Source: an uncultured Lentisphaeraceae bacterium
GTDB lineage: Bacteria > Verrucomicrobiota > Kiritimatiellia > RFP12 > UBA1067
Length of the DNA: 64,000 nt
NCBI GenBank assembly: GCA_964386865.1
Contig: CAYLUN010000017.1
Span: forward strand, 6,565-70,564
Reading direction: 5' to 3'
Shown piece by piece: positions 1 to 64,000 of the stretch; within the stretch, counting starts at the first letter, position 1, and every line of letters starts with the position of its first letter. Both the position numbers and the translations under genes were made by a program. The notes beneath the pieces are model-generated. The model did not search any database. It was not told the origin of the DNA and saw only the letters and a program-made list of their open reading frames with translations.

Positions 1-521
1 ATCAGAGACCTTCCGGCCCTTCCGGCAGGACCATTGCTCGTACTCCTAAAACTCCTCGACAAGGGGGACCTTCGGAAGGGACCCTTCGGAGGGAGGGGCA
101 GTAGGGAGGAAGAAAGAGGGACGGACAAGGGCCTTAAATGAGGGATATTTCCTAGAAAACTCCTCGAAAACCCCTTCCTAAGACCCTGCCCCTCGCCTCC
201 CTCCGCCTCCTAGTCCCTCTCGCATGTGAGGACAGCGGTATTGTACAAACAACAATTACGGGCCTTCAGCCCTTCCTCTTCCAAGAGCGCAGGACTTTGG
301 AGGGAGGGAGACCCCTGCGGAGGAACACAGCATGAACAAGAAAGAGGAGCGTGAGGTCCCTGTTTTGACGGCCAGGGACATGAGAAGCACCTGGCTGGTG
401 CAGCGGCTGCAGAAGCCCTTCCCTTCCGACAGCCCTTTCGCGAAGGTGCAGTTCGTTACTTGCAGGAAAGGCCAGGAAGGGGCAGCAAGGAAGGGAGGGG
501 CCTGAAGAGGAGGAGGATAGC

Positions 522-1112
522 GTGATGAAGACGATCCACATGCAGCCCTACCGAAGGGCCATCGAGGACCTGCGCAGTGCTAGGCTGCTGCTGAACATGA
601 GTCAGTTGGAGGCGGGGCGACGGCTGGGCGTTACGAGGCACTGGGTCGCGAAGGCGGAGTCCTGCGAGGTCCGCCTGGACATCATCCAGTTCATCAGGGT
701 CTGCCGCGTGTACCGCGTCGACGCCGGTCGGCTCTTGGGCCGACTGGAGGAGGAGCTGTCCGACGAGGACGGTCCCTCCTTTACCTATCGCACACTCCCC
801 TGCCAGCGAGGCAGGCCACTTCTGCCCCCGCAGCGACGGGCAACGGTGTCCCGCTTCTCCTTGAGCCGCTCGATGTATGCGTGGATCTCCGACAATGAAA
901 ACCTGGACGACCGTCCGACCTTCAGAACGGCCGGCGCTTCGCCTAGATCGGCGAGGCGGTACAGCCCCCTGACCGAGATCCCGAGGATCTGGGCGGCCTC
1001 TTTGACTGTTACCAGCCGTTCCTTCGCATCCCTCGCTTGCGCGTCTTCGTTCTCCTGTGTCATAATGCCTCCGTTCTGGTGCGTCAGGCTGGCTGCAGAA
1101 TCTTCTGCATGA
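522..1112 (+). CDS. XRE-family helix-turn-helix transcriptional regulator (C-terminal extent uncertain)
   Basis: N-terminal 'LNMSQLEAGRRLGVTRHWVAKAESCE...RLDIIQFIRVCRVYRVDAGRLLG' fits the XRE/Cro HTH pattern. The C-terminal two thirds is low-complexity and overlaps a convergent HTH gene, so the true stop or frame is uncertain. Confidence 0.4.
   Translation: MMKTIHMQPYRRAIEDLRSARLLLNMSQLEAGRRLGVTRHWVAKAESCEVRLDIIQFIRVCRVYRVDAGRLLGRLEEELSDEDGPSFTYRTLPCQRGRPLLPPQRRATVSRFSLSRSMYAWISDNENLDDRPTFRTAGASPRSARRYSPLTEIPRIWAASLTVTSRSFASLACASSFSCVIMPPFWCVRLAAESSA
785..1063 (-). CDS. AlpA/excisionase-family (MerR-like) HTH DNA-binding protein
   Basis: Motif 'LVTVKEAAQILGISVRGLYRLADLGEAPAVLKVGRSSRFSLSEIHAYIERLKE' resembles excisionase/AlpA HTH_17 domains. 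Start taken at the internal Met 'MTQENE'. Confidence 0.5.
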   Translation of the reverse strand: MTQENEDAQARDAKERLVTVKEAAQILGISVRGLYRLADLGEAPAVLKVGRSSRFSLSEIHAYIERLKEKRDTVARRCGGRSGLPRWQGSVR

Positions 1113-1200
1113 GGGTCATTCGCTGGACCCAGTCGCGGATTTCGTTCCACTCCGTGCCTGCTGGGCGCGCCACTCTCCCCTGACCGCACCGGACGGGCCT

Positions 1201-3051
1201 ATGAGAATCCTGCTCATCACTCCGCCGCTCGTCCAGCTCAACACGCCCTACGCGGCGACCCCGGCCCTGGCCGGCTTCCTGCGGTCGTGCGGCGCGGAGG
1301 TGGCGCAAGCCGACCTTTCCCTCGAGCTCGCGCTGCGGCTCTTCTCGCGCGAGGGCCTTAGCCGCGTCGCCGAAGCCTGCCGCCGCGCCCCGCGCCCCGC
1401 GCCCCTTGTCCGGCTCTTCCTCGACAACCTCGACGCCTACCTCGCCACCGTCGATGCGGCCCTCTCCTTCCTGCAGGGCCGCAACGATGCGGCCGGCTGG
1501 CGGATCGCCCGGCGCGACTTCCTGCCGGAGGGCCCCCGCTTCGCCACGCTCGCCCCCGACGGCGCAGGGCTTGACGAGGAGGAGACGCTCGACGAGCTCT
1601 TCGGCACGCTGGGCGTCACGGATCGCGCCAAGCTCGTCGCCTCGCTCTACCTCGACGACCTCGCGGACGTCATCCGCGAAGGCGCCGACCCGGACTTCGG
1701 CTTCTCCCGCTACGCCGAAAGGCTGGCCGTAGCGGCGCCGACCTTCGACCCGATCCTTGCCCGCCTCGCCGCGCCGCCGACGCTGGTCGACACCCTGCTC
1801 GACAGCCTTGCCGAGGAGACGCTCCGCCTCCACGCCCCCGACATCGTGGGCGTCACGCTGCCCTTTCCCGGCACGGTCTACGCCGCCTTCCGCATCGCCT
1901 CGGCCGTGCGCCGCGCCGCGCCCCGCGCCCGCGTCGTGTTCGGCGGCGGCTACGTGAACACCGAGCTGCGCGACCTCACCGACCCGCGCGTCTTCGACTT
2001 CGCGGACGACCTCTGCTTCGACGAGGGCACCGCACCGTGGCTCGGCATCCTCGGCCTCGGCCCCCGCGTTCGCACGCTGACGCGCGCGGCGGCCGGAGAC
2101 CAGCGATCCGTCACCTGCCCTCATCCGCCCCCTGAGCGCCGACCTCCGGCCTCCGATCTCCGGCCTCCGGCCTTTGACCTCCCCACGCCCTCTTACGCCG
2201 GCCTCGACCTCTCGCGATACTTCAGCCTGCTCGAAATGGCCAACCCCATGCACCGCATCTGGTCGGACGGCAAATGGCTCAAGGTTCCGCTCGCCAACGG
2301 CTGCTACTGGCATCGGTGCGCCTTCTGCGATGTGGGCCTGGACTACATCGGGCGCTACGCGCCGCCGGAGGCGAAGGCCGCCGTCGACGCCCTGGCCCGC
2401 CTGAAGCAGGAAACGGGGCTCTCGGGCTTCCACTTCACCGACGAGGCGCTCGCGCCCGCCCTGCTCAGGAAGCTCTGCGAAGAGATTCTCTCCCGCGGCG
2501 AGACGTTCACCTGGTGGGGCAACATCCGCTTCGAGAAGAGTTTCACGCCCGCGCTCGCGCGGCTGATGGCTCAAGCGGGCTGCATCGCGGTCACCGGCGG
2601 CCTCGAGTGCGCCCACGACCGCTTGCTCAAGCTGATGAGCAAGGGCATCACGCTCGCAGGCGCGGCGCAGGCCTGCCAAGCCTTTTCCGACGCGGGCATC
2701 CTGGTCCACGCCTACCTGATGTACGGCTTCCCCACACAGACCAAACGGGAGACCGCCGAGGCCCTGGAGTACGTGAGACAGCGCTTCGCGGACGGCCACA
2801 TCCAGTCCGCCTACTGGCACCGCTTCGCGCTCACCGCGCACAGCCCCATCGCCCGCACGCCGGAGAAGTTCGGCATCCGCCTGCTGCCGCAGCCCGCGCC
2901 CGCGCCGCGCTTCGCCCTCAACGAGATCCCGTACGAAGAGCCCGGCGCGCCCGACCACGCCCGTCTCGGCGAGGGCCTCCGCCACGCGCTCTACAACTAC
3001 ATGCTCGGCCTCGGGCTCGAGGTGCCTGCCGCGCGCTGGCTCGCCGTGTGA
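1201..3051 (+). CDS. B12-binding domain radical SAM protein
   Basis: N-terminal 'MRILLITPP...NTPY...PALAGFLR' matches a B12-binding Rossmann fold. Cysteine cluster 'NGCYWHRCAFCDVG' has CX4CX2C spacing. 616 aa with a radical SAM core and C-terminal extension. Confidence 0.8.
   Translation: MRILLITPPLVQLNTPYAATPALAGFLRSCGAEVAQADLSLELALRLFSREGLSRVAEACRRAPRPAPLVRLFLDNLDAYLATVDAALSFLQGRNDAAGWRIARRDFLPEGPRFATLAPDGAGLDEEETLDELFGTLGVTDRAKLVASLYLDDLADVIREGADPDFGFSRYAERLAVAAPTFDPILARLAAPPTLVDTLLDSLAEETLRLHAPDIVGVTLPFPGTVYAAFRIASAVRRAAPRARVVFGGGYVNTELRDLTDPRVFDFADDLCFDEGTAPWLGILGLGPRVRTLTRAAAGDQRSVTCPHPPPERRPPASDLRPPAFDLPTPSYAGLDLSRYFSLLEMANPMHRIWSDGKWLKVPLANGCYWHRCAFCDVGLDYIGRYAPPEAKAAVDALARLKQETGLSGFHFTDEALAPALLRKLCEEILSRGETFTWWGNIRFEKSFTPALARLMAQAGCIAVTGGLECAHDRLLKLMSKGITLAGAAQACQAFSDAGILVHAYLMYGFPTQTKRETAEALEYVRQRFADGHIQSAYWHRFALTAHSPIARTPEKFGIRLLPQPAPAPRFALNEIPYEEPGAPDHARLGEGLRHALYNYMLGLGLEVPAARWLAV
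2140..2182. repeat. Heptanucleotide tandem repeat (CGRCCTC units, about 6 copies) embedded in-frame in the radical SAM gene
   Basis: Tandem 'cgacctc cggcctc cgatctc cggcctc cggcctt tgacctc' encodes 'PPASDLRPPAFDL'. It is the same unit family as the repeats at 4864, 18972, 19657 and 29245. Confidence 0.6.
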
Positions 3052-3072
3052 GTCGGCCGCGCGTCCGCCGCG

Positions 3073-3849
3073 CTAAAACACGTGGCGGACGCTGATCCGC
3101 GACTGGCTCAGCACCTCGACCCGCACGTCCTCGCGGCCCGCCGCGCGCAGCGCCTGCCGCATGGTGTTGAGCGCCAGCGCGGGCGTGTTGCACTCCTCGC
3201 TCAGGTGCGCCAGCAGCAGCGTGTGCAGCCGCTCCGAGAGCGCCGCGCGCATGAGCGCCGCGGCGTCGTCGTTCGAAAGGTGCCCGCTGCGGCCCGCGAT
3301 GCGGGTCTTGAGCGGCCACGGCCGCTCGGACTTCATCAGCATGTCGTAGTCGTGGTTGCACTCCAAGATGGCCGCGTGGCACTGCGCGAGCTTGGCACAG
3401 ACCAGCGGCGAGCCCTGCCCGAGGTCGGTCGCCAGGCAAAGCCGCGACGCGCCGTCGTCGAAGACGAAGCCGACGGGGTCGGCGGCGTCGTGCGAGACCG
3501 TGAAGGCCTCCACGCGCAGGCCGCCGATCTCGAACGCGGACGCGGTCTCGAAAATGTCCCACTCGTGCGCCAGCTGGGGGCACCCCAGCTCGATGCCGGC
3601 CGCCGTGCCCTCGTTCGCAAAGAGCCGCACGGGATACCTGCGGCTGAACACCTCGATGCCCCTGAAGTGATCGACGTGGTCGTGCGTGAAAAGCACGGCC
3701 TGAATCGACTCGGGCTCGATCCCTGCCTCCTTCAGCCGCGCCACCAGCTCGCGTGCGGAGAGGCCCGCGTCCACCAGCAGCGCAGTCCCACCGCCCGCCA
3801 CATAGATGCAGTTGCCCTTGCTACCGCTCGCCAATACGCAGACTTCCAT
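3073..3849 (-). CDS. MBL-fold metallo-hydrolase (YycJ/WalJ-like)
   Basis: Motif 'LFTHDHVDHFRG' (HxHxDH) and a beta-lactamase-fold pattern. Start set at 'MEVCVLASGSKGNC'. Confidence 0.8.
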   Translation of the reverse strand: MEVCVLASGSKGNCIYVAGGGTALLVDAGLSARELVARLKEAGIEPESIQAVLFTHDHVDHFRGIEVFSRRYPVRLFANEGTAAGIELGCPQLAHEWDIFETASAFEIGGLRVEAFTVSHDAADPVGFVFDDGASRLCLATDLGQGSPLVCAKLAQCHAAILECNHDYDMLMKSERPWPLKTRIAGRSGHLSNDDAAALMRAALSERLHTLLLAHLSEECNTPALALNTMRQALRAAGREDVRVEVLSQSRISVRHVF

Positions 3850-3857
3850 TCCCGCTC

Positions 3858-4853
3858 CTAGAAATTTTCCGCTATGGCACGGATCGCCTTGGGCCACGCC
3901 TCGATGTCGCGCGCGTCAGCCGTCTCGAGCGGCTCGTGGTTCCCGCGCGTCGGCAGCAGCAGCGGCAGCACCGCGCACGGCAGCCCCTGCTGGGGGAAGG
4001 CGCGCGCGTCCGTCCCGCTGAAATTGTAGACCTCGGTCTGGAGGGGCAAGCCGGCCTCCGCCATGAGCGAGCAGACCCGATCGCGCGTCGCGGGGCTCAG
4101 CAGCACCGAGGTGTCGCTGAGCGTCAGCACCGTCCCGCCGCCGAGCCGGACGCCCTGCTCCTCCGCCTCGTACGTCGTGTCCAGCACGACCGCCAGATCG
4201 GGCCTGACCTGCGCCGCCAGCACGCGCGCCCCGAACCCGCACATCTCCTCCGACGCGGTGGCGCCGAGCACGACGTCGTACCGCGAGCGCCACGCGCCGG
4301 CCTCCGCAGACAGCCGCGCCAGCAGCCAGCAGCCCAGGCGGTTGTCGAGAAACGCGCCTTTCACGAGCGCGCCTTCGCGCCGCAGCGCCGGCGCGAAGCA
4401 GACGCGGTCGCCGTGGCGGGCTGCGGCCCTCGAAGCCTCAGCCCCGCTCAGCTCGAACACGGCGTCGCACGCGCCGTCGCCTCGCGCCGGCCCCGCACGC
4501 AACACGCCTTCGAAGCGGCCGCACGCGGTTTTGAGAACAGCCCGCGCCGACGCGCCGGCCAGCTCGGGCGCGCCCAGCTCAGCCACGCCATACTGCACCG
4601 CGCTGTCGTGACGGAAGGCCGGCCGCAGCGCCAGCCGGTCGAGCGCGTATCCGGGCGAGTCCATGTGCGCGCAGACCAGCAAGGTCGGCTTGCCGGCGGC
4701 CGGCCCGGGCAGGCGCGCCGTAATCGCGTGCTCGCCGTGCCGGAACGTCTGCCAGCCCGCCGCACGCCAGCGCTCCTCCAGCGCGCCGCGCACCTCGGCC
4801 TCGTCGCCGGGGGTGCTGTGGCAGGCGATCAGCGTGTTGAGTAGCGTATCCAT
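3858..4853 (-). CDS. M42 family metallopeptidase (glutamyl aminopeptidase/FrvX-like)
   Basis: Motif 'LLVCAHMDSPGYALD' and overall M42/CelM-like organisation. 331 aa. Confidence 0.8.
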   Translation of the reverse strand: MDTLLNTLIACHSTPGDEAEVRGALEERWRAAGWQTFRHGEHAITARLPGPAAGKPTLLVCAHMDSPGYALDRLALRPAFRHDSAVQYGVAELGAPELAGASARAVLKTACGRFEGVLRAGPARGDGACDAVFELSGAEASRAAARHGDRVCFAPALRREGALVKGAFLDNRLGCWLLARLSAEAGAWRSRYDVVLGATASEEMCGFGARVLAAQVRPDLAVVLDTTYEAEEQGVRLGGGTVLTLSDTSVLLSPATRDRVCSLMAEAGLPLQTEVYNFSGTDARAFPQQGLPCAVLPLLLPTRGNHEPLETADARDIEAWPKAIRAIAENF

Positions 4854-4863
4854 GAGAAGAGAC

Positions 4864-4892
4864 GGAGGCCAGAGGCCGGAGGTCGGAAGTCG
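4864..4892. repeat. Heptanucleotide tandem repeat (GRRGYCG units, 4 copies) in the 5' leader of the M42 peptidase gene
   Basis: Tandem 'ggaggcc agaggcc ggaggtc ggaagtc', in opposite orientation to the other copies of this repeat family. Confidence 0.55.
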
Positions 4893-4965
4893 CCCTCGGG
4901 TGGGGCGCGCACCAGCCGAGCGGAACCTAACGCCTGTTCGCTGACGCTTTTGACCGCCGACGCGC

Positions 4966-5412
4966 TCAGTCGGCCGGGCTCGCCAGGTTCTTGTCCATCA
5001 CCATCCGGTAGTACTTGATGAAGCAGGCGATGATGTCGTCCTTCGCCACCTCTGAAATGGGGTAGGTCTGGGGGTCTTCTTTGAACATGCTCTCGTACTT
5101 CACGAAGCGCTGGCCGCGGTTGAGCCGCACCTCCGCCCGCGGCAAAATGCCGCTTTGGACGAAGTGCTTCATCACGCGGAAGGTAATCTCTTCGACGTCG
5201 CCGCAGCGCACGCTCAGCGTCGCCGAAGCCGGCGCGCGGCGCACCTGCGCGTCGCGCCCGTGCTTGCCGATCAGCTCCTCGGCCACCTCGTTCAGGGCCG
5301 GCATGGCCGACGCGTCCAAGAACGCCTCGAACACCGCGTTCTCCTGCTCAGCCCGCGTCGCGCGGGCCTTGCCGCCAAGAATACCGGTCAACTCATTCCG
5401 CCAGTCAGCCAT
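4966..5412 (-). CDS. hypothetical protein
   Basis: Clean 148-aa ORF with coding-like composition. No recognisable motif. Confidence 0.45.
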   Translation of the reverse strand: MADWRNELTGILGGKARATRAEQENAVFEAFLDASAMPALNEVAEELIGKHGRDAQVRRAPASATLSVRCGDVEEITFRVMKHFVQSGILPRAEVRLNRGQRFVKYESMFKEDPQTYPISEVAKDDIIACFIKYYRMVMDKNLASPAD

Positions 5413-5479
5413 GGTGACATCCCCCGTTCGTTAACATCGCCGGGCTACTGTAGCACACCCGACGCCCGAGCCGCAACCG

Positions 5480-6145
5480 TCATCGCGCAACCCGGGCCAG
5501 CGCCTGCCGCAGCGCCGGCATCAGCCGCAGCGCCACCTGCTCGTTCCCGGCCTTGTTGGGGTGATCCGTCTGATCCCAGTACGGCGGCAGCCGGTTCGGC
5601 TTGACATCGGCCTGCATGTTCGGCACGTACGGGCAGCCGAACGCGTCGCACACCTGACGCTCCATCTGCGCGATCTCCCGCGCGAACTCGAAGCGGTCAC
5701 GCTCGAACTCGACGCACGTCTCCTCCCAGAAGTCGCGGCCGCCGAAGCAGCTCGCGATCACCACCTGGCTCTTGCGGGCCTGCGCGTCGCGCACCATGGA
5801 CTCGAGGTCGCTGCGAAGCTCCTCGATGGGCCGCGAGCGCCGCCAGAAATCGTTTGCGCCCAGCGCGATCAGCACCACGTCGGGCCCGTGCTTGAGCACA
5901 TCGTGCGCGTAGCGCGCTCGGCCGCCCTCCAGCGTGTCGCCGCCGACGCCGGCATCGACCACCCGGACCTGGGGCAGGAACGCCGCAAGCCAGTGGCTGT
6001 AGTGGCCGCCCGCGCCGCCGCAGGAGGTGAGGCTGTCGCCGAAGCACACCAGCACCGGGCGGCGGTCGCGCACGCCCCACCAGACGACAGCCGCCGCCAG
6101 GCACACGCCAGCCGCAAACCAGCCCAACATTGTCTTTCTGTTCAT
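5480..6145 (-). CDS. SGNH/GDSL-family hydrolase with N-terminal membrane anchor
   Basis: Motif 'LVCFGDSLTSCGG' (GDSL block I) and 'GANDF' (block III). N-terminal hydrophobic segment. Confidence 0.8.
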   Translation of the reverse strand: MNRKTMLGWFAAGVCLAAAVVWWGVRDRRPVLVCFGDSLTSCGGAGGHYSHWLAAFLPQVRVVDAGVGGDTLEGGRARYAHDVLKHGPDVVLIALGANDFWRRSRPIEELRSDLESMVRDAQARKSQVVIASCFGGRDFWEETCVEFERDRFEFAREIAQMERQVCDAFGCPYVPNMQADVKPNRLPPYWDQTDHPNKAGNEQVALRLMPALRQALARVAR

Positions 6146-6291
6146 CGGACGTCCGCCCCCCAGTTGACCACCAAACGGCTTTTGTTATACCAAATTGCGC
6201 AGGCGGGAGAAAGCCCGCACGCACGCGTAAGAAAAAGGGCGGGCAGACGGCGCCAAGCCGTTCGCCCGCCCCTTGCGTCAGCGCGCCGCCG

Positions 6292-7248
6292 TCAGCCGAT
6301 GCCCTCGAAGAGCACGGTCGACAGATAGCGCTCGCCGGCGTCCGGCAGGATCACCACGATGGTCTTGCCCGCGAAGGCCTCCTCGTGGGCCAGCCGAACC
6401 GCCGCGGCCACGGCCGCGCCGCACGAGATGCCGACGAGCAAGCCCTCCTCTTTCGCCAGCCTGCGGGCGTACTCGATGGCCTCCTCGCTGGCCACCTGCT
6501 CGATGCGGTCCACGACCGAGAGGTCGAGCGTGTCCGGCACGAAACCGGCGCCGATGCCCTGGATCTTATGCGGCCCGGGCTTCAGCTCGAGGCCCGCCCG
6601 CTTCTGCGTCAGAACCGGGCTCTCCTTGGGCTCGACCGCAACCGAAACAATCCGCTTGTGCATCGTGTTCTTGAGGTAGCGCGTGATGCCGGTGATGGTT
6701 CCGCCCGTGCCCACGCCCGCCACCAGCGCGTCGACGTTGCCCTCGGTGTCGTTCCAGATTTCGGGGCCGGTGGTCCGCTCGTGGATGGCGGGGTTCGCGG
6801 GGTTCTTGAACTGCTGCGGCAGGAAATAGCGCTTCGTGTCCGAAGCCGCGATCTCCTCGGCGCGCTTGATCGCGCCCTTCATGCCCTCGGCGCCGGGCGT
6901 CAGCACGAGGTTCGCGCCGAACGCCGCCAGCACGCGCCGCCGCTCAAGGCTCATGGTCTCCGGCATGGTGAGGGTCAGCTTGTAGCCGCGCGCGGCTGCC
7001 ACGTAGGCGAGCGCGATGCCCGTGTTGCCGCTCGTCGGCTCCACAATCTCCACGCCGGGCTTGAGCACCCCGCGCTTCTCCGCGTCCCACACCATGGCCG
7101 CGCCAATGCGGCACTTCACCGAGTAGGCCGGGTTGCGGCCCTCGACCTTAGCTAGCACCGTCGCCTTTGCGCCCTGCGTCACCTTGTTGAGCTTGACCAG
7201 CGGCGTGTTGCCGATAGACTGCGAGTTGTCACTGTAGATTCTGCTCAT
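6292..7248 (-). CDS. cysK: cysteine synthase A (O-acetylserine sulfhydrylase)
   Basis: '[10 protein letters not shown]', '[19 protein letters not shown]', '[10 protein letters not shown]', '[10 protein letters not shown]' are the PLP-dependent CysK signatures. Confidence 0.9.
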
Positions 7249-7269
7249 GGTTTTCTCCTTTCGTCACTC

Positions 7270-8616
<1,347 letters not shown>

Positions 8617-8654
8617 TTAAAATACCAGTTTGTCTAGTTGATAGGTGTACAATA

Positions 8655-8690
8655 TACTCGATACGCCTTTGCCCGTCAATCGACAATTCG
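8655..8690 (-). promoter_or_regulatory. Candidate sigma70-type promoter for metY-cysK (TTGACG-N17-TATATT on minus strand)
   Basis: The minus-strand reading 'TTGACGggcaaaggcgtatcgagTATATT' lies about 90 nt upstream of the metY ATG. Confidence 0.3.
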
Positions 8691-8843
8691 CGCGGTCGCA
8701 AGGTTTCGGGTGCGCTCCGGGCTGCCGCACGCGGCCCCTTGCCTCCGCCACCTTGCTCGGCTTGTACACCCGTCCGCGCTTTGCTATTGTCGTAAGGAAA
8801 AGGTCACGAGGGAACCGCTTCGGCGCAACCCTGAAAGACACCG

Positions 8844-9320
8844 ATGAGACTCTCCATCCTCAACGCCCAATCTCGCCTCCGCGTCAGCGCGAACGCCCTC
8901 AAGCGACTGGCGCTGGCGCTCGCTGAAATGGCTCAGGCGCGCACGCCTGACGAGCCCGCCTGGCGCGACGTGGCGGTGCACCTCCTAGACGACGCGGGCA
9001 TCGCTCCCGTCAACGAGGCGATCATGGGCCACGCCTGCGCGACGGACGTCATCACCCAGCGCTACGAGACCTGCCCGGGCGAGCCGGACGGGCTGGTCGG
9101 CGAGCTGTTCGTGAACGTCGAGCGGGCCGCCCGGGCCGCCCCCCGTCGCGCCAGCTGGTCGGCTGACCGCGAGCTCGCGCTCTACCTCGCGCACGGCTTC
9201 GACCATCTGACCGGCGCCGACGACGGCACGCCTGCAGAGCGCGCCCGCATGCGCCGCAGAGAATTGCTCTGGCTCAAGCGGCTTCCATTGACACCCCTCT
9301 TTCAAACAGGTAAGCTGTAA
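8844..9320 (+). CDS. ybeY: YbeY-like rRNA maturation endoribonuclease (third His of the H-x3-H-x5-H triad replaced by Asp)
   Basis: 'LAHGFDHLTGADDG' aligns with YbeY 'VHGSLHLLGYDH'. Size (158 aa) and 'ATDVITQRY' block are consistent. Confidence 0.6.
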   Translation: MRLSILNAQSRLRVSANALKRLALALAEMAQARTPDEPAWRDVAVHLLDDAGIAPVNEAIMGHACATDVITQRYETCPGEPDGLVGELFVNVERAARAAPRRASWSADRELALYLAHGFDHLTGADDGTPAERARMRRRELLWLKRLPLTPLFQTGKL

Positions 9321-9356
9321 AGCCAACCGCTACATTGTGGAGAGGCTTAGACAGTC

Positions 9357-10526
9357 ATGGCGAAAGAACTCGCGTTCGTGCTCATCAACCCCTACCCGAT
9401 TCGCAAGTCGCGAACCGGCGGCATCATCGCGCGCTACCTCGTGCGCACCGATCTCAAGCTCGTCGGCGCGCGGATCATCGGCGCCTCGGTAGGCCTCACC
9501 ACTGAGTTCGCCGACTACCTGAGCACCTACGACCTGTCCGACCCCGAGAAGTGCGCCCTTTTCGCCAACTACGTGCGCCGCGCCTACACGCCAGATGAGG
9601 CCTCGGGGCACTCGCACCGCTCCATGCTGCTGCTCTTCGAAGGCGAAGACGCCGTGCGCAAGATCTTCGAGGTCACCGGCAGCATCCGCCAGCGCTGGTG
9701 CAGCGGCCAGACCGTGCGCGACACGTACGGCGACCTGGTCCGCGACCCGAAGTCAGGCCAGGTCGAATACTTTGAGCCCGCCGTCTTGGTCGGCCCGACC
9801 CCGAAGGTTGTCGGAGCGATTCTAAACATCTGGCTGAAGCACCTCGCCACCGACTCCGGCATCGTGCGCGGCGCCATGGACGTACCCGGCGGAGACGATG
9901 TGCAGCAGACGCTCGTCATGCTCAAGCCCGACAACTGGCGCCAGCCTTCGCTGCGCGCGGGAAACATCATGGACCTCGTTTCCAGCACGGGCTTGCGCAT
10001 CGTGGGCGTCAAGAAGTTCGCGATGACCGTGGCGCAGGCCGAGGAGTTCTACGGGCCGGTGCGAGAGAACCTCAAGCGCGTTTTCAAGCTCTTCGGCGCG
10101 GACCGCGCCGCGCAGGCGCTCTCGCGCGAGTTCGGCTTCCCGGTGGACGCCGCCCCGCTGTCCAGCCTGTGCGACCTGCTTGCCCCGCTCTTCGCCGAGC
10201 GCGAGTTTGAGAACATCGTGGAGTTCATGACCGGCCACCGGCCTTCCAACTGCCCCGCCGCCGAACGCGAGCAGCCGGGAACGGAGGAGTGCCTGGCGAT
10301 CGTCTACGAAGGCATCGACGCCGTCAACAAGATCCGCGACATCCTCGGCGCGACCGACCCGCTCAAGGCGCGGCCCGGCTCGATCCGGCGCGAGTTCGGC
10401 ACCAACATCATGGTCAACGCCGCGCACGCCTCCGACTCCGCCGAGAACGCCCGCCGCGAGATGCGCATCCTCGACGTCGCCCACGACCCGCACTTCGACG
10501 AGCTCATCCGGACCTACTACGCCTGA
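9357..10526 (+). CDS. Tandem nucleoside-diphosphate-kinase-like domain protein
   Basis: Two NDK-like halves: 'ELAFVLINPYPIRKSRTGGIIARYLVRTDLKLVGARI' and 'QTLVMLKPDNWRQPSLRAGNIMDLVSSTGLRIVGVKKF...AQAEEFY'. Second half carries an NDK active-site-like 'NIMVNAAHASDSAENARREM'. Confidence 0.6.
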   Translation: MAKELAFVLINPYPIRKSRTGGIIARYLVRTDLKLVGARIIGASVGLTTEFADYLSTYDLSDPEKCALFANYVRRAYTPDEASGHSHRSMLLLFEGEDAVRKIFEVTGSIRQRWCSGQTVRDTYGDLVRDPKSGQVEYFEPAVLVGPTPKVVGAILNIWLKHLATDSGIVRGAMDVPGGDDVQQTLVMLKPDNWRQPSLRAGNIMDLVSSTGLRIVGVKKFAMTVAQAEEFYGPVRENLKRVFKLFGADRAAQALSREFGFPVDAAPLSSLCDLLAPLFAEREFENIVEFMTGHRPSNCPAAEREQPGTEECLAIVYEGIDAVNKIRDILGATDPLKARPGSIRREFGTNIMVNAAHASDSAENARREMRILDVAHDPHFDELIRTYYA

Positions 10527-10577
10527 GATCCGCCTTGACGGCGCGGCGCAAAAAACCGACACTGTGCACGTTTTTCT

Positions 10578-10662
10578 GGGCGCGTGGTGAAATTGGCATA
10601 CACGCAGGATTTAGGTTCCTGTGCCGCAAGGCGTGAGGGTTCGACCCCCTCCGCGCCCACCA
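10578..10662 (+). tRNA. tRNA-Leu (anticodon UAG), CCA encoded
   Basis: Acceptor stem GGGCGCG/CGCGCCC and discriminator A followed by CCA. Anticodon arm CAGGA-TTTAGGT-TCCTG gives anticodon TAG. 14-nt variable arm (type II) and T arm GAGGG-TTCGACC-CCCTC. Confidence 0.85.
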
Positions 10663-10687
10663 GACCGCGGAGCCGGCATAAAACAGA

Positions 10688-10781
10688 GCATCCGCACCGA
10701 TGCCGCTCTGCGCGCGCATCATGTGCGGATGCTGTCGCTAAGCCTGCGACTCAGCCGCCGCTCACTGGGCGGATGCTTTTT
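10688..10781. terminator. Bidirectional intrinsic terminator region (10-bp stem GCATCCGCAC/GTGCGGATGC plus a third arm and T-tracts on both strands)
   Basis: Perfect inverted repeat at 10688-10697 and 10723-10732. A further 'gcggatgc' copy at 10769-10776 is followed by TTTTT on plus. The minus strand has 'tctgtttt' after the hairpin. Sits between tRNA-Leu (+) and the convergent lipoprotein gene (-). Confidence 0.5.
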
Positions 10782-11463
10782 GAATGAACTCTTGGCTGCT
10801 CAGCTGATCCGCAATTTGCCGCATGACCGAGCTCATTTCCAGATAGATCGACGTCTCGAAGCCGCACATGTAAATCACAGACGGGCACCCGCCCCACCCT
10901 GCGCAGGGCTTGCCTTTCCACAGGATCTTTCCGTCTTCGCTGAACAGCACCGGGGTCAGCTGCGCGCGCCCGCCCGTGAGCCCCAGCGGCCACAGCCACG
11001 AGAACAGGTAGTTACGGATCGAGTCCACCTGCACGGCCAGAACGGGCTTCGACGTGGTGCCCAGCTTCTCAACGACGCTAACCTGGTACCCCCTCTGCTT
11101 GAGCACATCGGTGAACAGATCGCCCACTGACTTCTCAACCGGATCCTCCGCGAAAACGCCGACTGTAGGAATCATGAACACCGTGAAGGTGTGACGCCCG
11201 ACTTGATCCGACTTGTTCCGGCGGCCATCCAAGGCCTCTTTAAGAACCGTGATGCTTGCGGGTGCCGGCGACTGGAGCCGCTGAACGGGAGCAGATTCGA
11301 TGCGTGCAGTCGTTGCGCAGCCGCTTGACAAGATGAGCGCCGCGCAGACCGACAAACCGCCAGACAGACTCAACACGTGGGACCAACTACTCACAGAACA
11401 CCTCCGGTTTTTTAACGCTATAGTATTAGCAACATGCCAACACTCTACGAATGAAAATATCAA
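10762..11463 (-). CDS. hypothetical lipoprotein
   Basis: Signal peptide and lipobox 'LSVCAALILSSGCATT'. Lower-GC coding region than surroundings. Confidence 0.55.
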   Translation of the reverse strand: MIFSFVECWHVANTIALKNRRCSVSSWSHVLSLSGGLSVCAALILSSGCATTARIESAPVQRLQSPAPASITVLKEALDGRRNKSDQVGRHTFTVFMIPTVGVFAEDPVEKSVGDLFTDVLKQRGYQVSVVEKLGTTSKPVLAVQVDSIRNYLFSWLWPLGLTGGRAQLTPVLFSEDGKILWKGKPCAGWGGCPSVIYMCGFETSIYLEMSSVMRQIADQLSSQEFIQKASAQ

Positions 11464-11540
11464 GTCCTGCTGTCAGAGTCAACGCCTCTGTTGCGAATCG
11501 GCGCGCAGCGCGAAGCGCAGCTTCGGGCCCGCCTGGCCCG

Positions 11541-12173
11541 CTACTTCTTGCTCTTCTCGATCACGTTGCGCAACAGCCTCCTCGCCACTCTCTGCAGCCC
11601 TCTTTCTTTCAGCTCCATGAGGTCCGCGCACGCGTTGTCCGTCACTGACGCGACATCCTTGCCCGCGTGAACATCCGCGAGGGCCATTTTGAAGTCGTAG
11701 CGGTTTCCCGTGTGGCTGATCTCGCCATAAAACACATAGTCGGCGGCGATATAGGTTCCCGCCTCTACCGCCTGCTGCAAGCCGCCGCCGACCTCGGAGA
11801 AGCCCTGCTTATCGAAGAACTGCCTCATGGCGGCCCTGTCGACCCACACATGAAGGCCTTTGTCCACCCCCTTCAGCTCAGCCTCAAACCGGTCGGACAA
11901 CGCCGTGCACTCGTCCTGGCTGACAACGCCCGCCACCAGTGTCTTGACCGTAAGAACGGCAGCCTTCTTGCCCCGGAAAGGATATTGATCGAGAGCGACC
12001 ACAACCTGATCGACTGTGTCCGGCGTTACAATTTTCGTCGTCGAGTTGTTTCCCATGATGAAATCAACCATGATCGCACACGACGTCAGAAACAGCAGTG
12101 GCACTGCGGCCAAAACCGGAACAGCAACACGTCGCACACAGTAAATGAAGCTCACGTCACGCCCCCCTTTCAT
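11541..12173 (-). CDS. hypothetical lipoprotein
   Basis: 'VPLLFLTSCAIM' lipobox. 210 aa. Confidence 0.55.
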   Translation of the reverse strand: MKGGRDVSFIYCVRRVAVPVLAAVPLLFLTSCAIMVDFIMGNNSTTKIVTPDTVDQVVVALDQYPFRGKKAAVLTVKTLVAGVVSQDECTALSDRFEAELKGVDKGLHVWVDRAAMRQFFDKQGFSEVGGGLQQAVEAGTYIAADYVFYGEISHTGNRYDFKMALADVHAGKDVASVTDNACADLMELKERGLQRVARRLLRNVIEKSKK

Positions 12174-12211
12174 TGATGCCCCCCGCCACGTTCGACTTTC
12201 GCAGCCCCTGC

Positions 12212-15031
12212 TCAGCGCGTCAGGATCAGCCTGAACCCGCTGCTGTAGTCCCGCTCGTTTCCGACAACATTCAGAATGTTGCGGCCATCACATCGCAAAA
12301 AGTCGGCGTTTCCCAACAGCCAAGAAGCGCCAAGCCACGCGCCGAAGGACTGGGCGTCCGCATTTGACGCGCAGCACTCCCACACGTTTCCTCCCAGCCC
12401 ATACAGGCCCCAAGGGTTGGCCCAGCTCTTCTCAACCTCACAAGCCGCCGGCGCCCCGTCATCGTAGCCGTCGATCTTCTTCCAGGTCCCGCCGCCCGCG
12501 CCTTCCTGCCCGTGATAGTTGCCCGCCTGGCCGCTCACCGGCGGCCACGAAGTCCCCCAGGGGTACTCGCGCCCATCCCCGCACTGAGCGAGCGCGAGCC
12601 ACTCCTTCTCCGTTGGCAGCCGGTAGCGCAAACCTCCCAGCTGAGGCTTATCCCGGTCAGTCAGCCAGACCGCGTAGGCCCTCGCCTCTGCGAAACTCAC
12701 GCAGACGACTGGCAGCCGGTCGCCGTCTAGCGAGATGCTCTTATACCCTTCTGAAATATGCGCGGGCTCCTTCTTGCGATACTCTTCGTTTGTGACCTCA
12801 TACTTGCCCGCCCATATCTTCATCTTCTCGATCCACACGAACTCCATGCCGACTCCGGGTGAAACCCACGGCCCGCCCTCTTGTAGCCCCTCTTCGGCGA
12901 CCAGCGTTAAGACGTCTGTCCGGAGCCCGTTCCAGTTGGCCGTGACAGCCCGCTTCACGCTCCGGTACCGGACTTTTGAAGCGGCAGGCTGATACGAGAC
13001 CTCGAACACGTAATTCGTGCCTTTACACAGCGTGTACGTGCAGGGCGCCGTCGATATTTCGCGCCCGTCCGACACTTTCGCGCCGACCCTTTGCCCGTCC
13101 ACTTCAACAACAATCTCCAGCGCTGGAGGCAGGTTCTTCTGGACTTTCTGGTTGGTTTCGAGCAGCTTGGCCCGCGCGTCCTCGAAGAACTTCGCGCCTT
13201 TCTCCGGGTCACCTGCCGATTTCTTGCCCGCGTCTTGAAGGCGCATCACCTCTTCGAGCTGCCCCCCCCCGTACTGGCCCAACAGCTTCTTGTCGACCTT
13301 CCCAAGCTCCCCGTCCAGCAGGCTTTCCGACTGGCGCCAGCCTCTCACCGAGTCCGCGCGCTTCGCCGCCGTAGAGAAGGCGTCTGTCGCCGCCTGCCAC
13401 GCCTCCTCGGCCTTAGCAAACGTTCCGCCCTCAAACAGCGCCGTTGCTTTTGCGAACTCGGACGCGCCCCTCTCAAATACTTCCTTCGCGTCCTTTGCCG
13501 CACCGCTCGCCTCGGCCGTTTGCCTCGCCGACGCGGCCGCCTGCTTACGCTTCTCCGCCGAGGTCCGGCCGAGGTCTGCCTGCTTCATCTCCTCGTACCG
13601 CTTCACCACCGTGTTGTATCCTGCCAGCGCCAGGTCCCAGTTCTTGGCCTCGTCATAGCGCTGAGCCGCGTTCCACGCTTCCTTGAGCCGGTCTTTTTCC
13701 TCCGTGAACCCTTGCCCGTCTTTGACGTTCAGCGCGTTGTCGTAGCACGTCTTGGCCGTTGCGTACCGCTGGCCGACTTCAGCTTCAGAAACCAAGTTGG
13801 TGGCCGGCAAGGCGGCCTCTTCAGCGCGTGCCACGCTTCCGGTGTCTTGCGGTGGCGGAAGCACCGCGTTCGTCACAGCACCCGCCGCCGGCTCGCTCAC
13901 TTCGCGCACCTTTTCTGGGGGCGTGCCTCCCGTCCGGAAGAACCAAGCAGACGCACACGCCAGCGCGACGAGCGCCGCCGCCAACGCCAGCAGGAGCCTC
14001 TTCCCGCTGCTAGCCACCCCCTGGCCGCACTCCCCGGAAAGCGCGGCCACAAACGTGCCGCAGTCCTCAAACCGATCCGCCGGCTCTTTCGCGAGCGCCC
14101 GCTGCAGCGCCAGCCAGACGCGCTTCTCCAGGCCCGCGATCACACCCACCGGCTCTTTCAACACCGCCTCGCGCAGCACCGCCGCGTCGGAGTTCTCAAA
14201 GGGCAGCTCGCCCGCCAGCAGTTCGTAGGCCATCACCGCCAGCGCATACTGATCCGTCCGCGCGCCCTGGCGCTGCCCGCGCCACTGCTCCGGCGCCATG
14301 TACGGCCCCGTGCCGCTCGTGCCGTAATGCACCCGGCTCACGCGGCTCATGCTCGTGTGGATCTGCGCGGCCAGCCCGAAATCCAGCACTTTGACCGTCC
14401 CGTCCGCCGACAGCATCACGTTGGACGGCTTGACGTCGCGGTGAATGATCTTGCGGGAGTGCGCGAAGTCCAGCGCAGCGGCCACCTGCCGCAGCACCGG
14501 CAAGGCCTCGTCAAGCGTGCGGCAGCCGGCCAGCGGCTCGCGGGGGCCCACCTTCACCGCTCCGGCGGCGGCGTGCTCGCCCGCACGCTTCGAGCTTCCG
14601 GTATCCAGCTTCCCGCGCTGCTTCCGCCACTGGCGAAGGTTCACCCCCACCACGCACTCCATCACCAGATACGTGTCCCCCGTAACCTCGTCCCGCTCCA
14701 GCGTTTTCGCCGCCGCTATATTCGGGTGGTGCAGCCCCTCCACCAGCCGAAAGTTCTCGCGGATCTCCTCCATCTCAACCGAGTTGTGCGACAACTCCGG
14801 CGGCAGGGCCTTCAGCGCCACCTCGATTCCGCCGATCTGGTCGAAGCAGCGGTACACCACCCCCATGCCACCCTGCCCTAGCTCGTCGACGATCCGATAG
14901 CGCCGGAGGATGACGTCTCCCGACCGGAAGCGTTTTCTCTGCGCCTCCGCGCGCAGCGTCGGGCCATCGCCGACGCTCACCTCTCGCGCCGCGCGCGGCG
15001 CCGTCACCCGACTGTTTACCGAATCATCCAT
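12212..15031 (-). CDS. Ser/Thr protein kinase fused to a C-terminal FGE-sulfatase (SUMF1/formylglycine-generating-enzyme family) domain, single-pass membrane
   Basis: Kinase motifs 'LGQGGMGVVYR', 'HRDVKPSNVML', 'DFGLA', 'APEQ'. TM segment 'LLLALAAALVALACASAWFF' followed by a coiled-coil/TPR-like region. C-terminus 'GMEFVWI...GKYEVTNEEYRK...GLRYRLPTEKEWL...GNVWEC' is the FGE fold. Paralog of 23310..25832. Confidence 0.9.
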   Translation of the reverse strand: MDDSVNSRVTAPRAAREVSVGDGPTLRAEAQRKRFRSGDVILRRYRIVDELGQGGMGVVYRCFDQIGGIEVALKALPPELSHNSVEMEEIRENFRLVEGLHHPNIAAAKTLERDEVTGDTYLVMECVVGVNLRQWRKQRGKLDTGSSKRAGEHAAAGAVKVGPREPLAGCRTLDEALPVLRQVAAALDFAHSRKIIHRDVKPSNVMLSADGTVKVLDFGLAAQIHTSMSRVSRVHYGTSGTGPYMAPEQWRGQRQGARTDQYALAVMAYELLAGELPFENSDAAVLREAVLKEPVGVIAGLEKRVWLALQRALAKEPADRFEDCGTFVAALSGECGQGVASSGKRLLLALAAALVALACASAWFFRTGGTPPEKVREVSEPAAGAVTNAVLPPPQDTGSVARAEEAALPATNLVSEAEVGQRYATAKTCYDNALNVKDGQGFTEEKDRLKEAWNAAQRYDEAKNWDLALAGYNTVVKRYEEMKQADLGRTSAEKRKQAAASARQTAEASGAAKDAKEVFERGASEFAKATALFEGGTFAKAEEAWQAATDAFSTAAKRADSVRGWRQSESLLDGELGKVDKKLLGQYGGGQLEEVMRLQDAGKKSAGDPEKGAKFFEDARAKLLETNQKVQKNLPPALEIVVEVDGQRVGAKVSDGREISTAPCTYTLCKGTNYVFEVSYQPAASKVRYRSVKRAVTANWNGLRTDVLTLVAEEGLQEGGPWVSPGVGMEFVWIEKMKIWAGKYEVTNEEYRKKEPAHISEGYKSISLDGDRLPVVCVSFAEARAYAVWLTDRDKPQLGGLRYRLPTEKEWLALAQCGDGREYPWGTSWPPVSGQAGNYHGQEGAGGGTWKKIDGYDDGAPAACEVEKSWANPWGLYGLGGNVWECCASNADAQSFGAWLGASWLLGNADFLRCDGRNILNVVGNERDYSSGFRLILTR

Positions 15032-15269
15032 CGCCGCTCCCCTGGCCGCTCACCCCACCCCGCCTCAGGCTTGAACAGCCAACCCTCTTTATACCCAAAC
15101 AGATACGTTGGCCAACAGCTTAACCATTTCGTGGTGCTAGTATATGCCGCATGCTACTGAAACTCAAGACTTGGCCGACTTGAATTTGAGAAAGGAGTCG
15201 GTCTGATCCAGCCCCACGCGACACCGATAGACCTCCACAGTGCGGCGCAGCCGTTCCTGCGCCCACTCC

Positions 15270-15737
15270 TCACTTCGGCTTTTGGCCCCCGGCCTCTGTC
15301 GTCTCCTTCTCGGCTCCGGCCTGCCACTCCGCCGCCTTGGCCTTGACGCGCTGCCACGCGTTCGAGCTGGCCGTAACCGCTTCGTTACGCCAGACCTTCG
15401 CCTTCTCCGCCGCGCGCTCCATCGCCGTCGGCTCCGGCGGAGGCTTGGGCAACAGGTCGCCGTACCCGGCCTGCGTGAGCGCCTGACACAGGTCGGCGTG
15501 CGCCGCGGCGTCGCTCCACGTCCAGCCCCGGATGTCGACGCGGGTTCCCGCCAGGCCGACGAACCGCTTGGAAACGACCACCAGACCCTTCTCGGTCTTC
15601 ACCAGGTGGTGGCCTGAAAGCCAGAACAACAAGCCGGTCAGCGCTGCCGTAGCCAGCACCGCCGCCACGCCCGCCCAGACCCACGCCCGCGCCCGAAACG
15701 CCCGGCTGCGAACGACGGAGACAAACCGCGTCCTCAT
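15270..15737 (-). CDS. hypothetical membrane-anchored protein
   Basis: N-terminal TM 'WVWAGVAAVLATAALTGLLFWL'. Start at 'MRTRF', overlapping the stop of the upstream small ORF (ATGA). Confidence 0.5.
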   Translation of the reverse strand: MRTRFVSVVRSRAFRARAWVWAGVAAVLATAALTGLLFWLSGHHLVKTEKGLVVVSKRFVGLAGTRVDIRGWTWSDAAAHADLCQALTQAGYGDLLPKPPPEPTAMERAAEKAKVWRNEAVTASSNAWQRVKAKAAEWQAGAEKETTEAGGQKPK

Positions 15738-15922
15738 AGGCCCCTCCCGCCGCACAGCTGCCATCCCGCCCAGGCGGCGACCCCCAGCAGCAAAATCAGC
15801 AGCCAGACCGTCCGGGCGTAACTCCGCCTCCGGCCAGCGCCCAAAGGCGGCAAGGACGACTCGACGCGCGTCCGGTCGACGCGCCCTTCATGCTCCTGCT
15901 GCAACAGTTCTTTCCGGCTCAT
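15734..15922 (-). CDS. small hypothetical membrane protein (62 aa)
   Basis: C-terminal TM 'TVWLLILLLGVAAWAGW'. Stop overlaps the next start by ATGA, suggesting translational coupling. Confidence 0.35.
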   Translation of the reverse strand: MSRKELLQQEHEGRVDRTRVESSLPPLGAGRRRSYARTVWLLILLLGVAAWAGWQLCGGRGL

Positions 15923-16000
15923 TCTTCACCTCTTTTCGTCTCGCGAGGAGGCTCGCCCTCCCAGCCGTGCGGGCGGGACACGAAGCCCCGCGCCTGCTAC

Positions 16001-16645
16001 TTAGAACACCACCCCGAGCAGCGGCGACCCGTGCGTGCCGCTCTGGTTCCACAGTCCGATCTGCAGGGCCGCGCCGTTCTCCGCGTAGTTGATTAGGCCG
16101 ATCTGAATGCCGCGGATCACCGCGGCCACATTCCAGATGCCGCCGATCTGGATGCCGTTCATCGCGTTCGCCCGGTTGTGGATAAGGGTCGTCTGTAGCG
16201 CGATCGGCGCGTCGCCCTTGATCCGGTTGTAGAAGCCGCCGATCTGGATGCCGCCGAAGTCGCCGCAGCTGTTGTCGAAGAGGTTGCAGCTGATGCCCGC
16301 CGCATCGCCGGTGACCTCGCCACTCAAGCCGAAGTCAATGCCATAGACGTCGTTGTGCCCGGACGTCCAGCCCGGGAAGCAGGTGTTGACCCTGATCCCG
16401 TACACGTCCCAGCCGCGCGAGAAGGGGATTCCCCACTCGAAGAGCGTGATCGCCAGCGGCGTCACGGGCTCATCGGCCGCCGGCTGCACGCTGGCCGAGC
16501 CCGCCGCCGTACCCATCGGAACCGTGCCCGGCGGCAACGCCGGCGCAACCCCCGCAGGCCTCCCGGGATTCATGTCCGGCCCCGCCGAGGCCGTGAGGGC
16601 GAGCCCCAGCAACACGCTGACCCCTACTGCTTGTTTCACGTTCAT
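16001..16645 (-). CDS. secreted repeat protein (GIQIGG/GIQIGL motif repeats)
   Basis: Signal peptide 'MNVKQAVGVSVLLGLALTASA'. At least four 'GIxIGGxxN' repeats, Gly/Asn-rich. Confidence 0.55.
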   Translation of the reverse strand: MNVKQAVGVSVLLGLALTASAGPDMNPGRPAGVAPALPPGTVPMGTAAGSASVQPAADEPVTPLAITLFEWGIPFSRGWDVYGIRVNTCFPGWTSGHNDVYGIDFGLSGEVTGDAAGISCNLFDNSCGDFGGIQIGGFYNRIKGDAPIALQTTLIHNRANAMNGIQIGGIWNVAAVIRGIQIGLINYAENGAALQIGLWNQSGTHGSPLLGVVF

Positions 16646-16678
16646 TGTACTGCCTCCTGAATCCTGCCTTGTTGCCAA

Positions 16679-17569
16679 CTACCGGTGGATGTTCAGTTCC
16701 GGAACCGTGTAGAGCCGATTGACTAGCCCGTCAGGGTATTGGCCGCGGTCGTAGACCACCCGCGCCTGCAAGGTTCTGTTGACGTTGTCAGTCGACAGGA
16801 CGACGCAGTCGTAAACCCCGGGAAGCGCGCGCACCCGCTGCACAAACAGGGTCGGGTAATCCGCATGCGTGCTCAGGAACCACGCGTTAGCCACCGTGAC
16901 GATGCAGATTTCGAGTTTGCCGCCGACCTTCAGGCACGCGTCCGCCAGCCAGGGCGAGACGGTGGCGGCCATCTTGTCGGCCACGCTCTTGAGCGCGTCG
17001 CCCTCGCCGCGTCCGGGCGCGCCGGTCACGTCGAACCGGTTGCGCGCCACTAGGTCGACCATCACCTGCCGCGTCAGCGCGTTCAGCTCCGGCGAGCGCG
17101 TGACCGACGCGTCCACGTCGCCCTTGTAGACCGACCGCGTTCCCCTGGCGTTCAGCGGCTGGCTGGTGACCTCCAGATTTGCGACAATCTCAGACGGCCC
17201 TTGGTAAACCACGCGGTAGCCGGCTGCCGCCAAGGCGCCCTGCACACCGGTTCCCAGCAGGGTCGCCACCTGCCTGGCCTCCGCCCCCTGCGCCGACGAC
17301 TGCACCAGCACGCGCGTCTGCTCGAGCACGGCCGAGGCCGTGGCCGTCTGCGTCTGCGCGGGCCGCAGATCCACCGCCGGCGGACGCGCCCCCACGCCCA
17401 GCACCAGGCCGGGCTGCTGGGTCGCCACCGCCCCGGGACTCGACACGACCGGCACCCCGCCGGCCGTCACCGTCGTCTGATACCCCGACCCGCGCGTATC
17501 GATCGTCCGGCACCCCGTCAGCGCCAGCGCCAGCGCGCCGGCAAACGTCACGTACATCACTTTATTCAT
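16679..17569 (-). CDS. hypothetical lipoprotein
   Basis: 'ALALALTGCRT' lipobox. 296 aa. Confidence 0.55.
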   Translation of the reverse strand: MNKVMYVTFAGALALALTGCRTIDTRGSGYQTTVTAGGVPVVSSPGAVATQQPGLVLGVGARPPAVDLRPAQTQTATASAVLEQTRVLVQSSAQGAEARQVATLLGTGVQGALAAAGYRVVYQGPSEIVANLEVTSQPLNARGTRSVYKGDVDASVTRSPELNALTRQVMVDLVARNRFDVTGAPGRGEGDALKSVADKMAATVSPWLADACLKVGGKLEICIVTVANAWFLSTHADYPTLFVQRVRALPGVYDCVVLSTDNVNRTLQARVVYDRGQYPDGLVNRLYTVPELNIHR

Positions 17570-17587
17570 GGCTGAACCTTCTTTCCC

Positions 17588-18817
17588 TTAGCGAACCCGG
17601 AACATCTGTTTGAGGAACATGCCCACAATCAGAACACCAATCATAACACCGACCGCCAATACGATATTCCGGAATGTGGAAAGCGCCTGCAATTGGTCTA
17701 GTATCTGAATCCAAAACGGCACCTTGAAATCTCCGATTCCTGCTGCATTGGCCACTCCTGCGAAATTGTTGTTGATGTCAAGGAACTTCGCCTCCATGCC
17801 GATCCTGACCCGCACGAGATTGACCTTGACAGGAGTATAAGAGGCAGTCGCCTTGCTGATGCAGGCACCTACCGGGTCAACAATCGTCAGAGGAGAGACC
17901 TCCAACATCGAAACGCCGCCTTTCAAGACTGCGACCTTGTCGCCGGGTTTGTCGCGGGCCCCGCCGATATCGGTCACCATCCTCTTTAAGACCGAATTGC
18001 TAACCTGACGGTTCGTGCCCGCCCTTTCGCGCAGAAACCGCGCTGTCATCCGGTCGCTCGCACTGCCGTTGGGCAAGCTCAACATGCTGACCGACGCATC
18101 CTTACCCGACACACCGCGGATAAACGCCTCAGTCATTGCCCGGCCCAGCGGCCCTGCGAACGGAACAACCAGCACCTGATAACCGGAGAGTCGGGATAAA
18201 TCTGCTTTGGTAATAGCATCCTGAACGGCCAGATCGATCGCATTACGCGCGGCGTAGTTCACGACCTCGTACTCCGGGCCGGGGTCATCGTAAATGCCCT
18301 CCACCGTGCCCGCCCACAGCCGCTCCGCCGTATCGATGCGGATCAGGCGCAGCGAGACGCGCACGCTGGCCTTACCGGCCTTATCCTCGACTCCCAGCAC
18401 CTGTCCGATGGCGAAGGCGTCCGCCATCTTGAAGACGCCCAGACGCGGCAGCGTCTTCGGGTCGTAGTCGCCGAAATCGGTGGCCGCATCGAAGAACCGG
18501 TCGACCTCGGCCCACTCCCCCGCGTGATCCTGATGCGTCAGAAACTGGAACTCCGTCGGAGCCTGCACCAGCCCGTTCTCGAACACGGTGGCGATCTCGG
18601 CATACTCCGAAATGTCCGCGCTGCCCCGCATCAGCTTCACAAACGCGATCTTCTTGACGTTCACGCGGCTGTCCGTAGCCATCTGCATGACGGCCTGATA
18701 GGCGGCGTCCTCAGCCGCAAATGAAAGCTCCCGCGTCCCGGCGGCAACCGTCAGCGCGGTTGCTAGAAAACCCGCGGCGCCCATCGCGGCGGCCGCAAGA
18801 CCAGTGAAACGTTTCAT
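17588..18817 (-). CDS. hypothetical exported protein with C-terminal transmembrane anchor
   Basis: Signal peptide 'MKRFTGLAAAAMGAAGFLATALTVAAG'. C-terminal TM 'IVLAVGVMIGVLIVGMFL'. Confidence 0.55.
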   Translation of the reverse strand: MKRFTGLAAAAMGAAGFLATALTVAAGTRELSFAAEDAAYQAVMQMATDSRVNVKKIAFVKLMRGSADISEYAEIATVFENGLVQAPTEFQFLTHQDHAGEWAEVDRFFDAATDFGDYDPKTLPRLGVFKMADAFAIGQVLGVEDKAGKASVRVSLRLIRIDTAERLWAGTVEGIYDDPGPEYEVVNYAARNAIDLAVQDAITKADLSRLSGYQVLVVPFAGPLGRAMTEAFIRGVSGKDASVSMLSLPNGSASDRMTARFLRERAGTNRQVSNSVLKRMVTDIGGARDKPGDKVAVLKGGVSMLEVSPLTIVDPVGACISKATASYTPVKVNLVRVRIGMEAKFLDINNNFAGVANAAGIGDFKVPFWIQILDQLQALSTFRNIVLAVGVMIGVLIVGMFLKQMFRVR

Positions 18818-18927
18818 GCTGTTGCTCCTTTGTTTGTTGCCCGCCGGCGTGACCCGGCGAAAAGCGGTTGTCGATTCAGAAGTCAGAAGACCGGAGTCAG
18901 AATCCAGAATGTGGTACGGCCGACGCA

Positions 18928-19866
18928 TCATTCCGCCTCCTGACATTTATTGCCCATCTTTTCTTTCCCCTTCTGACTCCTGTCTCTTGTCTCCTGACTC
19001 CTGGCTTCTGACTCCTGACTTCTGACTTCTGACTCCTGACCTCCGACCTCTGGCTCCCCGAACCCGGCCAGCTCGGCGTCGAAGTCCCCCGCGTCGCGGT
19101 CGCGCCGCCGGCCGGCCTTGTCGAGGTCGCCCATCGCGTCCTGCACCGACTCCGCATCGCCCGCCTTGTCCTCGATATCGTCGGCCAGCCGGTCGATCAG
19201 GTCCTCGCTCACCTTGCCGCGCAGCCCGTGCGCGATCAGCTCCATAAAGCGGCCCTTGACCGTCAGGATCGTCTGCTCATTCTCCGACAGCAGCAGGAAC
19301 TCCCGCTCCAGACTCTTGTAGTGCGCCATCAGCGTCTGCAGCTCAGTCTTCAGCATCCGCTGCCGCACGGGCGAGGCGCTCTCGTAGGCTTTCTTCTTGG
19401 AGGCGATCTGCGCGTGGAGCGCCTCCATCTCGCCCGTGACCTTTTCCCGCCGGGCGCCGTTCTCGTCGAGGCTGGCGTGGAGCGACCCTAGCATCGCCTC
19501 GGGCGAGCGGTCCACGTGGATCTTGGCCCACAGGGCCTTCGCGCCCGCGCCGATCTTGCCGGCCAGCGCCACGGTCTCGGCCATGGCCTTCTTCGCCAGC
19601 TCCGCCGTGGCCTTACGCACGAGCCGCTGCTCCTCCGCGCGGTTCTCGGCATGCTCCTGACCTCCGACCTCCGACTTCCGACCTCCGACCTCCGTGCTCA
19701 TAACCTTCTCCTTCCAGCCGTGCTCCGGGCACCGCCCGTTACCCTGACCCGCGTGCAGCCGGCAGAACGCCGCCCCGCACCCCGCCTCCACGCACCGACC
19801 ACCCACCGCCCACCGGTTCGGCAGCCCTTGCCCGCACACGCAACATGTCTCGGTCTTGTCGCTCAT
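18928..19866 (-). CDS. N-terminal zinc-ribbon protein with coiled-coil ESCRT-III/PspA-superfamily-like region (tentative)
   Basis: N-terminus 'CCVCGQ...C...CGAAFCRLH...CPEH' has zinc-ribbon cysteines. Helical core and acidic tail 'SEDLIDRLADDIEDKAGDAESVQDAMGDLD...DFDAELAGF' resemble ESCRT-III/CHMP C-terminal regions. In-frame heptanucleotide-repeat linkers encode 'SEVGGQE/SEVRSQE'. Confidence 0.5.
   Translation of the reverse strand: MSDKTETCCVCGQGLPNRWAVGGRCVEAGCGAAFCRLHAGQGNGRCPEHGWKEKVMSTEVGGRKSEVGGQEHAENRAEEQRLVRKATAELAKKAMAETVALAGKIGAGAKALWAKIHVDRSPEAMLGSLHASLDENGARREKVTGEMEALHAQIASKKKAYESASPVRQRMLKTELQTLMAHYKSLEREFLLLSENEQTILTVKGRFMELIAHGLRGKVSEDLIDRLADDIEDKAGDAESVQDAMGDLDKAGRRRDRDAGDFDAELAGFGEPEVGGQESEVRSQESEARSQETRDRSQKGKEKMGNKCQEAE
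18972..19058. repeat. Heptanucleotide tandem repeat (CTGACTY units, about 12 copies) encoding the C-terminal SEVRSQE-type low-complexity tail
   Basis: Tandem 'ctgactc ctgtctc ttgtctc ctgactc ctggctt ctgactc ctgactt ctgactt ctgactc ctgacct ccgacct ctggctc'. Confidence 0.7.
19657..19697. repeat. Heptanucleotide tandem repeat (about 6 copies) encoding the 'STEVGGRKSEVGGQE' linker between zinc ribbon and coiled coil
   Basis: Tandem 'ctgacct ccgacct ccgactt ccgacct ccgacct ccgtgct'. Confidence 0.65.
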
Positions 19867-19883
19867 GGCATTCGCACCGACAC

Positions 19884-19945
19884 CTTCCCTTAAAACGCCG
19901 CTATTTTACGTTTTGTTTACGTCTGTTGTCAACTGCTATTTTCAA
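19884..19945 (-). promoter_or_regulatory. Conserved promoter element, copy 1 (minus-strand TTGACA-N18-TAAAAT; -35 at 19927-19932, -10 at 19903-19908)
   Basis: An about 60-nt block is near-identical (1 mismatch) to 33333-33395. It reads on the coding strand 'TTGACAacagacgtaaacaaaacgTAAAATagcggcgttttaagggaagg' and ends about 20 nt before the ATG at 19866. Confidence 0.55.
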
Positions 19946-20034
19946 AATAGTTATCGTGTGTATTTTTTACTCCTGTATCTGTTTAATAACTCATGATAAT
20001 TCGCACATTAACAGTACTCCAGGCTTTCGTCTTC

Positions 20035-21225
20035 TCACTCCTGTATCCTGCGAAGCGCCTCGTCAATGCCGCAGACGCGCACCTCCGGCGCGACCTCGTA
20101 TCCGGCGTCCTCCATGGGGCAAATTACGAAGGCCTTCGCCGGCTTCAGCAGCTCCAATGCGGCACGTCCTCCGCGAGTCAGTTCAGGCGCGAGCGATGCC
20201 TTGAATTCAAAGGCTAACCGCCGCGTGCCCCGCTCGAGCACAAGATCCACCTCCTGCCCGTTGGAGTCCCGGTAGAACGACGCCCGCCAGCGAGGCAGCG
20301 CTGTGACGATCTGCTCCAGGCACCACCCCTCCCAAGACGCGCCGAGACACGGATGCCCCAGCAGGGCGTTCTGATCCTCCAGTTCCAACAGGCTGTGCAA
20401 AACGCCGCTGTCCCTGAAATAGAGCTTAGGCGCCTTGATCAGACGCTTCTTCAGATTCGCTTGCAATGGCGGCAGCAGCCGCACCATGTACATCGACTCC
20501 AGCAGCCCAAGCCAGCTACGGACCGCCGTGTGGCTGACGCCCAATGACTCTCCCAGCCGCGAGCTATTCAGCAACTGGCCGTGAACATGCGCCGCCATCC
20601 GCCACAGCCGACCCAGCGTCTCGGAATAGGCCACGCCCCCGCACAGCGGAACATCCCGCTCGAGAAACGTTGCCGCGAACTGCTCCCGCCACAACAGGCT
20701 CGCCTCTTCGGAGCCGGCCAGCAGACTCCCCGGAAAACCGCCCCGCCGCCAATGCGTGAAGAAGGCCGGACGGTCTCCCGCCACGCTCCCGCGCACCTCC
20801 CTCCACTGGAACGGCGTCAAGTGGTGATAGCGGATGCGCCCCGCCAGCGTCTCCGAACTCTGCCTGAGCAGCTCCGGCGCCGCCGACCCCAGAAGAAGGA
20901 AACGCAGCCCCAGCGGGCGGTCATCGGCCAGCGCCCTCAGCACGGGAAACAGACCGGGCTGGCGCTGCACCTCGTCCAGACAGACCAGCCGCCCTTTCTG
21001 CTGGCTCAGGAACAGTTCGGGGTCGCGCAGCCGCCGCGCGTGCGAGGGCCGCTCCAGATCGAGATAGACCGACTGGCCCTTCCACTCGGACAGCAGGTGT
21101 CGGGCAAGTGTCGACTTGCCGCACTGGCGCGGACCGAGCAGCGCCGTGACCGGCACCTCCTTCAGCGAACGCAACAAATCACCGCTAATCTCTCGTTCCA
21201 CAAAGTTATGTGTTTTGCCATCCAT
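20035..21225 (-). CDS. AAA+ ATPase, DUF4143-domain family (ATP-binding protein)
   Basis: Walker A 'LLGPRQCGKSTL', Walker B 'LVCLDEVQ' and 'LLGSAAPELL...SETLAGR'. Paralog of 27182..28336. Confidence 0.8.
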   Translation of the reverse strand: MDGKTHNFVEREISGDLLRSLKEVPVTALLGPRQCGKSTLARHLLSEWKGQSVYLDLERPSHARRLRDPELFLSQQKGRLVCLDEVQRQPGLFPVLRALADDRPLGLRFLLLGSAAPELLRQSSETLAGRIRYHHLTPFQWREVRGSVAGDRPAFFTHWRRGGFPGSLLAGSEEASLLWREQFAATFLERDVPLCGGVAYSETLGRLWRMAAHVHGQLLNSSRLGESLGVSHTAVRSWLGLLESMYMVRLLPPLQANLKKRLIKAPKLYFRDSGVLHSLLELEDQNALLGHPCLGASWEGWCLEQIVTALPRWRASFYRDSNGQEVDLVLERGTRRLAFEFKASLAPELTRGGRAALELLKPAKAFVICPMEDAGYEVAPEVRVCGIDEALRRIQE

Positions 21226-21471
21226 AGTTTCAAATTACATACTTTAGGCGTTTCCTGCAAGCCCCAAAACCAAGGAAGCGGAAAACCCGTTCTCTGTCCA
21301 CATTTTCAAACGGCGTTACTCCTGTCGTTTAGTCCCGCTCGGCGTGCGGCGGGCTTGTCTCCGGTTTCGAGTCTCACGTCTTACTCTCCCGACTTCTGCA
21401 CCCCACCCGCGCCATCAGGGAGAGGGCCGGGGTGAGGGTTCTGGCAACTGCTTGAGCGCCCATTGGAGGCC

Positions 21472-22377
21472 TCATGGAACTGGGGCCAGAACCACGCGGA
21501 AGCCGATCCAACTTTTCTTGGCCGTAGAAACATCCCCTGAATAGTACGCTGATCGACAGTCTGCGGCGTCAGAGCACCAACCCCCGCCCCGGTACTCAGG
21601 GCAGTGGAAGTTTTGGGGCCTCCGAGAATACACGTAATGGCACCACTCCGACACGTTTCCGTGCATGTCGTAAAGCCCCCAGGCGTTGGCCCGCTTCTGC
21701 CCCACCGCATGGTGACCCGTGCGTCCATAGCCATCACCGTACCAAGCCATGTCGTCGAGCTTGCCCGCATACGGTTCGGTTGTCCCCGCCCGGCACGCGT
21801 AAGGCCCTGTCGTCCCCGCGCGACACGCGTATTCCCACTCCGCCTCCGTCGGCAGACGGAAGCGACATGCGGGCGGGGTACGTATCTGCGCACCCGCCAG
21901 CATCCCGTTCAACGTCCGCAAGAACGTCTGGCAATCATCCCAACTCACACCCTCCACCGGTAATGCCGCGTTCTTGAAATGGCTGGGGTTATCCCCCATG
22001 ACCCGCTTCCATTGCCGCTGCGTCACTTCATACGCGCCCAACCAAAACCCTTTCGTCAGAGTCACACTGTGCTGCACCTCGTCCCCGCCCCGGTGATCTT
22101 CGGTTAACGGGCTGCCCATAAGAAACTCGCCCGGCGGCACCCAACGCAACTCAAGATTCACTCCGTCCCCCAGATCGAGCGTCAACGGGTTGCCGAGGTT
22201 GTATGTCGTCAGATTGGTTACAACCACAGCACTCGTGCTGTTTGGCAATGCCGGTGCTTGTGCCGACGCCAGACTGCTGTTTGTCAAACTCTGCCCGCCT
22301 TGTCCTAACTCATAAAGTTCTTTCACTTCAGCAGCGGAAAGCGCACGGTTATATCCGCCTTCGCAACGGTTCGGCAA
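21472..22377 (-). CDS. FGE-sulfatase (SUMF1/formylglycine-generating-enzyme family) domain protein
   Basis: 'RWVPPGEFLMGSP', 'GFWLGAYEVTQRQW', 'RLPTEAEWEYACRAG', 'GLYDMHGNVSEWC'. Contains an internal 10-aa direct duplication 'ACRAGTTGPY/ACRAGTTEPY'. Confidence 0.85.
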   Translation of the reverse strand: MPNRCEGGYNRALSAAEVKELYELGQGGQSLTNSSLASAQAPALPNSTSAVVVTNLTTYNLGNPLTLDLGDGVNLELRWVPPGEFLMGSPLTEDHRGGDEVQHSVTLTKGFWLGAYEVTQRQWKRVMGDNPSHFKNAALPVEGVSWDDCQTFLRTLNGMLAGAQIRTPPACRFRLPTEAEWEYACRAGTTGPYACRAGTTEPYAGKLDDMAWYGDGYGRTGHHAVGQKRANAWGLYDMHGNVSEWCHYVYSRRPQNFHCPEYRGGGWCSDAADCRSAYYSGDVSTAKKSWIGFRVVLAPVP

Positions 22378-22420
22378 TCCTATTCAGGCCCGGGGCGCAG
22401 CGCACAGGAAAACCAAACGG

Positions 22421-22807
22421 CTACCGAATCGTGAAAGGCACCTTGCCGCTGATCTGTTTGGAGCCAGCTTGCCCTCCACCGAAATCCATCGATGACACCC
22501 ACACATCATATTCACCCTTCGGCAGCGATTTGAATGTGGTCTTTGTTTTTCCAAACAGCATGTTGTTCAAACCCTGATGGCTCTGACGATTGATTGCGAA
22601 GGCCGACGCATTAGCCAAAAGTTTGCTATCGCTTGTGACACAGGTCAGCGTCGCCGTTGTTCCCGACACAACAAGTTTGATTTGCACCTCATGTTTATCA
22701 GAGGCATCGCTTGTGTATGTCTGGCTCGGCGAACATCCCAGAATACACAGGACTGCTCCAAGCAGAAAACACCCAACCCAACCGTCCGTCGTTTTCCTGA
22801 TTCTCAT
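22421..22807 (-). CDS. small hypothetical lipoprotein
   Basis: 'VLCILGCSPSQ' lipobox. Lies in an AT-richer segment. Confidence 0.5.
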   Translation of the reverse strand: MRIRKTTDGWVGCFLLGAVLCILGCSPSQTYTSDASDKHEVQIKLVVSGTTATLTCVTSDSKLLANASAFAINRQSHQGLNNMLFGKTKTTFKSLPKGEYDVWVSSMDFGGGQAGSKQISGKVPFTIR

Positions 22808-23309
22808 CTCATCTGTCCTTTCATGACGCTTCGTGTTTTTGGTCGCCGGCGAAAGCGCGTCATACGTCTTTCGGCGGCGAATGTCTTGATGATATAAACA
22901 ACAGCCGCTAAATCAACCCGGCAGAAGCAAATCCATAACGACAACTATTGAAAGTAAACAAGACTCTATAGACCTTTACATTCGCAGTCGTTAGTTTGGT
23001 TTCTTTCATTGAATCCCCTTGAGTTCTTTCACCTGACTATCTGTCATAAAAACCTTGAAATGATAAACAAATGACCAAGCCAATTATTGCCGCGAAAGCA
23101 TTCAGCTCCGAACGCCTCACCCGCCGCCAGCGTGGCCTCTGGCGCAGTCGCGCCATGCGCCGCCAGCGTGCGTCTGTCACCCAGTGAACCTGTCTGGTCA
23201 GTATTCATTCGTATCCCTTGTTGTATCCGTTCACAGAGAATTCAACCCGTCTTCAGTAACGCGTTTCGCAGTTCAGCCGACGGACTTTTACATCCTGAAT
23301 ACTCAACTT

Positions 23310-25832
23310 TCACCGCGACAAGACGAGCCGGAACCCGCAGTTGGTGAGGCCAAGCGTTCCGCCGCCGGTGTAGCGACCCTCACACTGCAAGTAGCAGGAA
23401 CGGACGCAATACCACGACCCGCCGCGCCACGCACCGAACGTCGTTCCCGACACATCTGCGGCGCAACACTCCCACACGTTACCACCCACCCCATGCAATT
23501 TCCACGCATTCACCCCGCTCTTCTCGACCGGGCACGACACCAGATAACCGTCGTTATACTCGGCAATATAGGTCCCGAATTGTCCTTTAGATTCCTGTCC
23601 GCAGTAGTTTCCAGCCTGCGGCGGCATGGAATTGCCCCACGGGTACTCGCGCCCATCGCCACACTGCGCGATAGTCAGCCACTCCTGTTCGGAGATCACC
23701 CGATAACGCAAACCTCCAAGCGTGCCTTTATCACGTTCCGTCAGCCACGACGCATACGCTTTCGCATCATCGAAATCCACCTGCGCGACTGGTTGACGAT
23801 CACCGTTCAGACTGTATCCTTGGTAGTCCTTACTGTTGTGTCTTGTTTCTTTCTTACGGTACTCTCCGTTTGTCACCTCGTATTTACCGACCCAGATCTT
23901 CAGCGCGGGCACCCATACAAATTCCATGCCCACCGCCGACGAGATCCACCCCTTTAGCATCGAAAGCTCCTGATCTCTCATGAAGGAGGCGATCTGGGTT
24001 CCGCGCGCTTTCACCTGCGCAGCCAAGACTTCGTCGGGCGCTGCGGTCAAGGCGGTCCTGTAAATGTCCACGGCTCCCTGCCAGTCTTTCCGGTCCTCGG
24101 CTTCGTTCCCTCGTTTCATGATCTCGTCGAAGGCGGCTTTCCTCTTCTCATAGGCGATGCGGTCGCCTGCTTTCTTTGCCCTCTCCAGCGCCTGCGTACG
24201 CTCGCTGTCCGTGGGTGCGGCAACAGCCGCGCTTTCGTACGCCGTCTGAGCCTTCGCATAGTCCCCGTTCTTTTCCATTTGTTGGGCTTCCGCAAGAAAG
24301 CGCTCGTATTCCGCCCGCTTGCGCGTAGACGTCCGATCAAGATCCCGCGCGTTTGCGACCCGGGCGAGCGCAGCCCTAACGTCTTCGGTGTTAATCAACT
24401 CGTTCGCCGCCTCGTAGGCTATGAGCGCCTCGGACCACTGACGGTTGGCCTCCGCAGCCTTGCCTTGTGTGATGAGCACGTCACGCCGCTCGCGCTTGAT
24501 CTTCATGCGTTCGGCTTCGGAAAGTCCGGCAATGAGATCTGACGAAGACGCCGACTTCGACCCGGACGTTTCTGTGACAGCCGTGCCCGCATGTGTCGCT
24601 GCTGGCCGAAGGTTACTTGATGATAATTCTGACTTCGGCGTGAGGGCCGCTAATGCCAACCACCCGACGGCCAGCACGGCCAGCGCCGCCGCGCCACCGA
24701 CCTGAACATGACGGTTTTTCAGGAGCTTCAGCCACCGCTGATCGCCCGGCTCACGCTCCAGACGTGCGATCTCTTTACGGACTTCATGTGCCGAGGCGAA
24801 GCGGCGGTCAGGAGGAGCCATCATGCGCTTGACCAGGCCGTCCAGGGCAGGCGGACAGCCTAACACCCGTTCGCTGGGCGTCTCCATGCCGGACGGCAGC
24901 TCGCCGGTCAGCAGTTCGAAAAGCATGACCCCCAAGGAGTAGATATCGGTCTGCGGGGTCACCTCCGTGCCCCGGCGCTGTTCCGGGCTCATGTAGTCCA
25001 TTGTCCCCACGATTTGACCCTGCATGGTCATCTGCGCGACTGACGGCCGCAGGGTGGGACGCTCACCCTGGCTCTCTTGCGAAGTCCGCATGCCGACCTC
25101 TATCGCCAGCCCCTGTTGGCCCAGGATGAGCGAACCCGACTGGCTGCGGATGACGTCGCCGAGGATCTTCCCCAAGCCGAAGTCCGCAATCCGAGAGTGC
25201 CCCTGCTCGTCGAACAGGATGTTCTCTGGCTTGATGTCGCGATGGACAATGCCCTTGCCGTGCGCATACTCCAGACCGGCGCAGATCTCATCCACGACAC
25301 GCAGCGCCGTGCGCCACGGCAGACGCGTCCCGCGGGGATGCAGCTTCGCGCGCAGGCTGCCGCCGGGCAAGTACTCCATGATGAAGTAGTAGACGCCGTC
25401 CTGACAGCCGAAATCATGGATCTGGGTAATATTGGGGTGATGCAACTGGGCCAAGACCTTGGCCTCCTGATGAAACCGCTGCACGAGGTCCTGCTGCGAG
25501 CTGAAACCCTCCGGCATGGTCTTGAGGGCGCGCGACACCTTCAACTCGGTATGCTCGGTCAGCCAGACAGCCCCCATTCCGCCTTCACCAATTTTGGCGG
25601 TCACCCGATCCTTGCCGAAGACTCTGCCGACGAGATTCGTTCCACCAGGAACCGCGCTGGGGCCAATGGTCTTGTCCGTCCCGACGCTGGGCGCGGGTCT
25701 TCCAACCGACCGCGCATCAGGCACGCGGATGCGACCATTACAGGCGGGACATTCGATCGTCTCACCTCCCATGTCGGACGGTGCTTCCAAACGTTGCTTA
25801 CAGTGTGGACACAGGAAATATATATCCGTCAT
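23310..25832 (-). CDS. Zinc-ribbon Ser/Thr protein kinase fused to a C-terminal FGE-sulfatase (SUMF1) domain, single-pass membrane
   Basis: N-terminus 'CPHCKQRLEAP...CPACNGRI' is a zinc ribbon. Kinase motifs 'IGEGGMGAVW', 'HRDIKPENILF', 'DFGLG', 'SPEQ'. TM 'VGGAAALAVLAVGWLALAAL', then a TPR-like helical repeat region. C-terminal FGE fold almost identical to that of 12212..15031. Confidence 0.9.
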   Translation of the reverse strand: MTDIYFLCPHCKQRLEAPSDMGGETIECPACNGRIRVPDARSVGRPAPSVGTDKTIGPSAVPGGTNLVGRVFGKDRVTAKIGEGGMGAVWLTEHTELKVSRALKTMPEGFSSQQDLVQRFHQEAKVLAQLHHPNITQIHDFGCQDGVYYFIMEYLPGGSLRAKLHPRGTRLPWRTALRVVDEICAGLEYAHGKGIVHRDIKPENILFDEQGHSRIADFGLGKILGDVIRSQSGSLILGQQGLAIEVGMRTSQESQGERPTLRPSVAQMTMQGQIVGTMDYMSPEQRRGTEVTPQTDIYSLGVMLFELLTGELPSGMETPSERVLGCPPALDGLVKRMMAPPDRRFASAHEVRKEIARLEREPGDQRWLKLLKNRHVQVGGAAALAVLAVGWLALAALTPKSELSSSNLRPAATHAGTAVTETSGSKSASSSDLIAGLSEAERMKIKRERRDVLITQGKAAEANRQWSEALIAYEAANELINTEDVRAALARVANARDLDRTSTRKRAEYERFLAEAQQMEKNGDYAKAQTAYESAAVAAPTDSERTQALERAKKAGDRIAYEKRKAAFDEIMKRGNEAEDRKDWQGAVDIYRTALTAAPDEVLAAQVKARGTQIASFMRDQELSMLKGWISSAVGMEFVWVPALKIWVGKYEVTNGEYRKKETRHNSKDYQGYSLNGDRQPVAQVDFDDAKAYASWLTERDKGTLGGLRYRVISEQEWLTIAQCGDGREYPWGNSMPPQAGNYCGQESKGQFGTYIAEYNDGYLVSCPVEKSGVNAWKLHGVGGNVWECCAADVSGTTFGAWRGGSWYCVRSCYLQCEGRYTGGGTLGLTNCGFRLVLSR

Positions 25833-25863
25833 AGTAGTGTGCCTCGTACGTTGTGATTTCCCC

Positions 25864-27003
25864 TCACCCGAACCGCTGCCGCTTGAACCGCTCGAACTCC
25901 TCCAGCATGTCCGATGTAATAGAACTGGGCACCCGCTGCCGAGCCTCTTCGAAATCGGCCGGAGTCAGCACGGCCTCCGAATCGTCAGTGATCGCGCGGC
26001 CCAGCGCCAGGCGCTTCGCCGCATGCACGACCGCGGCCACGTCGCTTCCGGAGAAGCCCTCCAGCGATTCCGCCAGCGCGGCTGCATCCAAAGACGCGTC
26101 GCAGGCCGCATCCCCCAGATGCTTCCGGAAGATGCCCAGCCGCGCCTCGGCGTCCGGCGGGCCGATGTAGATCTTTTCGTCGAACCGCCCCGAGCGGAAC
26201 ACCGCTTCGTCGATCTCCCACGGCTTGTTGGTCGCGCCCAGTATCAGCAGCACGTTCTTCGAGTCGCGGAACCCGCCCACGTCCGCCAAGAACTGCGTCA
26301 CCAGCCGGTTGTCGGCCCCGGAGGTGCCGTCGTCGCGCTTGGGCAGCAGCGCCTCGATCTCGTCCAAGAATAGCACGGCCATGGGCTGCTCCTGCGCCGC
26401 GCGGATCAGCCGGCTCAGGCGCTGCTCCGACTCGCCGTACCACTTAGACCTGAGCTGCGCGCCCGAGGCGTAGTAGAACGGGCACTCGAGCACGCCCGCG
26501 ACCGCCTTGCCCAGCAGGGTCTTGCCCGTGCCGGGCGGGCCGTACACCAGCACGCCGCCGCCCGCGTTCAGGCCCAGCGACCGCGCCTTCTCGGGGCTCT
26601 TCATCGGATACACGACCATCTCGTGGATCACGCGCTTCGCGTCCGCCATGCCCGCGATGTCGTCGAAGTCCACGTCCGGCTTCTCCGCCACCAGCCACTC
26701 GTCGCCGTCGGCGGTTTCGACACTCGACTCCCGACCCGCGACGCCCGAGCCATCCCCAACTTTAGAACTCCCGCACTTCAGAACTCCAGAACTTCTCCCC
26801 CTTAGCTCCTCCGCCAGCGCCACCCAGCCCTCTGCGTCCCGCGCGTGCGCCTCCGCGACCGGGCCGGAGGTCCGCCCCGCCAGCGCGAAGCCGCATTCGG
26901 CCGCGCGCGCCGCCTCGGCCGCCGCCCGCGCGTAGTCGTGCGCCTTGACGAACTCCGCGCAGGCGTTCTCATGCCGCGTCTTGATGTCGCTCATCGACCG
27001 CAT
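25864..27003 (-). CDS. Vps4-like AAA ATPase (MIT-like N-terminal domain, meiotic-clade AAA, Vps4_C-like C-terminal helix)
   Basis: N-terminal three-helix region 'ENACAEFVKAHDYARAAAEAARAAECGF' is MIT-like. A low-complexity linker follows. AAA core 'VLVYGPPGTGKTLLGKAVA...ASGAQLRSKWYGESEQRLSRLIRAA...VLFLDEIEALL'. C-terminal 'ADFEEARQRVPSSITSDMLEEFERFKRQRFG' resembles the Vps4 C-terminal helix. Confidence 0.85.
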   Translation of the reverse strand: MRSMSDIKTRHENACAEFVKAHDYARAAAEAARAAECGFALAGRTSGPVAEAHARDAEGWVALAEELRGRSSGVLKCGSSKVGDGSGVAGRESSVETADGDEWLVAEKPDVDFDDIAGMADAKRVIHEMVVYPMKSPEKARSLGLNAGGGVLVYGPPGTGKTLLGKAVAGVLECPFYYASGAQLRSKWYGESEQRLSRLIRAAQEQPMAVLFLDEIEALLPKRDDGTSGADNRLVTQFLADVGGFRDSKNVLLILGATNKPWEIDEAVFRSGRFDEKIYIGPPDAEARLGIFRKHLGDAACDASLDAAALAESLEGFSGSDVAAVVHAAKRLALGRAITDDSEAVLTPADFEEARQRVPSSITSDMLEEFERFKRQRFG

Positions 27004-27019
27004 CTTGAAAATCCTTTCT

Positions 27020-27172
27020 TTAGCTGTTCAGGAGCAGGTCCCCGGCCGCCAAGCGCCGGCCCGCCGGGCCGGACCGGCCCGTACGCGTCGTGGGCGTGTC
27101 GCCCATGCTGTGGTCGTCTGGCGGCGGGTTCGCGCTGCCCAGCGTCTTTCGGTTGCCGATCAAGTTGTCCAT
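27020..27172 (-). CDS. small hypothetical protein (about 50 aa), not in the ORF track
   Basis: 'AAAGGAGCCCC-ATG' is a strong RBS. ORF reads MDNLIGNRKTLGSANPPPDDHSMGDTPTTRTGRSGPAGRRLAAGDLLLNS. It lies between the DUF4143 and Vps4-like genes. Confidence 0.25.
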   Translation of the reverse strand: MDNLIGNRKTLGSANPPPDDHSMGDTPTTRTGRSGPAGRRLAAGDLLLNS

Positions 27173-27181
27173 GGGGCTCCT

Positions 27182-28336
27182 TTAATTTTGCACTACACAT
27201 TCGACGGCCGGAACAGCCTCGACGTTCTCGGCCAGCGGATAGCGGCGGGTGCCCGCGTATACGACCTCTCCGCGAGTGATCACCCCGTCGGCCAGCCCAG
27301 CCAGCAGCCCCGACGCGTCGGTGCGCCCCACCGACGCGCCGCACTTGAACTCGTAGCCGATCCGCTCGCGGCCGCGGTCGACGATCAGATCGATCTCGGC
27401 CCCGGCCTGCGTCCGGTAGAACCAGAACTGGCTCGCCGCGCCGTTCTGCATCTCACGGGCGATCACCTGTTCCACGAGCAGGCCTTCCCAACTGGCGCCG
27501 CGCCGGGGCGACTGCAGCAGCTCAAGCCCGCTGCGTATCCCAAGCAGCGCGTGCAGCAGACCGCAATCGCGGATGTACAGCTTGGGCGACTTGACCAGCC
27601 GCTTACCTAGGTTGGCGTGCCAGGGCTGCAGACGGCGGACGAGGAAATGCCCTTCCAGAATGTCGAGATGGCTGCCGACCGTGTGATAGGTGACGCCGAG
27701 GGAGCGCCCCAGCTCGGACGCGTTGAGCAGCCCGCCATGCACATGCGCCAACATGCCCAAGAACCGCCGCATCTCCTGCGGCGAGGTTTTGAGCCCGTAG
27801 CCGGCCAGGTCGCGCTGAACCAGCGACTGGACATACTGCTCCAGCCAGCGCGCCCGCCGCTTCGCGTCAGACTGCAGGCAGACGTCGGGATACCCGCCCC
27901 GCAACCAGTACTCGTCCAGTCCGGATAGCTCTCCCGCCACCTCGGCGTACAGGAACGGTGTCAGCTCCACGACGCCCACCCGCCCGGCCAAGCTCTCGGA
28001 AACCTTCCGAACCAGGATCGGATTGACCGAGCCCAGCAGATAGAATCGGCCAGTCTTACTGCGCTCCTCGTCGATCACCGATCGCAGGACGGAGAAGAGG
28101 GCCGGCAACTCCTGCGCCTCGTCGAAAATCAGCGTGCCCGGCAGACGACTCAGCGCCAGCTCCGGGTCGCCGGCGAAAACGGCGTAATCCGACGGCCGCT
28201 CCAGGTCGAAGTACGTCCCTTTCAGAAACGCTTTCGCCAGCGTCGTCTTCCCGCACTGGCGCGGCCCGACGATCAGCACCGCCGGGAACTGCGCTGCCAT
28301 TTCAGAGACAAGGCTTGCTATCCGCCGTTTAATCAT
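27182..28336 (-). CDS. AAA+ ATPase, DUF4143-domain family (ATP-binding protein)
   Basis: Walker A 'LIVGPRQCGKTTL', Walker B 'LIFDEAQE' and 'LLGSVNPILV...SESLAGR'. Paralog of 20035..21225. Confidence 0.8.
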   Translation of the reverse strand: MIKRRIASLVSEMAAQFPAVLIVGPRQCGKTTLAKAFLKGTYFDLERPSDYAVFAGDPELALSRLPGTLIFDEAQELPALFSVLRSVIDEERSKTGRFYLLGSVNPILVRKVSESLAGRVGVVELTPFLYAEVAGELSGLDEYWLRGGYPDVCLQSDAKRRARWLEQYVQSLVQRDLAGYGLKTSPQEMRRFLGMLAHVHGGLLNASELGRSLGVTYHTVGSHLDILEGHFLVRRLQPWHANLGKRLVKSPKLYIRDCGLLHALLGIRSGLELLQSPRRGASWEGLLVEQVIAREMQNGAASQFWFYRTQAGAEIDLIVDRGRERIGYEFKCGASVGRTDASGLLAGLADGVITRGEVVYAGTRRYPLAENVEAVPAVECVVQN

Positions 28337-28555
28337 GATTGTAAATTAGCATTACCGTCTCTAATTAACAAGTCAAAAGTGGCAGGGCAACCTGCCCGTA
28401 CCCCGGTGGAGGGCGAACGTCCCCGTGAGCCGCCGGTCCGCACGTTGTACCGGCTTCAGCCGGCCACGATTCCCAGCTCTTCCCTGTACACGCCCGCGGG
28501 CTCGGAGAGTCCCGCGCCACATTGTCCTGCGGCTCGTGAGGACACTCGCCCTCCA

Positions 28556-28583
28556 GGGGCGGGCGGACACGGAGGCCCGCCCC
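28556..28583 (-). terminator. GC-rich hairpin (9-bp stem GGGGCGGGC/GCCCGCCCC, 10-nt loop) 30 nt downstream of the ESCRT-III-like gene stop; no U-tract
   Basis: Perfect inverted repeat read directly. Lies in the 276-nt spacer before the DUF4143 gene. Confidence 0.3.
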
Positions 28584-28612
28584 TGGCCCCTGTATCCTGC
28601 GGCGGGCTTCCC

Positions 28613-29242
28613 TCACTTCCCTCCGAGCAGCTCGCGCACCTTCTCCTGGCCGCCGCCGATGCGGCGCTCCATCTCCGAGGCCGTTTTCGCGCTGCCGCCG
28701 GAAATGTCGGCGGACACCTCCTGCTCCAGCGACTTCGACAGCTCCTCCAGCGACGGGATGTGGTCCTGCAGGTTGCCGGTCGCGCCCTCCATCTCCTTGT
28801 CGTAGAGCGAGGCCCAGAAGCGGTCGGCGTCCTGCTGCTCGCCGAGCAGCTCGCCGGCGGTGTCGAAGACGTCCTCGACCAGTTCGGGGTTAATGTCCGT
28901 GACCTTGTTGACCGCGGCCAGCGCGGTGGCGAACTCGGCGTCGGTGCCGGCGGTCTCCATCTTCATCAGGTACTGCTCGAAGACCCAGCGCTTCTGCTCG
29001 AGCTTGGTCACCAGCACCTGCGCAGCGCGGTAGCTGGTCAGCGCCCGCTGCGCCGCGGCCTTCTTCCCCTCCTTGAGCGCGTCGCGGGCTTTCAGCCAGT
29101 CCGCCTCCGCGTCCTTCTCCATGCGCTTCGCGCGATCCTTCACGTCCTGGATCGCGTTCTCCGCCTGCCGATACGCGCGCCGGCGGTCCTTGCGCACCGC
29201 GCGCTCTTTTTCCTTCTTCGTCTTGATGAATAGAAATGCCAT
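28613..29242 (-). CDS. ESCRT-III (Snf7/CHMP family)-like protein
   Basis: 209 aa from 'MAFLFIKTKKEKERAVRKDRRRAYRQAENAIQDVKDRAKRMEKDAEADWLKARDALKEGKKAAAQRALTSYRAAQVLVTKLEQKRWVFEQYLMKMETAGTDAEFATALAAVNKV...ELVEDVFDTAGELLGEQQD'. Colinear with CHMP2/Vps2-type proteins ('MDLLFGRRKTPEE...LDRE...KKxAKxGxxxAARILAKxLVRTR...QxxxMAxAMKGxTKAM...', acidic tail). Start chosen at 'MAFLF' because the upstream part is the heptamer-repeat spacer. Confidence 0.8.
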   Translation of the reverse strand: MAFLFIKTKKEKERAVRKDRRRAYRQAENAIQDVKDRAKRMEKDAEADWLKARDALKEGKKAAAQRALTSYRAAQVLVTKLEQKRWVFEQYLMKMETAGTDAEFATALAAVNKVTDINPELVEDVFDTAGELLGEQQDADRFWASLYDKEMEGATGNLQDHIPSLEELSKSLEQEVSADISGGSAKTASEMERRIGGGQEKVRELLGGK

Positions 29243-29244
29243 AT

Positions 29245-29320
29245 CTGACTCCTGACTTCTGATCTCCGACCTCTGATCTCCGACCTCTGATCTCCGTCCT
29301 CTGACCTCCGGCCTCCGCCG
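29245..29320. repeat. Heptanucleotide tandem repeat (about 11 copies) forming the spacer/5' leader between the FHA gene stop and the ESCRT-III-like start (provides AGGAG RBS)
   Basis: Tandem 'ctgactc ctgactt ctgatct ccgacct ctgatct ccgacct ctgatct ccgtcct ctgacct ccggcct ccgccg'. Confidence 0.7.
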
Positions 29321-29322
29321 TT

Positions 29323-30927
29323 TCACAGCCCGTACTGCGCAAACGCCCGCACATCGATCGTCTTGCCGCCGAGGGTCACCGGCGAGCCCGGCGTCAGCCA
29401 GCCAGACGAGCCGCCGGAGCGCCACGAGAAAGCCCCTTGCTCATAGCAGATCACCGCGCCCGAGCAGCCGGGGATCACCTCGCCGAGATCGAGGCAGGCC
29501 CACAGGAGCGCGTAGCATTCCGGCACGCTGTCCGTCCTGCGCAGCACGACAGCCGGAACGCGCCCGCGGTGGCAGCTGTGTTCGCCGCGCCCGACGCAGG
29601 CCGCGCAGTGCGACGCGTCAAAGAAGCAGCCGTGAGCCGTCAGGCCGAAGTCGTGCGCCGCCGCCGTGCCTGCAAGCCCGAGCGACGCCCGTCTCGGAAA
29701 GGTGTCGACCGGGAAGCGCGTCGCGCCGTGGACCTCATGGCCCTGCCAGAAGGTTCCGCACGAGGAGGGCTTTCTCCTGCCGCACTCATCTGTCGTGCCG
29801 TCGTGGATCACGCAGTCGCCGCCCTCCAGCTCGATCATGCAGTGGAACTTGCTGATCCGCTCGCCCGTCATTCCCGGCTCTTTCCCTGCGCCGCCGAACA
29901 GGCGCGTGACAACGCCGTTCTCGCGGTTGCGGCCCAAGGTCAGGCGGTGTCCGGCAAGCAGATGCACGAGCCTGCCCCCGTCGCTCAGGGTCAGCCGGCT
30001 GGCCTGGCTCCCGGCAGGCGGCGCCGAGAGCCTCGGCGTAACCGGGACACACTCTTCCTCGAGCAGGGAGACCATGCGGTACGCCCGCTGGTCGGTCTTC
30101 AAGAGATTCAGCAGTTCCGTCAGGGAGTGGGCGGCCCCGTTATGGGCGAACGTGCCCACCACATCCGCCGCATTCTGGGACAGATGCACATCGGCCGCGT
30201 GCCCGGTCCTAATGTCGTTGGTGATGTTGAAAACGATGTTTTCCGCGACCTGCCTGACCGAGCTTTCGGCCGGATAAACATACAGCTCGGTGTTGGCGGC
30301 GCACTTGACCGCGCACCGGTCGTTCTTGAAGCGCAGGCTGAGCCCGACCGCATAAGCCCCCTGCTTCAGCGGGGGGATTGTCACGCTGAACTCGCCCGGC
30401 TTGAAGATCTTCGGCTTTTGCCAGGTCACCGGATGGATCTCCACCCCGGCGACGCCGCGCAGGAACAGCTCCAGGCGGACGTCTTGGATGCTCGCTTCGA
30501 GCGAGGTCAGCCGCACGCGGAACAGGCCGTAGGTCTCGGCAATGCCGAACACCAGAGAGTCCGTTTCAAGCCGCAGCCACGGGCTCTCGTCGGAGCCCTC
30601 CGAGCCGCCCTCAGCCGGCGCGGCCGCCCGCCGGTCGCCGGAGGCGAAGCCGTCCTTCTCGCGGCCGAGCGGCGCGGGGCAAGCGGGGTCTAGGACGATC
30701 ACGCGCGCCGGCCGCTCGGCCTGCGCGTGCATGATGACGCGCACGCCCTCCTGCGGCGCAGGCTCCGGCTCCGGCGCCACCGGACACGGCGGCACAGCAG
30801 GGGCTTTGGTCGCACAGGTCGAGGTGGAGGGCTTTTCCGCTCCGGCCTCCTGCGGAGTCCCGCACGCATTGCAGAAGGCTCCCGCATCGGTCAGCTTGCC
30901 ACATGCTAAACAGGTCACCCGTGCCAT
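29323..30927 (-). CDS. Zinc-ribbon / FHA-domain protein
   Basis: N-terminus 'CLACGKLTDAGAFCNACG' is a zinc ribbon. Central 'HRLTLGRNRENGVVTRLFG...ISKFHCMIELEGGDCVIHDGTTDE' has the FHA pattern (GR...R.H......G...I.D..S.NGT). Confidence 0.75.
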   Translation of the reverse strand: MARVTCLACGKLTDAGAFCNACGTPQEAGAEKPSTSTCATKAPAVPPCPVAPEPEPAPQEGVRVIMHAQAERPARVIVLDPACPAPLGREKDGFASGDRRAAAPAEGGSEGSDESPWLRLETDSLVFGIAETYGLFRVRLTSLEASIQDVRLELFLRGVAGVEIHPVTWQKPKIFKPGEFSVTIPPLKQGAYAVGLSLRFKNDRCAVKCAANTELYVYPAESSVRQVAENIVFNITNDIRTGHAADVHLSQNAADVVGTFAHNGAAHSLTELLNLLKTDQRAYRMVSLLEEECVPVTPRLSAPPAGSQASRLTLSDGGRLVHLLAGHRLTLGRNRENGVVTRLFGGAGKEPGMTGERISKFHCMIELEGGDCVIHDGTTDECGRRKPSSCGTFWQGHEVHGATRFPVDTFPRRASLGLAGTAAAHDFGLTAHGCFFDASHCAACVGRGEHSCHRGRVPAVVLRRTDSVPECYALLWACLDLGEVIPGCSGAVICYEQGAFSWRSGGSSGWLTPGSPVTLGGKTIDVRAFAQYGL

Positions 30928-31165
30928 GGTTTAAGTCCTTTAGGGAGTCAGAAATCGGCCGTCAGAATAGTAACCACGGAGTACGCGAACCGAAGAGCCA
31001 ACGCCCCTTTGACCCGTTCGCCCGCCAGCTCTTCGTGGCCCTCCCCCGCCTGCGAGCGAAACGGCCCTGAACCTGCGGACGCCCTCGCCCCATCAGGGCG
31101 GGCCTGTAAGCGCCGCCCTTCCGTAGCCCGCCGTTGCTGGTCGCACCTGTCCATTCGCCGGCTCC

Positions 31166-32836
31166 TCAATGCACGATCGTTTGCGGCTGGGGCGCCTGCC
31201 GCTTGGCCGCCTCCACCGCCGGCTCGAGCATGGTCTTCGTGATCCGCTCTTGGCGGTCGTTCGCGTCGGCGTACAGCCGCTTCATCTCGGCCAGCAGCGT
31301 CTCCGCGTTTTGCCGCGTGCGGTCGCACATCCGCGACAGCGCCTCGGCCGCAGCCGGGCTGTTCTGAGCCGCCTCAGCCAGGATCTGCTCGGGCGACATC
31401 TTGATGTTTCGCTCCACCATCAACCGCTCGAGCAACTGCCGGCGCACGGCAGGATCCTCCACATCCGCCAGCAGCTGCTCCGTGGTCATGCCCGCGCGCC
31501 GCGTGGCGTCGGCGGCCTTGCGAACCGCTTCCACCTCGTCCTTCTTGGCACGAATGCCGACCGCCCACTCCGCCTCCAGCTTCTCCTGCTGGAACGTCTC
31601 GTTCCGTGCCTTGGCCTGCGCGTTGGCCTGCCGAACCACGAGCTCGAGATTGTAGTCGTCCCATTTGACCCGAACGCCGATCTCGTGCTCGGCCTTCTCA
31701 TTCACGACATCGTGCTGGTGCCGCAGCTCATCCAGCTCGTTCAGATGCGCGTATCCGCGCAACAAGACCGCCCGCTCCTGCTCGCGCTGGGCGTGCGCAA
31801 TGCCGTACTCATGAGCCGTCAGCTCCTCATACTCCAGCAGGTCGCTCTTATCCTTGATCTGCGACATCGCCTCCTTATTCAGGAGCGCGCGGATCGCGGC
31901 CGAATACTCCAGCTCGCGCCGCTTGATGTCCACGTCGCCGAGGCGTTCCGCATACTTCTCGTAGGCTTCGCCCGTAAACTCAGCCGAGGAGACGCGGACG
32001 ACCGTCAAGCCGTACCGGCCGACATCCTCGGCGATCATGCGGGCCATCGTCTCCTGCAGCCGCATCCGGCGCTCGGGGTCGCGCACGAGGTCGTCCAGCG
32101 TGGAGGTCACGCACATCGCGTCAACCGCCGCCCGGATCACCCCCTGCAGCGTCTCCGAAAGGTCCTTGTACGCCAGGTTGCGCCGATCCTTGAGCCCATT
32201 CTCCAGCAAGGCCAGCGCGGCGGCCTTGTCGTTGCCGAAGCGCAGGAGCACTTCGCCGTAGAACTCGATCGGGTGGTGCTCCGACGTGCGCAGCCCCTCC
32301 ACGCGCAGAGGCAGCGCCAAGTCGCCGACGTCAACCATCACCGCTGACCGCGGCGGCGGGTTGCCGAACCAGTTGATCCGGCGCGCCAAGCTGTCCGGAT
32401 TGTGCCGGCCGCTCTCGAGGATGCCGTGGATGTGGCCGCCGTCCATCACAACGGCAACCGTGCCCTCCTGCACCTGCAAATCGTCCTGCAGGAGGCGCTT
32501 GATGTCGCCGATCTCGAACCGCTGCGCGAAAAGGCCCACGTCCTTGCGCCAGATGCCGCCAGCCATGACCGCGCGGTCCTCCGGGTAGAGAGGCGTGTTG
32601 CAGTGCGAGCAGAACTGCGCGTCGTTCCCGATCCACCGCTTGCAGGAGGGGCATTTCCACCACCCCCCCGGCGCGGGCGAGCCACAGACGTTGCAAAAAC
32701 GCGCGGTCTTGCGCACGGAGTTGCCGCAGCGCGGCCACTTCGCCTCCTGTTTCGCCTGCGCCAGGGCTGCGCCGCCCAACGCCCGCCCCGTCTGGGGGTC
32801 GATCAACGCGTCACACCGATCATGGAATATGCCCAT
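31166..32836 (-). CDS. Flotillin-like SPFH/Band-7 domain protein with N-terminal double zinc ribbon
   Basis: N-terminus 'CGNSVRKTARFCNVCG...CPSCKRWIGNDAQFCSHCN' is a double zinc ribbon. SPFH core 'VAVVMDGGHIHGILESG...VMVDVGDLALPLRVEGLRTSEHHPIEFYGEVLLRF'. Long E/A/R-rich coiled coil typical of flotillins. Confidence 0.8.
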   Translation of the reverse strand: MGIFHDRCDALIDPQTGRALGGAALAQAKQEAKWPRCGNSVRKTARFCNVCGSPAPGGWWKCPSCKRWIGNDAQFCSHCNTPLYPEDRAVMAGGIWRKDVGLFAQRFEIGDIKRLLQDDLQVQEGTVAVVMDGGHIHGILESGRHNPDSLARRINWFGNPPPRSAVMVDVGDLALPLRVEGLRTSEHHPIEFYGEVLLRFGNDKAAALALLENGLKDRRNLAYKDLSETLQGVIRAAVDAMCVTSTLDDLVRDPERRMRLQETMARMIAEDVGRYGLTVVRVSSAEFTGEAYEKYAERLGDVDIKRRELEYSAAIRALLNKEAMSQIKDKSDLLEYEELTAHEYGIAHAQREQERAVLLRGYAHLNELDELRHQHDVVNEKAEHEIGVRVKWDDYNLELVVRQANAQAKARNETFQQEKLEAEWAVGIRAKKDEVEAVRKAADATRRAGMTTEQLLADVEDPAVRRQLLERLMVERNIKMSPEQILAEAAQNSPAAAEALSRMCDRTRQNAETLLAEMKRLYADANDRQERITKTMLEPAVEAAKRQAPQPQTIVH

Positions 32837-32948
32837 CGTCCACCTCGCTTGTTGTCGATTTAAGCTTGCTACAGAATACCTTACCCTATCCCTTTATGCA
32901 CGTACAAACATATACACGTTGCACGCGCAAGGATCACCCACATTCCGA

Positions 32949-33323
32949 TTACTTGCCCCTCGTGGCGAGCCCGGCCGAGCCATTGGCTCCCGCTTCCGGC
33001 CCCTTATGCTCCCTGCAGACCCTGACACCTTGCCGCGCCCAGCAATCGAAGCACACCGGCGCGCCGCAAACCGTGCAAGCCTGCTGTAGAGACCCCTTGC
33101 TGCGGTAGAACGTGCCACAGGTCGCGCAGGTTCCGCCCTCGGGCGACATCTGCTTGCTGCGCTCCAGATACGCGTTCAGATCCGTCCGGGAGACCCGGTA
33201 CAGCTTGCCCAGCCGCGCGGCGGGCAGTTCGCCCGCACGCACCATGCGGTAGATGAGCTGGTAGGTCACTCCCATCTCGTCCGCAACCTCTTCCAAGCTC
33301 AAGTGCTCTTTATCCGTCGGCAT
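32949..33323 (-). CDS. Excisionase-family HTH DNA-binding protein with C-terminal zinc ribbon
   Basis: 'LSLEEVADEMGVTYQLIYRMVRAGELPAARLGKLYRVSRTDLNAYLE' (HTH_17/excisionase-type). C-terminus 'CATCG...CTVCGAPVCFDCW...C' is a zinc ribbon. Preceded by promoter copy 2. Confidence 0.7.
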   Translation of the reverse strand: MPTDKEHLSLEEVADEMGVTYQLIYRMVRAGELPAARLGKLYRVSRTDLNAYLERSKQMSPEGGTCATCGTFYRSKGSLQQACTVCGAPVCFDCWARQGVRVCREHKGPEAGANGSAGLATRGK

Positions 33324-33332
33324 AGCCTACTC

Positions 33333-33395
33333 CTTCCCTTAAAACGCCGCTATTTTACGTTTTGTTTACTTCTGTTGTCAACTGCTATTTTTAAA
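33333..33395 (-). promoter_or_regulatory. Conserved promoter element, copy 2 (minus-strand TTGACA-N18-TAAAAT; -35 at 33376-33381, -10 at 33352-33357)
   Basis: Near-identical to 19884-19945. RBS-like 'AAGGGAAGGAG' then the ATG at 33323. Confidence 0.55.
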
Positions 33396-33599
33396 ACATT
33401 ATTCATGCGTCTCTATTACTCCTGTTCTTGATCGTGTAGCTTCCCAATGCGGGCGCAGCCCGCAACCCTAACCCCGACACACTCCCAACGGGCGAGCGAG
33501 TAAACACCGTGCTTTTTATTGTCCCTGTTGAGCCGTAAGGCACTTCTCGCGGCCGCGTGCAGACTCAGCTCTTGTCAGCCCTTACTACGTTTAGTACTG

Positions 33600-35531
33600 T
33601 TACCCTAAATGAAAATGCCGGTTTTCATCATCAGGCTGGCCTTCGCAAGCGTGTACGTGGCTGCGCCGGTTGCGCGGGCCACGACGCTCTCCGACCCGGC
33701 CGTGGATGCCTATAACTGTCGCATGGCGACCCAATGTATTGGCCCCAGGTATCACTTCACCGGCGACACCAGCCTGCTGGAGGGCGCGAAGGTCTTGTCC
33801 GATTACGGAACCAAGACGGCAAGCTACTGGCTGTATAGCTATTACTGGAATGCCGCCAAGCTCGAGGTGCTGGGCTTCAAGCAACGCCACGGGAGATTGC
33901 CTACGGACGCGGAGTTTGCCGCCCTCGCCCATTCGCTGCTCGACACGGGCGCGACCCTTGAGGCCCCCGTGAGCCTGACCCTGACGGCAGGCCCTCCCGC
34001 GCTGCCCCGCCTCGCCTCCGCCACACTCAACGGCTCGCTGAAACAAGGCGTCTACGGCGATGCTCTGGCTCATGTGACGGTCTATTGGGGAGCCCGGGAC
34101 GGCGGAACCAATCGCCAGGGGTGGGCCCATGCCGTTCCGCTGGGAACGAACACGCTTGTCGGCACGGTCGCCTACGCCCCGCTCGTGTCCTCGCTGCCGG
34201 CTGAATACTACTATCGCTACTACGCGGCCAACACGAGCGGCGAGGCCTGGTCGCCAGAAACGGTGCATGTCGACCTCCGCGTGAATCCGCCGGACTACGG
34301 CCACCGGATGAAAGTGACCTTCAGCGGCTACAGCCGGGCCGAGACGCTCGAGAACTTTCCTGTGCTGGTTAGCCTCAGCACGAACCAGCCCGGTTTTTCG
34401 TATTCGCAGTTCGCCTCCACGGGCGGAGGTGATTTGCGTTTCACGGATGCGGGCGGAACGGCCATGCTGCCCCATGAGATTGATGAATGGAACACCAACG
34501 GCACCTCCTCTGCCTGGGTATCCTTACCCGCGCTATCGGCCTCGAGCGACTTCATCTGGGCCTATTGGGGAAACGCAGCGGCCACCGCCCCTCCGCCCTG
34601 GAGCACGAACGGCGCCGTGTGGTCGCCCGGCTGCGAGCTGGTCTGGCATTTGAAGGAGACGACATTCCCTTACGCGGACAGCGCGCGGCGGCATCCCGCG
34701 ATCTCGGGCATTGCGCCGACGACCGCCGCAGGCGTGGTGGGCAGAGGCTGCGGCCTCAGCAGCGGCGCCAAGCAGCATCTGACGCCGGGAGCCGTCAGCC
34801 TCGGCGGCGTCTTCACCCTGAGCGCGTGGGTGAATGTGGATCCGAGCGCCACGAGCATACGGACCGTCTGGGCAAACAAGACCGACAGCGCCGGCACAGG
34901 CTTCGCCTTCTACGTGAACAACTACAGCAGCTCTGGCAAAGCGGACAGGAGCCTTGTCTTTGAGACGGGCAACGGAACCGCGTTCACCAAGGCCTATACC
35001 GCCACGAATGCGGTCAGCTCCGGCCACTGGCATCTCGTAAGCGCCGTGGTTGACCGTCTGTCTGGGACGGCGCGCCTGTATGTGGATGGCACGGACTGCA
35101 CCGCCGGCGGCAGCGTTCTGAGCGATTTCGCCATCCAAGCCGCCATTGACCTGGGCTGTTTCGCCAACACGAATTACCCCTTCAAGGGCTCGATGGACGA
35201 GGTTCGCATCGAGCCTCTCGCACGTTCCCCAAACTGGATCTGGGCCAGCTGGATGACCGTGGCGTCCAACACGACGTTCGCCACCTACGCAGTCCTCGAT
35301 GGCGCGCTGAAGATCACCGACCTGTTCGCTGAAAGCGGCGGCGCCCTTCGGTTTGGGGGGTCCGGACTACCCCTGCAGGCGTATGTACTGGAGGCGGCCA
35401 CCAGCCTCGTGCCGCCGGTCGTCTGGTCGCCCCTCGTGACCAACACGGCCGACAGCGAAGGCGTGTTCGGCTTTTCCGATCCGCAAGCGACAAACTTTCT
35501 CCAGCGCTTCTACCGCATCACCATCCCCTGA
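33600..35531 (+). CDS. Secreted DUF2341 / LamG (concanavalin-like) domain protein
   Basis: Signal peptide 'MKMPVFIIRLAFASVYVAAPVARA'. 'RMKVTFSGYSRAETLENFPVLVSLS...GGDLRFTDAGGT...LPHEIDEWN...SSAWV' is DUF2341-like. 'LSAWVNVD...GSMDEVRIE' is LamG-like. Confidence 0.7.
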
Positions 35532-36178
35532 CACAGCGCCTGCGGGAGCGCGTTCCCGGTGCGCGCGAAGCGCACCACGGCAAACGACTTCCCTGAGTCC
35601 AGTTGAATCACGCGCTGCTCGATCAGGGCCAACGCCTTCCGCTCGCACAGTTCAGCCAAGCGGCCGGGGCCGACATACTGGAAGAAGCCGATGACGCGCG
35701 CCAGCGACTGGGCGTGCGGCGAAGGGCTCACCGTCGAAAGGCCCGCGGCCGGAAGCTGCAGGAGGGCGCAGAACAGGCCTTTCGGGGCAAGCAGGAGCGA
35801 GACAGACTCGACCGCCTCCTCGAGCCGCGTAAACTCGAAGATCAGCCCGCCGAAGACCAGATCGACCGGCGTGTGCGAGCGGAAGCCTTCGACCTCGCTT
35901 GCGTGGCACTCCAAGCCGGGTATTTCGCGGCGGTAGCGCCGCTCCAGAACCTCGAGGTACGCGGCGTTGATGTCCACGCAGACCACGCGCTCAACGTCCG
36001 CGCCGCGCAAGGCATCCAGGCCGTTTCCACCCGCGCAGCCAAGCAAGGCCACCGATTTGGGGCGCGTCGCGGCAATCGCTTTGCCGAACTCCTCCGCGAG
36101 CATGGCGGCTTGCCCAACGGCGGGGAACGCCATGTGCCCCTCATAGTCATTCAGCGGTATTTCCGTCCACGGGTTCAT
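35510..36178 (-). CDS. Class I SAM-dependent methyltransferase
   Basis: 'VALLGCAGGNGLD' (motif I) and 'VVCVDIN' (motif II). Start at 'MNPWTEI' to avoid overlap with the upstream gene. Confidence 0.7.
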   Translation of the reverse strand: MNPWTEIPLNDYEGHMAFPAVGQAAMLAEEFGKAIAATRPKSVALLGCAGGNGLDALRGADVERVVCVDINAAYLEVLERRYRREIPGLECHASEVEGFRSHTPVDLVFGGLIFEFTRLEEAVESVSLLLAPKGLFCALLQLPAAGLSTVSPSPHAQSLARVIGFFQYVGPGRLAELCERKALALIEQRVIQLDSGKSFAVVRFARTGNALPQALCQGMVMR

Positions 36179-36248
36179 CGTTCTCAACAGCCTCACGCGG
36201 GCCGGGCCCGCCACCCACCAGCTCCCCTGTTTCTGACGCGGGGCGCCC

Positions 36249-39200
36249 TCAGAACACAAACGCGTAGGTTCCCGCGACGGCCCGCACGCGCACGCAGCCA
36301 CCGCCCTCGCCCAGCAGTTCCAGCCCGGCGGCCGCAGCGAGCGGCTGGCCGCCCTCCTTCACGCCGGCGGATGCGGCCGCCGGCAGCCGGATAACCGCGC
36401 GCGTGTTGGGCGGAACCGTCACGCGAAGATGACACAGGCCCGCCTCCTTCTTCCAGTCGGAGACGATCTCGCCGTACATCGACCGGTACGAAGCCTTGGC
36501 CCACGTGAGCCCCTCGCCGAGCACCGGCGCGACCGCAAAACTCTGGTAGCCCGGCTCCAGCGGAAAGATGCCGCCCACGCACTCGAAGAGGTACTGCCCG
36601 CACGAGCCGAAGGCGTAGTGGTTGAAGGAGTTCATGTTCGGGTCTTGGAACCCCTTGTCCGGACGCCAGCCGTCCCAGCGCTCCCAGATCGTCGTCGCGC
36701 CGAGCGTTACCGGATAGAGCCACGAGGGATACTCGCGCCGCAGGAGCATGCGGTAGGCCTCGGCGTCCAGGCCCGCCGCATGGAGCCCGGCCAGCAGCCG
36801 CGGCGTGCCGATGAAGCCCGTCGCGACGCAGTCCTTGAAGCGCTCGACCTCGCCCCGGAATTTCGCGGCCGCCTTCTCGCGCAGGGCGTCGGGGACGAGC
36901 CCCATGGTGAAGGCCAGCGCATAGCCCGTCTGGCTGCTCTCAAGGAGCGAGCCGTCCTCCTTGAAGAACGCCTTCTGGAACGCCTCGCGGGCGTCGCGCG
37001 CCATCGCGCCGAACCGCGCCGCGTCGTCGCCCCTGCCGGTCACCCGCGCCATCTCGGCCATGAGGTCGCAGAGATAGACCTGGTAAGCCGTGCCGCACAC
37101 CTCGCCCTTCGCGCCGCCGCCGACGTTGAGCCAGTCGCCGTAAGCGCCTGCGCCGCGGATGTGGTTTGTGCAGGACGCCGTGAGCGTCATCACGTGCTTT
37201 CGCATCTGCGCGTAATGCGCCTCGATCACGCGCGTGTCGCCGTAGGTCCGGTAGAGCACATACGGGCACACCACGCCCGCGTCGCCCCAGCCGGTGTTGC
37301 CCGCCTTCATCTTGCCGTAGTAGGGGGCGAGGTCGGCGAAGCCCTTGCCCTCGACGAACGAGTCCTGGCACAGGTCGACGAGCCACTTGCTGAAGAAGGC
37401 CGCGACGTCGAAGTTGTAGACCGCCGCGGGCATGAAAAACTGCGCGTCTCCGGTCCAGCCCGCGCGCTCGTCGCGCTGCGGGCAGTCGGTCGGTATGCCC
37501 ATCATGTTGCCGCGCTGCGACCACTGGATGTTCTGCGCGAGCCGCGTCACGAGCGGGTCTGAACAGGCGAAGCTGCCCGTCTGCGCGAAGGCAGTGTGGA
37601 ACACGCGCCCGGTCAGGAGCGAGGCGTCCGGCTTGGCCTTGAGCCCCGTTACCTCGGCGTAGCGGAACCCGTGGTAGGTAAAGTGCGGCTCATAGGTTTC
37701 GACCTTGCCGCCGCGCAGCGTGTAGCGGTCGATCTGGCTCTGCGCGCGGCCCAGCTTGCCCGCGTGGAGGTTCTCGCGGTAGACCGTGCCGTCGGGGTTC
37801 AGCATCTCGTTGTGGAAGACCTCCACCGTCAGGCCAGCCTCGCCCTGCACCTTGAGGCGCGTCCACCCCACCATATTCTGCCCGAAGTCAAAGACATACA
37901 CGCCGGGCTTCGGCTCGGTCACCGCCACCGGCTCCAGCTCCTGCGTCACGCGGATGGGCTCGCTGCGCTGCCACACCAGCGCGCCGGCCTTCACGGCGCG
38001 GTCAATCAGCGCGGGCTGCCAGCGCGCGTCGGGCGCGAACGCCGGCGCATCCCAGCCGTCCAGCTCCCTGCGCGCGTCGTAGGTCTCGCCCTCGTAGATG
38101 CCGGAGAAGCGGAGCGGCCCGTCGATTGTCGCCAGCCAGTTTTCGTCGGTCGCCACAGTCTGCCGCGGGCCGTCCGCGAACTCGAGCTCCAGCTGCGCCT
38201 TGAAGCGCGGCTCATGTCCGTACAGGCAGATCTCGGGCGGCCAGCACTGCACGGTGCCGCAGTACCAGCCGTTGCCGAGGGTCGCGCCCAGCACGTTCGC
38301 GCCGGCCTGCACCAGCGCCAGCACGTCGTACGCCTGCACCTGCACGCGCTTGTCGTAGGCGGTCCACTCAGGCGTCAGCAGCGCGTCGCCCACGCGCCGG
38401 CCGTTGAGCCGCAGTTCGTAGAGGCCCAGCGCCGTGGCGTAGAGCGTGGCGCGGACGGGCCTGGCAGCCACCGCGAATTCGCGCCGGAGGCAGCGCGGCG
38501 TCTGGAGGCGCTTGGCGCGCGGCGCCTCAGCCCGCTCGTCGGCCGGTGCCGTGACGAACTGGTTCTCCGGCGCGCGGGCCGTCTGCCGCTTGCCGTCCAG
38601 TTCGTACTCGACCACAAGCTCCTTGCCGCCGCCCACCGCCGGGTCGCCGAAGAGCCCGTTGCTCGCCTGCACGAGGAGCTCGCCGCCTTTGGCCAAGACG
38701 AGCCCGCGCACCTTCTCGGTCACGTCGACGGTGCGCTGGTCGCCGTGCGAGCCGTAGGTCGCCCTGATGACCGTCAGCCTGCGCGGAGGGGGCGGCGGCG
38801 CGCCCTGCGGGTCTGGCTCATCGACCCTCAGCCACTCCGCCTGCCAGTCCGCCACGTGCAGGAGCCCCATGGCCCAGAGGGCGGGTTCGCTCCACGGCGT
38901 CTCTCGTCCGTCCCGGCCCCACGCCCGCACTTTCCAGTGGCACCGGTCGCGGGCGGCCAGCGGCCGCCCCCCGTAAACGATCTGGATGCTTCTCGCCGAG
39001 CGGACGCGCCCCGAGTCCCAGAGGTCGGCCTCGCCGCGGGCCAGCCGCTCCGGCGACGACGCCACGAGGATCTGATAGGCCGTCTGGGCCGCGCCCCGGC
39101 CGCCCGTGTCATCCGTCATGGCCCACGATAGCCGCGGCTCGCGCTCGCCGATGCCGAGCGGGTTCACCCGATATTCGCATCGCAGATTATCAAGCGTCGC

Positions 39201-39257
39201 GGCCTGCGTCCCCCAGGCGCAGACGGCGCACAAACTAGCAACCCAAAGCCGACTCAT
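36249..39257 (-). CDS. alpha-L-rhamnosidase (glycoside hydrolase family 78)
   Basis: Signal peptide 'MSRLWVASLCAVCAWGTQA'. 'RCEYRVNPLGIGEREPRLSW', 'PTDCPQRDERAGWTGD', 'WDGW' and 'SFNHYAFGS' blocks are characteristic of GH78 rhamnosidases. Confidence 0.85.
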   Translation of the reverse strand: MSRLWVASLCAVCAWGTQAATLDNLRCEYRVNPLGIGEREPRLSWAMTDDTGGRGAAQTAYQILVASSPERLARGEADLWDSGRVRSARSIQIVYGGRPLAARDRCHWKVRAWGRDGRETPWSEPALWAMGLLHVADWQAEWLRVDEPDPQGAPPPPPRRLTVIRATYGSHGDQRTVDVTEKVRGLVLAKGGELLVQASNGLFGDPAVGGGKELVVEYELDGKRQTARAPENQFVTAPADERAEAPRAKRLQTPRCLRREFAVAARPVRATLYATALGLYELRLNGRRVGDALLTPEWTAYDKRVQVQAYDVLALVQAGANVLGATLGNGWYCGTVQCWPPEICLYGHEPRFKAQLELEFADGPRQTVATDENWLATIDGPLRFSGIYEGETYDARRELDGWDAPAFAPDARWQPALIDRAVKAGALVWQRSEPIRVTQELEPVAVTEPKPGVYVFDFGQNMVGWTRLKVQGEAGLTVEVFHNEMLNPDGTVYRENLHAGKLGRAQSQIDRYTLRGGKVETYEPHFTYHGFRYAEVTGLKAKPDASLLTGRVFHTAFAQTGSFACSDPLVTRLAQNIQWSQRGNMMGIPTDCPQRDERAGWTGDAQFFMPAAVYNFDVAAFFSKWLVDLCQDSFVEGKGFADLAPYYGKMKAGNTGWGDAGVVCPYVLYRTYGDTRVIEAHYAQMRKHVMTLTASCTNHIRGAGAYGDWLNVGGGAKGEVCGTAYQVYLCDLMAEMARVTGRGDDAARFGAMARDAREAFQKAFFKEDGSLLESSQTGYALAFTMGLVPDALREKAAAKFRGEVERFKDCVATGFIGTPRLLAGLHAAGLDAEAYRMLLRREYPSWLYPVTLGATTIWERWDGWRPDKGFQDPNMNSFNHYAFGSCGQYLFECVGGIFPLEPGYQSFAVAPVLGEGLTWAKASYRSMYGEIVSDWKKEAGLCHLRVTVPPNTRAVIRLPAAASAGVKEGGQPLAAAAGLELLGEGGGCVRVRAVAGTYAFVF

Positions 39258-39392
39258 GGAAGCTCCCCCAACGCGATCACCAGTTCCCGCACAGAATGCA
39301 CGACTTTGCGCGTGCCGGTGCGGACGGCACGGAGGCCGGCCCTCCACGGCGCTCCCCTCATGGAGGGCCGGGCTCCGTCCCGACCATGAGCA

Positions 39393-39929
39393 TCATTTCG
39401 TGAAGACTTTGGTCTTGGCCTGGCCGCCCTTCATGGGGAAGATGCCGATCATCTCGGGCTCCACGAAGAACAGCGCCAAGTCGGCGCCGAACTTCTTGGC
39501 CATGGAGGGCTGCAGCTCCGCGAACTTGGCCTTCACGTCCGCGTCGGCGCACAGCGCGGCCTTGCCTTTGTAGCGGATGTAGGCGCTATCGTCCTTCGCG
39601 GTGCGCGACAGCTCGACGCATGGGCTCTTGACCAGCTGCCCGTACATCTCTTTCTTGGTCGAGGTCGCGACGAGCAGCTTGTTGTCGGCGACCACCGTGT
39701 AGCGGATCGGCCGCACGCGGGCGCCCTGCCCGTCCACCGTCGCCAGATAGAAGTAGTCGTTCTTCTCGAAAAAGGCCGCGACATCTTGCATGAACAGGTC
39801 GCTCTTGTCGGGAGCCTCCTTGACCCACACATAGCTCTTGAGCGCCTGCGGCTCCGCGGGCTTGGGGGCTTCCTGACAGAATCCGACCGCGGCCGACAGC
39901 GCCGACACCAGCATCACCATCTTTCGCAT
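39393..39929 (-). CDS. Pyridoxamine 5'-phosphate oxidase-like FMN-binding protein (exported?)
   Basis: Signal-like N-terminus. 'YFYLATVDGQGARVRPIRY...NKLLVATSTKKEMYGQL' is a PNPOx/general stress protein 26-like split-barrel pattern. Confidence 0.6.
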   Translation of the reverse strand: MRKMVMLVSALSAAVGFCQEAPKPAEPQALKSYVWVKEAPDKSDLFMQDVAAFFEKNDYFYLATVDGQGARVRPIRYTVVADNKLLVATSTKKEMYGQLVKSPCVELSRTAKDDSAYIRYKGKAALCADADVKAKFAELQPSMAKKFGADLALFFVEPEMIGIFPMKGGQAKTKVFTK

Positions 39930-39986
39930 ACATGACCTCCAGTTTGTTGGCCCCTAGTGTAGTACGATGCGGAAAAAAGGAAAACC

Positions 39987-40232
39987 CTAATCTTCGATCT
40001 CCACTTTCTGCGCGATGGTGCGTGAAACGAGGAACCGCGCGTCACCCGCCGCGATCACGACGGAGCGCTCGGATTTGCGGTTGCGGAACATCGCCACACG
40101 CGCCCCCGGATAAAGCCCCATCTCCGAGGACTTGCGGTCGGTGTTGGCGCGAATGATGCCCGACTCGCCGTCTTTCAGGTCGAGCAGGCTGCACGCCTGC
40201 CCGGCAGACGCGCCCGCTTCAGTTGTGCTCAT
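39987..40232 (-). CDS. feoA: FeoA family protein
   Basis: 81 aa. 'LLDLKDGESGII...MGLYPGARVAMFRN...VVIAAGDARFLVSRTIAQKVEI' is the FeoA SH3-like pattern. ATG overlaps the feoB stop (ATGA). Confidence 0.7.
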   Translation of the reverse strand: MSTTEAGASAGQACSLLDLKDGESGIIRANTDRKSSEMGLYPGARVAMFRNRKSERSVVIAAGDARFLVSRTIAQKVEIED

Positions 40233-42463
40233 GCGTTCAGCCTCTTTCCTGCCACATGCAATAGTCCCACCCCGCCCGCCACCAGCGCCGCCACAGCGGC
40301 CAGCCAGACAGCCGATCGCAGCGGCGCCGCCTGAAACGTCGCCGCCTGATAGAAGGCCGTGGCGACCAGCCACGCCAGCGCGCTTTGATACATGATTGAA
40401 AAGCCCATCCAGCGCCACCCCGCCTCTCGCCCGAGCACGACCAGCGCCGCCACGCACGGCGAGTAGATCAGCACGAACAGCAGGTAGGCGAAGGCCTCCG
40501 CGCGCCCGCCGAAATTGCGCCGCATGGCCTCCAGCAGGCCCTTTCCGTAGGCCCCTTCATCGTGAGAGGCCTTGACCCAGCCGTAGCCCTCGGCCATTCC
40601 CCTGGCCGCCGCGCGCAGCTCCGAAGGCAGATCGAACGCCCCCGCCGTACGCGGGGGCGAGCCCGGCTGGTCGGCCTGCGAATACAGCACTTCCAGCGTG
40701 CCGACGATCGCCTCCTTGGCCAGCAGGCCGGTCAGCAATCCCGCCGCCGCCGGCCAGTTATCCTCCCCCACCCCCATCGGCCGCAGCGCCAGCGTCATGG
40801 CCCGGCCCACCGCCGAACGCCGGGCGTCCGCCTCCCGATGCCCCGCGCTGGCCGCCTCGAAAAGCCCGTTCGCCAGGCTCAGCACCACCGCGATCAGCAG
40901 GATCGTCTTGCCCGCCCGCACCACGAAGCTTTTGAGATTGTGCCACACATGTTCGAGGCAGCCCCGCAGCGCGGGAACATGGTAAGGCGGCAGCTCCATC
41001 ACGAAGGCCGAGGCCTCGCCCTTGAACAGCGTCCGGTGCAGCACGAGCCCGGACACGATCGCCAGGCTCGCCCCGATGAGATAGAGCGCGAAGATCACCG
41101 CGTTGCCGTTCTGCGGAAAGAACGCCATTGCGAAGATCGCGTAGACCGGCATGCGCGCCCCGCACGACATAAACGGTGCGATCAGCATGGTCAGCAGCCG
41201 GTCGCGCCGCTGCTCCAGCGTGCGCGTAGCCATCAGCGCGGGCACCGTGCAGCCGAACCCCACCAGCAGCGGGATGAACGCCTTGCCAGGCAGCCCGATC
41301 TTCGTGAGGAAGTGGTCCATAATGAACGCCGCGCGCGCCATGTACCCCGACTCCTCCAGCAGGCTCAGGCAGAAGAAGATCATGAAGATCGGCGGCGCGA
41401 AAGTCGCCACGGTCGTCAGGCCCGCCCCCACGCCGTCCGCCAGAACGGAGGTCACCAGTTCCGGCGCGCCCGCCGCCGCCAGCCACGCGCGCGGGCCGTG
41501 CACGAGCAGCGCGCCCAGCACGCCGTCGATCAGGTCCACCAGCGGCTGCGTCAGACGCACCGTCAGCCAGAACACCCCGTACATCACCACGAGGAAAGCC
41601 GGTATGCCCACCGGGCGGCTCAGCAGAATGCGGTCGATCCCGTCCGACAGGCGGCGTCGCACCTCCAGGCGACGCTGCACGACATCGCGGGCCAGGCCGC
41701 GTATAAAGCCGAGCCGCGCGTCCATCACCGTCACGTCCGGCTTCTGCCCGGTATGCCGCGCGATCCGCGCGTTCTCCTCGGCCACGACCTCGTCGAACAG
41801 GCCTTTCGTCAGCTCGCGGGCGAAGGGATCCTGCTCCAGCAGCTTGATGGCCAGCCAGCGCGAGTCCACGCCCGCGTCGTCCGCCAGCACGATCAGGCAC
41901 ACTTGGAGTCGCTGGACTGATTGCTCGGCGTCGCCGTACAGAACACGCGCCTTGGGCAGAGCCCGCCCCTCCGCCACCACCCGAACGGCCTCCTTCAGGG
42001 CCTCGCCGCCCTCGCCGCGCGACGCGACCATCGGCACAACCGGACAGCCGAGGTGCTTGGCCAGGTGGTCGGGGTCGACCTTGAGCCCGTGCCGCTCCGC
42101 GACGTCCATCTGGTTCAGGGCCACCACCAGCGGCAGGCGCATATCGATCAGCTGCGCCGTCAGGTACAGGCTGCGCTCCAGATTCGACGCGTCCACGATG
42201 TTGATCACCACGTCCGGCTTGTTGCGAATCAGAAAATCGCGGGCGACGCGTTCGTCGTCGGTGTAAGGAGAAAAGGAGTAGATGCCGGGCAGGTCGGTGA
42301 CCTGTATCGCCCGCCCTTTGAACACCAGCTCTCGCTGGGCGCTGTCCACGGTTACCCCGGTCCAGTTGCCCGTGCGCTCGTGGGCGCCGGTCAGCAGGTT
42401 GAACAGCGTCGTCTTGCCGGTGTTCGGGTTGCCCACCAGCGCAATCTGGAGCGCACCGCTCAA
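40229..42463 (-). CDS. feoB: ferrous iron transporter B
   Basis: 'IALVGNPNTGKTTLFN', 'DLPGIYS' G-domain, then a polytopic membrane domain. 744 aa. Confidence 0.9.
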   Translation of the reverse strand: MSGALQIALVGNPNTGKTTLFNLLTGAHERTGNWTGVTVDSAQRELVFKGRAIQVTDLPGIYSFSPYTDDERVARDFLIRNKPDVVINIVDASNLERSLYLTAQLIDMRLPLVVALNQMDVAERHGLKVDPDHLAKHLGCPVVPMVASRGEGGEALKEAVRVVAEGRALPKARVLYGDAEQSVQRLQVCLIVLADDAGVDSRWLAIKLLEQDPFARELTKGLFDEVVAEENARIARHTGQKPDVTVMDARLGFIRGLARDVVQRRLEVRRRLSDGIDRILLSRPVGIPAFLVVMYGVFWLTVRLTQPLVDLIDGVLGALLVHGPRAWLAAAGAPELVTSVLADGVGAGLTTVATFAPPIFMIFFCLSLLEESGYMARAAFIMDHFLTKIGLPGKAFIPLLVGFGCTVPALMATRTLEQRRDRLLTMLIAPFMSCGARMPVYAIFAMAFFPQNGNAVIFALYLIGASLAIVSGLVLHRTLFKGEASAFVMELPPYHVPALRGCLEHVWHNLKSFVVRAGKTILLIAVVLSLANGLFEAASAGHREADARRSAVGRAMTLALRPMGVGEDNWPAAAGLLTGLLAKEAIVGTLEVLYSQADQPGSPPRTAGAFDLPSELRAAARGMAEGYGWVKASHDEGAYGKGLLEAMRRNFGGRAEAFAYLLFVLIYSPCVAALVVLGREAGWRWMGFSIMYQSALAWLVATAFYQAATFQAAPLRSAVWLAAVAALVAGGVGLLHVAGKRLNA

Positions 42464-42590
42464 GCCCCGAAACTCCGCAGCCGATTGTTAGCCGTGGAAA
42501 ACATAGTCGCAGAGTATAGGACACCCCCCGCCCGCAAACAAGCGAAATCCCTTCACCCAGGCCGTCAGGCATGCCATAATCTCTCACGAG

Positions 42591-42860
42591 ATGCCGTTCG
42601 AGACCTCACAGACCCCGTTTCAGAGCGCCCCCCTTGGCCTGCCGCCCGACACGCTGGCGAAAGCCCGCGCAGACATGGAGAAGCTCGCCTCCATGACCAT
42701 GCCCTTCGGCAAGTGCAAAGGACGGCGCGTCATCGAGCTGCCGGAAGAGTACCTGCTCTGGTTCAGGCAGAAAGGGTTCCCGCGCGGCGAGCTCGGGCGC
42801 ATCATGCAGCTTGCCCTCGAGCTGAAGATCAACGGCCTCGAAGGCCTGATTCCGGGCTGA
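42591..42860 (+). CDS. DUF3820 family protein
   Basis: 'MPFGKCKGRRVIELPEEYLLWFRQKGFPRGELGRIMQLALELKINGLE' matches the DUF3820 signature. Confidence 0.6.
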   Translation: MPFETSQTPFQSAPLGLPPDTLAKARADMEKLASMTMPFGKCKGRRVIELPEEYLLWFRQKGFPRGELGRIMQLALELKINGLEGLIPG

Positions 42861-42873
42861 CGCCGCTTGCGCG

Positions 42874-43476
42874 TCAGAACCGGTTCTCGATCACGACTTC
42901 GCTCGCGGGCATCTGGCTGGGGCGCCCCCACGCCGCCTGCGTCGGCTTGCCGACCACCACGAACATCGCAACCGCATGGTCAGGCGGAAGGTTGATCAGC
43001 CGGCCGACCGCGTCGTAGTCGAACCCGTCCATCGGGCAGGTCTCATAGCCCATCTCGTGGGCCGCCAGCATGAGCGTCTGGGCCGCCAGGCCGCACGAAC
43101 GCATGCCTTCGTCGCGCTGCACCTGCTCGCGGCCCCGGTAGTACTGGTCGATCGCGGGAACCAGGTAGTCTTGCACCGGCTGCGGCGCGTTCGCCCAATA
43201 GCGCGCAGGGCTTTTCTCCCACGCCTTGAGGTCGGCGCACAGGACGATCAGCAGCGACGCGTCGGTCACCTGCGCCTGGTCCCACGCCACGTCCCGGATC
43301 TGCTTGCGCAGCTCAGGGTCGCGGACCAGCACGAAGCGCCAGTTCTGGATGTTGAACGCCGTCGGCGCCAGCCGCGCCAGCCCCAGCAGGTTCTCGATCT
43401 CCGCCTCGGTCATGCGGTGGTTCGGGTCGTAGTGCTTCACGGCCCGCCGCGCCTCAATCGCTTGTGCTACGTTCAT
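42874..43476 (-). CDS. nitroreductase family protein
   Basis: 'RRAVKHYD', 'APTAFNIQNWRFVLV' and a C-terminal 'G...D' block are typical of NfsB/NfnB-like FMN nitroreductases. Confidence 0.8.
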   Translation of the reverse strand: MNVAQAIEARRAVKHYDPNHRMTEAEIENLLGLARLAPTAFNIQNWRFVLVRDPELRKQIRDVAWDQAQVTDASLLIVLCADLKAWEKSPARYWANAPQPVQDYLVPAIDQYYRGREQVQRDEGMRSCGLAAQTLMLAAHEMGYETCPMDGFDYDAVGRLINLPPDHAVAMFVVVGKPTQAAWGRPSQMPASEVVIENRF

Positions 43477-43491
43477 GATAGCTCCTTTTTG

Positions 43492-45690
43492 TCACTTCAC
43501 TTCGCCGGTGAAGGCCGCGTTACCAGCCGTTCCCAGCCACAGCCTCTCCGTCGCGAACGGATCGGTCGCGATCCACGACACGCCTTTGCATGTCAGCGAC
43601 TCGTTCGTCAGCGACCGCCACGTCGCGCCGCCGTCCGCGCTTGCGATCACCCCGCCGCCTGTCGAGCGGTCGTGGTACGGATGGTCGTGCAGGCTCGCAT
43701 ACACGCGGTCTGCGTCGCGCGGGTCGATCGCCAGGGCCTCGCAGAAGCGGTTGGTGTAGACCTGCCGCCACCCTGCGCCGCCGTCATCGCTGCGGAACAC
43801 GCCGCCCGTCATGAACGACGGGCCTACCATCGCGCTGCGGGTCGTAGTATACACGCGCCCGCCCTTGGCCACAAGCTGCCGCACCTCGGCCAGCCTCACG
43901 TCCGGCCCGCTCACCCGCCGCCACGCCCCGCAGCCGTCGTCGCTGCGGTACACCGCGCCCGGCTCGCCGTTCGCGCTCGACACGCCCGCGTAGAACACGT
44001 GGGCGCTGTCGGCGTCCCTCGCCAGGCAGCTGACGCGCGCGGCGGGCAGACCGGCATTGCAGGCCTGCCATGTGGTGCCGCCGTCCGCGCTCGCGAAGAC
44101 GCCCGCGCCCTCCGCCACATAGGCCAGCGCGTGTTTCCGCGCAGGGTTGTCCTTCAGCGGCAGCCGGCTGGTCAGGCAGCGCGGACGCGCGTCAGGCATC
44201 CCGGAGCCCGCCCTGTTGAGCGGCGTCCACGTCGCTCCGCCGTCGCGGCTCTCGGCGATCAAGCCCCTGTTTGACCCCCACTGGCCGAACCCCGCCCATA
44301 CGTGCGCGTCATCGTCTTCCGCGAACGCCACGGTGAAGCACGAGTTCTCGTAGGCGTCTGGGATTCCAGTCATGCACCGCCGGAAGGTCGCGCCCGCGTC
44401 ATCGCTGGCCAGCAAGCCGACGTCATAGAAGCCGAAGAGCACGCGCCCCTTCACGCGCGGATGCGGGAAGACGCCGTGCAGGCACGTCACCTCCAGCCCG
44501 CTGCCGCCGATCCGCCCGTCCGCGCGCTCCTGCGTATAGCGCTGCTGCCACGTGGCCCCGCCGTCGGCGGTTTTGTAAATGTAGCCCGAGGTGCCGAAGT
44601 AGAGCGTGTTGGGACTTCTCGGCGACAGCGTGAGGCAGGTCACGCTCGGCCCCCACATGTCGATCCACGCGTGCCGCGCGTTTCCCTTATCCCCGAACGT
44701 GAACGCGCGCGCCCAGCTCTGCCCGCCGTCCGTCGTCTTGTAGACTGTCGCGTCCCACCACGTCGCCCCTCCCGCGTAAGCCACGTCGGGGTTCTGCGGG
44801 TGAACCGCCAGCGCGTCCACCCACGCGCACAGCATGTCGCTCGTGCCCGCCTTGCCGGCCGCCTGGCGCAGGCCGCTCACGCGCGGCCGCCACGTGCGGC
44901 CGCCGTCGTCGGAGCGGTACACGCCCGCCTGCCAAGGCGTCTCGCCCGCCTCGCCCCTGAGCGACACGTAGACCACCTGCGGAGCGGAGGGCGACTGCGC
45001 CAGCCGCCGCGCGCGCCGGTGCGCCGGCAGCCCGTCGCTCGACAGCGCCCACGTCTCGCCGCCGTCCGCGCTCGCGAACACCCCTTTCGGCGTGGCGATC
45101 AGCATGCGGCGCGGTTCCTGCGGGTGAAGCGCCAGATCGCTGATGACCAGATCCGGCGCGAGCTGGCCGGGCCGCACGAGCTGCCGCCACGACGCGCCGC
45201 CGTTCTCGGACTTGTAGATTGCGCCTTGCCCGCCGCGCCCCTCGCGCGGCTGGCCGATCGCGGCGTAGACGGTCTCGGGGGCTCGCGGATCGACCACCAC
45301 CTTGCTGACCATCGCGGAGTAGGCGTAATCCTGGATTGGCGGGAAGCCTTCGCGCAGCCAGCGCCAGGTCAGCCCGCCGTCCACGCTCTTGTAAACGCCT
45401 CCCTTGCAGCCCGCGTAAAGCGTCTTGGGGTCGGCCGGATGCTCGGCCAGCGACTCAACGAAGTAGTCCTCGAGGCCCGCGTTGCGGGTCGCATACGTCT
45501 TCCCGCCGTCGTCCGACCGGTAGAAGCCGCCCACGTCGCACCCCGCGTAAAACACGTCGTCCCCGTGCCGGCTGGCCAGCACCGACTGGATCCAGCCGCC
45601 GCCGCCCGGCCCGACGTTCTTCCATGCGACCCCGTCCTCCGCGAGCGCCGCCCCCGCCCACAACATAAGCCCGATTGCCTTGACCATCAA
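43492..45690 (-). CDS. Secreted BNR/Asp-box repeat beta-propeller protein (GH74/sialidase-like)
   Basis: Signal peptide 'MMVKAIGLMLWAGAALA'. Many 'S.DGG.TW' Asp-box repeats (SDDGGKTY, SVDGGLTW, SENGGASW, SADGGETW, SDDGGRTW, TTDGGQSW, TADGGATW, SRDGGATW, SADGGTTW, SDDGGAGW, SADGGATW). Confidence 0.7.
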   Translation of the reverse strand: MMVKAIGLMLWAGAALAEDGVAWKNVGPGGGGWIQSVLASRHGDDVFYAGCDVGGFYRSDDGGKTYATRNAGLEDYFVESLAEHPADPKTLYAGCKGGVYKSVDGGLTWRWLREGFPPIQDYAYSAMVSKVVVDPRAPETVYAAIGQPREGRGGQGAIYKSENGGASWRQLVRPGQLAPDLVISDLALHPQEPRRMLIATPKGVFASADGGETWALSSDGLPAHRRARRLAQSPSAPQVVYVSLRGEAGETPWQAGVYRSDDGGRTWRPRVSGLRQAAGKAGTSDMLCAWVDALAVHPQNPDVAYAGGATWWDATVYKTTDGGQSWARAFTFGDKGNARHAWIDMWGPSVTCLTLSPRSPNTLYFGTSGYIYKTADGGATWQQRYTQERADGRIGGSGLEVTCLHGVFPHPRVKGRVLFGFYDVGLLASDDAGATFRRCMTGIPDAYENSCFTVAFAEDDDAHVWAGFGQWGSNRGLIAESRDGGATWTPLNRAGSGMPDARPRCLTSRLPLKDNPARKHALAYVAEGAGVFASADGGTTWQACNAGLPAARVSCLARDADSAHVFYAGVSSANGEPGAVYRSDDGCGAWRRVSGPDVRLAEVRQLVAKGGRVYTTTRSAMVGPSFMTGGVFRSDDGGAGWRQVYTNRFCEALAIDPRDADRVYASLHDHPYHDRSTGGGVIASADGGATWRSLTNESLTCKGVSWIATDPFATERLWLGTAGNAAFTGEVK

Positions 45691-45821
45691 ACGCCCCCCT
45701 CGTCTAATTGAGACAAAACCGGCTTGATTTGTCCATTAGAATGTGAAATTGTTCACCTCAATCGATTGAACAGCCGCCAGTGTGTCAGCCGTCCACTGAA
45801 CGGGTGCATTCACCTCCACGC

Positions 45822-47480
45822 ATGGAGGTTGTTTTGAGCGGAGGGGTTATGATAGGGATTCTGCAGATTCTGGGGGGGTTAGCTCTTTTCATGTACGGCA
45901 TCCGGCTGCTCAGCGCCGGCATGGAGAAGCTGGCGGGGGACAAGATACAGAAATGGCTGGGGCGAGTGACCGAGAGCCGCCTGCGGAGCGCCGGGTTTGG
46001 CGCCATGGCGACCGCATTCCTGCAGAGCAGCGGCCTGCTTATGGTCACCATGATCGGCTTGATCAACGCCAACCTGATGACGGTTCAGCAGTCCATCGGC
46101 ATCATGCTGGGGCAGGAGATTGGAACGACGATCACCGCCCAAATCGTCGCCTATGATATCGGCGCTTCCCGGCTTCTGCTGGTGATTATTGGCTTTATCT
46201 TCCTTGAGTATTTCGAGCACCGCGACTGGAAGAAGTACGGCGAGATCCTGATGGGGCTGGGGCTGATCTTCGTCGGAATGAGCTACATGTCGTCCGCCCT
46301 CGATCACCTTGTGAAGATCCCCACCTTTGCGAACCTGCTGGTGACGATGGGCCAGCGCCCCTTCGTGGGCATCATCGCGGGCCTGGTCGTAACCGCGATC
46401 ACGCAGAGCAGCACGGCGGTGACCAGCATGGCGGTGGCCATGGGCATGAACCAGGCGATCACGCTCGAAGGCGCGATCGGGATCATTCTCGGGGCGAACA
46501 TCGGCTCGTGCATCACCGGGTTTGCCGCTTCCCTGGGACAGTCCTGCACCGCCCGCCAAGCCTCGATCGCCCAGATCGTGATCAACGTGTTTGGCGTCGT
46601 GCTCTTTGTCCCCTTCATTGAGCAATACACCCACCTTGTCACCCTGACCTCGCACGAACTGCCGCGGCAGATCGCAAATGCGCACACGATCTTCAACGTG
46701 GTGGTGAGCGCGCTGCTTGTTCCGTTTGTCAACCAGATCGCCCAGCTATCGGCGTGGCTGACTCCCGCGTCCCGAATCCCAGAGAAGACCAAGGCCACCG
46801 CCTTCATTGATGAAATGCAGTACAGCGTCCCCTCTGTGGCGCTGTGCGAAGCGGCCCGGGAGCTAACCCGGGTGGGGACTATCACCGCTCAGATGGTGCA
46901 CGACAGCTGTGCGGCGCTGATCAACCTGAACACGAGCAACATCAAGAGCGTTCTCGCCCAAGAGAACGATCTGGTTGACCCGATCAGCAAAGATCTGGCG
47001 AGCTTCATCAACATGCTCATGAACAAGGATCTGACCCTTGCGCAACAGCAGCGCTGCTTCCAAATAAAGAACCTGCTCATCGACATCGAGCGCGTCGGGG
47101 ATATGGCCGAGGACGTCGCCGAGTATGCGCTGGAGAGGATCGAGAACAAGTCGGTGTTCAGCGCTCCGGCGGTCGAGGATCTGGAGCGCCTTTGGAAGCA
47201 TGCGCACCAGACCTATTTGTTGTCGATCGAGGCTTTCACAGAAGGCGACGCGGAGAAGGCTCGCCAAGTCTCCTGCCTGGAGAGCGAGTTTGACCGGCTG
47301 TACTGGCGGACCCGCCAGGCGCACATCCACCGCATTGAAGAAGGCGGCTGCCAACCCCAGGCTGACGTGATCTTTACGGAGACGCTGAGAATTCTGGAGC
47401 GCATTAGCGACCACGCAGACAACTTGGCCGTCAGCGTGGCGCGCTCTCAAGCGGAAGGCAAAGCCAAGAGAGCGTCTTAA
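45822..47480 (+). CDS. Na/Pi-cotransporter family protein with C-terminal PhoU-like domain
   Basis: 'LALFMYGIRLLSAGMEKLAGDKIQKWL', 'GAMATAFLQSSGLLMVTMIGLINA' and the duplicated 'GANIGSCITG' block, then helical PhoU-like repeats. Start chosen at 'MEVVLSGG'; alternative at 45849. Confidence 0.8.
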   Translation: MEVVLSGGVMIGILQILGGLALFMYGIRLLSAGMEKLAGDKIQKWLGRVTESRLRSAGFGAMATAFLQSSGLLMVTMIGLINANLMTVQQSIGIMLGQEIGTTITAQIVAYDIGASRLLLVIIGFIFLEYFEHRDWKKYGEILMGLGLIFVGMSYMSSALDHLVKIPTFANLLVTMGQRPFVGIIAGLVVTAITQSSTAVTSMAVAMGMNQAITLEGAIGIILGANIGSCITGFAASLGQSCTARQASIAQIVINVFGVVLFVPFIEQYTHLVTLTSHELPRQIANAHTIFNVVVSALLVPFVNQIAQLSAWLTPASRIPEKTKATAFIDEMQYSVPSVALCEAARELTRVGTITAQMVHDSCAALINLNTSNIKSVLAQENDLVDPISKDLASFINMLMNKDLTLAQQQRCFQIKNLLIDIERVGDMAEDVAEYALERIENKSVFSAPAVEDLERLWKHAHQTYLLSIEAFTEGDAEKARQVSCLESEFDRLYWRTRQAHIHRIEEGGCQPQADVIFTETLRILERISDHADNLAVSVARSQAEGKAKRAS

Positions 47481-47558
47481 GGCGCAAAGGGGCGCCCCGC
47501 TTCGAGAGCCGCGGCGGATCAGCCCGCGTGCTCCTCAGCCTTGACGCTGGGGCTTTCT

Positions 47559-48596
47559 TCACGCGCGCGGGTGGGCTTTGGCGTACTCCTCTTTCAGGCG
47601 CTCGATTGAGACGTGCGTGTAGATCTGCGTGGTGGAGAGGCTCGCGTGGCCCAGCATCTCTTGCACGCTCCTCAGGTCTGCGCCTGCGTCAAGCAGGTGC
47701 GTGGCGAAGCTGTGGCGAAGCTTGTGCGGCGTCAGCTCCTGAGACAGGCCCGCCGCCTTGAGCCAGACCTTCATCTGCCGCTCCATCGAGCGCGTGGTCA
47801 AGGGCCCGCCCTGGGCGTTGAGGAAGATGGGCGACGCCGAGCCGCCCGCGCCGGGCCACAGCAGCTCGGCGCGGGCGCGCAGCTCGCGCAGCGCCGCGCA
47901 GGCGGGCTCGCCGAGCACGCACAGGCGCTGCTTGCGGCCCTTGCCCTCCACGATCGTCGTGCCCTGCTCGAAGTTGATGCGGGCCCAGGTGAGCGCCGCG
48001 ATCTCGCTGACGCGGCAGCCGGTGCTGTAGAGCACCTCGAACACAGCCGCGTCACGCCAGGCGACGTACTCGTCCGCCACCGAGACCGCCCCGCCCCGCC
48101 GCTCGCGCGCGGCCCGGAGCGCAGCCAGCGGCGCGGCCAAGAGCGCCTCGACCTCGCCGACGCTGAGCACGGTCGGCAGCCGGCGCCCAAGGCGCGGCCC
48201 GCGCAGGCCGGCGAAAGGGTTGACGGCGACGCCTTTCTCGCGCTCGAGGTAGCGGTAGAAGGCGCGCAGCGAGGCGAGCTTGCGCCGGGTCGTGGAGGGC
48301 GACCAGCCGGCGCGGTGGAAGGCGGCGAGAAAGGCGCGGGCTTGCTCGCGGTCTGGCCGCTCCCACGCGAAGGGCGGCCGCGTCTCCTCTGACGGCCAGA
48401 CGTAGGCCGCGAGCTGGCCAAGATCCTGCACATACCCAGACACCGTGTGCTCGGAGGCGTTGCGCTCGGCCCGGAGGTAGCGCGCGAAACGGAAGACCGC
48501 CGGGTCGGCCGCCACCTCGCGCGAGGGCAGCGGCGCCGGCGGCGCGTCGCCGAACCGCACCTGCAGCGCATAAAGGCCGTCTTCGTCCCTTTCCAT
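47559..48596 (-). CDS. xerC: site-specific tyrosine recombinase XerC/XerD family
   Basis: 'HKLRHSFATHLLDAGADLRSVQEMLGHASLSTTQIYTHV' catalytic R-H-R-Y block. Start uncertain (48596 or 48677). Confidence 0.85.
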   Translation of the reverse strand: MERDEDGLYALQVRFGDAPPAPLPSREVAADPAVFRFARYLRAERNASEHTVSGYVQDLGQLAAYVWPSEETRPPFAWERPDREQARAFLAAFHRAGWSPSTTRRKLASLRAFYRYLEREKGVAVNPFAGLRGPRLGRRLPTVLSVGEVEALLAAPLAALRAARERRGGAVSVADEYVAWRDAAVFEVLYSTGCRVSEIAALTWARINFEQGTTIVEGKGRKQRLCVLGEPACAALRELRARAELLWPGAGGSASPIFLNAQGGPLTTRSMERQMKVWLKAAGLSQELTPHKLRHSFATHLLDAGADLRSVQEMLGHASLSTTQIYTHVSIERLKEEYAKAHPRA

Positions 48597-48692
48597 GCCC
48601 AAGCGTCCTCTGGCAGGGGGCGGCGCCCCGCGCTGTCCGCGGCCGCCGACGGGGCGGCGTCCGGGGCCAGCGCTCACAGGCGGCGGCCTCTC

Positions 48693-51257
48693 CTACGCCG
48701 TCGCCTCTTCCTTGTCGGCCTTGCCCTTCTTGTTCAGGCCGAGCTGTTCCGCATAGCGGTCGAACTGCGGGATCTGCGCCTTGTAGCGGAAGCACATCCG
48801 CTTCATGGCGTAGCGCTGGCGGGGCGACAGCGCCCTCTTGCGATCATACTGGTCGGCCAAGCTCGCGAGAAAGGCCTTGTCGTCGAAGGTCATCTTGCCG
48901 CGCGTCACCGGCTCCTGCCACTGCGTCACCTGCCCCAGCATCTCCAGCAGCGCCGGGCTCTCGTTGTCCGGCGGCTGCTCGGCCTCGGAGGTCGTGAGCT
49001 GCAGGCTCTGCTTGATCTCCTCGAAGTTCTCGATCTGAGCGGCGTTCTGCACGATGATGCGGTTGACCGCGGCAAGCTGTTTCTCGCTCAGCTTGCGGCC
49101 GCTCTCGGCCTGCTGCCGCAGCGAAGCCACGAACGCCTCCTGCGTCTCCGAGAGCCGAACCGTCTTGAGCACGTCGAAGCGGCGCATCGCCTCCTCGTTG
49201 CTCGGCGCGGCGTTGTCGCTGGCGACCACGTGATGGAAGCCCAGCGCCGCCAGCGCGGAGTCCGCCTCGGGAACCTGCTCGCGGTAGCGGATGGCGATCT
49301 TGGCAAGCGCCTCTAGCTGCTTGTCAGAGACCGGCTTCTCGCCGCCCTCCATCTGCTCGATGACCGACGTCACGAAGCGCTCGTCGCCGTACTTGCGCTT
49401 GCCGCGCTGCACTTCCGGCGCCCACTGCGTCACGTTCTTCAGGAGCGCGAGCACAGCCGTGACCTTGCCCGCGTCCGCCGGCGGCTCCTTGGCCAGCTCC
49501 ATCCACTGCTTGAAGCGCCCGTAAAAATCCCCCATCATCTGGGTCCACTCGACGCCGCCTTCCTCGACCTCGTCGAGGCTCTCTTCCATCTTGGCCGTAA
49601 AGCCCACGTCAAAGAGGTGCTCCAGCTTGCTCACGAGCAGGTCGTTCACGGAGAGGCCGAGCTCGGTAGGCGCCAGCTGCCGCTTCTCGCGCGTCGTGTA
49701 GTCGCGCGAGTTGAGCGTCTCGATGATCGACGCGTAGGTCGACGGGCGTCCGACGCCGTTCGCCTCCAGCGCGCGGATCAGCGAGGCCTCGCTGTAGCGG
49801 GCCGGCGGCTTGGTCTCCTTGCGTTCGCTCAGCCACTCGATGAGCCGCAGCGGATCGCCCGGCGCGAGCGGCGGCAGGCGGTCGACCTCTTCCGCCTCCT
49901 CTTCGGCGTCATCCTCCTCGGGCTTCTTCTTGTGGATGTCCAGCGCCATCACTTTGAGGAAGCCGTCGAACAGCACCTCGGCGGCGGAAGCGGCAAAGGC
50001 GAAGGCGTGTGCGAGCCCGGCCTTCACCGGCTCGATCTCCACCGTCTTCTGAGCGATCTTGGCCGACGCCATCTGGCTCGCGACAAAACGCTTCCAGATC
50101 AGGTCGTAGAGCTTCAGCGAAGGCGCGTCCAGCACGCCCTTGAGGCTCTCCGGCGTGCGCGACACCTCGGTCGGGCGGATCGCCTCGTGCGCCTCCTGGG
50201 CGCTCGCCCGGCTCTTATAGTAGTTGGGCGTCTCGGGGTAGTAGGCGTCGCCGTAGGAGTCCGTGATGAACGCGCGGGCCATGGCCTGCGCGTCACGCGC
50301 CACGTTCACCGAGTCGGTACGCATATACGTGATCAGGCCGACCGGCCCGCCCGAGCCGAGGTCCACGCCCTCGTAGAGTTTCTGTGCGAGGCCCATGGTG
50401 CGGTTCGGCGAGAAGCTGAAGACGCTCGACGCGGCTTGCTGTAGCGTGGACGTGATGAACGGCGGCAGCGGCCGCCGCGTGGTTTCGCGAACCCGCACGT
50501 CCTTCACCCGCAACGAGCACCCCTCGAGGTCGGACAGCAGCGCCTTGGCCGCGGTCTCCGAACCGACCGAAGGCTTTTCGCCGTCGACCTTTGTCAGCCG
50601 GATCGCGAACGGGTCGATCGGCTGCGTCTCGCGCCGCACGTTCGCCCCCATCACCCAGTATTCCTCGATCTTGAACGCCTGGATCTGGCGCTCGCGCTCC
50701 GCCACCAGCCGCAGCGCCACGGACTGCACGCGGCCCGCGCTCAGGCCGCGCTTGAGGCGCCGCCACAGCATCGGGCTGACCATGTAGCCCACGATGCGGT
50801 CCAGCACGCGCCGCGCCTGCTGCGCGTCCACGCGGTGCATGTTGATCGTCCCCGGATTCTCGAACGCGGCCTTGACCGCACGCGGCGTGATCTCGTTGTA
50901 CATCACGCGGTGGAAGGGCTTGTCTTTCGCCGAGTCGGCCAGCGTCTCCTGCAGGTGCCACGCGATCGCCTCTCCCTCGCGGTCCGGATCGGGCGCCAGA
51001 TAGACCGCGTCGCAGGTCTTGGCCGCCTTCTTCAGCTCCGCGATCACCTTTGCCTTGCCTTTGGAAAAAACGTATTTCGGGGCGAAGCCGTGCTCGATAT
51101 CGACGCCCAGCGTGCGCTCCGGAAGATCGCGGATGTGGCCGACCGAGGACTTCACCACGTAACCCGAACCCAGAATCTTACCAATGGTCTTCGCCTTCGC
51201 AGGCGACTCGACAACGACTAATTTCTTTCCCATTGCACCCTTTCCTAACGCAGACAA
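48693..51257 (-). CDS. topA: DNA topoisomerase I
   Basis: TOPRIM 'KKLVVVESPAKAKTIGKILG', 'GHIRDLP', type IA core and duplicated C-terminal domains. 854 aa. Confidence 0.9.
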   Translation of the reverse strand: MSALGKGAMGKKLVVVESPAKAKTIGKILGSGYVVKSSVGHIRDLPERTLGVDIEHGFAPKYVFSKGKAKVIAELKKAAKTCDAVYLAPDPDREGEAIAWHLQETLADSAKDKPFHRVMYNEITPRAVKAAFENPGTINMHRVDAQQARRVLDRIVGYMVSPMLWRRLKRGLSAGRVQSVALRLVAERERQIQAFKIEEYWVMGANVRRETQPIDPFAIRLTKVDGEKPSVGSETAAKALLSDLEGCSLRVKDVRVRETTRRPLPPFITSTLQQAASSVFSFSPNRTMGLAQKLYEGVDLGSGGPVGLITYMRTDSVNVARDAQAMARAFITDSYGDAYYPETPNYYKSRASAQEAHEAIRPTEVSRTPESLKGVLDAPSLKLYDLIWKRFVASQMASAKIAQKTVEIEPVKAGLAHAFAFAASAAEVLFDGFLKVMALDIHKKKPEEDDAEEEAEEVDRLPPLAPGDPLRLIEWLSERKETKPPARYSEASLIRALEANGVGRPSTYASIIETLNSRDYTTREKRQLAPTELGLSVNDLLVSKLEHLFDVGFTAKMEESLDEVEEGGVEWTQMMGDFYGRFKQWMELAKEPPADAGKVTAVLALLKNVTQWAPEVQRGKRKYGDERFVTSVIEQMEGGEKPVSDKQLEALAKIAIRYREQVPEADSALAALGFHHVVASDNAAPSNEEAMRRFDVLKTVRLSETQEAFVASLRQQAESGRKLSEKQLAAVNRIIVQNAAQIENFEEIKQSLQLTTSEAEQPPDNESPALLEMLGQVTQWQEPVTRGKMTFDDKAFLASLADQYDRKRALSPRQRYAMKRMCFRYKAQIPQFDRYAEQLGLNKKGKADKEEATA

Positions 51258-51298
51258 GTCCTAACAGCCTTAAAGCCTTCAGCCCATCAGCCTGACAC

Positions 51299-52453
51299 TC
51301 ACTTCGCCCTCGCGACCAAGCCGCCCGGTAACAGGCGGATCAGCCGCTTGATTTGCAAGCCCACCAACAGCGCGTTCACTTTGCCGGCGTCCAGCCCGCT
51401 GCCGCGCACCAGTGCGTCTACAGGCGTCCCGTCGTCCTCGAGCTGCGCCATCACGGCCCGCTCGTCCGGCGAGAGCGCCGCCGCGGGCCGCACGGCCTCG
51501 CACTCGCCACGCCCCTCCGCCGCCGTCCGCCGCATCCCGGCCAGCAGGTCCTGCAGCTCCTCGATCACGTCCTCGACCGCCGCCACCAGCCGCGCGCCGT
51601 TTCGCAGCAGCCGGTGGCAGCCCTGCGAGGCCGGCGAGTCGATCCGCCCCGGCACTGCCATCACGCTGCGGTTCTGATCCAGCGCCTGATCCACGGTGAT
51701 CAGCGTCCCGCTGTTCAGCGGCGCCTCCACCACCAGCACGCCCTTGCTCAGCCCGCTCACAATGCGGTTGCGCATCGGGAAGGTCTGCCGGTCCGGCTGC
51801 CGTCCGAACGGATACTCGGACACGACCGCACCGCCCTTCAGCGCGATGTCCCGCGCCAGCTGCTGGTTCTCACGCGGGAACAGGCAATCCAGCGCCCCTC
51901 CCAGCACCGCCACGGTCCGGCCCCTGGCCTGCAGCGCGCCCGCGTGAGCCTCCGTGTCGATGCCCAGCGCCAGCCCGCTGACAACCGTGTAACCGGCGGC
52001 CGCCAGCTGGTATCCGAAGCGGCGGGACGTCTCGCGCCCGTACACCGTCGGATGCCGCGTGCCGATGACCGCCACCGAAGGCGTGTCCAGCGCCTCGACC
52101 GAGCCGGCCACATAGAGCACCAGCGGCGGGTCGGCGATCTGCTTCAGCAGCGCGGGGTAGCCCGCGTCCGCCCACGTCACCAGCTTGACGCCCGTTCGTG
52201 ACGCCTTTTCCAACTCGTCGTCACTCCTCGCCCGCTTCAGCTCATCGTAGAACAGCCGCGCCTTCTCGGGGCCGATGCCGGGCACGCCGAGCAGCTCTTC
52301 CTCCGAACAGTCGAAGACCGCCGGAAGCGAGCCAAACCGCTCGGCCATCCGCTTGACCGTAATCGCGCCGAGTCCTTGGACCCGGTTCATCGCTATCAAG
52401 GCTTCGCGCTCCGTCACCACCGCACCCCTACCTCCGAAAACCGACACTGACAC
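51299..52453 (-). CDS. dprA: DNA processing protein DprA (SMF family)
   Basis: 'VAVLGGALDCLFPREN...GGAVVSEYPFG...FPMRNRIVSGLS...VVEAPLNSGTLIT' Rossmann core. N-terminal SAM-like and C-terminal WH-like regions. Confidence 0.85.
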   Translation of the reverse strand: MSVSVFGGRGAVVTEREALIAMNRVQGLGAITVKRMAERFGSLPAVFDCSEEELLGVPGIGPEKARLFYDELKRARSDDELEKASRTGVKLVTWADAGYPALLKQIADPPLVLYVAGSVEALDTPSVAVIGTRHPTVYGRETSRRFGYQLAAAGYTVVSGLALGIDTEAHAGALQARGRTVAVLGGALDCLFPRENQQLARDIALKGGAVVSEYPFGRQPDRQTFPMRNRIVSGLSKGVLVVEAPLNSGTLITVDQALDQNRSVMAVPGRIDSPASQGCHRLLRNGARLVAAVEDVIEELQDLLAGMRRTAAEGRGECEAVRPAAALSPDERAVMAQLEDDGTPVDALVRGSGLDAGKVNALLVGLQIKRLIRLLPGGLVARAK

Positions 52454-52486
52454 GCTTCTAATGAAGTTAGGTAATTAGCATATTTG

Positions 52487-52521
52487 AGCGGCGCTGACAA
52501 GTCGATGCCGCTATTTTTTTT
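52487..52521 (+). terminator. Plus-strand hairpin + T8 tract (AGCGGC-N14-GCCGCT-ATTTTTTTT) in the dprA/secreted-gene divergent intergenic region
   Basis: Read directly. No plus-strand gene lies upstream, so the function is unclear (attenuator, sRNA terminator or antisense stop). Confidence 0.3.
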
Positions 52522-52534
52522 CTGCAAGTTAAAC

Positions 52535-52546
52535 ATAACATGTTAT
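52535..52546. promoter_or_regulatory. Perfect 12-bp palindrome ATAACATGTTAT (candidate operator) in an AT-rich divergent promoter region
   Basis: Read directly. Lies 130 nt upstream of the 52675 (+) gene and 80 nt upstream of dprA (-). Confidence 0.35.
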
Positions 52547-52674
52547 CCATTAAATAGTTATACGACCTATACGCCGGGCGTACGAAGGCCCGCCTTTGCC
52601 GCGCCTTCTCGGTTCGACGGCGGATTGCGCTTTCCGGTTGCCTTGCCGCAACAGCCGCGTTACTCTGAGGCATT

Positions 52675-55600
52675 ATGAAGACGTCGACCCTGTCTGCCGC
52701 TCTCTGCTTTCTGGCCGCTTCCTGCGTTGCCCAGCTCGACCTGCCGTGGCATCGCGCTGAGGCCACACACCGCACCGTCTACCGCGTATCGGCGAGCCGC
52801 GCGACGCGCGACGTGACCGTCGTCTTGACCCTGCCAGACCCCGCCGCGCCCATCGCCGTCATCGACGCCGCCGCGCCCGACGTCCTCCTTCCCGTCTACG
52901 CCGCCACCAACGGCGTCACTGTCCTTGTGCACGGCCCCCTCAGCCCCGCCCAGCCGCGCCACCTCGTCGCCTACCGCGGCGGCGCAGCCGCCTCGCCGCG
53001 CCCCGCCAGCCCGCCGCCCGCCCCCGCCGACTTCGCCCGCTCTGCGCTCGGCCTCGCCTGGGACTTCGAGGACGGCTCGCCGTGTGGCATCGCCACCTGG
53101 GGCAACCGGCCCCACCACCTCGGCCCCATCACGGTCACGAACGGCTGGCTCCAGATCCCCGTCAAGGACACCGACCCTTACTTCATCTTCGGCGACATGT
53201 TCGGCCCCGCAAACTCCCCGCGCGCCCTGCGCATCGACTCCGCCGCCTACCGCTTCCTCGAACTCCGCGTGCGCCAATCCTGCGCGCAGGCCGAATGGGC
53301 GTTCTACGTCACCGACTGCGACGGCCGCTACAAGTCCCTTGCTTTCAAGGTGCGGGGAACCGACGCACAGGCCTTCCGCTTTGACCTGCGCGCCGCCCTC
53401 CCCGATTTCTGGGACGGCCGCGCCTTCCGCGCCCTGCGTATCGACACCACCAACGACAAGAAGGACGTCCTCGCGGAGGTCGACTACGTGCGGCTCCTGC
53501 CCGAGCCGCCATCTGTCACCTGCGGCCCCCTCTTCGCCCGCGAAGCCGCCGCCGCCCGCTCGCGCGTCACAGCCCTCAAGGCGAGAATTCCCCGGGACCT
53601 CACCGCCGGCGAGCGCGCCGAAGCGAGCGCCAGCGGAGACGGCCTACGCGCCCACGCCGCCCTGCTCTGGTCGCTGACCACGCCCGAGCACGGCACCGCC
53701 ACCTTCGAGGGCTCGCCCGACGCCCTGCGCCTGCCCGCCTTCACCCGCGCCGGCGAGACGCCGTGGAGGCTCGGCCTCGCCGACGACCTCGGCCAGCCGC
53801 TCTTGGCCGCCTCCGGCACGTCGCGCGTCCACGCGGCCGCGCTCGCCGCCTACCGCCTGACGCCCGCCAAGCCTTACCTTAGCCTGGCCTCGCCAACCGT
53901 CACGCTCACCGTCGAAGGCCTCGACCGCTTCGGCAATGCGCTGCCCGTGAACCTCAAGCGGCCGCGCTGGGCCCTCTCGGGCAAGGCCAGCATCCCCGCC
54001 GACCGTCTGCACGGCGACCCCGCAACCGTCACGCTCACTTGCCCCGCCGACGCGGCCTCCACCTTCCGCGTCGCGCTCGCCGACGAAGGCGGCCACGCCG
54101 GCGAAACCGCCGTCACCACCGTGGCCTACCGCACAGGCAGCGTGCGCCTCAACGCGTCCGGACGCCTCGTCGCGCCCGACGGCTCGCTCGTCTTCCCCGC
54201 CGGCGGCCTCTACGCCAACTGGCCCCACCGCCTCAATCCCGACGGCTCGATCGCCCGCTCCATCGACCTCTTCCCCTGCGGCCCCGAGCCTTACGCCGCC
54301 GGCTTCCCGTGGAGCCCCGAAACCGAAGCCGCCGTGGCCGCCTACCTCAAGCACTGTTCCGAGCGCGGCGTCACCTGCCTGCGCCTCATGCTGCGCAACA
54401 TGGACCTCGTGGGCCGTGTCGACCCCGTGCAGATCCAAGCCACGCTCCGCCTCTTCGACCTCGCCCGGCCCTACGGCATCCGCTTCAACGTCGCGCTTTT
54501 CGAGGACTATGAGAAGCCGCCCACCGTCTCGCGGTCGATCCTTGAGAAGGTCGTCCTGCCGCGCTACGCGCCCGGCCAGCTCGCCGGCCTGCCCCCGCAC
54601 CGCGCCCGCTTCCTCGTCCGCAAGGAGACGCTGGACTCCGCCGCCCTCCGCTACAGCGACCCCGACGCCCTCGCCTGCCAGCGCGACTACCTGCGCGAGC
54701 TGATCCCCGTCCTCGCCGCGCGCGAGGAGGTGCTCTGCTACGAGTTCGAGAACGAGATGGTCTTTCCGCCCATGGCCTGGTGCCGCAACACCGCGGCCTT
54801 CATCCGCACCATCGACCCGCACACGCTGATCCTCGGCAACCCCGGCCCGCACGACTGGCCCGAGCCGCTGCGCTGGCGCGAGGCGGGCTGCGACCTCTTC
54901 AGCTACCACCCCTACAACGACGGCCAGCCCCCGGCCGACCACGGCGCCGTCATCTTCTTGCGCAGCAAGTTCGCGGCCCAGAGCGGACTGCCCTTCTACA
55001 CCGGCGAAGGCGGCCTCAACCAGAACCGCTGGGAGAAGGGCGTCAAACAGCTCGGCCCGCAGCTCGCCGCGCGCGGCACCCGCGATCAGATTTGGATGTC
55101 GGTCTGCTGCGGGGCGAGCGGCTGCCTCTACTGGACGCTCGGCAACGACCTCGAGGCGCAGGAGTTCGCCGCGATCACACCGGCCTTCGACGCGCTCGGG
55201 CTCGACCTCCAGTCGCTCAAGCGCCAGCGGCCCGGCGTGGCCCTCGCGCTGCCGTCGAACCAGCGCGACCGCCGCGACGCGGCCCTGGCCATGCGCCTGC
55301 TCGACCTCGGCGCAGACTTCGACGCCGTGGCCACCAACGAGGCCGCCGCCTACGCCGTGCGGCTCTCCCCCGAGACGCAGAAGCCCGACGCGCTCGACCT
55401 CCCCGCCACCGTGGCCCGGCCCGCCGCCGGCTGGCAGCTCGCCACGCTCCTCTCCGACACGGGCGACCGCGCGCTGCTCTACCTGCGCAACGTCGCGGGC
55501 GGGGTCAAGGACTTCGGCGCGCCGCCCCGGCCCTGCCACCTGCGCGACGTCCAGCCCGCCGAGGCCGCCTTCACCCTGCGCGGCCCCTGGCGCGCGGTCA

Positions 55601-55710
55601 CGGCCTTCGACCTCGACACCCGACAGGGCCGCGCCGTCACGCCCGACGCCTCCGGCCGCGTTGCGCTCGGCGTCACGGACCACGACTTCCTGATCGGCCT
55701 GCGGAGGTGA
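52675..55710 (+). CDS. Large secreted protein with C-terminal TIM-barrel glycoside-hydrolase-like region (GH5-like 'EFENE')
   Basis: Signal peptide 'MKTSTLSAALCFLAASCVAQ'. C-terminal 'CLRLMLRN...FNVALFEDYE...LCYEFENEMVFP...FSYHPY' resembles clan GH-A (beta/alpha)8 enzymes. Confidence 0.65.
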   Translation: MKTSTLSAALCFLAASCVAQLDLPWHRAEATHRTVYRVSASRATRDVTVVLTLPDPAAPIAVIDAAAPDVLLPVYAATNGVTVLVHGPLSPAQPRHLVAYRGGAAASPRPASPPPAPADFARSALGLAWDFEDGSPCGIATWGNRPHHLGPITVTNGWLQIPVKDTDPYFIFGDMFGPANSPRALRIDSAAYRFLELRVRQSCAQAEWAFYVTDCDGRYKSLAFKVRGTDAQAFRFDLRAALPDFWDGRAFRALRIDTTNDKKDVLAEVDYVRLLPEPPSVTCGPLFAREAAAARSRVTALKARIPRDLTAGERAEASASGDGLRAHAALLWSLTTPEHGTATFEGSPDALRLPAFTRAGETPWRLGLADDLGQPLLAASGTSRVHAAALAAYRLTPAKPYLSLASPTVTLTVEGLDRFGNALPVNLKRPRWALSGKASIPADRLHGDPATVTLTCPADAASTFRVALADEGGHAGETAVTTVAYRTGSVRLNASGRLVAPDGSLVFPAGGLYANWPHRLNPDGSIARSIDLFPCGPEPYAAGFPWSPETEAAVAAYLKHCSERGVTCLRLMLRNMDLVGRVDPVQIQATLRLFDLARPYGIRFNVALFEDYEKPPTVSRSILEKVVLPRYAPGQLAGLPPHRARFLVRKETLDSAALRYSDPDALACQRDYLRELIPVLAAREEVLCYEFENEMVFPPMAWCRNTAAFIRTIDPHTLILGNPGPHDWPEPLRWREAGCDLFSYHPYNDGQPPADHGAVIFLRSKFAAQSGLPFYTGEGGLNQNRWEKGVKQLGPQLAARGTRDQIWMSVCCGASGCLYWTLGNDLEAQEFAAITPAFDALGLDLQSLKRQRPGVALALPSNQRDRRDAALAMRLLDLGADFDAVATNEAAAYAVRLSPETQKPDALDLPATVARPAAGWQLATLLSDTGDRALLYLRNVAGGVKDFGAPPRPCHLRDVQPAEAAFTLRGPWRAVTAFDLDTRQGRAVTPDASGRVALGVTDHDFLIGLRR

Positions 55711-55715
55711 CCGTC

Positions 55716-56438
55716 TCAGGCGTAGCCGCGCTGCCTGGCCTCGTCCAGAATCAGCGCGGTCGTGACCGAGCCGATGCGCGATGCGCCCAGCGCGCGCACG
55801 CGCAGCAGGTCGTCCAGCGTGCGCACGCCGCCCGCGGCCTTGATTTTGACCGGCGGCGGACAGCGCTCGCGCATCAGCCGCAAGTCGTGATCCGTCGCGC
55901 CGGCGTAGGTGTAGTAGCCGTTGGGCTGCTTGACAAACCCGTAGCCGCTGGAGGTCTTGACGAAGGCCACACAGATCTCCGAGCATATCTCGCAGAGCCG
56001 CACGATGTGCGAGTCCTCCAGATAGTCATTTTCGAAGATCACCTTCAGAATCGCCTCGCCAGCGATGGCCGTGTTGTTCAAGGCGCGGATCTCGTCCGCC
56101 ACGTATCCCCAGTCGCCGCCCAGCACCTTGCCGACGTTAACGACCACATCGAGCTCGGCTGCCCCCTCCGCGACCGCCGCCTCCGCCTCCTTGACCTTGA
56201 TCGACGTCGCGCTGTTGCCGTGCGGGAACGCCACCACGGCGCAGAGGCCGACGTCGAAACCCTCCAGCACGCACCGGGCCAGGTGCAGCGCGTAGGGCTT
56301 CACGCACACCGCCGCCACGTCGTAATCGATCGCGAGTTCGCACCCCGCCACGATCTGCTCGTCCGTGAGCGTCGGGTGCAACAGCGAGTGGTCAATCATC
56401 TTGGCCAACGTCTTCAAGCTAAGTGCCTCAGTCATCAT
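55716..56438 (-). CDS. deoC: deoxyribose-phosphate aldolase
   Basis: 'IDHSLLHPTLTDEQI', 'AAVCVKP', 'VVAFPHG', 'AFVKTSSGYG', 'KIKAAGGVRT' are DeoC Schiff-base aldolase motifs. Confidence 0.85.
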   Translation of the reverse strand: MMTEALSLKTLAKMIDHSLLHPTLTDEQIVAGCELAIDYDVAAVCVKPYALHLARCVLEGFDVGLCAVVAFPHGNSATSIKVKEAEAAVAEGAAELDVVVNVGKVLGGDWGYVADEIRALNNTAIAGEAILKVIFENDYLEDSHIVRLCEICSEICVAFVKTSSGYGFVKQPNGYYTYAGATDHDLRLMRERCPPPVKIKAAGGVRTLDDLLRVRALGASRIGSVTTALILDEARQRGYA

Positions 56439-56705
56439 ACGCCTCGCTTTCGTTGACTCTATTATCGCCACTTCGACGCCTGAGTCAAGCGCTTCGAGGA
56501 AGCGCGCACAGCAATTCAAATGATGACAAGGCTCGCGCTCCGGGAAGGCCCTTGCGGATCCACTACAAACGAATTCGCCCACGTTTGCCTGTGTTTGTAG
56601 TGAGGCGCTTCTTGGCCCTAATCAGAATTGCTGGAGTACGCAACTCCCTCCTTGTGCCGCGACCGCGCGGCGCAGTATTATCACGGCAGTCTAGGAGCTG
56701 TGACT

Positions 56706-57590
56706 ATGCCAACACCGATCACGCTGACTCGCCGTGTCCTGTTCGCGACGTTCTGCCTGTGCGCACGCCTCGCCGCCCGCGCGGAGCCCGCCACCGAGTA
56801 CCGGCACCTTGATGGGCTCGCCGACCCGAAGCGCTGGGATCCCGCCGAGTGCGAGCTCGCCGTGTCGCCCCACACCGCCTGGGGGCGCCCCGCGCTGCGC
56901 ATGCGCATCCCCGTCGACTTCCATGCGGGCGAAAAGCAATATCCCATCGGCTGGCCGCGCATGTACCTGAACCTCAAGCCGGAGGAGCAGGGCTGGCGGG
57001 CCTACGACCGCCTCGAGTTCCAGCTCTTCGCCGAGTCCTCGCGCACCAGCCTGCCCAAGCGACCGCTCAACTTCCACCTCTACGACGCGCAGGGCCAGAA
57101 GAAGCTCATCAGCCTCGACAGGGCCGCCATCGGCACCTGGCGCACCTTCACGCTCAACCTCTCCGACCTCGGCGTGACCGGCGAAGTCGCGCGGCTGGGC
57201 TTCAACATCAACGAGGCCGACTACGCCGACAAGGACGTGGTCGCCTTCCACTTCGGCGGCTTCCGCCTCGCCCGCGCCACCGCCGCGACAGTCACCGAGT
57301 TCAGGGCCGCCGCGCCCGCGCTCTTCCGCGACAGCCGCGTCCTGCCCGTCGAACTCGTGGCAGAGGGCCCGTCCGACAAGCTCGCCGCCGGCGTGCCGTT
57401 CCAACTCCGCCTCGGCGACCGCGTCGTGCTAGCCATGACTCTGCCCGTGGCCCGCGGCCGCCAGACGCTCTACCTGCCGCTCGCCGGCGCAGCCCTCGAA
57501 CCCGGCGCCTACACCCTCGCCGTCTGCCCCGACGATCCGACGCTCCGCAAGGAGGTCACCGTCACCATCGTCTCTTCACCGTGGGAATGA
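56706..57590 (+). CDS. hypothetical secreted protein
   Basis: Signal peptide 'MPTPITLTRRVLFATFCLCARLAARA'. No recognised domain. Confidence 0.5.
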   Translation: MPTPITLTRRVLFATFCLCARLAARAEPATEYRHLDGLADPKRWDPAECELAVSPHTAWGRPALRMRIPVDFHAGEKQYPIGWPRMYLNLKPEEQGWRAYDRLEFQLFAESSRTSLPKRPLNFHLYDAQGQKKLISLDRAAIGTWRTFTLNLSDLGVTGEVARLGFNINEADYADKDVVAFHFGGFRLARATAATVTEFRAAAPALFRDSRVLPVELVAEGPSDKLAAGVPFQLRLGDRVVLAMTLPVARGRQTLYLPLAGAALEPGAYTLAVCPDDPTLRKEVTVTIVSSPWE

Positions 57591-57692
57591 TCTCCGTATG
57601 TTGTCCCGGCTTCAGCCGGCAACGCGACCTTGCAAGCAGCCGACTGAAGTCGGCACAACATGCCTGACACGCCTTTCCGGAAAGGACATCAC

Positions 57693-59999
57693 ATGCAAAA
57701 ACAGCTCGTCATTTCCCTCATCACTCTCTCCGCCCTCTCCGCCCGCGCCGAGACCTACATCTTCGACTTCGGAACGCAAGACTCGCCGCTGCGTCCCGGC
57801 GCGGTCCGCGTCACCGAAAAGGGCGGCGACCACGCGGGCTGGTGCTTGCCTTGGGCCAAGTCTTCCGCCAGCCGCATCACGCGCGAATGGGCCGAGGACG
57901 CGCACAGCGGCCGCAAGAACCCACCGCCCGTCTATCTCAACGACCTCACCTGCGACTACGTCTCCGGTTCCGACAGGCTCATCCTTACGCTGACGCACAT
58001 GCCGGCTGGGCCGTACAAGCTCCTGCTTCTCTGCGGCCGCGCGGGCGGCCGCGCAGAGCAAGTCTGGGACATCGCCGTCCGCTCCGTCGACAAGGAAGCG
58101 TCGGCCACCTTCGCCGGCCCGCATGAGCTGCGCGCGCTCTGGCTCGACGCGGTTTCCGAGAACGGCGAGCTGTGCCTTCTGTTCTCCTCCCGCAGCCGTT
58201 GGCTCGTCAACGCTCTCGTCGCCGTGCCCGAGTCGGAGTGGCCCGCCGCGCGGGAGAAGGTGATCGACCCCCTCCTCGCCGAATGCTTCACGCTCCCGCC
58301 CGAGGAGCTGGCCAAGTGGAGGGATGCTCCGCGCCCGTGCCCAGCCCCTGAGCCGCGCTGGAGCGACCGGCAAGAGCGGGATAAGCTGGCGGTCTTCACG
58401 CGGCCGTGGTGCGAGCCGGTCTGGCCCAACGAGTTTCCGCGCCAGCACGAGCTCGACGCCCCGGTGCGCGCCTTCGCCTCGCCCGGCGAGTACGAGCCGC
58501 TCACCTTCGCGCTTCACCCGCTCGCCGACTTTTCGAACGCGTCCGTCCGCGTGCTCGACGCGCTCACCAGCACCGGCGGCACGGCGCGAGCCTCGATTGG
58601 CGCGTCGTGCCTCGATGTCCGCGTTGTGCGCTACATGAACGTCAGGCCGAACTACAGCGCGTTCAACACGTACTACCGCGCGCCGGACGTGCTGACGCCG
58701 TGGCAGCCGCAGCCGCTCAAGAAAGGCGAGAACCTGCGCCTCTGGCTCACCGTCCGCGTGCCCCTCGGCCAGCCCGCCGGGCTCTACCAAGGGTCGGCCC
58801 GCATCAAGGCCGACGGCCGCCTCGACATCGACGTCCCGCTCTCCCTGCGCGTGCTGCCGATCACCCTGCAGAAGGATCAGTCGCTCGTCTACGGGCAGTA
58901 CTACCACCACCCGCACCGCGACCTCGACCGCGCGACGGACGACTTCTCGCGCGCCTGGTGGCAGCGCAAGGCCGAGGCCGAGCACCTCGATATGCGCGAA
59001 CACGGCATGAACGCGGTCGTGCTGGGCTTGGGCGGATACTTCAAAGACGGGCGCTGCGTGTACCAGTTCGACCGGCTGCAGCGCGACCTCGACCTCGCGC
59101 GCGGCGTCGGCTTTGACAAGCCCTTCGTCTGCTCCTTTCCCTTCGCCGAGCTTTACCGCAAGCACATGGGCAACGCCGACATGGGCTCGCACCTGCGCCT
59201 CGTGAAGATGCCGCCGGACGCCTTTTTCGACGAGCTGGCCGAGATGGTGCGGACGATCGAGGCCGAGGCCCGCCGCCGCCAGTGGCCCGAGCTGCTTTAC
59301 TACCCGGTGGACGAGCCTTCGACGAGCCCGGAGTCGGTGGCCTTCATGGCGCGCGTGCTGGCGGCGATCAAGCGCGTGCCCCAGGTGCGAACCTATATCA
59401 CGGCCGACCCCGAGCACGAGCCGTTCGCGCCGCTGCGCACCTACGTCGACGTGTGGTGCTGCCAGCCCTTCTCGCTCGGGCGCGCGGCGGTGCTCGCCGA
59501 CATGAAGGCGCGCAACGTGGAGTACTGGTGCTACCCCAACCACATCTCCGGAGAGAACGACCACACGCCGACCCTCGGCGCGCGCATGACCTACGGCTTC
59601 GGCTTCTGGCAGTCCGGCTACCGCGGCCTCATCCCATGGATCTATCAGGCCAACATCGGCGACCCGTGGAACTACCTAGACGGCTCCGCGCAGGACTTCT
59701 TCAACCGCACGGCGGACGACGGCACGCCGCTTCCCGTGACGCTGTGGGAGGCGGATCGCGAGGGCATCGACGACCACCGCTATCTGCACACGCTGGAGAA
59801 CACCATCGCCCGCGCCGAGGCGGCGGGGCTCAAAGAGCCTGCGGCGCAGGCTCGCGCAGTCATTGAGCGGCTCAGCGCCGCGATCGCCGTGCAGCCCAAA
59901 TACAAGACCGACAACCTGTGGTCGGCCGAGGCCTTCGACGCCTGGCGCTGGGCGCTGGCCGAGCAGATCCTGGCCTTGCAGGCGTCGCTTGAGAGGTAG
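57693..59999 (+). CDS. Secreted glycoside-hydrolase-like protein (DUF4091-like C-terminal region)
   Basis: Signal peptide 'MQKQLVISLITLSALSARA'. C-terminal 'YWCYPNH...GFWQSGYRGLIPWIYQ...WEADREGIDDHRYLHTLE' resembles DUF4091/GH-like families. Confidence 0.6.
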   Translation: MQKQLVISLITLSALSARAETYIFDFGTQDSPLRPGAVRVTEKGGDHAGWCLPWAKSSASRITREWAEDAHSGRKNPPPVYLNDLTCDYVSGSDRLILTLTHMPAGPYKLLLLCGRAGGRAEQVWDIAVRSVDKEASATFAGPHELRALWLDAVSENGELCLLFSSRSRWLVNALVAVPESEWPAAREKVIDPLLAECFTLPPEELAKWRDAPRPCPAPEPRWSDRQERDKLAVFTRPWCEPVWPNEFPRQHELDAPVRAFASPGEYEPLTFALHPLADFSNASVRVLDALTSTGGTARASIGASCLDVRVVRYMNVRPNYSAFNTYYRAPDVLTPWQPQPLKKGENLRLWLTVRVPLGQPAGLYQGSARIKADGRLDIDVPLSLRVLPITLQKDQSLVYGQYYHHPHRDLDRATDDFSRAWWQRKAEAEHLDMREHGMNAVVLGLGGYFKDGRCVYQFDRLQRDLDLARGVGFDKPFVCSFPFAELYRKHMGNADMGSHLRLVKMPPDAFFDELAEMVRTIEAEARRRQWPELLYYPVDEPSTSPESVAFMARVLAAIKRVPQVRTYITADPEHEPFAPLRTYVDVWCCQPFSLGRAAVLADMKARNVEYWCYPNHISGENDHTPTLGARMTYGFGFWQSGYRGLIPWIYQANIGDPWNYLDGSAQDFFNRTADDGTPLPVTLWEADREGIDDHRYLHTLENTIARAEAAGLKEPAAQARAVIERLSAAIAVQPKYKTDNLWSAEAFDAWRWALAEQILALQASLER

Positions 60000-60104
60000 G
60001 GACGGCAGCCCCTTGCCGTCCGCGCCCGCGCGGTAGGGACGGCAGCCCCTTGCCGTCCGCGTCCGCGCGGTAGGGACGGCAGCCCCTTGCCGTCCGCGCC
60101 CGCG
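59997..60104. repeat. Three tandem 37-bp repeats, each containing an 8-bp-stem hairpin (GGACGGCA-gcccct-TGCCGTCC), exactly filling the gap between two convergent stop codons
   Basis: Units start at 59997, 60034 and 60071. Unit 2 has one C>T change and unit 3 is truncated at the stop of 60105..60608. The first unit begins with the TAG stop of the upstream gene. Confidence 0.8.
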
Positions 60105-60608
60105 TCAGATGTTGCGGCTGTCGTAGGCCCAGTGCAGCAGCGCCTGGCGCTGCCGCGGGCGGCAGGACGAGTCCCCGCCGCAGTGCTTCTGCAGTTGCTG
60201 GACGTGGCGCTGGATCGCGAGCCAGCGCCGGATTTGGCGGTCGTCGTCGGGGCAGCGCCGCCCCATGTAATAGCGGCAGTACCACTGGAACCAGCCGCGC
60301 GGATCCTCCTGGTAGATCCACTGCTTCTCCCGCCAGTGGGAGAGCGGCGTCGACGCGTCCACGCCGTAGTAGTTCAGCGACGGCTCGCGCCGCCCGGACG
60401 CCAGCCTGGCCCTGACAAACCACTCCGGAGGAAACTCGGCCCGGCAATCAGTCATGTACTTGCCGCCGAAAACGCCCATTTCGAGCATCTGCTGCGGCCT
60501 CAATTCAGGCTTAAACCGCGGGTCGAAACCCTCTCCCGCCGGCATCGACCGGATGTACCGGTATCCCTGCTGCATCTTGTCGTTGACGACGATCACTACA
60601 GGTTTCAT
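60105..60608 (-). CDS. hypothetical protein (W/Y/R-rich, 167 aa)
   Basis: Clean ORF with coding-like composition. Motifs 'YYGVDASTPLSHW' and 'PRGWFQWYCRYYMGRR' not assignable. Confidence 0.45.
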   Translation of the reverse strand: MKPVVIVVNDKMQQGYRYIRSMPAGEGFDPRFKPELRPQQMLEMGVFGGKYMTDCRAEFPPEWFVRARLASGRREPSLNYYGVDASTPLSHWREKQWIYQEDPRGWFQWYCRYYMGRRCPDDDRQIRRWLAIQRHVQQLQKHCGGDSSCRPRQRQALLHWAYDSRNI

Positions 60609-60668
60609 GGTGCCAGTGTAGCATGTCGAGACCTACGCCACAACGCGCTTCTTCAAATAGCAACGGGG

Positions 60669-61412
60669 TCAGTGCGGGTGGAGGTGGCGCAGGATGTGGG
60701 GCCGCTCGAGGCCGTGCGCCAGCATGAGCGCCTCATCGTCGAGCACCTGCGCAGTCGGCCCGTCGGCCACGATCCGGCCGCCGTCGAGCACCAGCACGCG
60801 CGGGCAGACCTCCACCACGAGCTCCAAGTCGTGCGTGGCGATGAGCCGCGTGTGCTCGAAGGAGCGCAGCAGCCCGATCAGCCGGCGGCGCCCGCGCGGG
60901 TCGAGGTTCGACGACGGCTCGTCCATCACCAGCACGTCGGGCTCCAGCGCGAGCACCGCCGCGATGGCGACCGCCCGCTTCTCGCCCGCCGACAGCTTGT
61001 AGGGCGGGCGGGCGGAGAGGTGTCCCATGCCGACCCGCTCCAGCGCCCGGTGCGCCACGCGCTTGGCCTCCTCCGGCGCCAGACCCGCGTTGAGCGGGCC
61101 AAAGGCCACGTCCTCGAGCACGGTCGGCATGAAGAGCTGGTCGTCCGGGTCTTGGAACACGAGGCCCACGGTGCGGCGCGCGGCAGCGGCGGTCCGCTTC
61201 GTGACCGCCGCCCCGTTGACGCGCACCTCGCCCTGCGTAGGCGTCAGGTAGGCGTTGAGGTGCATGAGCAGCGTGGACTTGCCCGCTCCGTTCGAGCCGA
61301 TCAGGGCGACCGCCTCGCCCCTCCCGACGCGGAAGGAGACGCCGCTCAGCGCCCGCGTCCCGTCGGGATAGGTGAACCCGAGCTCCCGAACGTCGATGAC
61401 CGGCTCGCTCAT
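60669..61412 (-). CDS. cbiO: ECF/cobalt-type ABC transporter ATP-binding protein
   Basis: Walker A 'GSNGAGKSTL', signature 'LSAGEKRAVAIA', Walker B 'VLVMDEPSSNLD', H-loop 'ATHD'. 247 aa. ATG overlaps the cbiQ stop. Confidence 0.85.
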   Translation of the reverse strand: MSEPVIDVRELGFTYPDGTRALSGVSFRVGRGEAVALIGSNGAGKSTLLMHLNAYLTPTQGEVRVNGAAVTKRTAAAARRTVGLVFQDPDDQLFMPTVLEDVAFGPLNAGLAPEEAKRVAHRALERVGMGHLSARPPYKLSAGEKRAVAIAAVLALEPDVLVMDEPSSNLDPRGRRRLIGLLRSFEHTRLIATHDLELVVEVCPRVLVLDGGRIVADGPTAQVLDDEALMLAHGLERPHILRHLHPH

Positions 61413-62215
61413 TGCAGCCCCCTTGTTAGCAGGCCGCCCAGCGCGCCGGCCAAATTCCACGCGCGCGCCGCGGCGAAGAAGAGCCACCAGCCGCACACGA
61501 ACGCGACGTCCGCCGCGCGCAGGCGCGACGCTTCCAAGACCCTGACCTCCCCGTCGAACCCGCGGGCCAGCATGGCCTGGTAGACCCGCTCCGCGCGGGC
61601 CATGGACCGCACCAGCAGGTGCCCCACCAGCGAGCCGTAGACGCGGAGGCGCAGCCCCGTCTGGCCCGCGGCCCGCAGCTCCATGCCGCGCAGCATGCGC
61701 GACCCCTCGTCGGCGACAGTGAACAGGTAGCGGTACAGGAAGAGCAGCTGAACCGCAAACACGCGCGGCAGCCCGAGCCGCTCCAGCCCGGCGCACAGCC
61801 TGTCCATACCCGTGCAGGCCACAAGCACCAGCGCCGCGCTCACGGTCAGCGCGAAGCGCAGCAGGATCGACGCGAACGAAAGCCAGCCGCCGGTGAGCGC
61901 CCACGAGCCAAGCGCCCCCATGGGCCGCGTGTCGAAGAGCGGGTTGAACAGGCCGACCGCCAAGGCGAACGGGGCCGCCACCAGCACCTTGCGCAGCACG
62001 ACCGCCGGAGGAATGCGGCCGAGGCAGGCGAGCGCGAGCGGATACAGGAAGAACGGCGTCAGCGCGGAGACCTCGTAGCGCGGGAACGACATGACGGCTA
62101 TGATGAAGCCCGCCGTCGCCGCGGCCTTGGCCCGCGCGTCGGTGCGGTGCACCGGCGTGTCCAGCCGCCCCAGCTCGTCCAAGCGGCTGATCTCGATCCA
62201 GTTCTCCAGTCCCAT
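61409..62215 (-). CDS. cbiQ: ECF transporter transmembrane (T) component CbiQ
   Basis: 'RLDELGRLDTPVHRTDARAK' (typical 'L..L....SP.HRLDPR.K' start) and five predicted TM helices. Confidence 0.75.
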   Translation of the reverse strand: MGLENWIEISRLDELGRLDTPVHRTDARAKAAATAGFIIAVMSFPRYEVSALTPFFLYPLALACLGRIPPAVVLRKVLVAAPFALAVGLFNPLFDTRPMGALGSWALTGGWLSFASILLRFALTVSAALVLVACTGMDRLCAGLERLGLPRVFAVQLLFLYRYLFTVADEGSRMLRGMELRAAGQTGLRLRVYGSLVGHLLVRSMARAERVYQAMLARGFDGEVRVLEASRLRAADVAFVCGWWLFFAAARAWNLAGALGGLLTRGLQ

Positions 62216-62227
62216 CCGGTTTGTTCC

Positions 62228-63256
62228 TTATGCCCGTTCCGGGTGCGCGGGCCGCCGCCGGCGCAAGGCGAGGCCGATCAGCAACACGACCGCCAAAGTG
62301 ATCAGGCCGCCCGCAAGTCCTGACACCGACGTGCTCGCCTTGACCGCAGGCCACGTCTCCGCGGCGGCGGGCGCCCCTTCCGCTTTGAACCCGTAATCCG
62401 GCAGCACGGCCGTCCGCCCCTGAAGCGCAGCAAGCCGCCGGTGAAGCCCGCTTTCCGCCCCAGCCGCACCCCCCTGGCCCGCAGCCTTCGCGAGAGACCA
62501 CTCCAGTCCGTCGGGCCGGGTGGAGGCGAACCAGCTCAGCCCGCCGCCCACAACAGCCGCAGCCACGGCCAGCCCGGCCAGCACCGAGCGCAGGCTCGCG
62601 GATCGCCCGGCAGGCGCGGCGTCCGGCAGCGCCTCAGGCCGCGCGCGGGCCACAAACGCCACGACCGCCGCAGTCGCCAGGCCCTCCACCGCGCCGATGG
62701 CCAGATGGATCGGCGACATCAGCAGCAAGAACGTGCCGAAGGGCAGCTCGGAGAGGCCCGACGCCCGCGTCTCCAGCACCACGCCGAGCGCGCCGAGCTG
62801 CAGCCCGAGAACCGCGGCCGCAACCGCGGCGGCCCACGCGCGCGGCGACGCGTAGCCGCCCTTCGCAAACGGGCGGTACACGAGCGGATAGGCCACGAAG
62901 GCGGGAAAGAAGCCGAGGTTGAAGATGTTGCACCCGAGCGCCAGCAGCCCGCCGTCCATGAAGAAGAGCGCCTGTACGGACAGCACCGACGCAATCACCA
63001 GGAAGGCGGCGGGCGGGCCCAGCAGCACCGCCAGCAGCAGACCGCCCCCGAGGTGCCCGCTCGAACCCGTGCCTGGGATCGTGAAGTTGATCATCTGCGA
63101 CGCGAAGACGAATGCGCCGAGGACGCCCATCAGCGGAACCAGGTTGTCGCGCAGGCTCGCCTTCACGCGGCGCGCGCAGGCGGCCATCACGCCGCCCGTC
63201 ACCGCCCACAGCGCCCCGCCGACCGCGGGCGAAATCAACGCGTCTGCCATATGCAT
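62228..63256 (-). CDS. cbiM: Cobalt/nickel ECF transporter substrate-capture component CbiM with CbiN-like C-terminal extension
   Basis: 'MHMADALISPAVGG' is the CbiM N-terminal motif. The polytopic protein ends with an extra TM 'LAGGLITLAVVLLIGLALRRRR'. Confidence 0.75.
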   Translation of the reverse strand: MHMADALISPAVGGALWAVTGGVMAACARRVKASLRDNLVPLMGVLGAFVFASQMINFTIPGTGSSGHLGGGLLLAVLLGPPAAFLVIASVLSVQALFFMDGGLLALGCNIFNLGFFPAFVAYPLVYRPFAKGGYASPRAWAAAVAAAVLGLQLGALGVVLETRASGLSELPFGTFLLLMSPIHLAIGAVEGLATAAVVAFVARARPEALPDAAPAGRSASLRSVLAGLAVAAAVVGGGLSWFASTRPDGLEWSLAKAAGQGGAAGAESGLHRRLAALQGRTAVLPDYGFKAEGAPAAAETWPAVKASTSVSGLAGGLITLAVVLLIGLALRRRRPAHPERA

Positions 63257-63436
63257 GGACTCACGCCTCCGACCTCCAACATGCGAATCAAACGGATTTG
63301 TGTTACGAGTTGAAACAATAGTAACATCGCCCCCTTCCGGCGTCAACCCGCGCATGGGCCTCCCCATTTCGCACTCGAAACCCGCGCCCCGATCACGTAT
63401 GATAACTTCTTATCGGACGTTTTTTTTCGACGTTGG

Positions 63437-64000
63437 GAGTACACACATGCGACTGATGACAACCCTGTCGGCGGCTCTCCTGTCCGCCCTCACGCTCGGC
63501 CTGTGCGGCTGCAGCAACGACTCAAAGAGCGCGAACCCTCTGGGGGCGGCAAACACCTCCGAGCCGGCCCCAAGCTATGTGGTGGCCATGGTTAACTCCA
63601 CGCCCCTCACCTGGGCCGACATGGACAAGCGCGCCATGGGCTACCTCAAGTACGCCATGGAGACCGAGCGCCTCATGTTCGCCTCGAACCGGCTGGACGA
63701 GGCCAAGACTCACTATCGCCAGAACGCCATCAAGGCTTTCGTCTACAAGACCCTCATGCTGGACGAGGCCTCTAAGCAGAACATCAAGCTCACCGACTTC
63801 GACCGCCAAGGGGGGATGAAGGCGCTGACCGCTTCGCTCAAGGCCAGAAAGTGGACCACCGACGATTTCTTCAAGAAGGGCCCCATGGACGAGGCCTCCA
63901 TGCGCAGCGAGTTCGAGGATGGCATGGTCATCGACAAGCTGCTCAAGATCAACGTGCGCAGCAAGCTCAAAGTGGACGAGAAAGAGGTCGACAAGGCCGT
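63437..64000 (+). CDS. hypothetical lipoprotein (SurA-N/chaperone-like), 3'-truncated by window end
   Basis: RBS GGGAG then 'MRLMTTLSAALLSALTLGLCGCSND' (lipobox). ORF runs past the end of the window and was not in the ORF track. Confidence 0.45.

Follow-up and report, generated by a model that had tools for sequence, protein, structure and literature searches.

Two putative receptor Ser/Thr kinases with hypervariable, lectin-like sensor modules in a PVC-type ESCRT-like gene cluster

The window (the whole 64-kb stretch of DNA that was analysed) encodes two Hanks-type kinases, K1 and K2, each ending in a shortened domain with the fold of formylglycine-generating enzyme (FGE). We consider it probable, though by no means settled, that both are bitopic receptor kinases with hypervariable, lectin-like sensors and that they belong to a conserved PVC-type ESCRT-like system with a proposed signalling role. 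The reading builds on observed features: protein architecture, catalytic motifs, fold, loss of the FGE catalytic residues, hypervariability with its codon bias, and gene order.

The two kinases

23310..25832 (-): K2, receptor Ser/Thr kinase, 840 aa, with zinc ribbon, TPR stalk and short FGE/C-type-lectin sensor (ORF, translation, Pfam)
25734..25811 (-): K2 N-terminal zinc ribbon, residues 8-33, CPHC..CPAC, read directly in the sequence
24777..25607 (-): K2 kinase domain (motif scan, orthologue alignment, Pfam Pkinase)
24639..24707 (-): K2 transmembrane helix, residues ~376-398 (Kyte-Doolittle)
23973..24515 (-): K2 periplasmic TPR-like helical region (Pfam TPR_2 E 1.4e-9 in three stretches, TPR_14 E 4e-8)
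23313..23933 (-): K2 short FGE-fold (C-type-lectin-like) module, predicted non-catalytic (AF2 model, Foldseek, motif survey)
23337..23411 (-): K2 sensor hypervariable (VR-like) segment (residues 808-832), with NNY at each of its 17 variable codons
12212..15031 (-): K1, 939-aa receptor Ser/Thr kinase whose kinase subfamily is not that of K2
12215..12853 (-): K1 short FGE module, of K2's module type

Both open reading frames are real as initially annotated. The K2 start codon was set by aligning eight orthologues, and an identical K2 protein is present in NCBI, Logan and JGI assemblies. Pfam matches each protein to Pkinase (K2 E 1e-44, K1 E 1e-39) and to FGE-sulfatase (K2 E 4e-18, K1 E 2e-19). 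A motif scan places the K2 kinase motifs at 82-89 (G-loop), K104, E123, 197-199 (HRD), 217-219 (DFG) and 282-284 (SPE), and those of K1 at 52 (G-loop), K74, 197 (HRD), 217 (DFG) and 246 (APE). All catalytic motifs are kept and both kinases are intact in this respect, so the objection that they might be pseudokinases does not apply. The Pkinase match in K2 is broken into two stretches, and its activation segment holds an insert of ~35-40 residues (GKIL.DV.RSQSGSL...MTMQGQ.VGTMDYMSPE) which is conserved in the orthologue alignment. The zinc ribbon claimed for K2 was also confirmed, being kept in 7/8 orthologues (P0002-P0008).

A Kyte-Doolittle scan finds one hydrophobic segment in K2, at residues 376-394 (mean 1.96), with basic residues N-terminal to it; K1 likewise has one, at residues 339-357. 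The shared architecture described initially stands as regards the kinase, the single transmembrane helix, the helical periplasmic region and the C-terminal FGE module, but the TPR_2 match is confined to K2 (Pfam). With this layout, the kinase domains would be cytoplasmic and the periplasmic helical stalk would be capped by the shortened FGE-fold module.

The initial annotation went too far in calling the two proteins paralogous and their last 230 residues almost identical. Their C-termini are 53% identical in protein and ~63% in DNA, and their kinase domains, from different subfamilies, are just 28% identical. Stand-alone proteins of other organisms are nearer to each FGE module (68% and 62%) than is the module of the other kinase, and the K1 kinase domain is 52-55% identical to kinases 3' of the AAA gene in loci L025-L027. 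K2 orthologues elsewhere are without FGE, so K1 and K2 are not simple paralogues, and we conclude that they are not recent ones.

Among known receptor kinases, the PknB-PASTA type is similar in combining a cytoplasmic RD kinase with full catalytic motifs, a single transmembrane helix and a C-terminal sensor. Judged by profile score, K1 and K2 fall outside every named equivalog (the best NCBIfam match, PknB_PASTA, reaches 227 bits where 450 would be needed). An architecture of STK plus FGE-sulfatase has already been catalogued for the 'Proteo1' family in a bacterial STK atlas (bioRxiv 10.1101/2025.01.12.632604). The zinc ribbon and the ~35-40 residue activation-segment insert of the K2 subfamily, together with the hypervariable sensor, differ from both the PknB-PASTA type and the atlas.

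The sensor module

AF2 models the K2 module at pLDDT 94, and its best Foldseek matches are ToxD, PvdO and FGE (TM 0.63-0.65, E about 1e-10). The module resembles FGE (human SUMF1, T. curvata, S. coelicolor) in overall fold (Foldseek TM ~0.65, E ~1e-9) and in the scaffold motifs WEW/WEC, RGGSW and GFR. Unlike FGE, however, it is kinase-fused and extracytoplasmic, has a truncated N-terminal subdomain, lacks the catalytic Cys pair and carries a hypervariable loop at the would-be active site. An extracytoplasmic location is argued for because K1 and K2 have a single transmembrane helix and because some stand-alone members of the module family have signal peptides or lipoboxes.

The GGSxxCxxxxC pair is found in 0/119 members of the module family, whose consensus is RGASWxxxxxxxLRC, and is absent in K1. 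K2 does have a Cys at the first catalytic position and two more nearby, extra cysteines which K1 is without; they fall on hypervariable NNY positions, with Cys809 shared by 7% of the family and Cys813 by 2%. The Pfam match begins at profile position 38-42, i.e., the first ~40 positions are missing, and, compared with the canonical domain, the module has 26 N-terminal residues deleted. The missing Cys pair (in K1 and 119/119 family members) and the missing profile positions uphold the initial view that this FGE fold is not a sulfatase maturase. From sequence and model, we take the module to be a shortened, non-catalytic, C-type-lectin-like domain that would bind a ligand.

Seventeen hypervariable positions lie within the last 33 residues of the module, with an entropy of ~3.5 bits at variable columns versus a mean of 1.36 elsewhere in the family alignment. 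They occupy the loop that holds both catalytic cysteines in real FGE and the next ~20 residues, a surface which would serve as the module's binding surface. At these positions, 17/17 codons in K2 and 13/17 in K1 are NNY; overall, NNY makes up 130/144 variable codons versus 234/496 elsewhere (p = 2e-22). The same bias is seen at four-fold degenerate codons in eight homologues (56/60 versus 119/292, p = 3.6e-15), and the variable residues are all among the 15 amino acids reachable from AAY, save three Glu at NNR codons. NNY-coded hypervariability of this kind, which the initial annotation had overlooked, reads as the signature of adenine-directed DGR mutagenesis.

No class of DGR targets is larger than that of the FGE-type lectin domains, which takes in kinase fusions as well as remote targets (PMC5758913, PMC7517822). 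The FGE-sulfatase/C-type-lectin class of DGR variable proteins includes T. denticola TvpA (PDB 2Y3C) and kinase-CLec fusions (category b12 of Wu et al. 2018, PMC5758913), and cyanobacterial STK-CLec variable proteins are known (PMC7517822). Like the kinase-CLec fusions, K1 and K2 have an N-terminal Hanks kinase and a C-terminal FGE-type lectin fold. They share with DGR variable proteins the confinement of variable positions to the last ~35 residues, between invariant scaffold residues ending GFR(L/V), as well as the NNY codons, the AAY-reachable residue set and the presence of the module in many stand-alone paralogues. They differ from known kinase-CLec proteins in spanning the membrane, with the lectin module outside the cell and its N-terminal ~40 positions missing, in their PVC-type host, and in lying in an SPFH/FHA/Snf7/AAA cluster. 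Unlike in DGR systems, no template repeat or reverse transcriptase was found in the window or within ±10 kb of related loci, nor Avd in the window or related loci, and the sampled copies are invariant: K2 variable segments from three sources are identical. A phosphatase gene was likewise absent from the window and from ±10 kb of related loci. Diversification may therefore be driven from elsewhere in the genome, or it may be fossil.

The gene cluster and its rearrangements

33352..33381: promoter-like site, TTGACA-18-TAAAAT, 11/12 match to a sigma70-type consensus that may not fit this phylum
32949..33323 (-): HTH_17 DNA-binding protein, the cluster's first gene (Pfam HTH_17 E 5.5e-14)
31166..32836 (-): SPFH/Band-7 protein with double zinc ribbon (Pfam Band_7 38.7 bits, Zn_Ribbon_1, DZR)
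29323..30927 (-): zinc-ribbon and FHA-like protein (Pfam FHA E 1.7e-3, under cut-off)
28613..29242 (-): Snf7/ESCRT-III-like protein, 209 aa from its true start, Met62 of the listed ORF
27182..28336 (-): DUF4143/AAA_14 ATPase gene (DUF4143a), inserted between the Snf7-like and AAA genes (Pfam)
27020..27172 (-): stub 1, 5' remnant (50 codons) of a gene for a K1-type kinase, flanked by DUF4143a and AAA
25864..27003 (-): single-domain AAA+ ATPase with N-terminal three-helix bundle, disordered linker and Cdc48-D2-like ATPase (Pfam AAA E 2.8e-35, AF2)
23044..23208 (-): stub 2, immediately 3' of K2, left from the 5' part of another kinase gene
22380..23043 (-): filler of low GC (0.45-0.53, GC profile) separating stub 2 from the FGE remnant
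22421..22807 (-): 128-aa lipoprotein ORF in the filler, lipobox ILGCS
21472..22377 (-): FGE-sulfatase sequence of the long canonical type (Pfam E 5e-39), probably a gene remnant
20035..21225 (-): second DUF4143 copy, 42% identical to the first
15270..19866 (-): five conserved accessory genes (g312, g452, g296, g225, g164), function unknown, no Pfam matches

The ATPase, initially called Vps4-like, is closest to Cdc48 D2 in both sequence and fold, and no MIT domain is detectable. Its NCBIfam scores are 206 (CDC48), 190 (PAN) and 188 bits (CdvC), its top Foldseek match is p97 D2 (35-36% identity), and its orthologues form more than 120 clusters. Met62 is the true start of the Snf7-like protein because all orthologues (62-92% identity) begin there; Pfam Snf7 matches under cut-off (E 5.6e-5), and the top PDB profile matches are yeast Snf7 and Asgard ESCRT-IIIB (E 0.015-0.2). 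The FHA-like core G-R...S-x-x-H...D...G is kept in six orthologues, and the L001 protein in this position has an unmarked FHA match. Among the accessory proteins, g312 is a Zn-finger coiled-coil, g452 has a signal peptide and a C-terminal transmembrane segment, g296 is a lipoprotein and g164 has a transmembrane segment; the order of the five genes is also found in L027 (64-79% identity) and L028 (36-47%).

The order HTH–SPFH–FHA-like–Snf7-like–AAA–kinase(-FGE) is seen again in many PVC-type metagenomic loci. In L025-L027, HTH_17 holds the same position, identities are 67-83% (Band7), 42-49% (FHA-like), 83-92% (Snf7-like) and 75-82% (AAA), and a kinase-FGE gene follows AAA by 6-106 nt. Among 33 AAA-orthologue loci, 20 have a kinase and 4 more an FGE module; some may come from the same organism, so these counts are not independent. 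A kinase begins within ~300 nt 3' of the AAA gene in 11 of the loci, with distances read from tblastn match starts and thus upper bounds. K2-type orthologues lie inside this gene system in L001/L009, L003, L004 and L008, next to Band7, FHA-like, g296-like or g312-like genes. That the kinases are functionally linked with the FHA-like protein and with the Snf7-like/AAA pair, as first suggested, is supported by this conservation of gene order across loci.

The AAA stop codon (25864) and the K2 ATG (25832) leave a gap of 31 nt, as claimed, with GAGG 9 nt before the ATG. The gap holds no sigma70-like promoter match, in keeping with the initial annotation, although scans of this type may not fit this phylum. 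The FHA gene, initially assigned to this transcription unit, does share the strand, but FHA/Snf7 are separated from AAA by DUF4143a, stub 1 and a terminator-like hairpin.

Stub 1 (translation MDNLIGNRKT...GRRLAAGDLLLNS*) is 49% identical to residues 1-65 of the L027 kinase (tblastn, E 7e-10), and a homologous stub occupies this place in L030. Stub 2 shares 73% nucleotide identity over 115 nt with the start of the L026 kinase gene (14467), and the translations align (MNTDQTGSLGDRRTLAAHGATAPEATLAAGEAFG in stub 2, ..ETESIGDERTFGAHGVAAPAASLAAGEVLG in L026). The supposed stand-alone FGE at 21472..22377 opens at a TTG just after a stop codon, has a LamG-tail motif, has neither ATG nor signal peptide, and matches the C-terminal part (residues 443-699) of the syntenic L027 kinase-FGE protein at 53% identity; it is probably the 3' remnant of a broken kinase-(LamG)-FGE gene. 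The filler has no homologue among the related loci compared, and L025-L027 have no DUF4143 gene between Snf7-like and AAA. We read the locus as scarred by rearrangement (two DUF4143 insertions, two kinase stubs) and its AAA-K2 arrangement as a rearranged derivative with gene remnants. K2 sits in a slot that is normally K1-type, after visible rearrangement, so its coupling to AAA may be recent.

In archaea, ESCRT loci of the 'Main', 'Halo_FHA' and 'Meth_adaptin' systems bring together Ser/Thr kinases with proteins of the FHA and SPFH types (Makarova et al. 2024, PMC10936438). The present cluster is similar in co-locating an ESCRT-III-like protein, a single AAA+ ATPase, membrane-associated Ser/Thr kinase(s) and FHA, along with an SPFH protein that has both a zinc ribbon and a coiled coil. 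However, this likeness is at the domain level: the cluster is bacterial, its ATPase is Cdc48-D2-like without detectable MIT, it has no ESCRT-I/II, CdvA or phosphatase genes, and its kinases have lectin-type sensors in place of Ig/PCI domains. In bacterial PspA/Snf7 systems such as B. subtilis ydjFGHL, for which sub-membrane remodelling or repair has been proposed, an ESCRT-III-superfamily protein likewise lies beside a Band-7/zinc-ribbon protein and, in some lineages, an AAA+ ATPase (Ravi et al. 2024, PMC11237479). That survey differs in having 0 occurrences of FHA and, in the passages covered, in using 'kinase' just a few times and for histidine kinases, and the present protein matches Snf7, not PspA_IM30.

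Proposed signalling and alternatives

The proposed system would comprise the HTH_17 protein, the zinc-ribbon SPFH/Band-7 and FHA-like proteins, the Snf7/ESCRT-III-like protein, the single-domain AAA+ ATPase, an array of one to four receptor kinases whose extracytoplasmic modules can be exchanged, and five envelope/unknown proteins. We infer a ligand, kinase substrates, an FHA read-out and a membrane-remodelling output as follows. Ligand binding by the sensor would activate the kinase, and the FHA-like protein would read phospho-threonines carried by the kinase or by a protein of the cluster. At membrane patches organised by SPFH, this read-out could recruit or release a Snf7-like polymer, which the AAA+ ATPase would recycle.

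A less probable reading, which still deserves real weight, is a conflict or defence system in which the hypervariable, lectin-like kinases serve as pattern-recognition sensors of phage or other invaders at the envelope and the SPFH, Snf7-like and AAA proteins act as effector or in membrane repair. Such a role is compatible with the architecture described here, as it concerns biological function. It would suit the arrays of 2-4 kinases with swapped sensors (FGE long, FGE short, LamG/LRR, Sel1, Lcl_C, Yip1, TonB_2), the DGR-type hypervariable region and the fast gene turnover that leaves kinase stubs, and DGR-diversified FGE domains are on record as sensors of bacterial conflict systems (PMC7159879, PMC10907252). 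Those sensors are mostly cytoplasmic as described so far, however, whereas those of K1 and K2 are periplasmic. The DUF4143 genes match the PADLOC candidate PDC-S01 (E 3.6e-97), and the L009 cluster contains a ParE toxin pair and an integrase-like gene, but the kinases and AAA match generic PADLOC families (PD-T4-6, mad6, IetA), and the Snf7-like, FHA-like, Band-7, g296 and g452 proteins match no PADLOC model. Housekeeping genes also flank the cluster, and an att repeat of the neighbouring tRNA-Leu is absent.

We think it unlikely that K2 lies beside AAA through an accident of local rearrangement and signals independently, e.g., as a generic envelope/nutrient sensor in a kinase-rich genome. K2-type kinases occur within the same system in the four other loci given above, and a kinase fills the post-AAA slot in most loci with enough sequence, with kinase-for-kinase replacement preserving the arrangement. 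Consistent with an accident, two close K2 orthologues (L002, L005) and a more distant partial match (L006) have unrelated neighbours, the L009 K2 orthologue and AAA are convergent with a toxin-antitoxin pair between them, scars flank the AAA-K2 block on both sides, and a K1-type kinase follows AAA in 11/11 other loci.

Returning to lectin-like sensing, which we prefer, we regard it as very improbable that the modules are instead periplasmic FGEs or related oxidases that mature sulfatases, with the kinase reporting on or regulating their activity: the significant Pfam match, the fold, the K2 cysteines and the sulfatase richness of Kiritimatiellales (PMC6388578) are set against a catalytic pair in 0/119 family members, extra cysteines that are missing from K1 and sit at hypervariable positions in 2-7% of the family, loss of the N-terminal part of the domain, and nearest solved relatives that include the non-FGE proteins ToxD, PvdO, PorK and TvpA.

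Two kinases with one kind of sensor module

Two genes of the window encode fusions of a protein kinase with an FGE (sulfatase-maturase-like) module:

23310..25832, minus strand: K2, an ORF of 840 aa
12212..15031, minus strand: K1, an ORF of 939 aa

Both match Pfam Pkinase (E 1e-44, 153 bits in K2; E 1e-39, 137 bits in K1) and end in an FGE-sulfatase domain (E 4e-18 and 2e-19, respectively), and each has exactly one strongly hydrophobic segment (residues 376-394 in K2, 339-357 in K1). The initial annotation gave them a common architecture of kinase, one transmembrane helix, TPR-like helical region and FGE fold. This layout is present in both, but TPR matches occur in K2 alone: three TPR_2 repeats (E 1.4e-9) lie between its membrane helix and FGE module, while the same region of K1 is helical by eye and has no TPR match. 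The zinc ribbon annotated at the N-terminus of K2 is also there (CPHC...CPAC).

The catalytic motifs are GEGGMGAV (82-89), K104, E123, HRDIKPEN (197-204), DFG (217) and SPE (282) in K2, and GQGGMGVV (52-59), K74, HRDVKPSN (197), DFG (217) and APE (246) in K1; those of K2 are kept in 8 K2 orthologues. With the full catalytic motif set in both, the kinase domains are not pseudokinases, and by all motifs scored K1 and K2 are Hanks-type Ser/Thr kinases.

The two proteins had been described as paralogues whose last 230 residues are almost identical. Identity is 53% over the last ~236 residues and just 28% between the kinase domains, which have different closest relatives. Those of K2 are zinc-ribbon kinases (43-58% identity across 66-78% of the length) that share its zinc ribbon, membrane helix, helical repeats and an activation-segment insert of ~35-40 residues. 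All of them lack an FGE domain, so the FGE module of K2 is a lineage-specific addition. The kinase domain of K1 instead shares 52-55% identity with the kinases encoded next after AAA in three syntenic loci. For the FGE modules, the nearest relatives of K2's are stand-alone proteins of other organisms (68% identity; the equivalent for K1 is 62%), and the two modules are less alike mutually than each is to these foreign proteins. These comparisons point to two different kinases with one kind of sensor module, not to recent paralogues.

Before the FGE module, residues ~630-705 of K1 (window 12900..13150) form a beta-rich stretch, 'LEIVVEVDGQRVGAKVSDGREISTAPCTYTL..YVFEVSY', which is PEGA-like in appearance and has no Pfam match; a comparable stretch occurs in the protein P0121. 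Cys4-type zinc ribbons or fingers open four cytoplasmic cluster proteins, i.e., K2, the Band-7 protein (31166..32836), the FHA-like protein (29323..30927) and that of accessory gene g312 (18928..19866), and may be a common docking or membrane-proximal module.

The conserved cluster around the kinases

The kinases belong to a gene cluster with these further members:

32949..33323, minus strand: HTH_17 gene, the first gene of the cluster
31166..32836: Band-7 gene
29323..30927, minus strand: FHA-like gene
28613..29242, minus strand: Snf7-like gene, true start at Met62 of the listed ORF
25864..27003, minus strand: AAA gene, encoding the ATPase
15270..19866, minus strand: g312, g452, g296, g225 and g164, five conserved accessory genes

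Orthologues of the AAA protein form more than 120 full-length clusters (57-85% identity). We compared gene order in L025 (part of a 6.1-Mb genome), L026 and L027, the closest three loci that have long flanks.

Gene order in L025-L027, with percent identity to the window protein where given
Position 1: HTH_17
Position 2: Band-7 / zinc ribbon, 67-83%
Position 3: FHA-like, 42-49%
Position 4: Snf7-like, 83-92%
Position 5: AAA, 75-82%
Position 6: kinase-FGE, 6-106 nt 3' of AAA; K1-type, kinase domain 52-55%
Position 7 onward: 1-3 additional kinases, the majority with an FGE module

L027 continues with DUF4143, g312, g452, g296, g225, g164 and another kinase-FGE gene, in the order of the window, and L028 has a permuted version of this extended order. 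An AAA orthologue is present in 33 loci, of which 20 have at least one kinase and 4 others have an FGE module; the kinase-less loci are mostly short contigs, and some loci are probably one organism sampled twice. A kinase starts within ~300 nt downstream of AAA (an upper bound, taken from tblastn hit starts) in 11 of the 33, and it is always K1-type. In the window, K2 fills this slot. Its ATG (25832) lies 31 nt from the AAA stop (25864), and as first reported there is no promoter-like (sigma70-like) site inside this gap, which contains a GAGG 9 nt 5' of the ATG. Sensor modules across the kinase arrays comprise long FGE, short FGE, LamG + LRR, Sel1, Lcl_C, Yip1 and TonB_2.

The neighbour proteins can be assigned with differing confidence. 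HTH_17 (E 5.5e-14) is secure, as is Band-7/SPFH, which is above the Pfam threshold (PF01145, 38.7 bits; cut-off 23.6) and has Zn_Ribbon_1 and DZR at its N-terminus. The Snf7-like assignment is probable: the Pfam Snf7 match (23.3 bits, E 5.6e-5) is under the cut-off of 27.3, the L028 orthologue has an unmarked Snf7 match, and the top five PDB matches of a six-sequence profile are all Snf7/ESCRT-IIIB, at weak E-values of 0.015-0.26. The FHA-like assignment is likewise probable. Its Pfam FHA match (19.2 bits) is under the cut-off of 20.7, and the core residues G332, R335, S359, H362 and D376 (G-R/S-x-x-H) are invariant across 6 orthologues. In L001, the FHA slot 5' of a g296-like gene encodes a protein with an unmarked FHA match. 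A search of the PDB with the FHA-like profile gave no FHA structure, only insignificant zinc-ribbon matches (including ArnA, E 0.3).

The ATPase had been called 'Vps4-like', a name that fits its layout and its Snf7 neighbour, although it is not an established member of the Vps4 family. It scores higher with the NCBIfam models CDC48 (205.6 bits) and PAN (190) than with CdvC (187.7, cut-off 650), and its best PDB matches by sequence and fold are Cdc48/p97 D2 (35-36% identity). By bit score and identity it probably falls outside the Vps4/katanin/spastin clade. Neither the window ATPase nor its orthologues (120 clusters for MIT) give an MIT or Vps4_C match; for the N-termini of the window and L009 ATPases, Pfam gives no MIT match even at E<=10. 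The AF2 model shows an N-terminal three-helix bundle (helices 4-20, 24-44 and 48-73), followed by a disordered linker, a single AAA domain and a helix at the C-terminus. In L025-L027, L034, L035, L041, L046, L048 and L050 the gene immediately 5' of AAA is the Snf7-like one; a DUF4143 insertion keeps the two genes apart in the window.

For an MIT domain in the ATPase or kinases, the only matches are faint, MIT-like ones in the periplasmic TPR regions, which we take as TPR noise. g312 as a second ESCRT-III was rejected, with an hhalign probability of 0.4% against the Snf7-like profile and no PDB matches. The HTH_17 protein weakly resembles (E 8e-4) the wHTH of Rv2175c, a protein phosphorylated by PknL of M. 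tuberculosis. The HTH_17 protein could regulate the operon under the control of phosphorylation.

We consider the following model, taken as a whole, reasonably likely. K1 and K2 would be active receptor kinases, and their periplasmic lectin-like modules would bind ligands of variable specificity. The resulting phospho-threonine signals would be read by the FHA-like protein and would govern assembly of a Snf7-like polymer, the presumed output, at SPFH membrane patches, with the AAA+ ATPase recycling that polymer. Architecture, motifs, fold, loss of the enzyme residues, variability and synteny are established here; ligand, substrates and output belong to the proposal. The conserved order SPFH, FHA-like, Snf7-like, AAA and kinase array is a testable candidate for phosphorylation-controlled membrane remodelling of the ESCRT-III type in bacteria.

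The main rival for the role is that the cluster, with its hypervariable sensors, serves in defence or conflict; this reading is compatible with the receptor-kinase model, and we consider it rather unlikely. PADLOC gives only generic kinase and AAA matches, plus the candidate PDC-S01 for DUF4143, and we did not adopt a defence-system assignment.

An accidental neighbourhood for K2 has to be weighed against its distribution. K2-type kinases sit amid unrelated neighbours in L002, L005 and, with a more distant and partial match, L006, and within the cluster in L001/L009, L003, L004 and L008, usually after a g312-like gene or a gene for a protein of 362-409 aa. We regard accident as improbable. The conserved 362-409 aa protein of L001, L003 and L004 has no BLAST match in the window; its signal peptide and C-terminal transmembrane helix suggest that it is probably the equivalent of g452, for which homology is demonstrated in L027 and L028.

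Going beyond the receptor-kinase model, we tentatively suggest that the cluster could be a PVC-type bacterial counterpart of the archaeal kinase/FHA/SPFH ESCRT systems, in which an array of surface receptor kinases with lectin-like, retroelement-diversified sensors steers an ESCRT-III-like polymer and its AAA+ recycler at SPFH membrane domains, the phospho-threonine signal being read by FHA. If so, remodelling of the membrane, be it for repair, vesicle formation, uptake or defence, would be tied to a set of extracellular ligands that can evolve. In the accessible open-access text, phosphorylation-controlled ESCRT-III remodelling is proposed for archaeal ESCRT loci only and was not found in bacterial PspA/Snf7 surveys. 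The accessible part of one such survey notes Band-7 and AAA+ partners, as in the window cluster; FHA is unmentioned there, and its few uses of 'kinase' mean histidine kinases (PMC11237479). We found no open-access text in which a bacterial Snf7/AAA pair is connected to both FHA and Ser/Thr kinases, or in which the SPFH/FHA/Snf7/AAA/kinase-array cluster is described.

The FGE module and its variable segment

A search with the K2 module finds a large family of short modules, ~210 residues each. The majority are proteins of 250-390 aa with PF03781 alone, from Lentisphaerae, Planctomycetes and other MAGs. Many start with a signal peptide or lipobox, which agrees with the prediction that the kinase fusions hold their module outside the cytoplasm. 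One protein, P0147 (262 aa), has a zinc ribbon directly fused to the short module, with neither membrane helix nor signal peptide; judging from it, the module may also function intracellularly in some organisms.

The AlphaFold model of the K2 module (AF2, 76 family members) is confident (pLDDT 94, pTM 0.91). Its closest solved structures in Foldseek are ToxD, PvdO and true FGEs (TM 0.63-0.65), and it matches human, T. curvata and S. coelicolor FGE at probability 1.0. Given this model and these best structural neighbours, the FGE fold assignment is sound. The domain itself is incomplete at its N-terminal subdomain: Pfam alignment begins at profile position 38 (K2) or 42 (K1) of 255, so that the first ~40 Pfam positions are absent, and alignment with the canonical FGE domain leaves a gap of 26 residues.

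The module family has the consensus RGASWxxxxxxxLRC, and none of its 119 members has GGSxxCxxxxC, which we take, from SUMF1 and T. curvata FGE, to be the catalytic, Cu(I)-binding Cys pair. Inspection of this pair, as the initial annotation proposed, finds Leu at the first position in K1 (which has no Cys at either), CxxxC at hypervariable positions in K2 (Cys809 occurs in 7% and Cys813 in 2% of the family) and CxxxxxC in a gene remnant at 21472..22377. That the pair is missing across the family supports the initial view of the module as a binder instead of a sulfatase maturase; an enzymatic FGE is barely credible. Kinase-FGE fusions are commonly annotated 'kinase / sulfatase-modifying enzyme'. 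The second half of this label is misleading for a large PVC family, because the FGE part is a non-enzymatic, hypervariable binding module. The combination of STK and FGE-sulfatase is an already catalogued architecture (bioRxiv 10.1101/2025.01.12.632604).

Variability is concentrated at the C-terminus, where the last 33 residues hold 17 of the 30 most variable columns of the family alignment (K2 808-814, 819, 821-824, 827 and 829-832). These columns have an entropy of ~3.5 bits and 15-18 residue types each, and between them lies a scaffold (W807, L815, R820 and G833-F-R-L) that is 84-100% conserved. In a real FGE, the loop that forms the first variable stretch bears the catalytic cysteines. A C-terminal variable region is thus interleaved with scaffold in a CLec/FGE fold, as in the variable proteins of diversity-generating retroelements (DGRs).

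Codon usage was tested on the DNA of 8 different modules, namely those of K2 and K1, two of L025, and single ones of L029, L030, L033 and L050. NNY codons (ending in C or T) make up 130 of 144 at variable columns and 234 of 496 (47%) elsewhere in the same 80 codons (p = 2e-22). With only four-fold degenerate codons, whose third base is unconstrained by the amino acid, the counts are 56/60 and 119/292 (41%; p = 3.6e-15), and the background in five window genes is 43%. K2 and 5 other homologues have NNY at 17/17 positions, K1 at 13/17. Adenine mutagenesis of AAY template codons yields NNY, with no Lys, Gln, Met, Trp or stop; residues at the variable columns are all among the 15 reachable from AAY, bar three Glu at NNR codons. 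An NNY-biased variable segment of this kind is the footprint known from DGRs, and the partly decayed pattern of K1 suggests that its segment is older or inactive.

No DGR was found in the window. A blastn search (word size 7) with the 3' ends of K1, K2 and the remnant found no template repeat in the 64 kb, the K1-K2 cross-match being the sole match, and window and six-frame scans for the variable-region motif found no AAY-rich stretch or second variable-region-like frame. In 61 related loci there was no template repeat and, by a crude motif scan, nothing RT-like. No reverse transcriptase or accessory (Avd) gene was found, the window ORFs scanned and the gene tables of the related loci being free of RVT Pfam matches. 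Ongoing diversification of K2 was also rejected: the three members of its 90% cluster, from three sources, have identical variable segments. K2 either is the target of a DGR elsewhere in the genome or has a variable segment that is a well-preserved fossil. If its sensor is or was retroelement-diversified, evolvable surface receptors would be wired to a membrane machine. Kinase-CLec fusions are already known as DGR targets. FGE-type lectin domains are the largest DGR target class, which includes kinase fusions and targets distant from the element (PMC5758913), and among multidomain variable proteins of cyanobacteria, the most frequent is a 'CLec grafted to an N-terminal serine kinase' (PMC7517822).

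Insertions and fragments in the kinase array

The cluster is rearranged in the window, which has these further features:

27182..28336, minus strand: DUF4143/AAA_14 gene, between the Snf7-like and AAA genes
20035..21225, minus strand: second DUF4143/AAA_14 gene, 42% identical to the first copy
27020..27172, minus strand: stub 1, a 50-codon 5' fragment of a K1-type kinase gene, adjoining DUF4143/AAA_14
23044..23208, minus strand: stub 2, a second kinase-gene fragment directly 3' of K2, matching the start of an L026 kinase gene
22380..23043: low-GC DNA, ~0.7 kb, GC 0.45-0.53 against ~0.66
22421..22807: orphan lipoprotein ORF of 128 aa, in the low-GC DNA
21472..22377, minus strand: remnant, beginning with a LamG-domain tail, with no ATG or signal peptide
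10578..10662, plus strand: tRNA-Leu (anticodon reported as TAG), just beyond the 22-kb block of co-directional genes at its low-coordinate end

Where the window has the first DUF4143/AAA_14 gene (a match to PADLOC candidate PDC-S01, E 3.6e-97), relatives have only a short spacer at the Snf7-like/AAA junction. The two copies behave like independent insertions. DUF4143 genes also occur near kinases in L027 and L041.

Each kinase stub is cut off before or at the glycine loop. Stub 1 aligns at 49% identity with residues 1-65 of the L027 kinase, ending just before the loop; because L030 has a homologous stub at the same position, stub 1 is older than the split of the window and L030 lineages. The sequence 21472..22377 had been annotated as a stand-alone FGE protein. 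It shares 53% identity with the last 257 residues of the L027 kinase-FGE and, with its LamG tail and missing start, most plausibly represents the 3' end of a kinase-FGE gene that has been broken. The low-GC DNA appears to be foreign filler inside that gene; neither it nor its orphan ORF has a homologue in any related locus examined or an Rfam match. Stubs, filler and remnant together indicate fast turnover of the kinase array.

The tRNA was the sole Rfam match, with none in the low-GC spacer. A mobile island at tRNA-Leu was considered and rejected, as the tRNA 3' end has no direct repeat elsewhere in the window and the flanks hold housekeeping genes. In L009 (16723..17580 and 12595..13103), from a Lentisphaerae MAG, an integrase-like fragment flanks the Snf7/AAA module and a ParE toxin pair lies between this module and the K2 orthologue, which hints that the module is mobile as a unit.

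A Pfam-supported LamG_3/DUF2341 ORF (33609..35531, plus strand) overlaps a 291-aa ORF (33600..34475, minus strand) that has no match and is probably spurious. The AAA proteins nearest to that of the window (80-82%) are those of L029 and L030, where the gene 5' of AAA (3..545 and 12..533, respectively) ends in a short FGE module with 71-72% DNA identity to that of K2, whereas K2 itself lies downstream of AAA.
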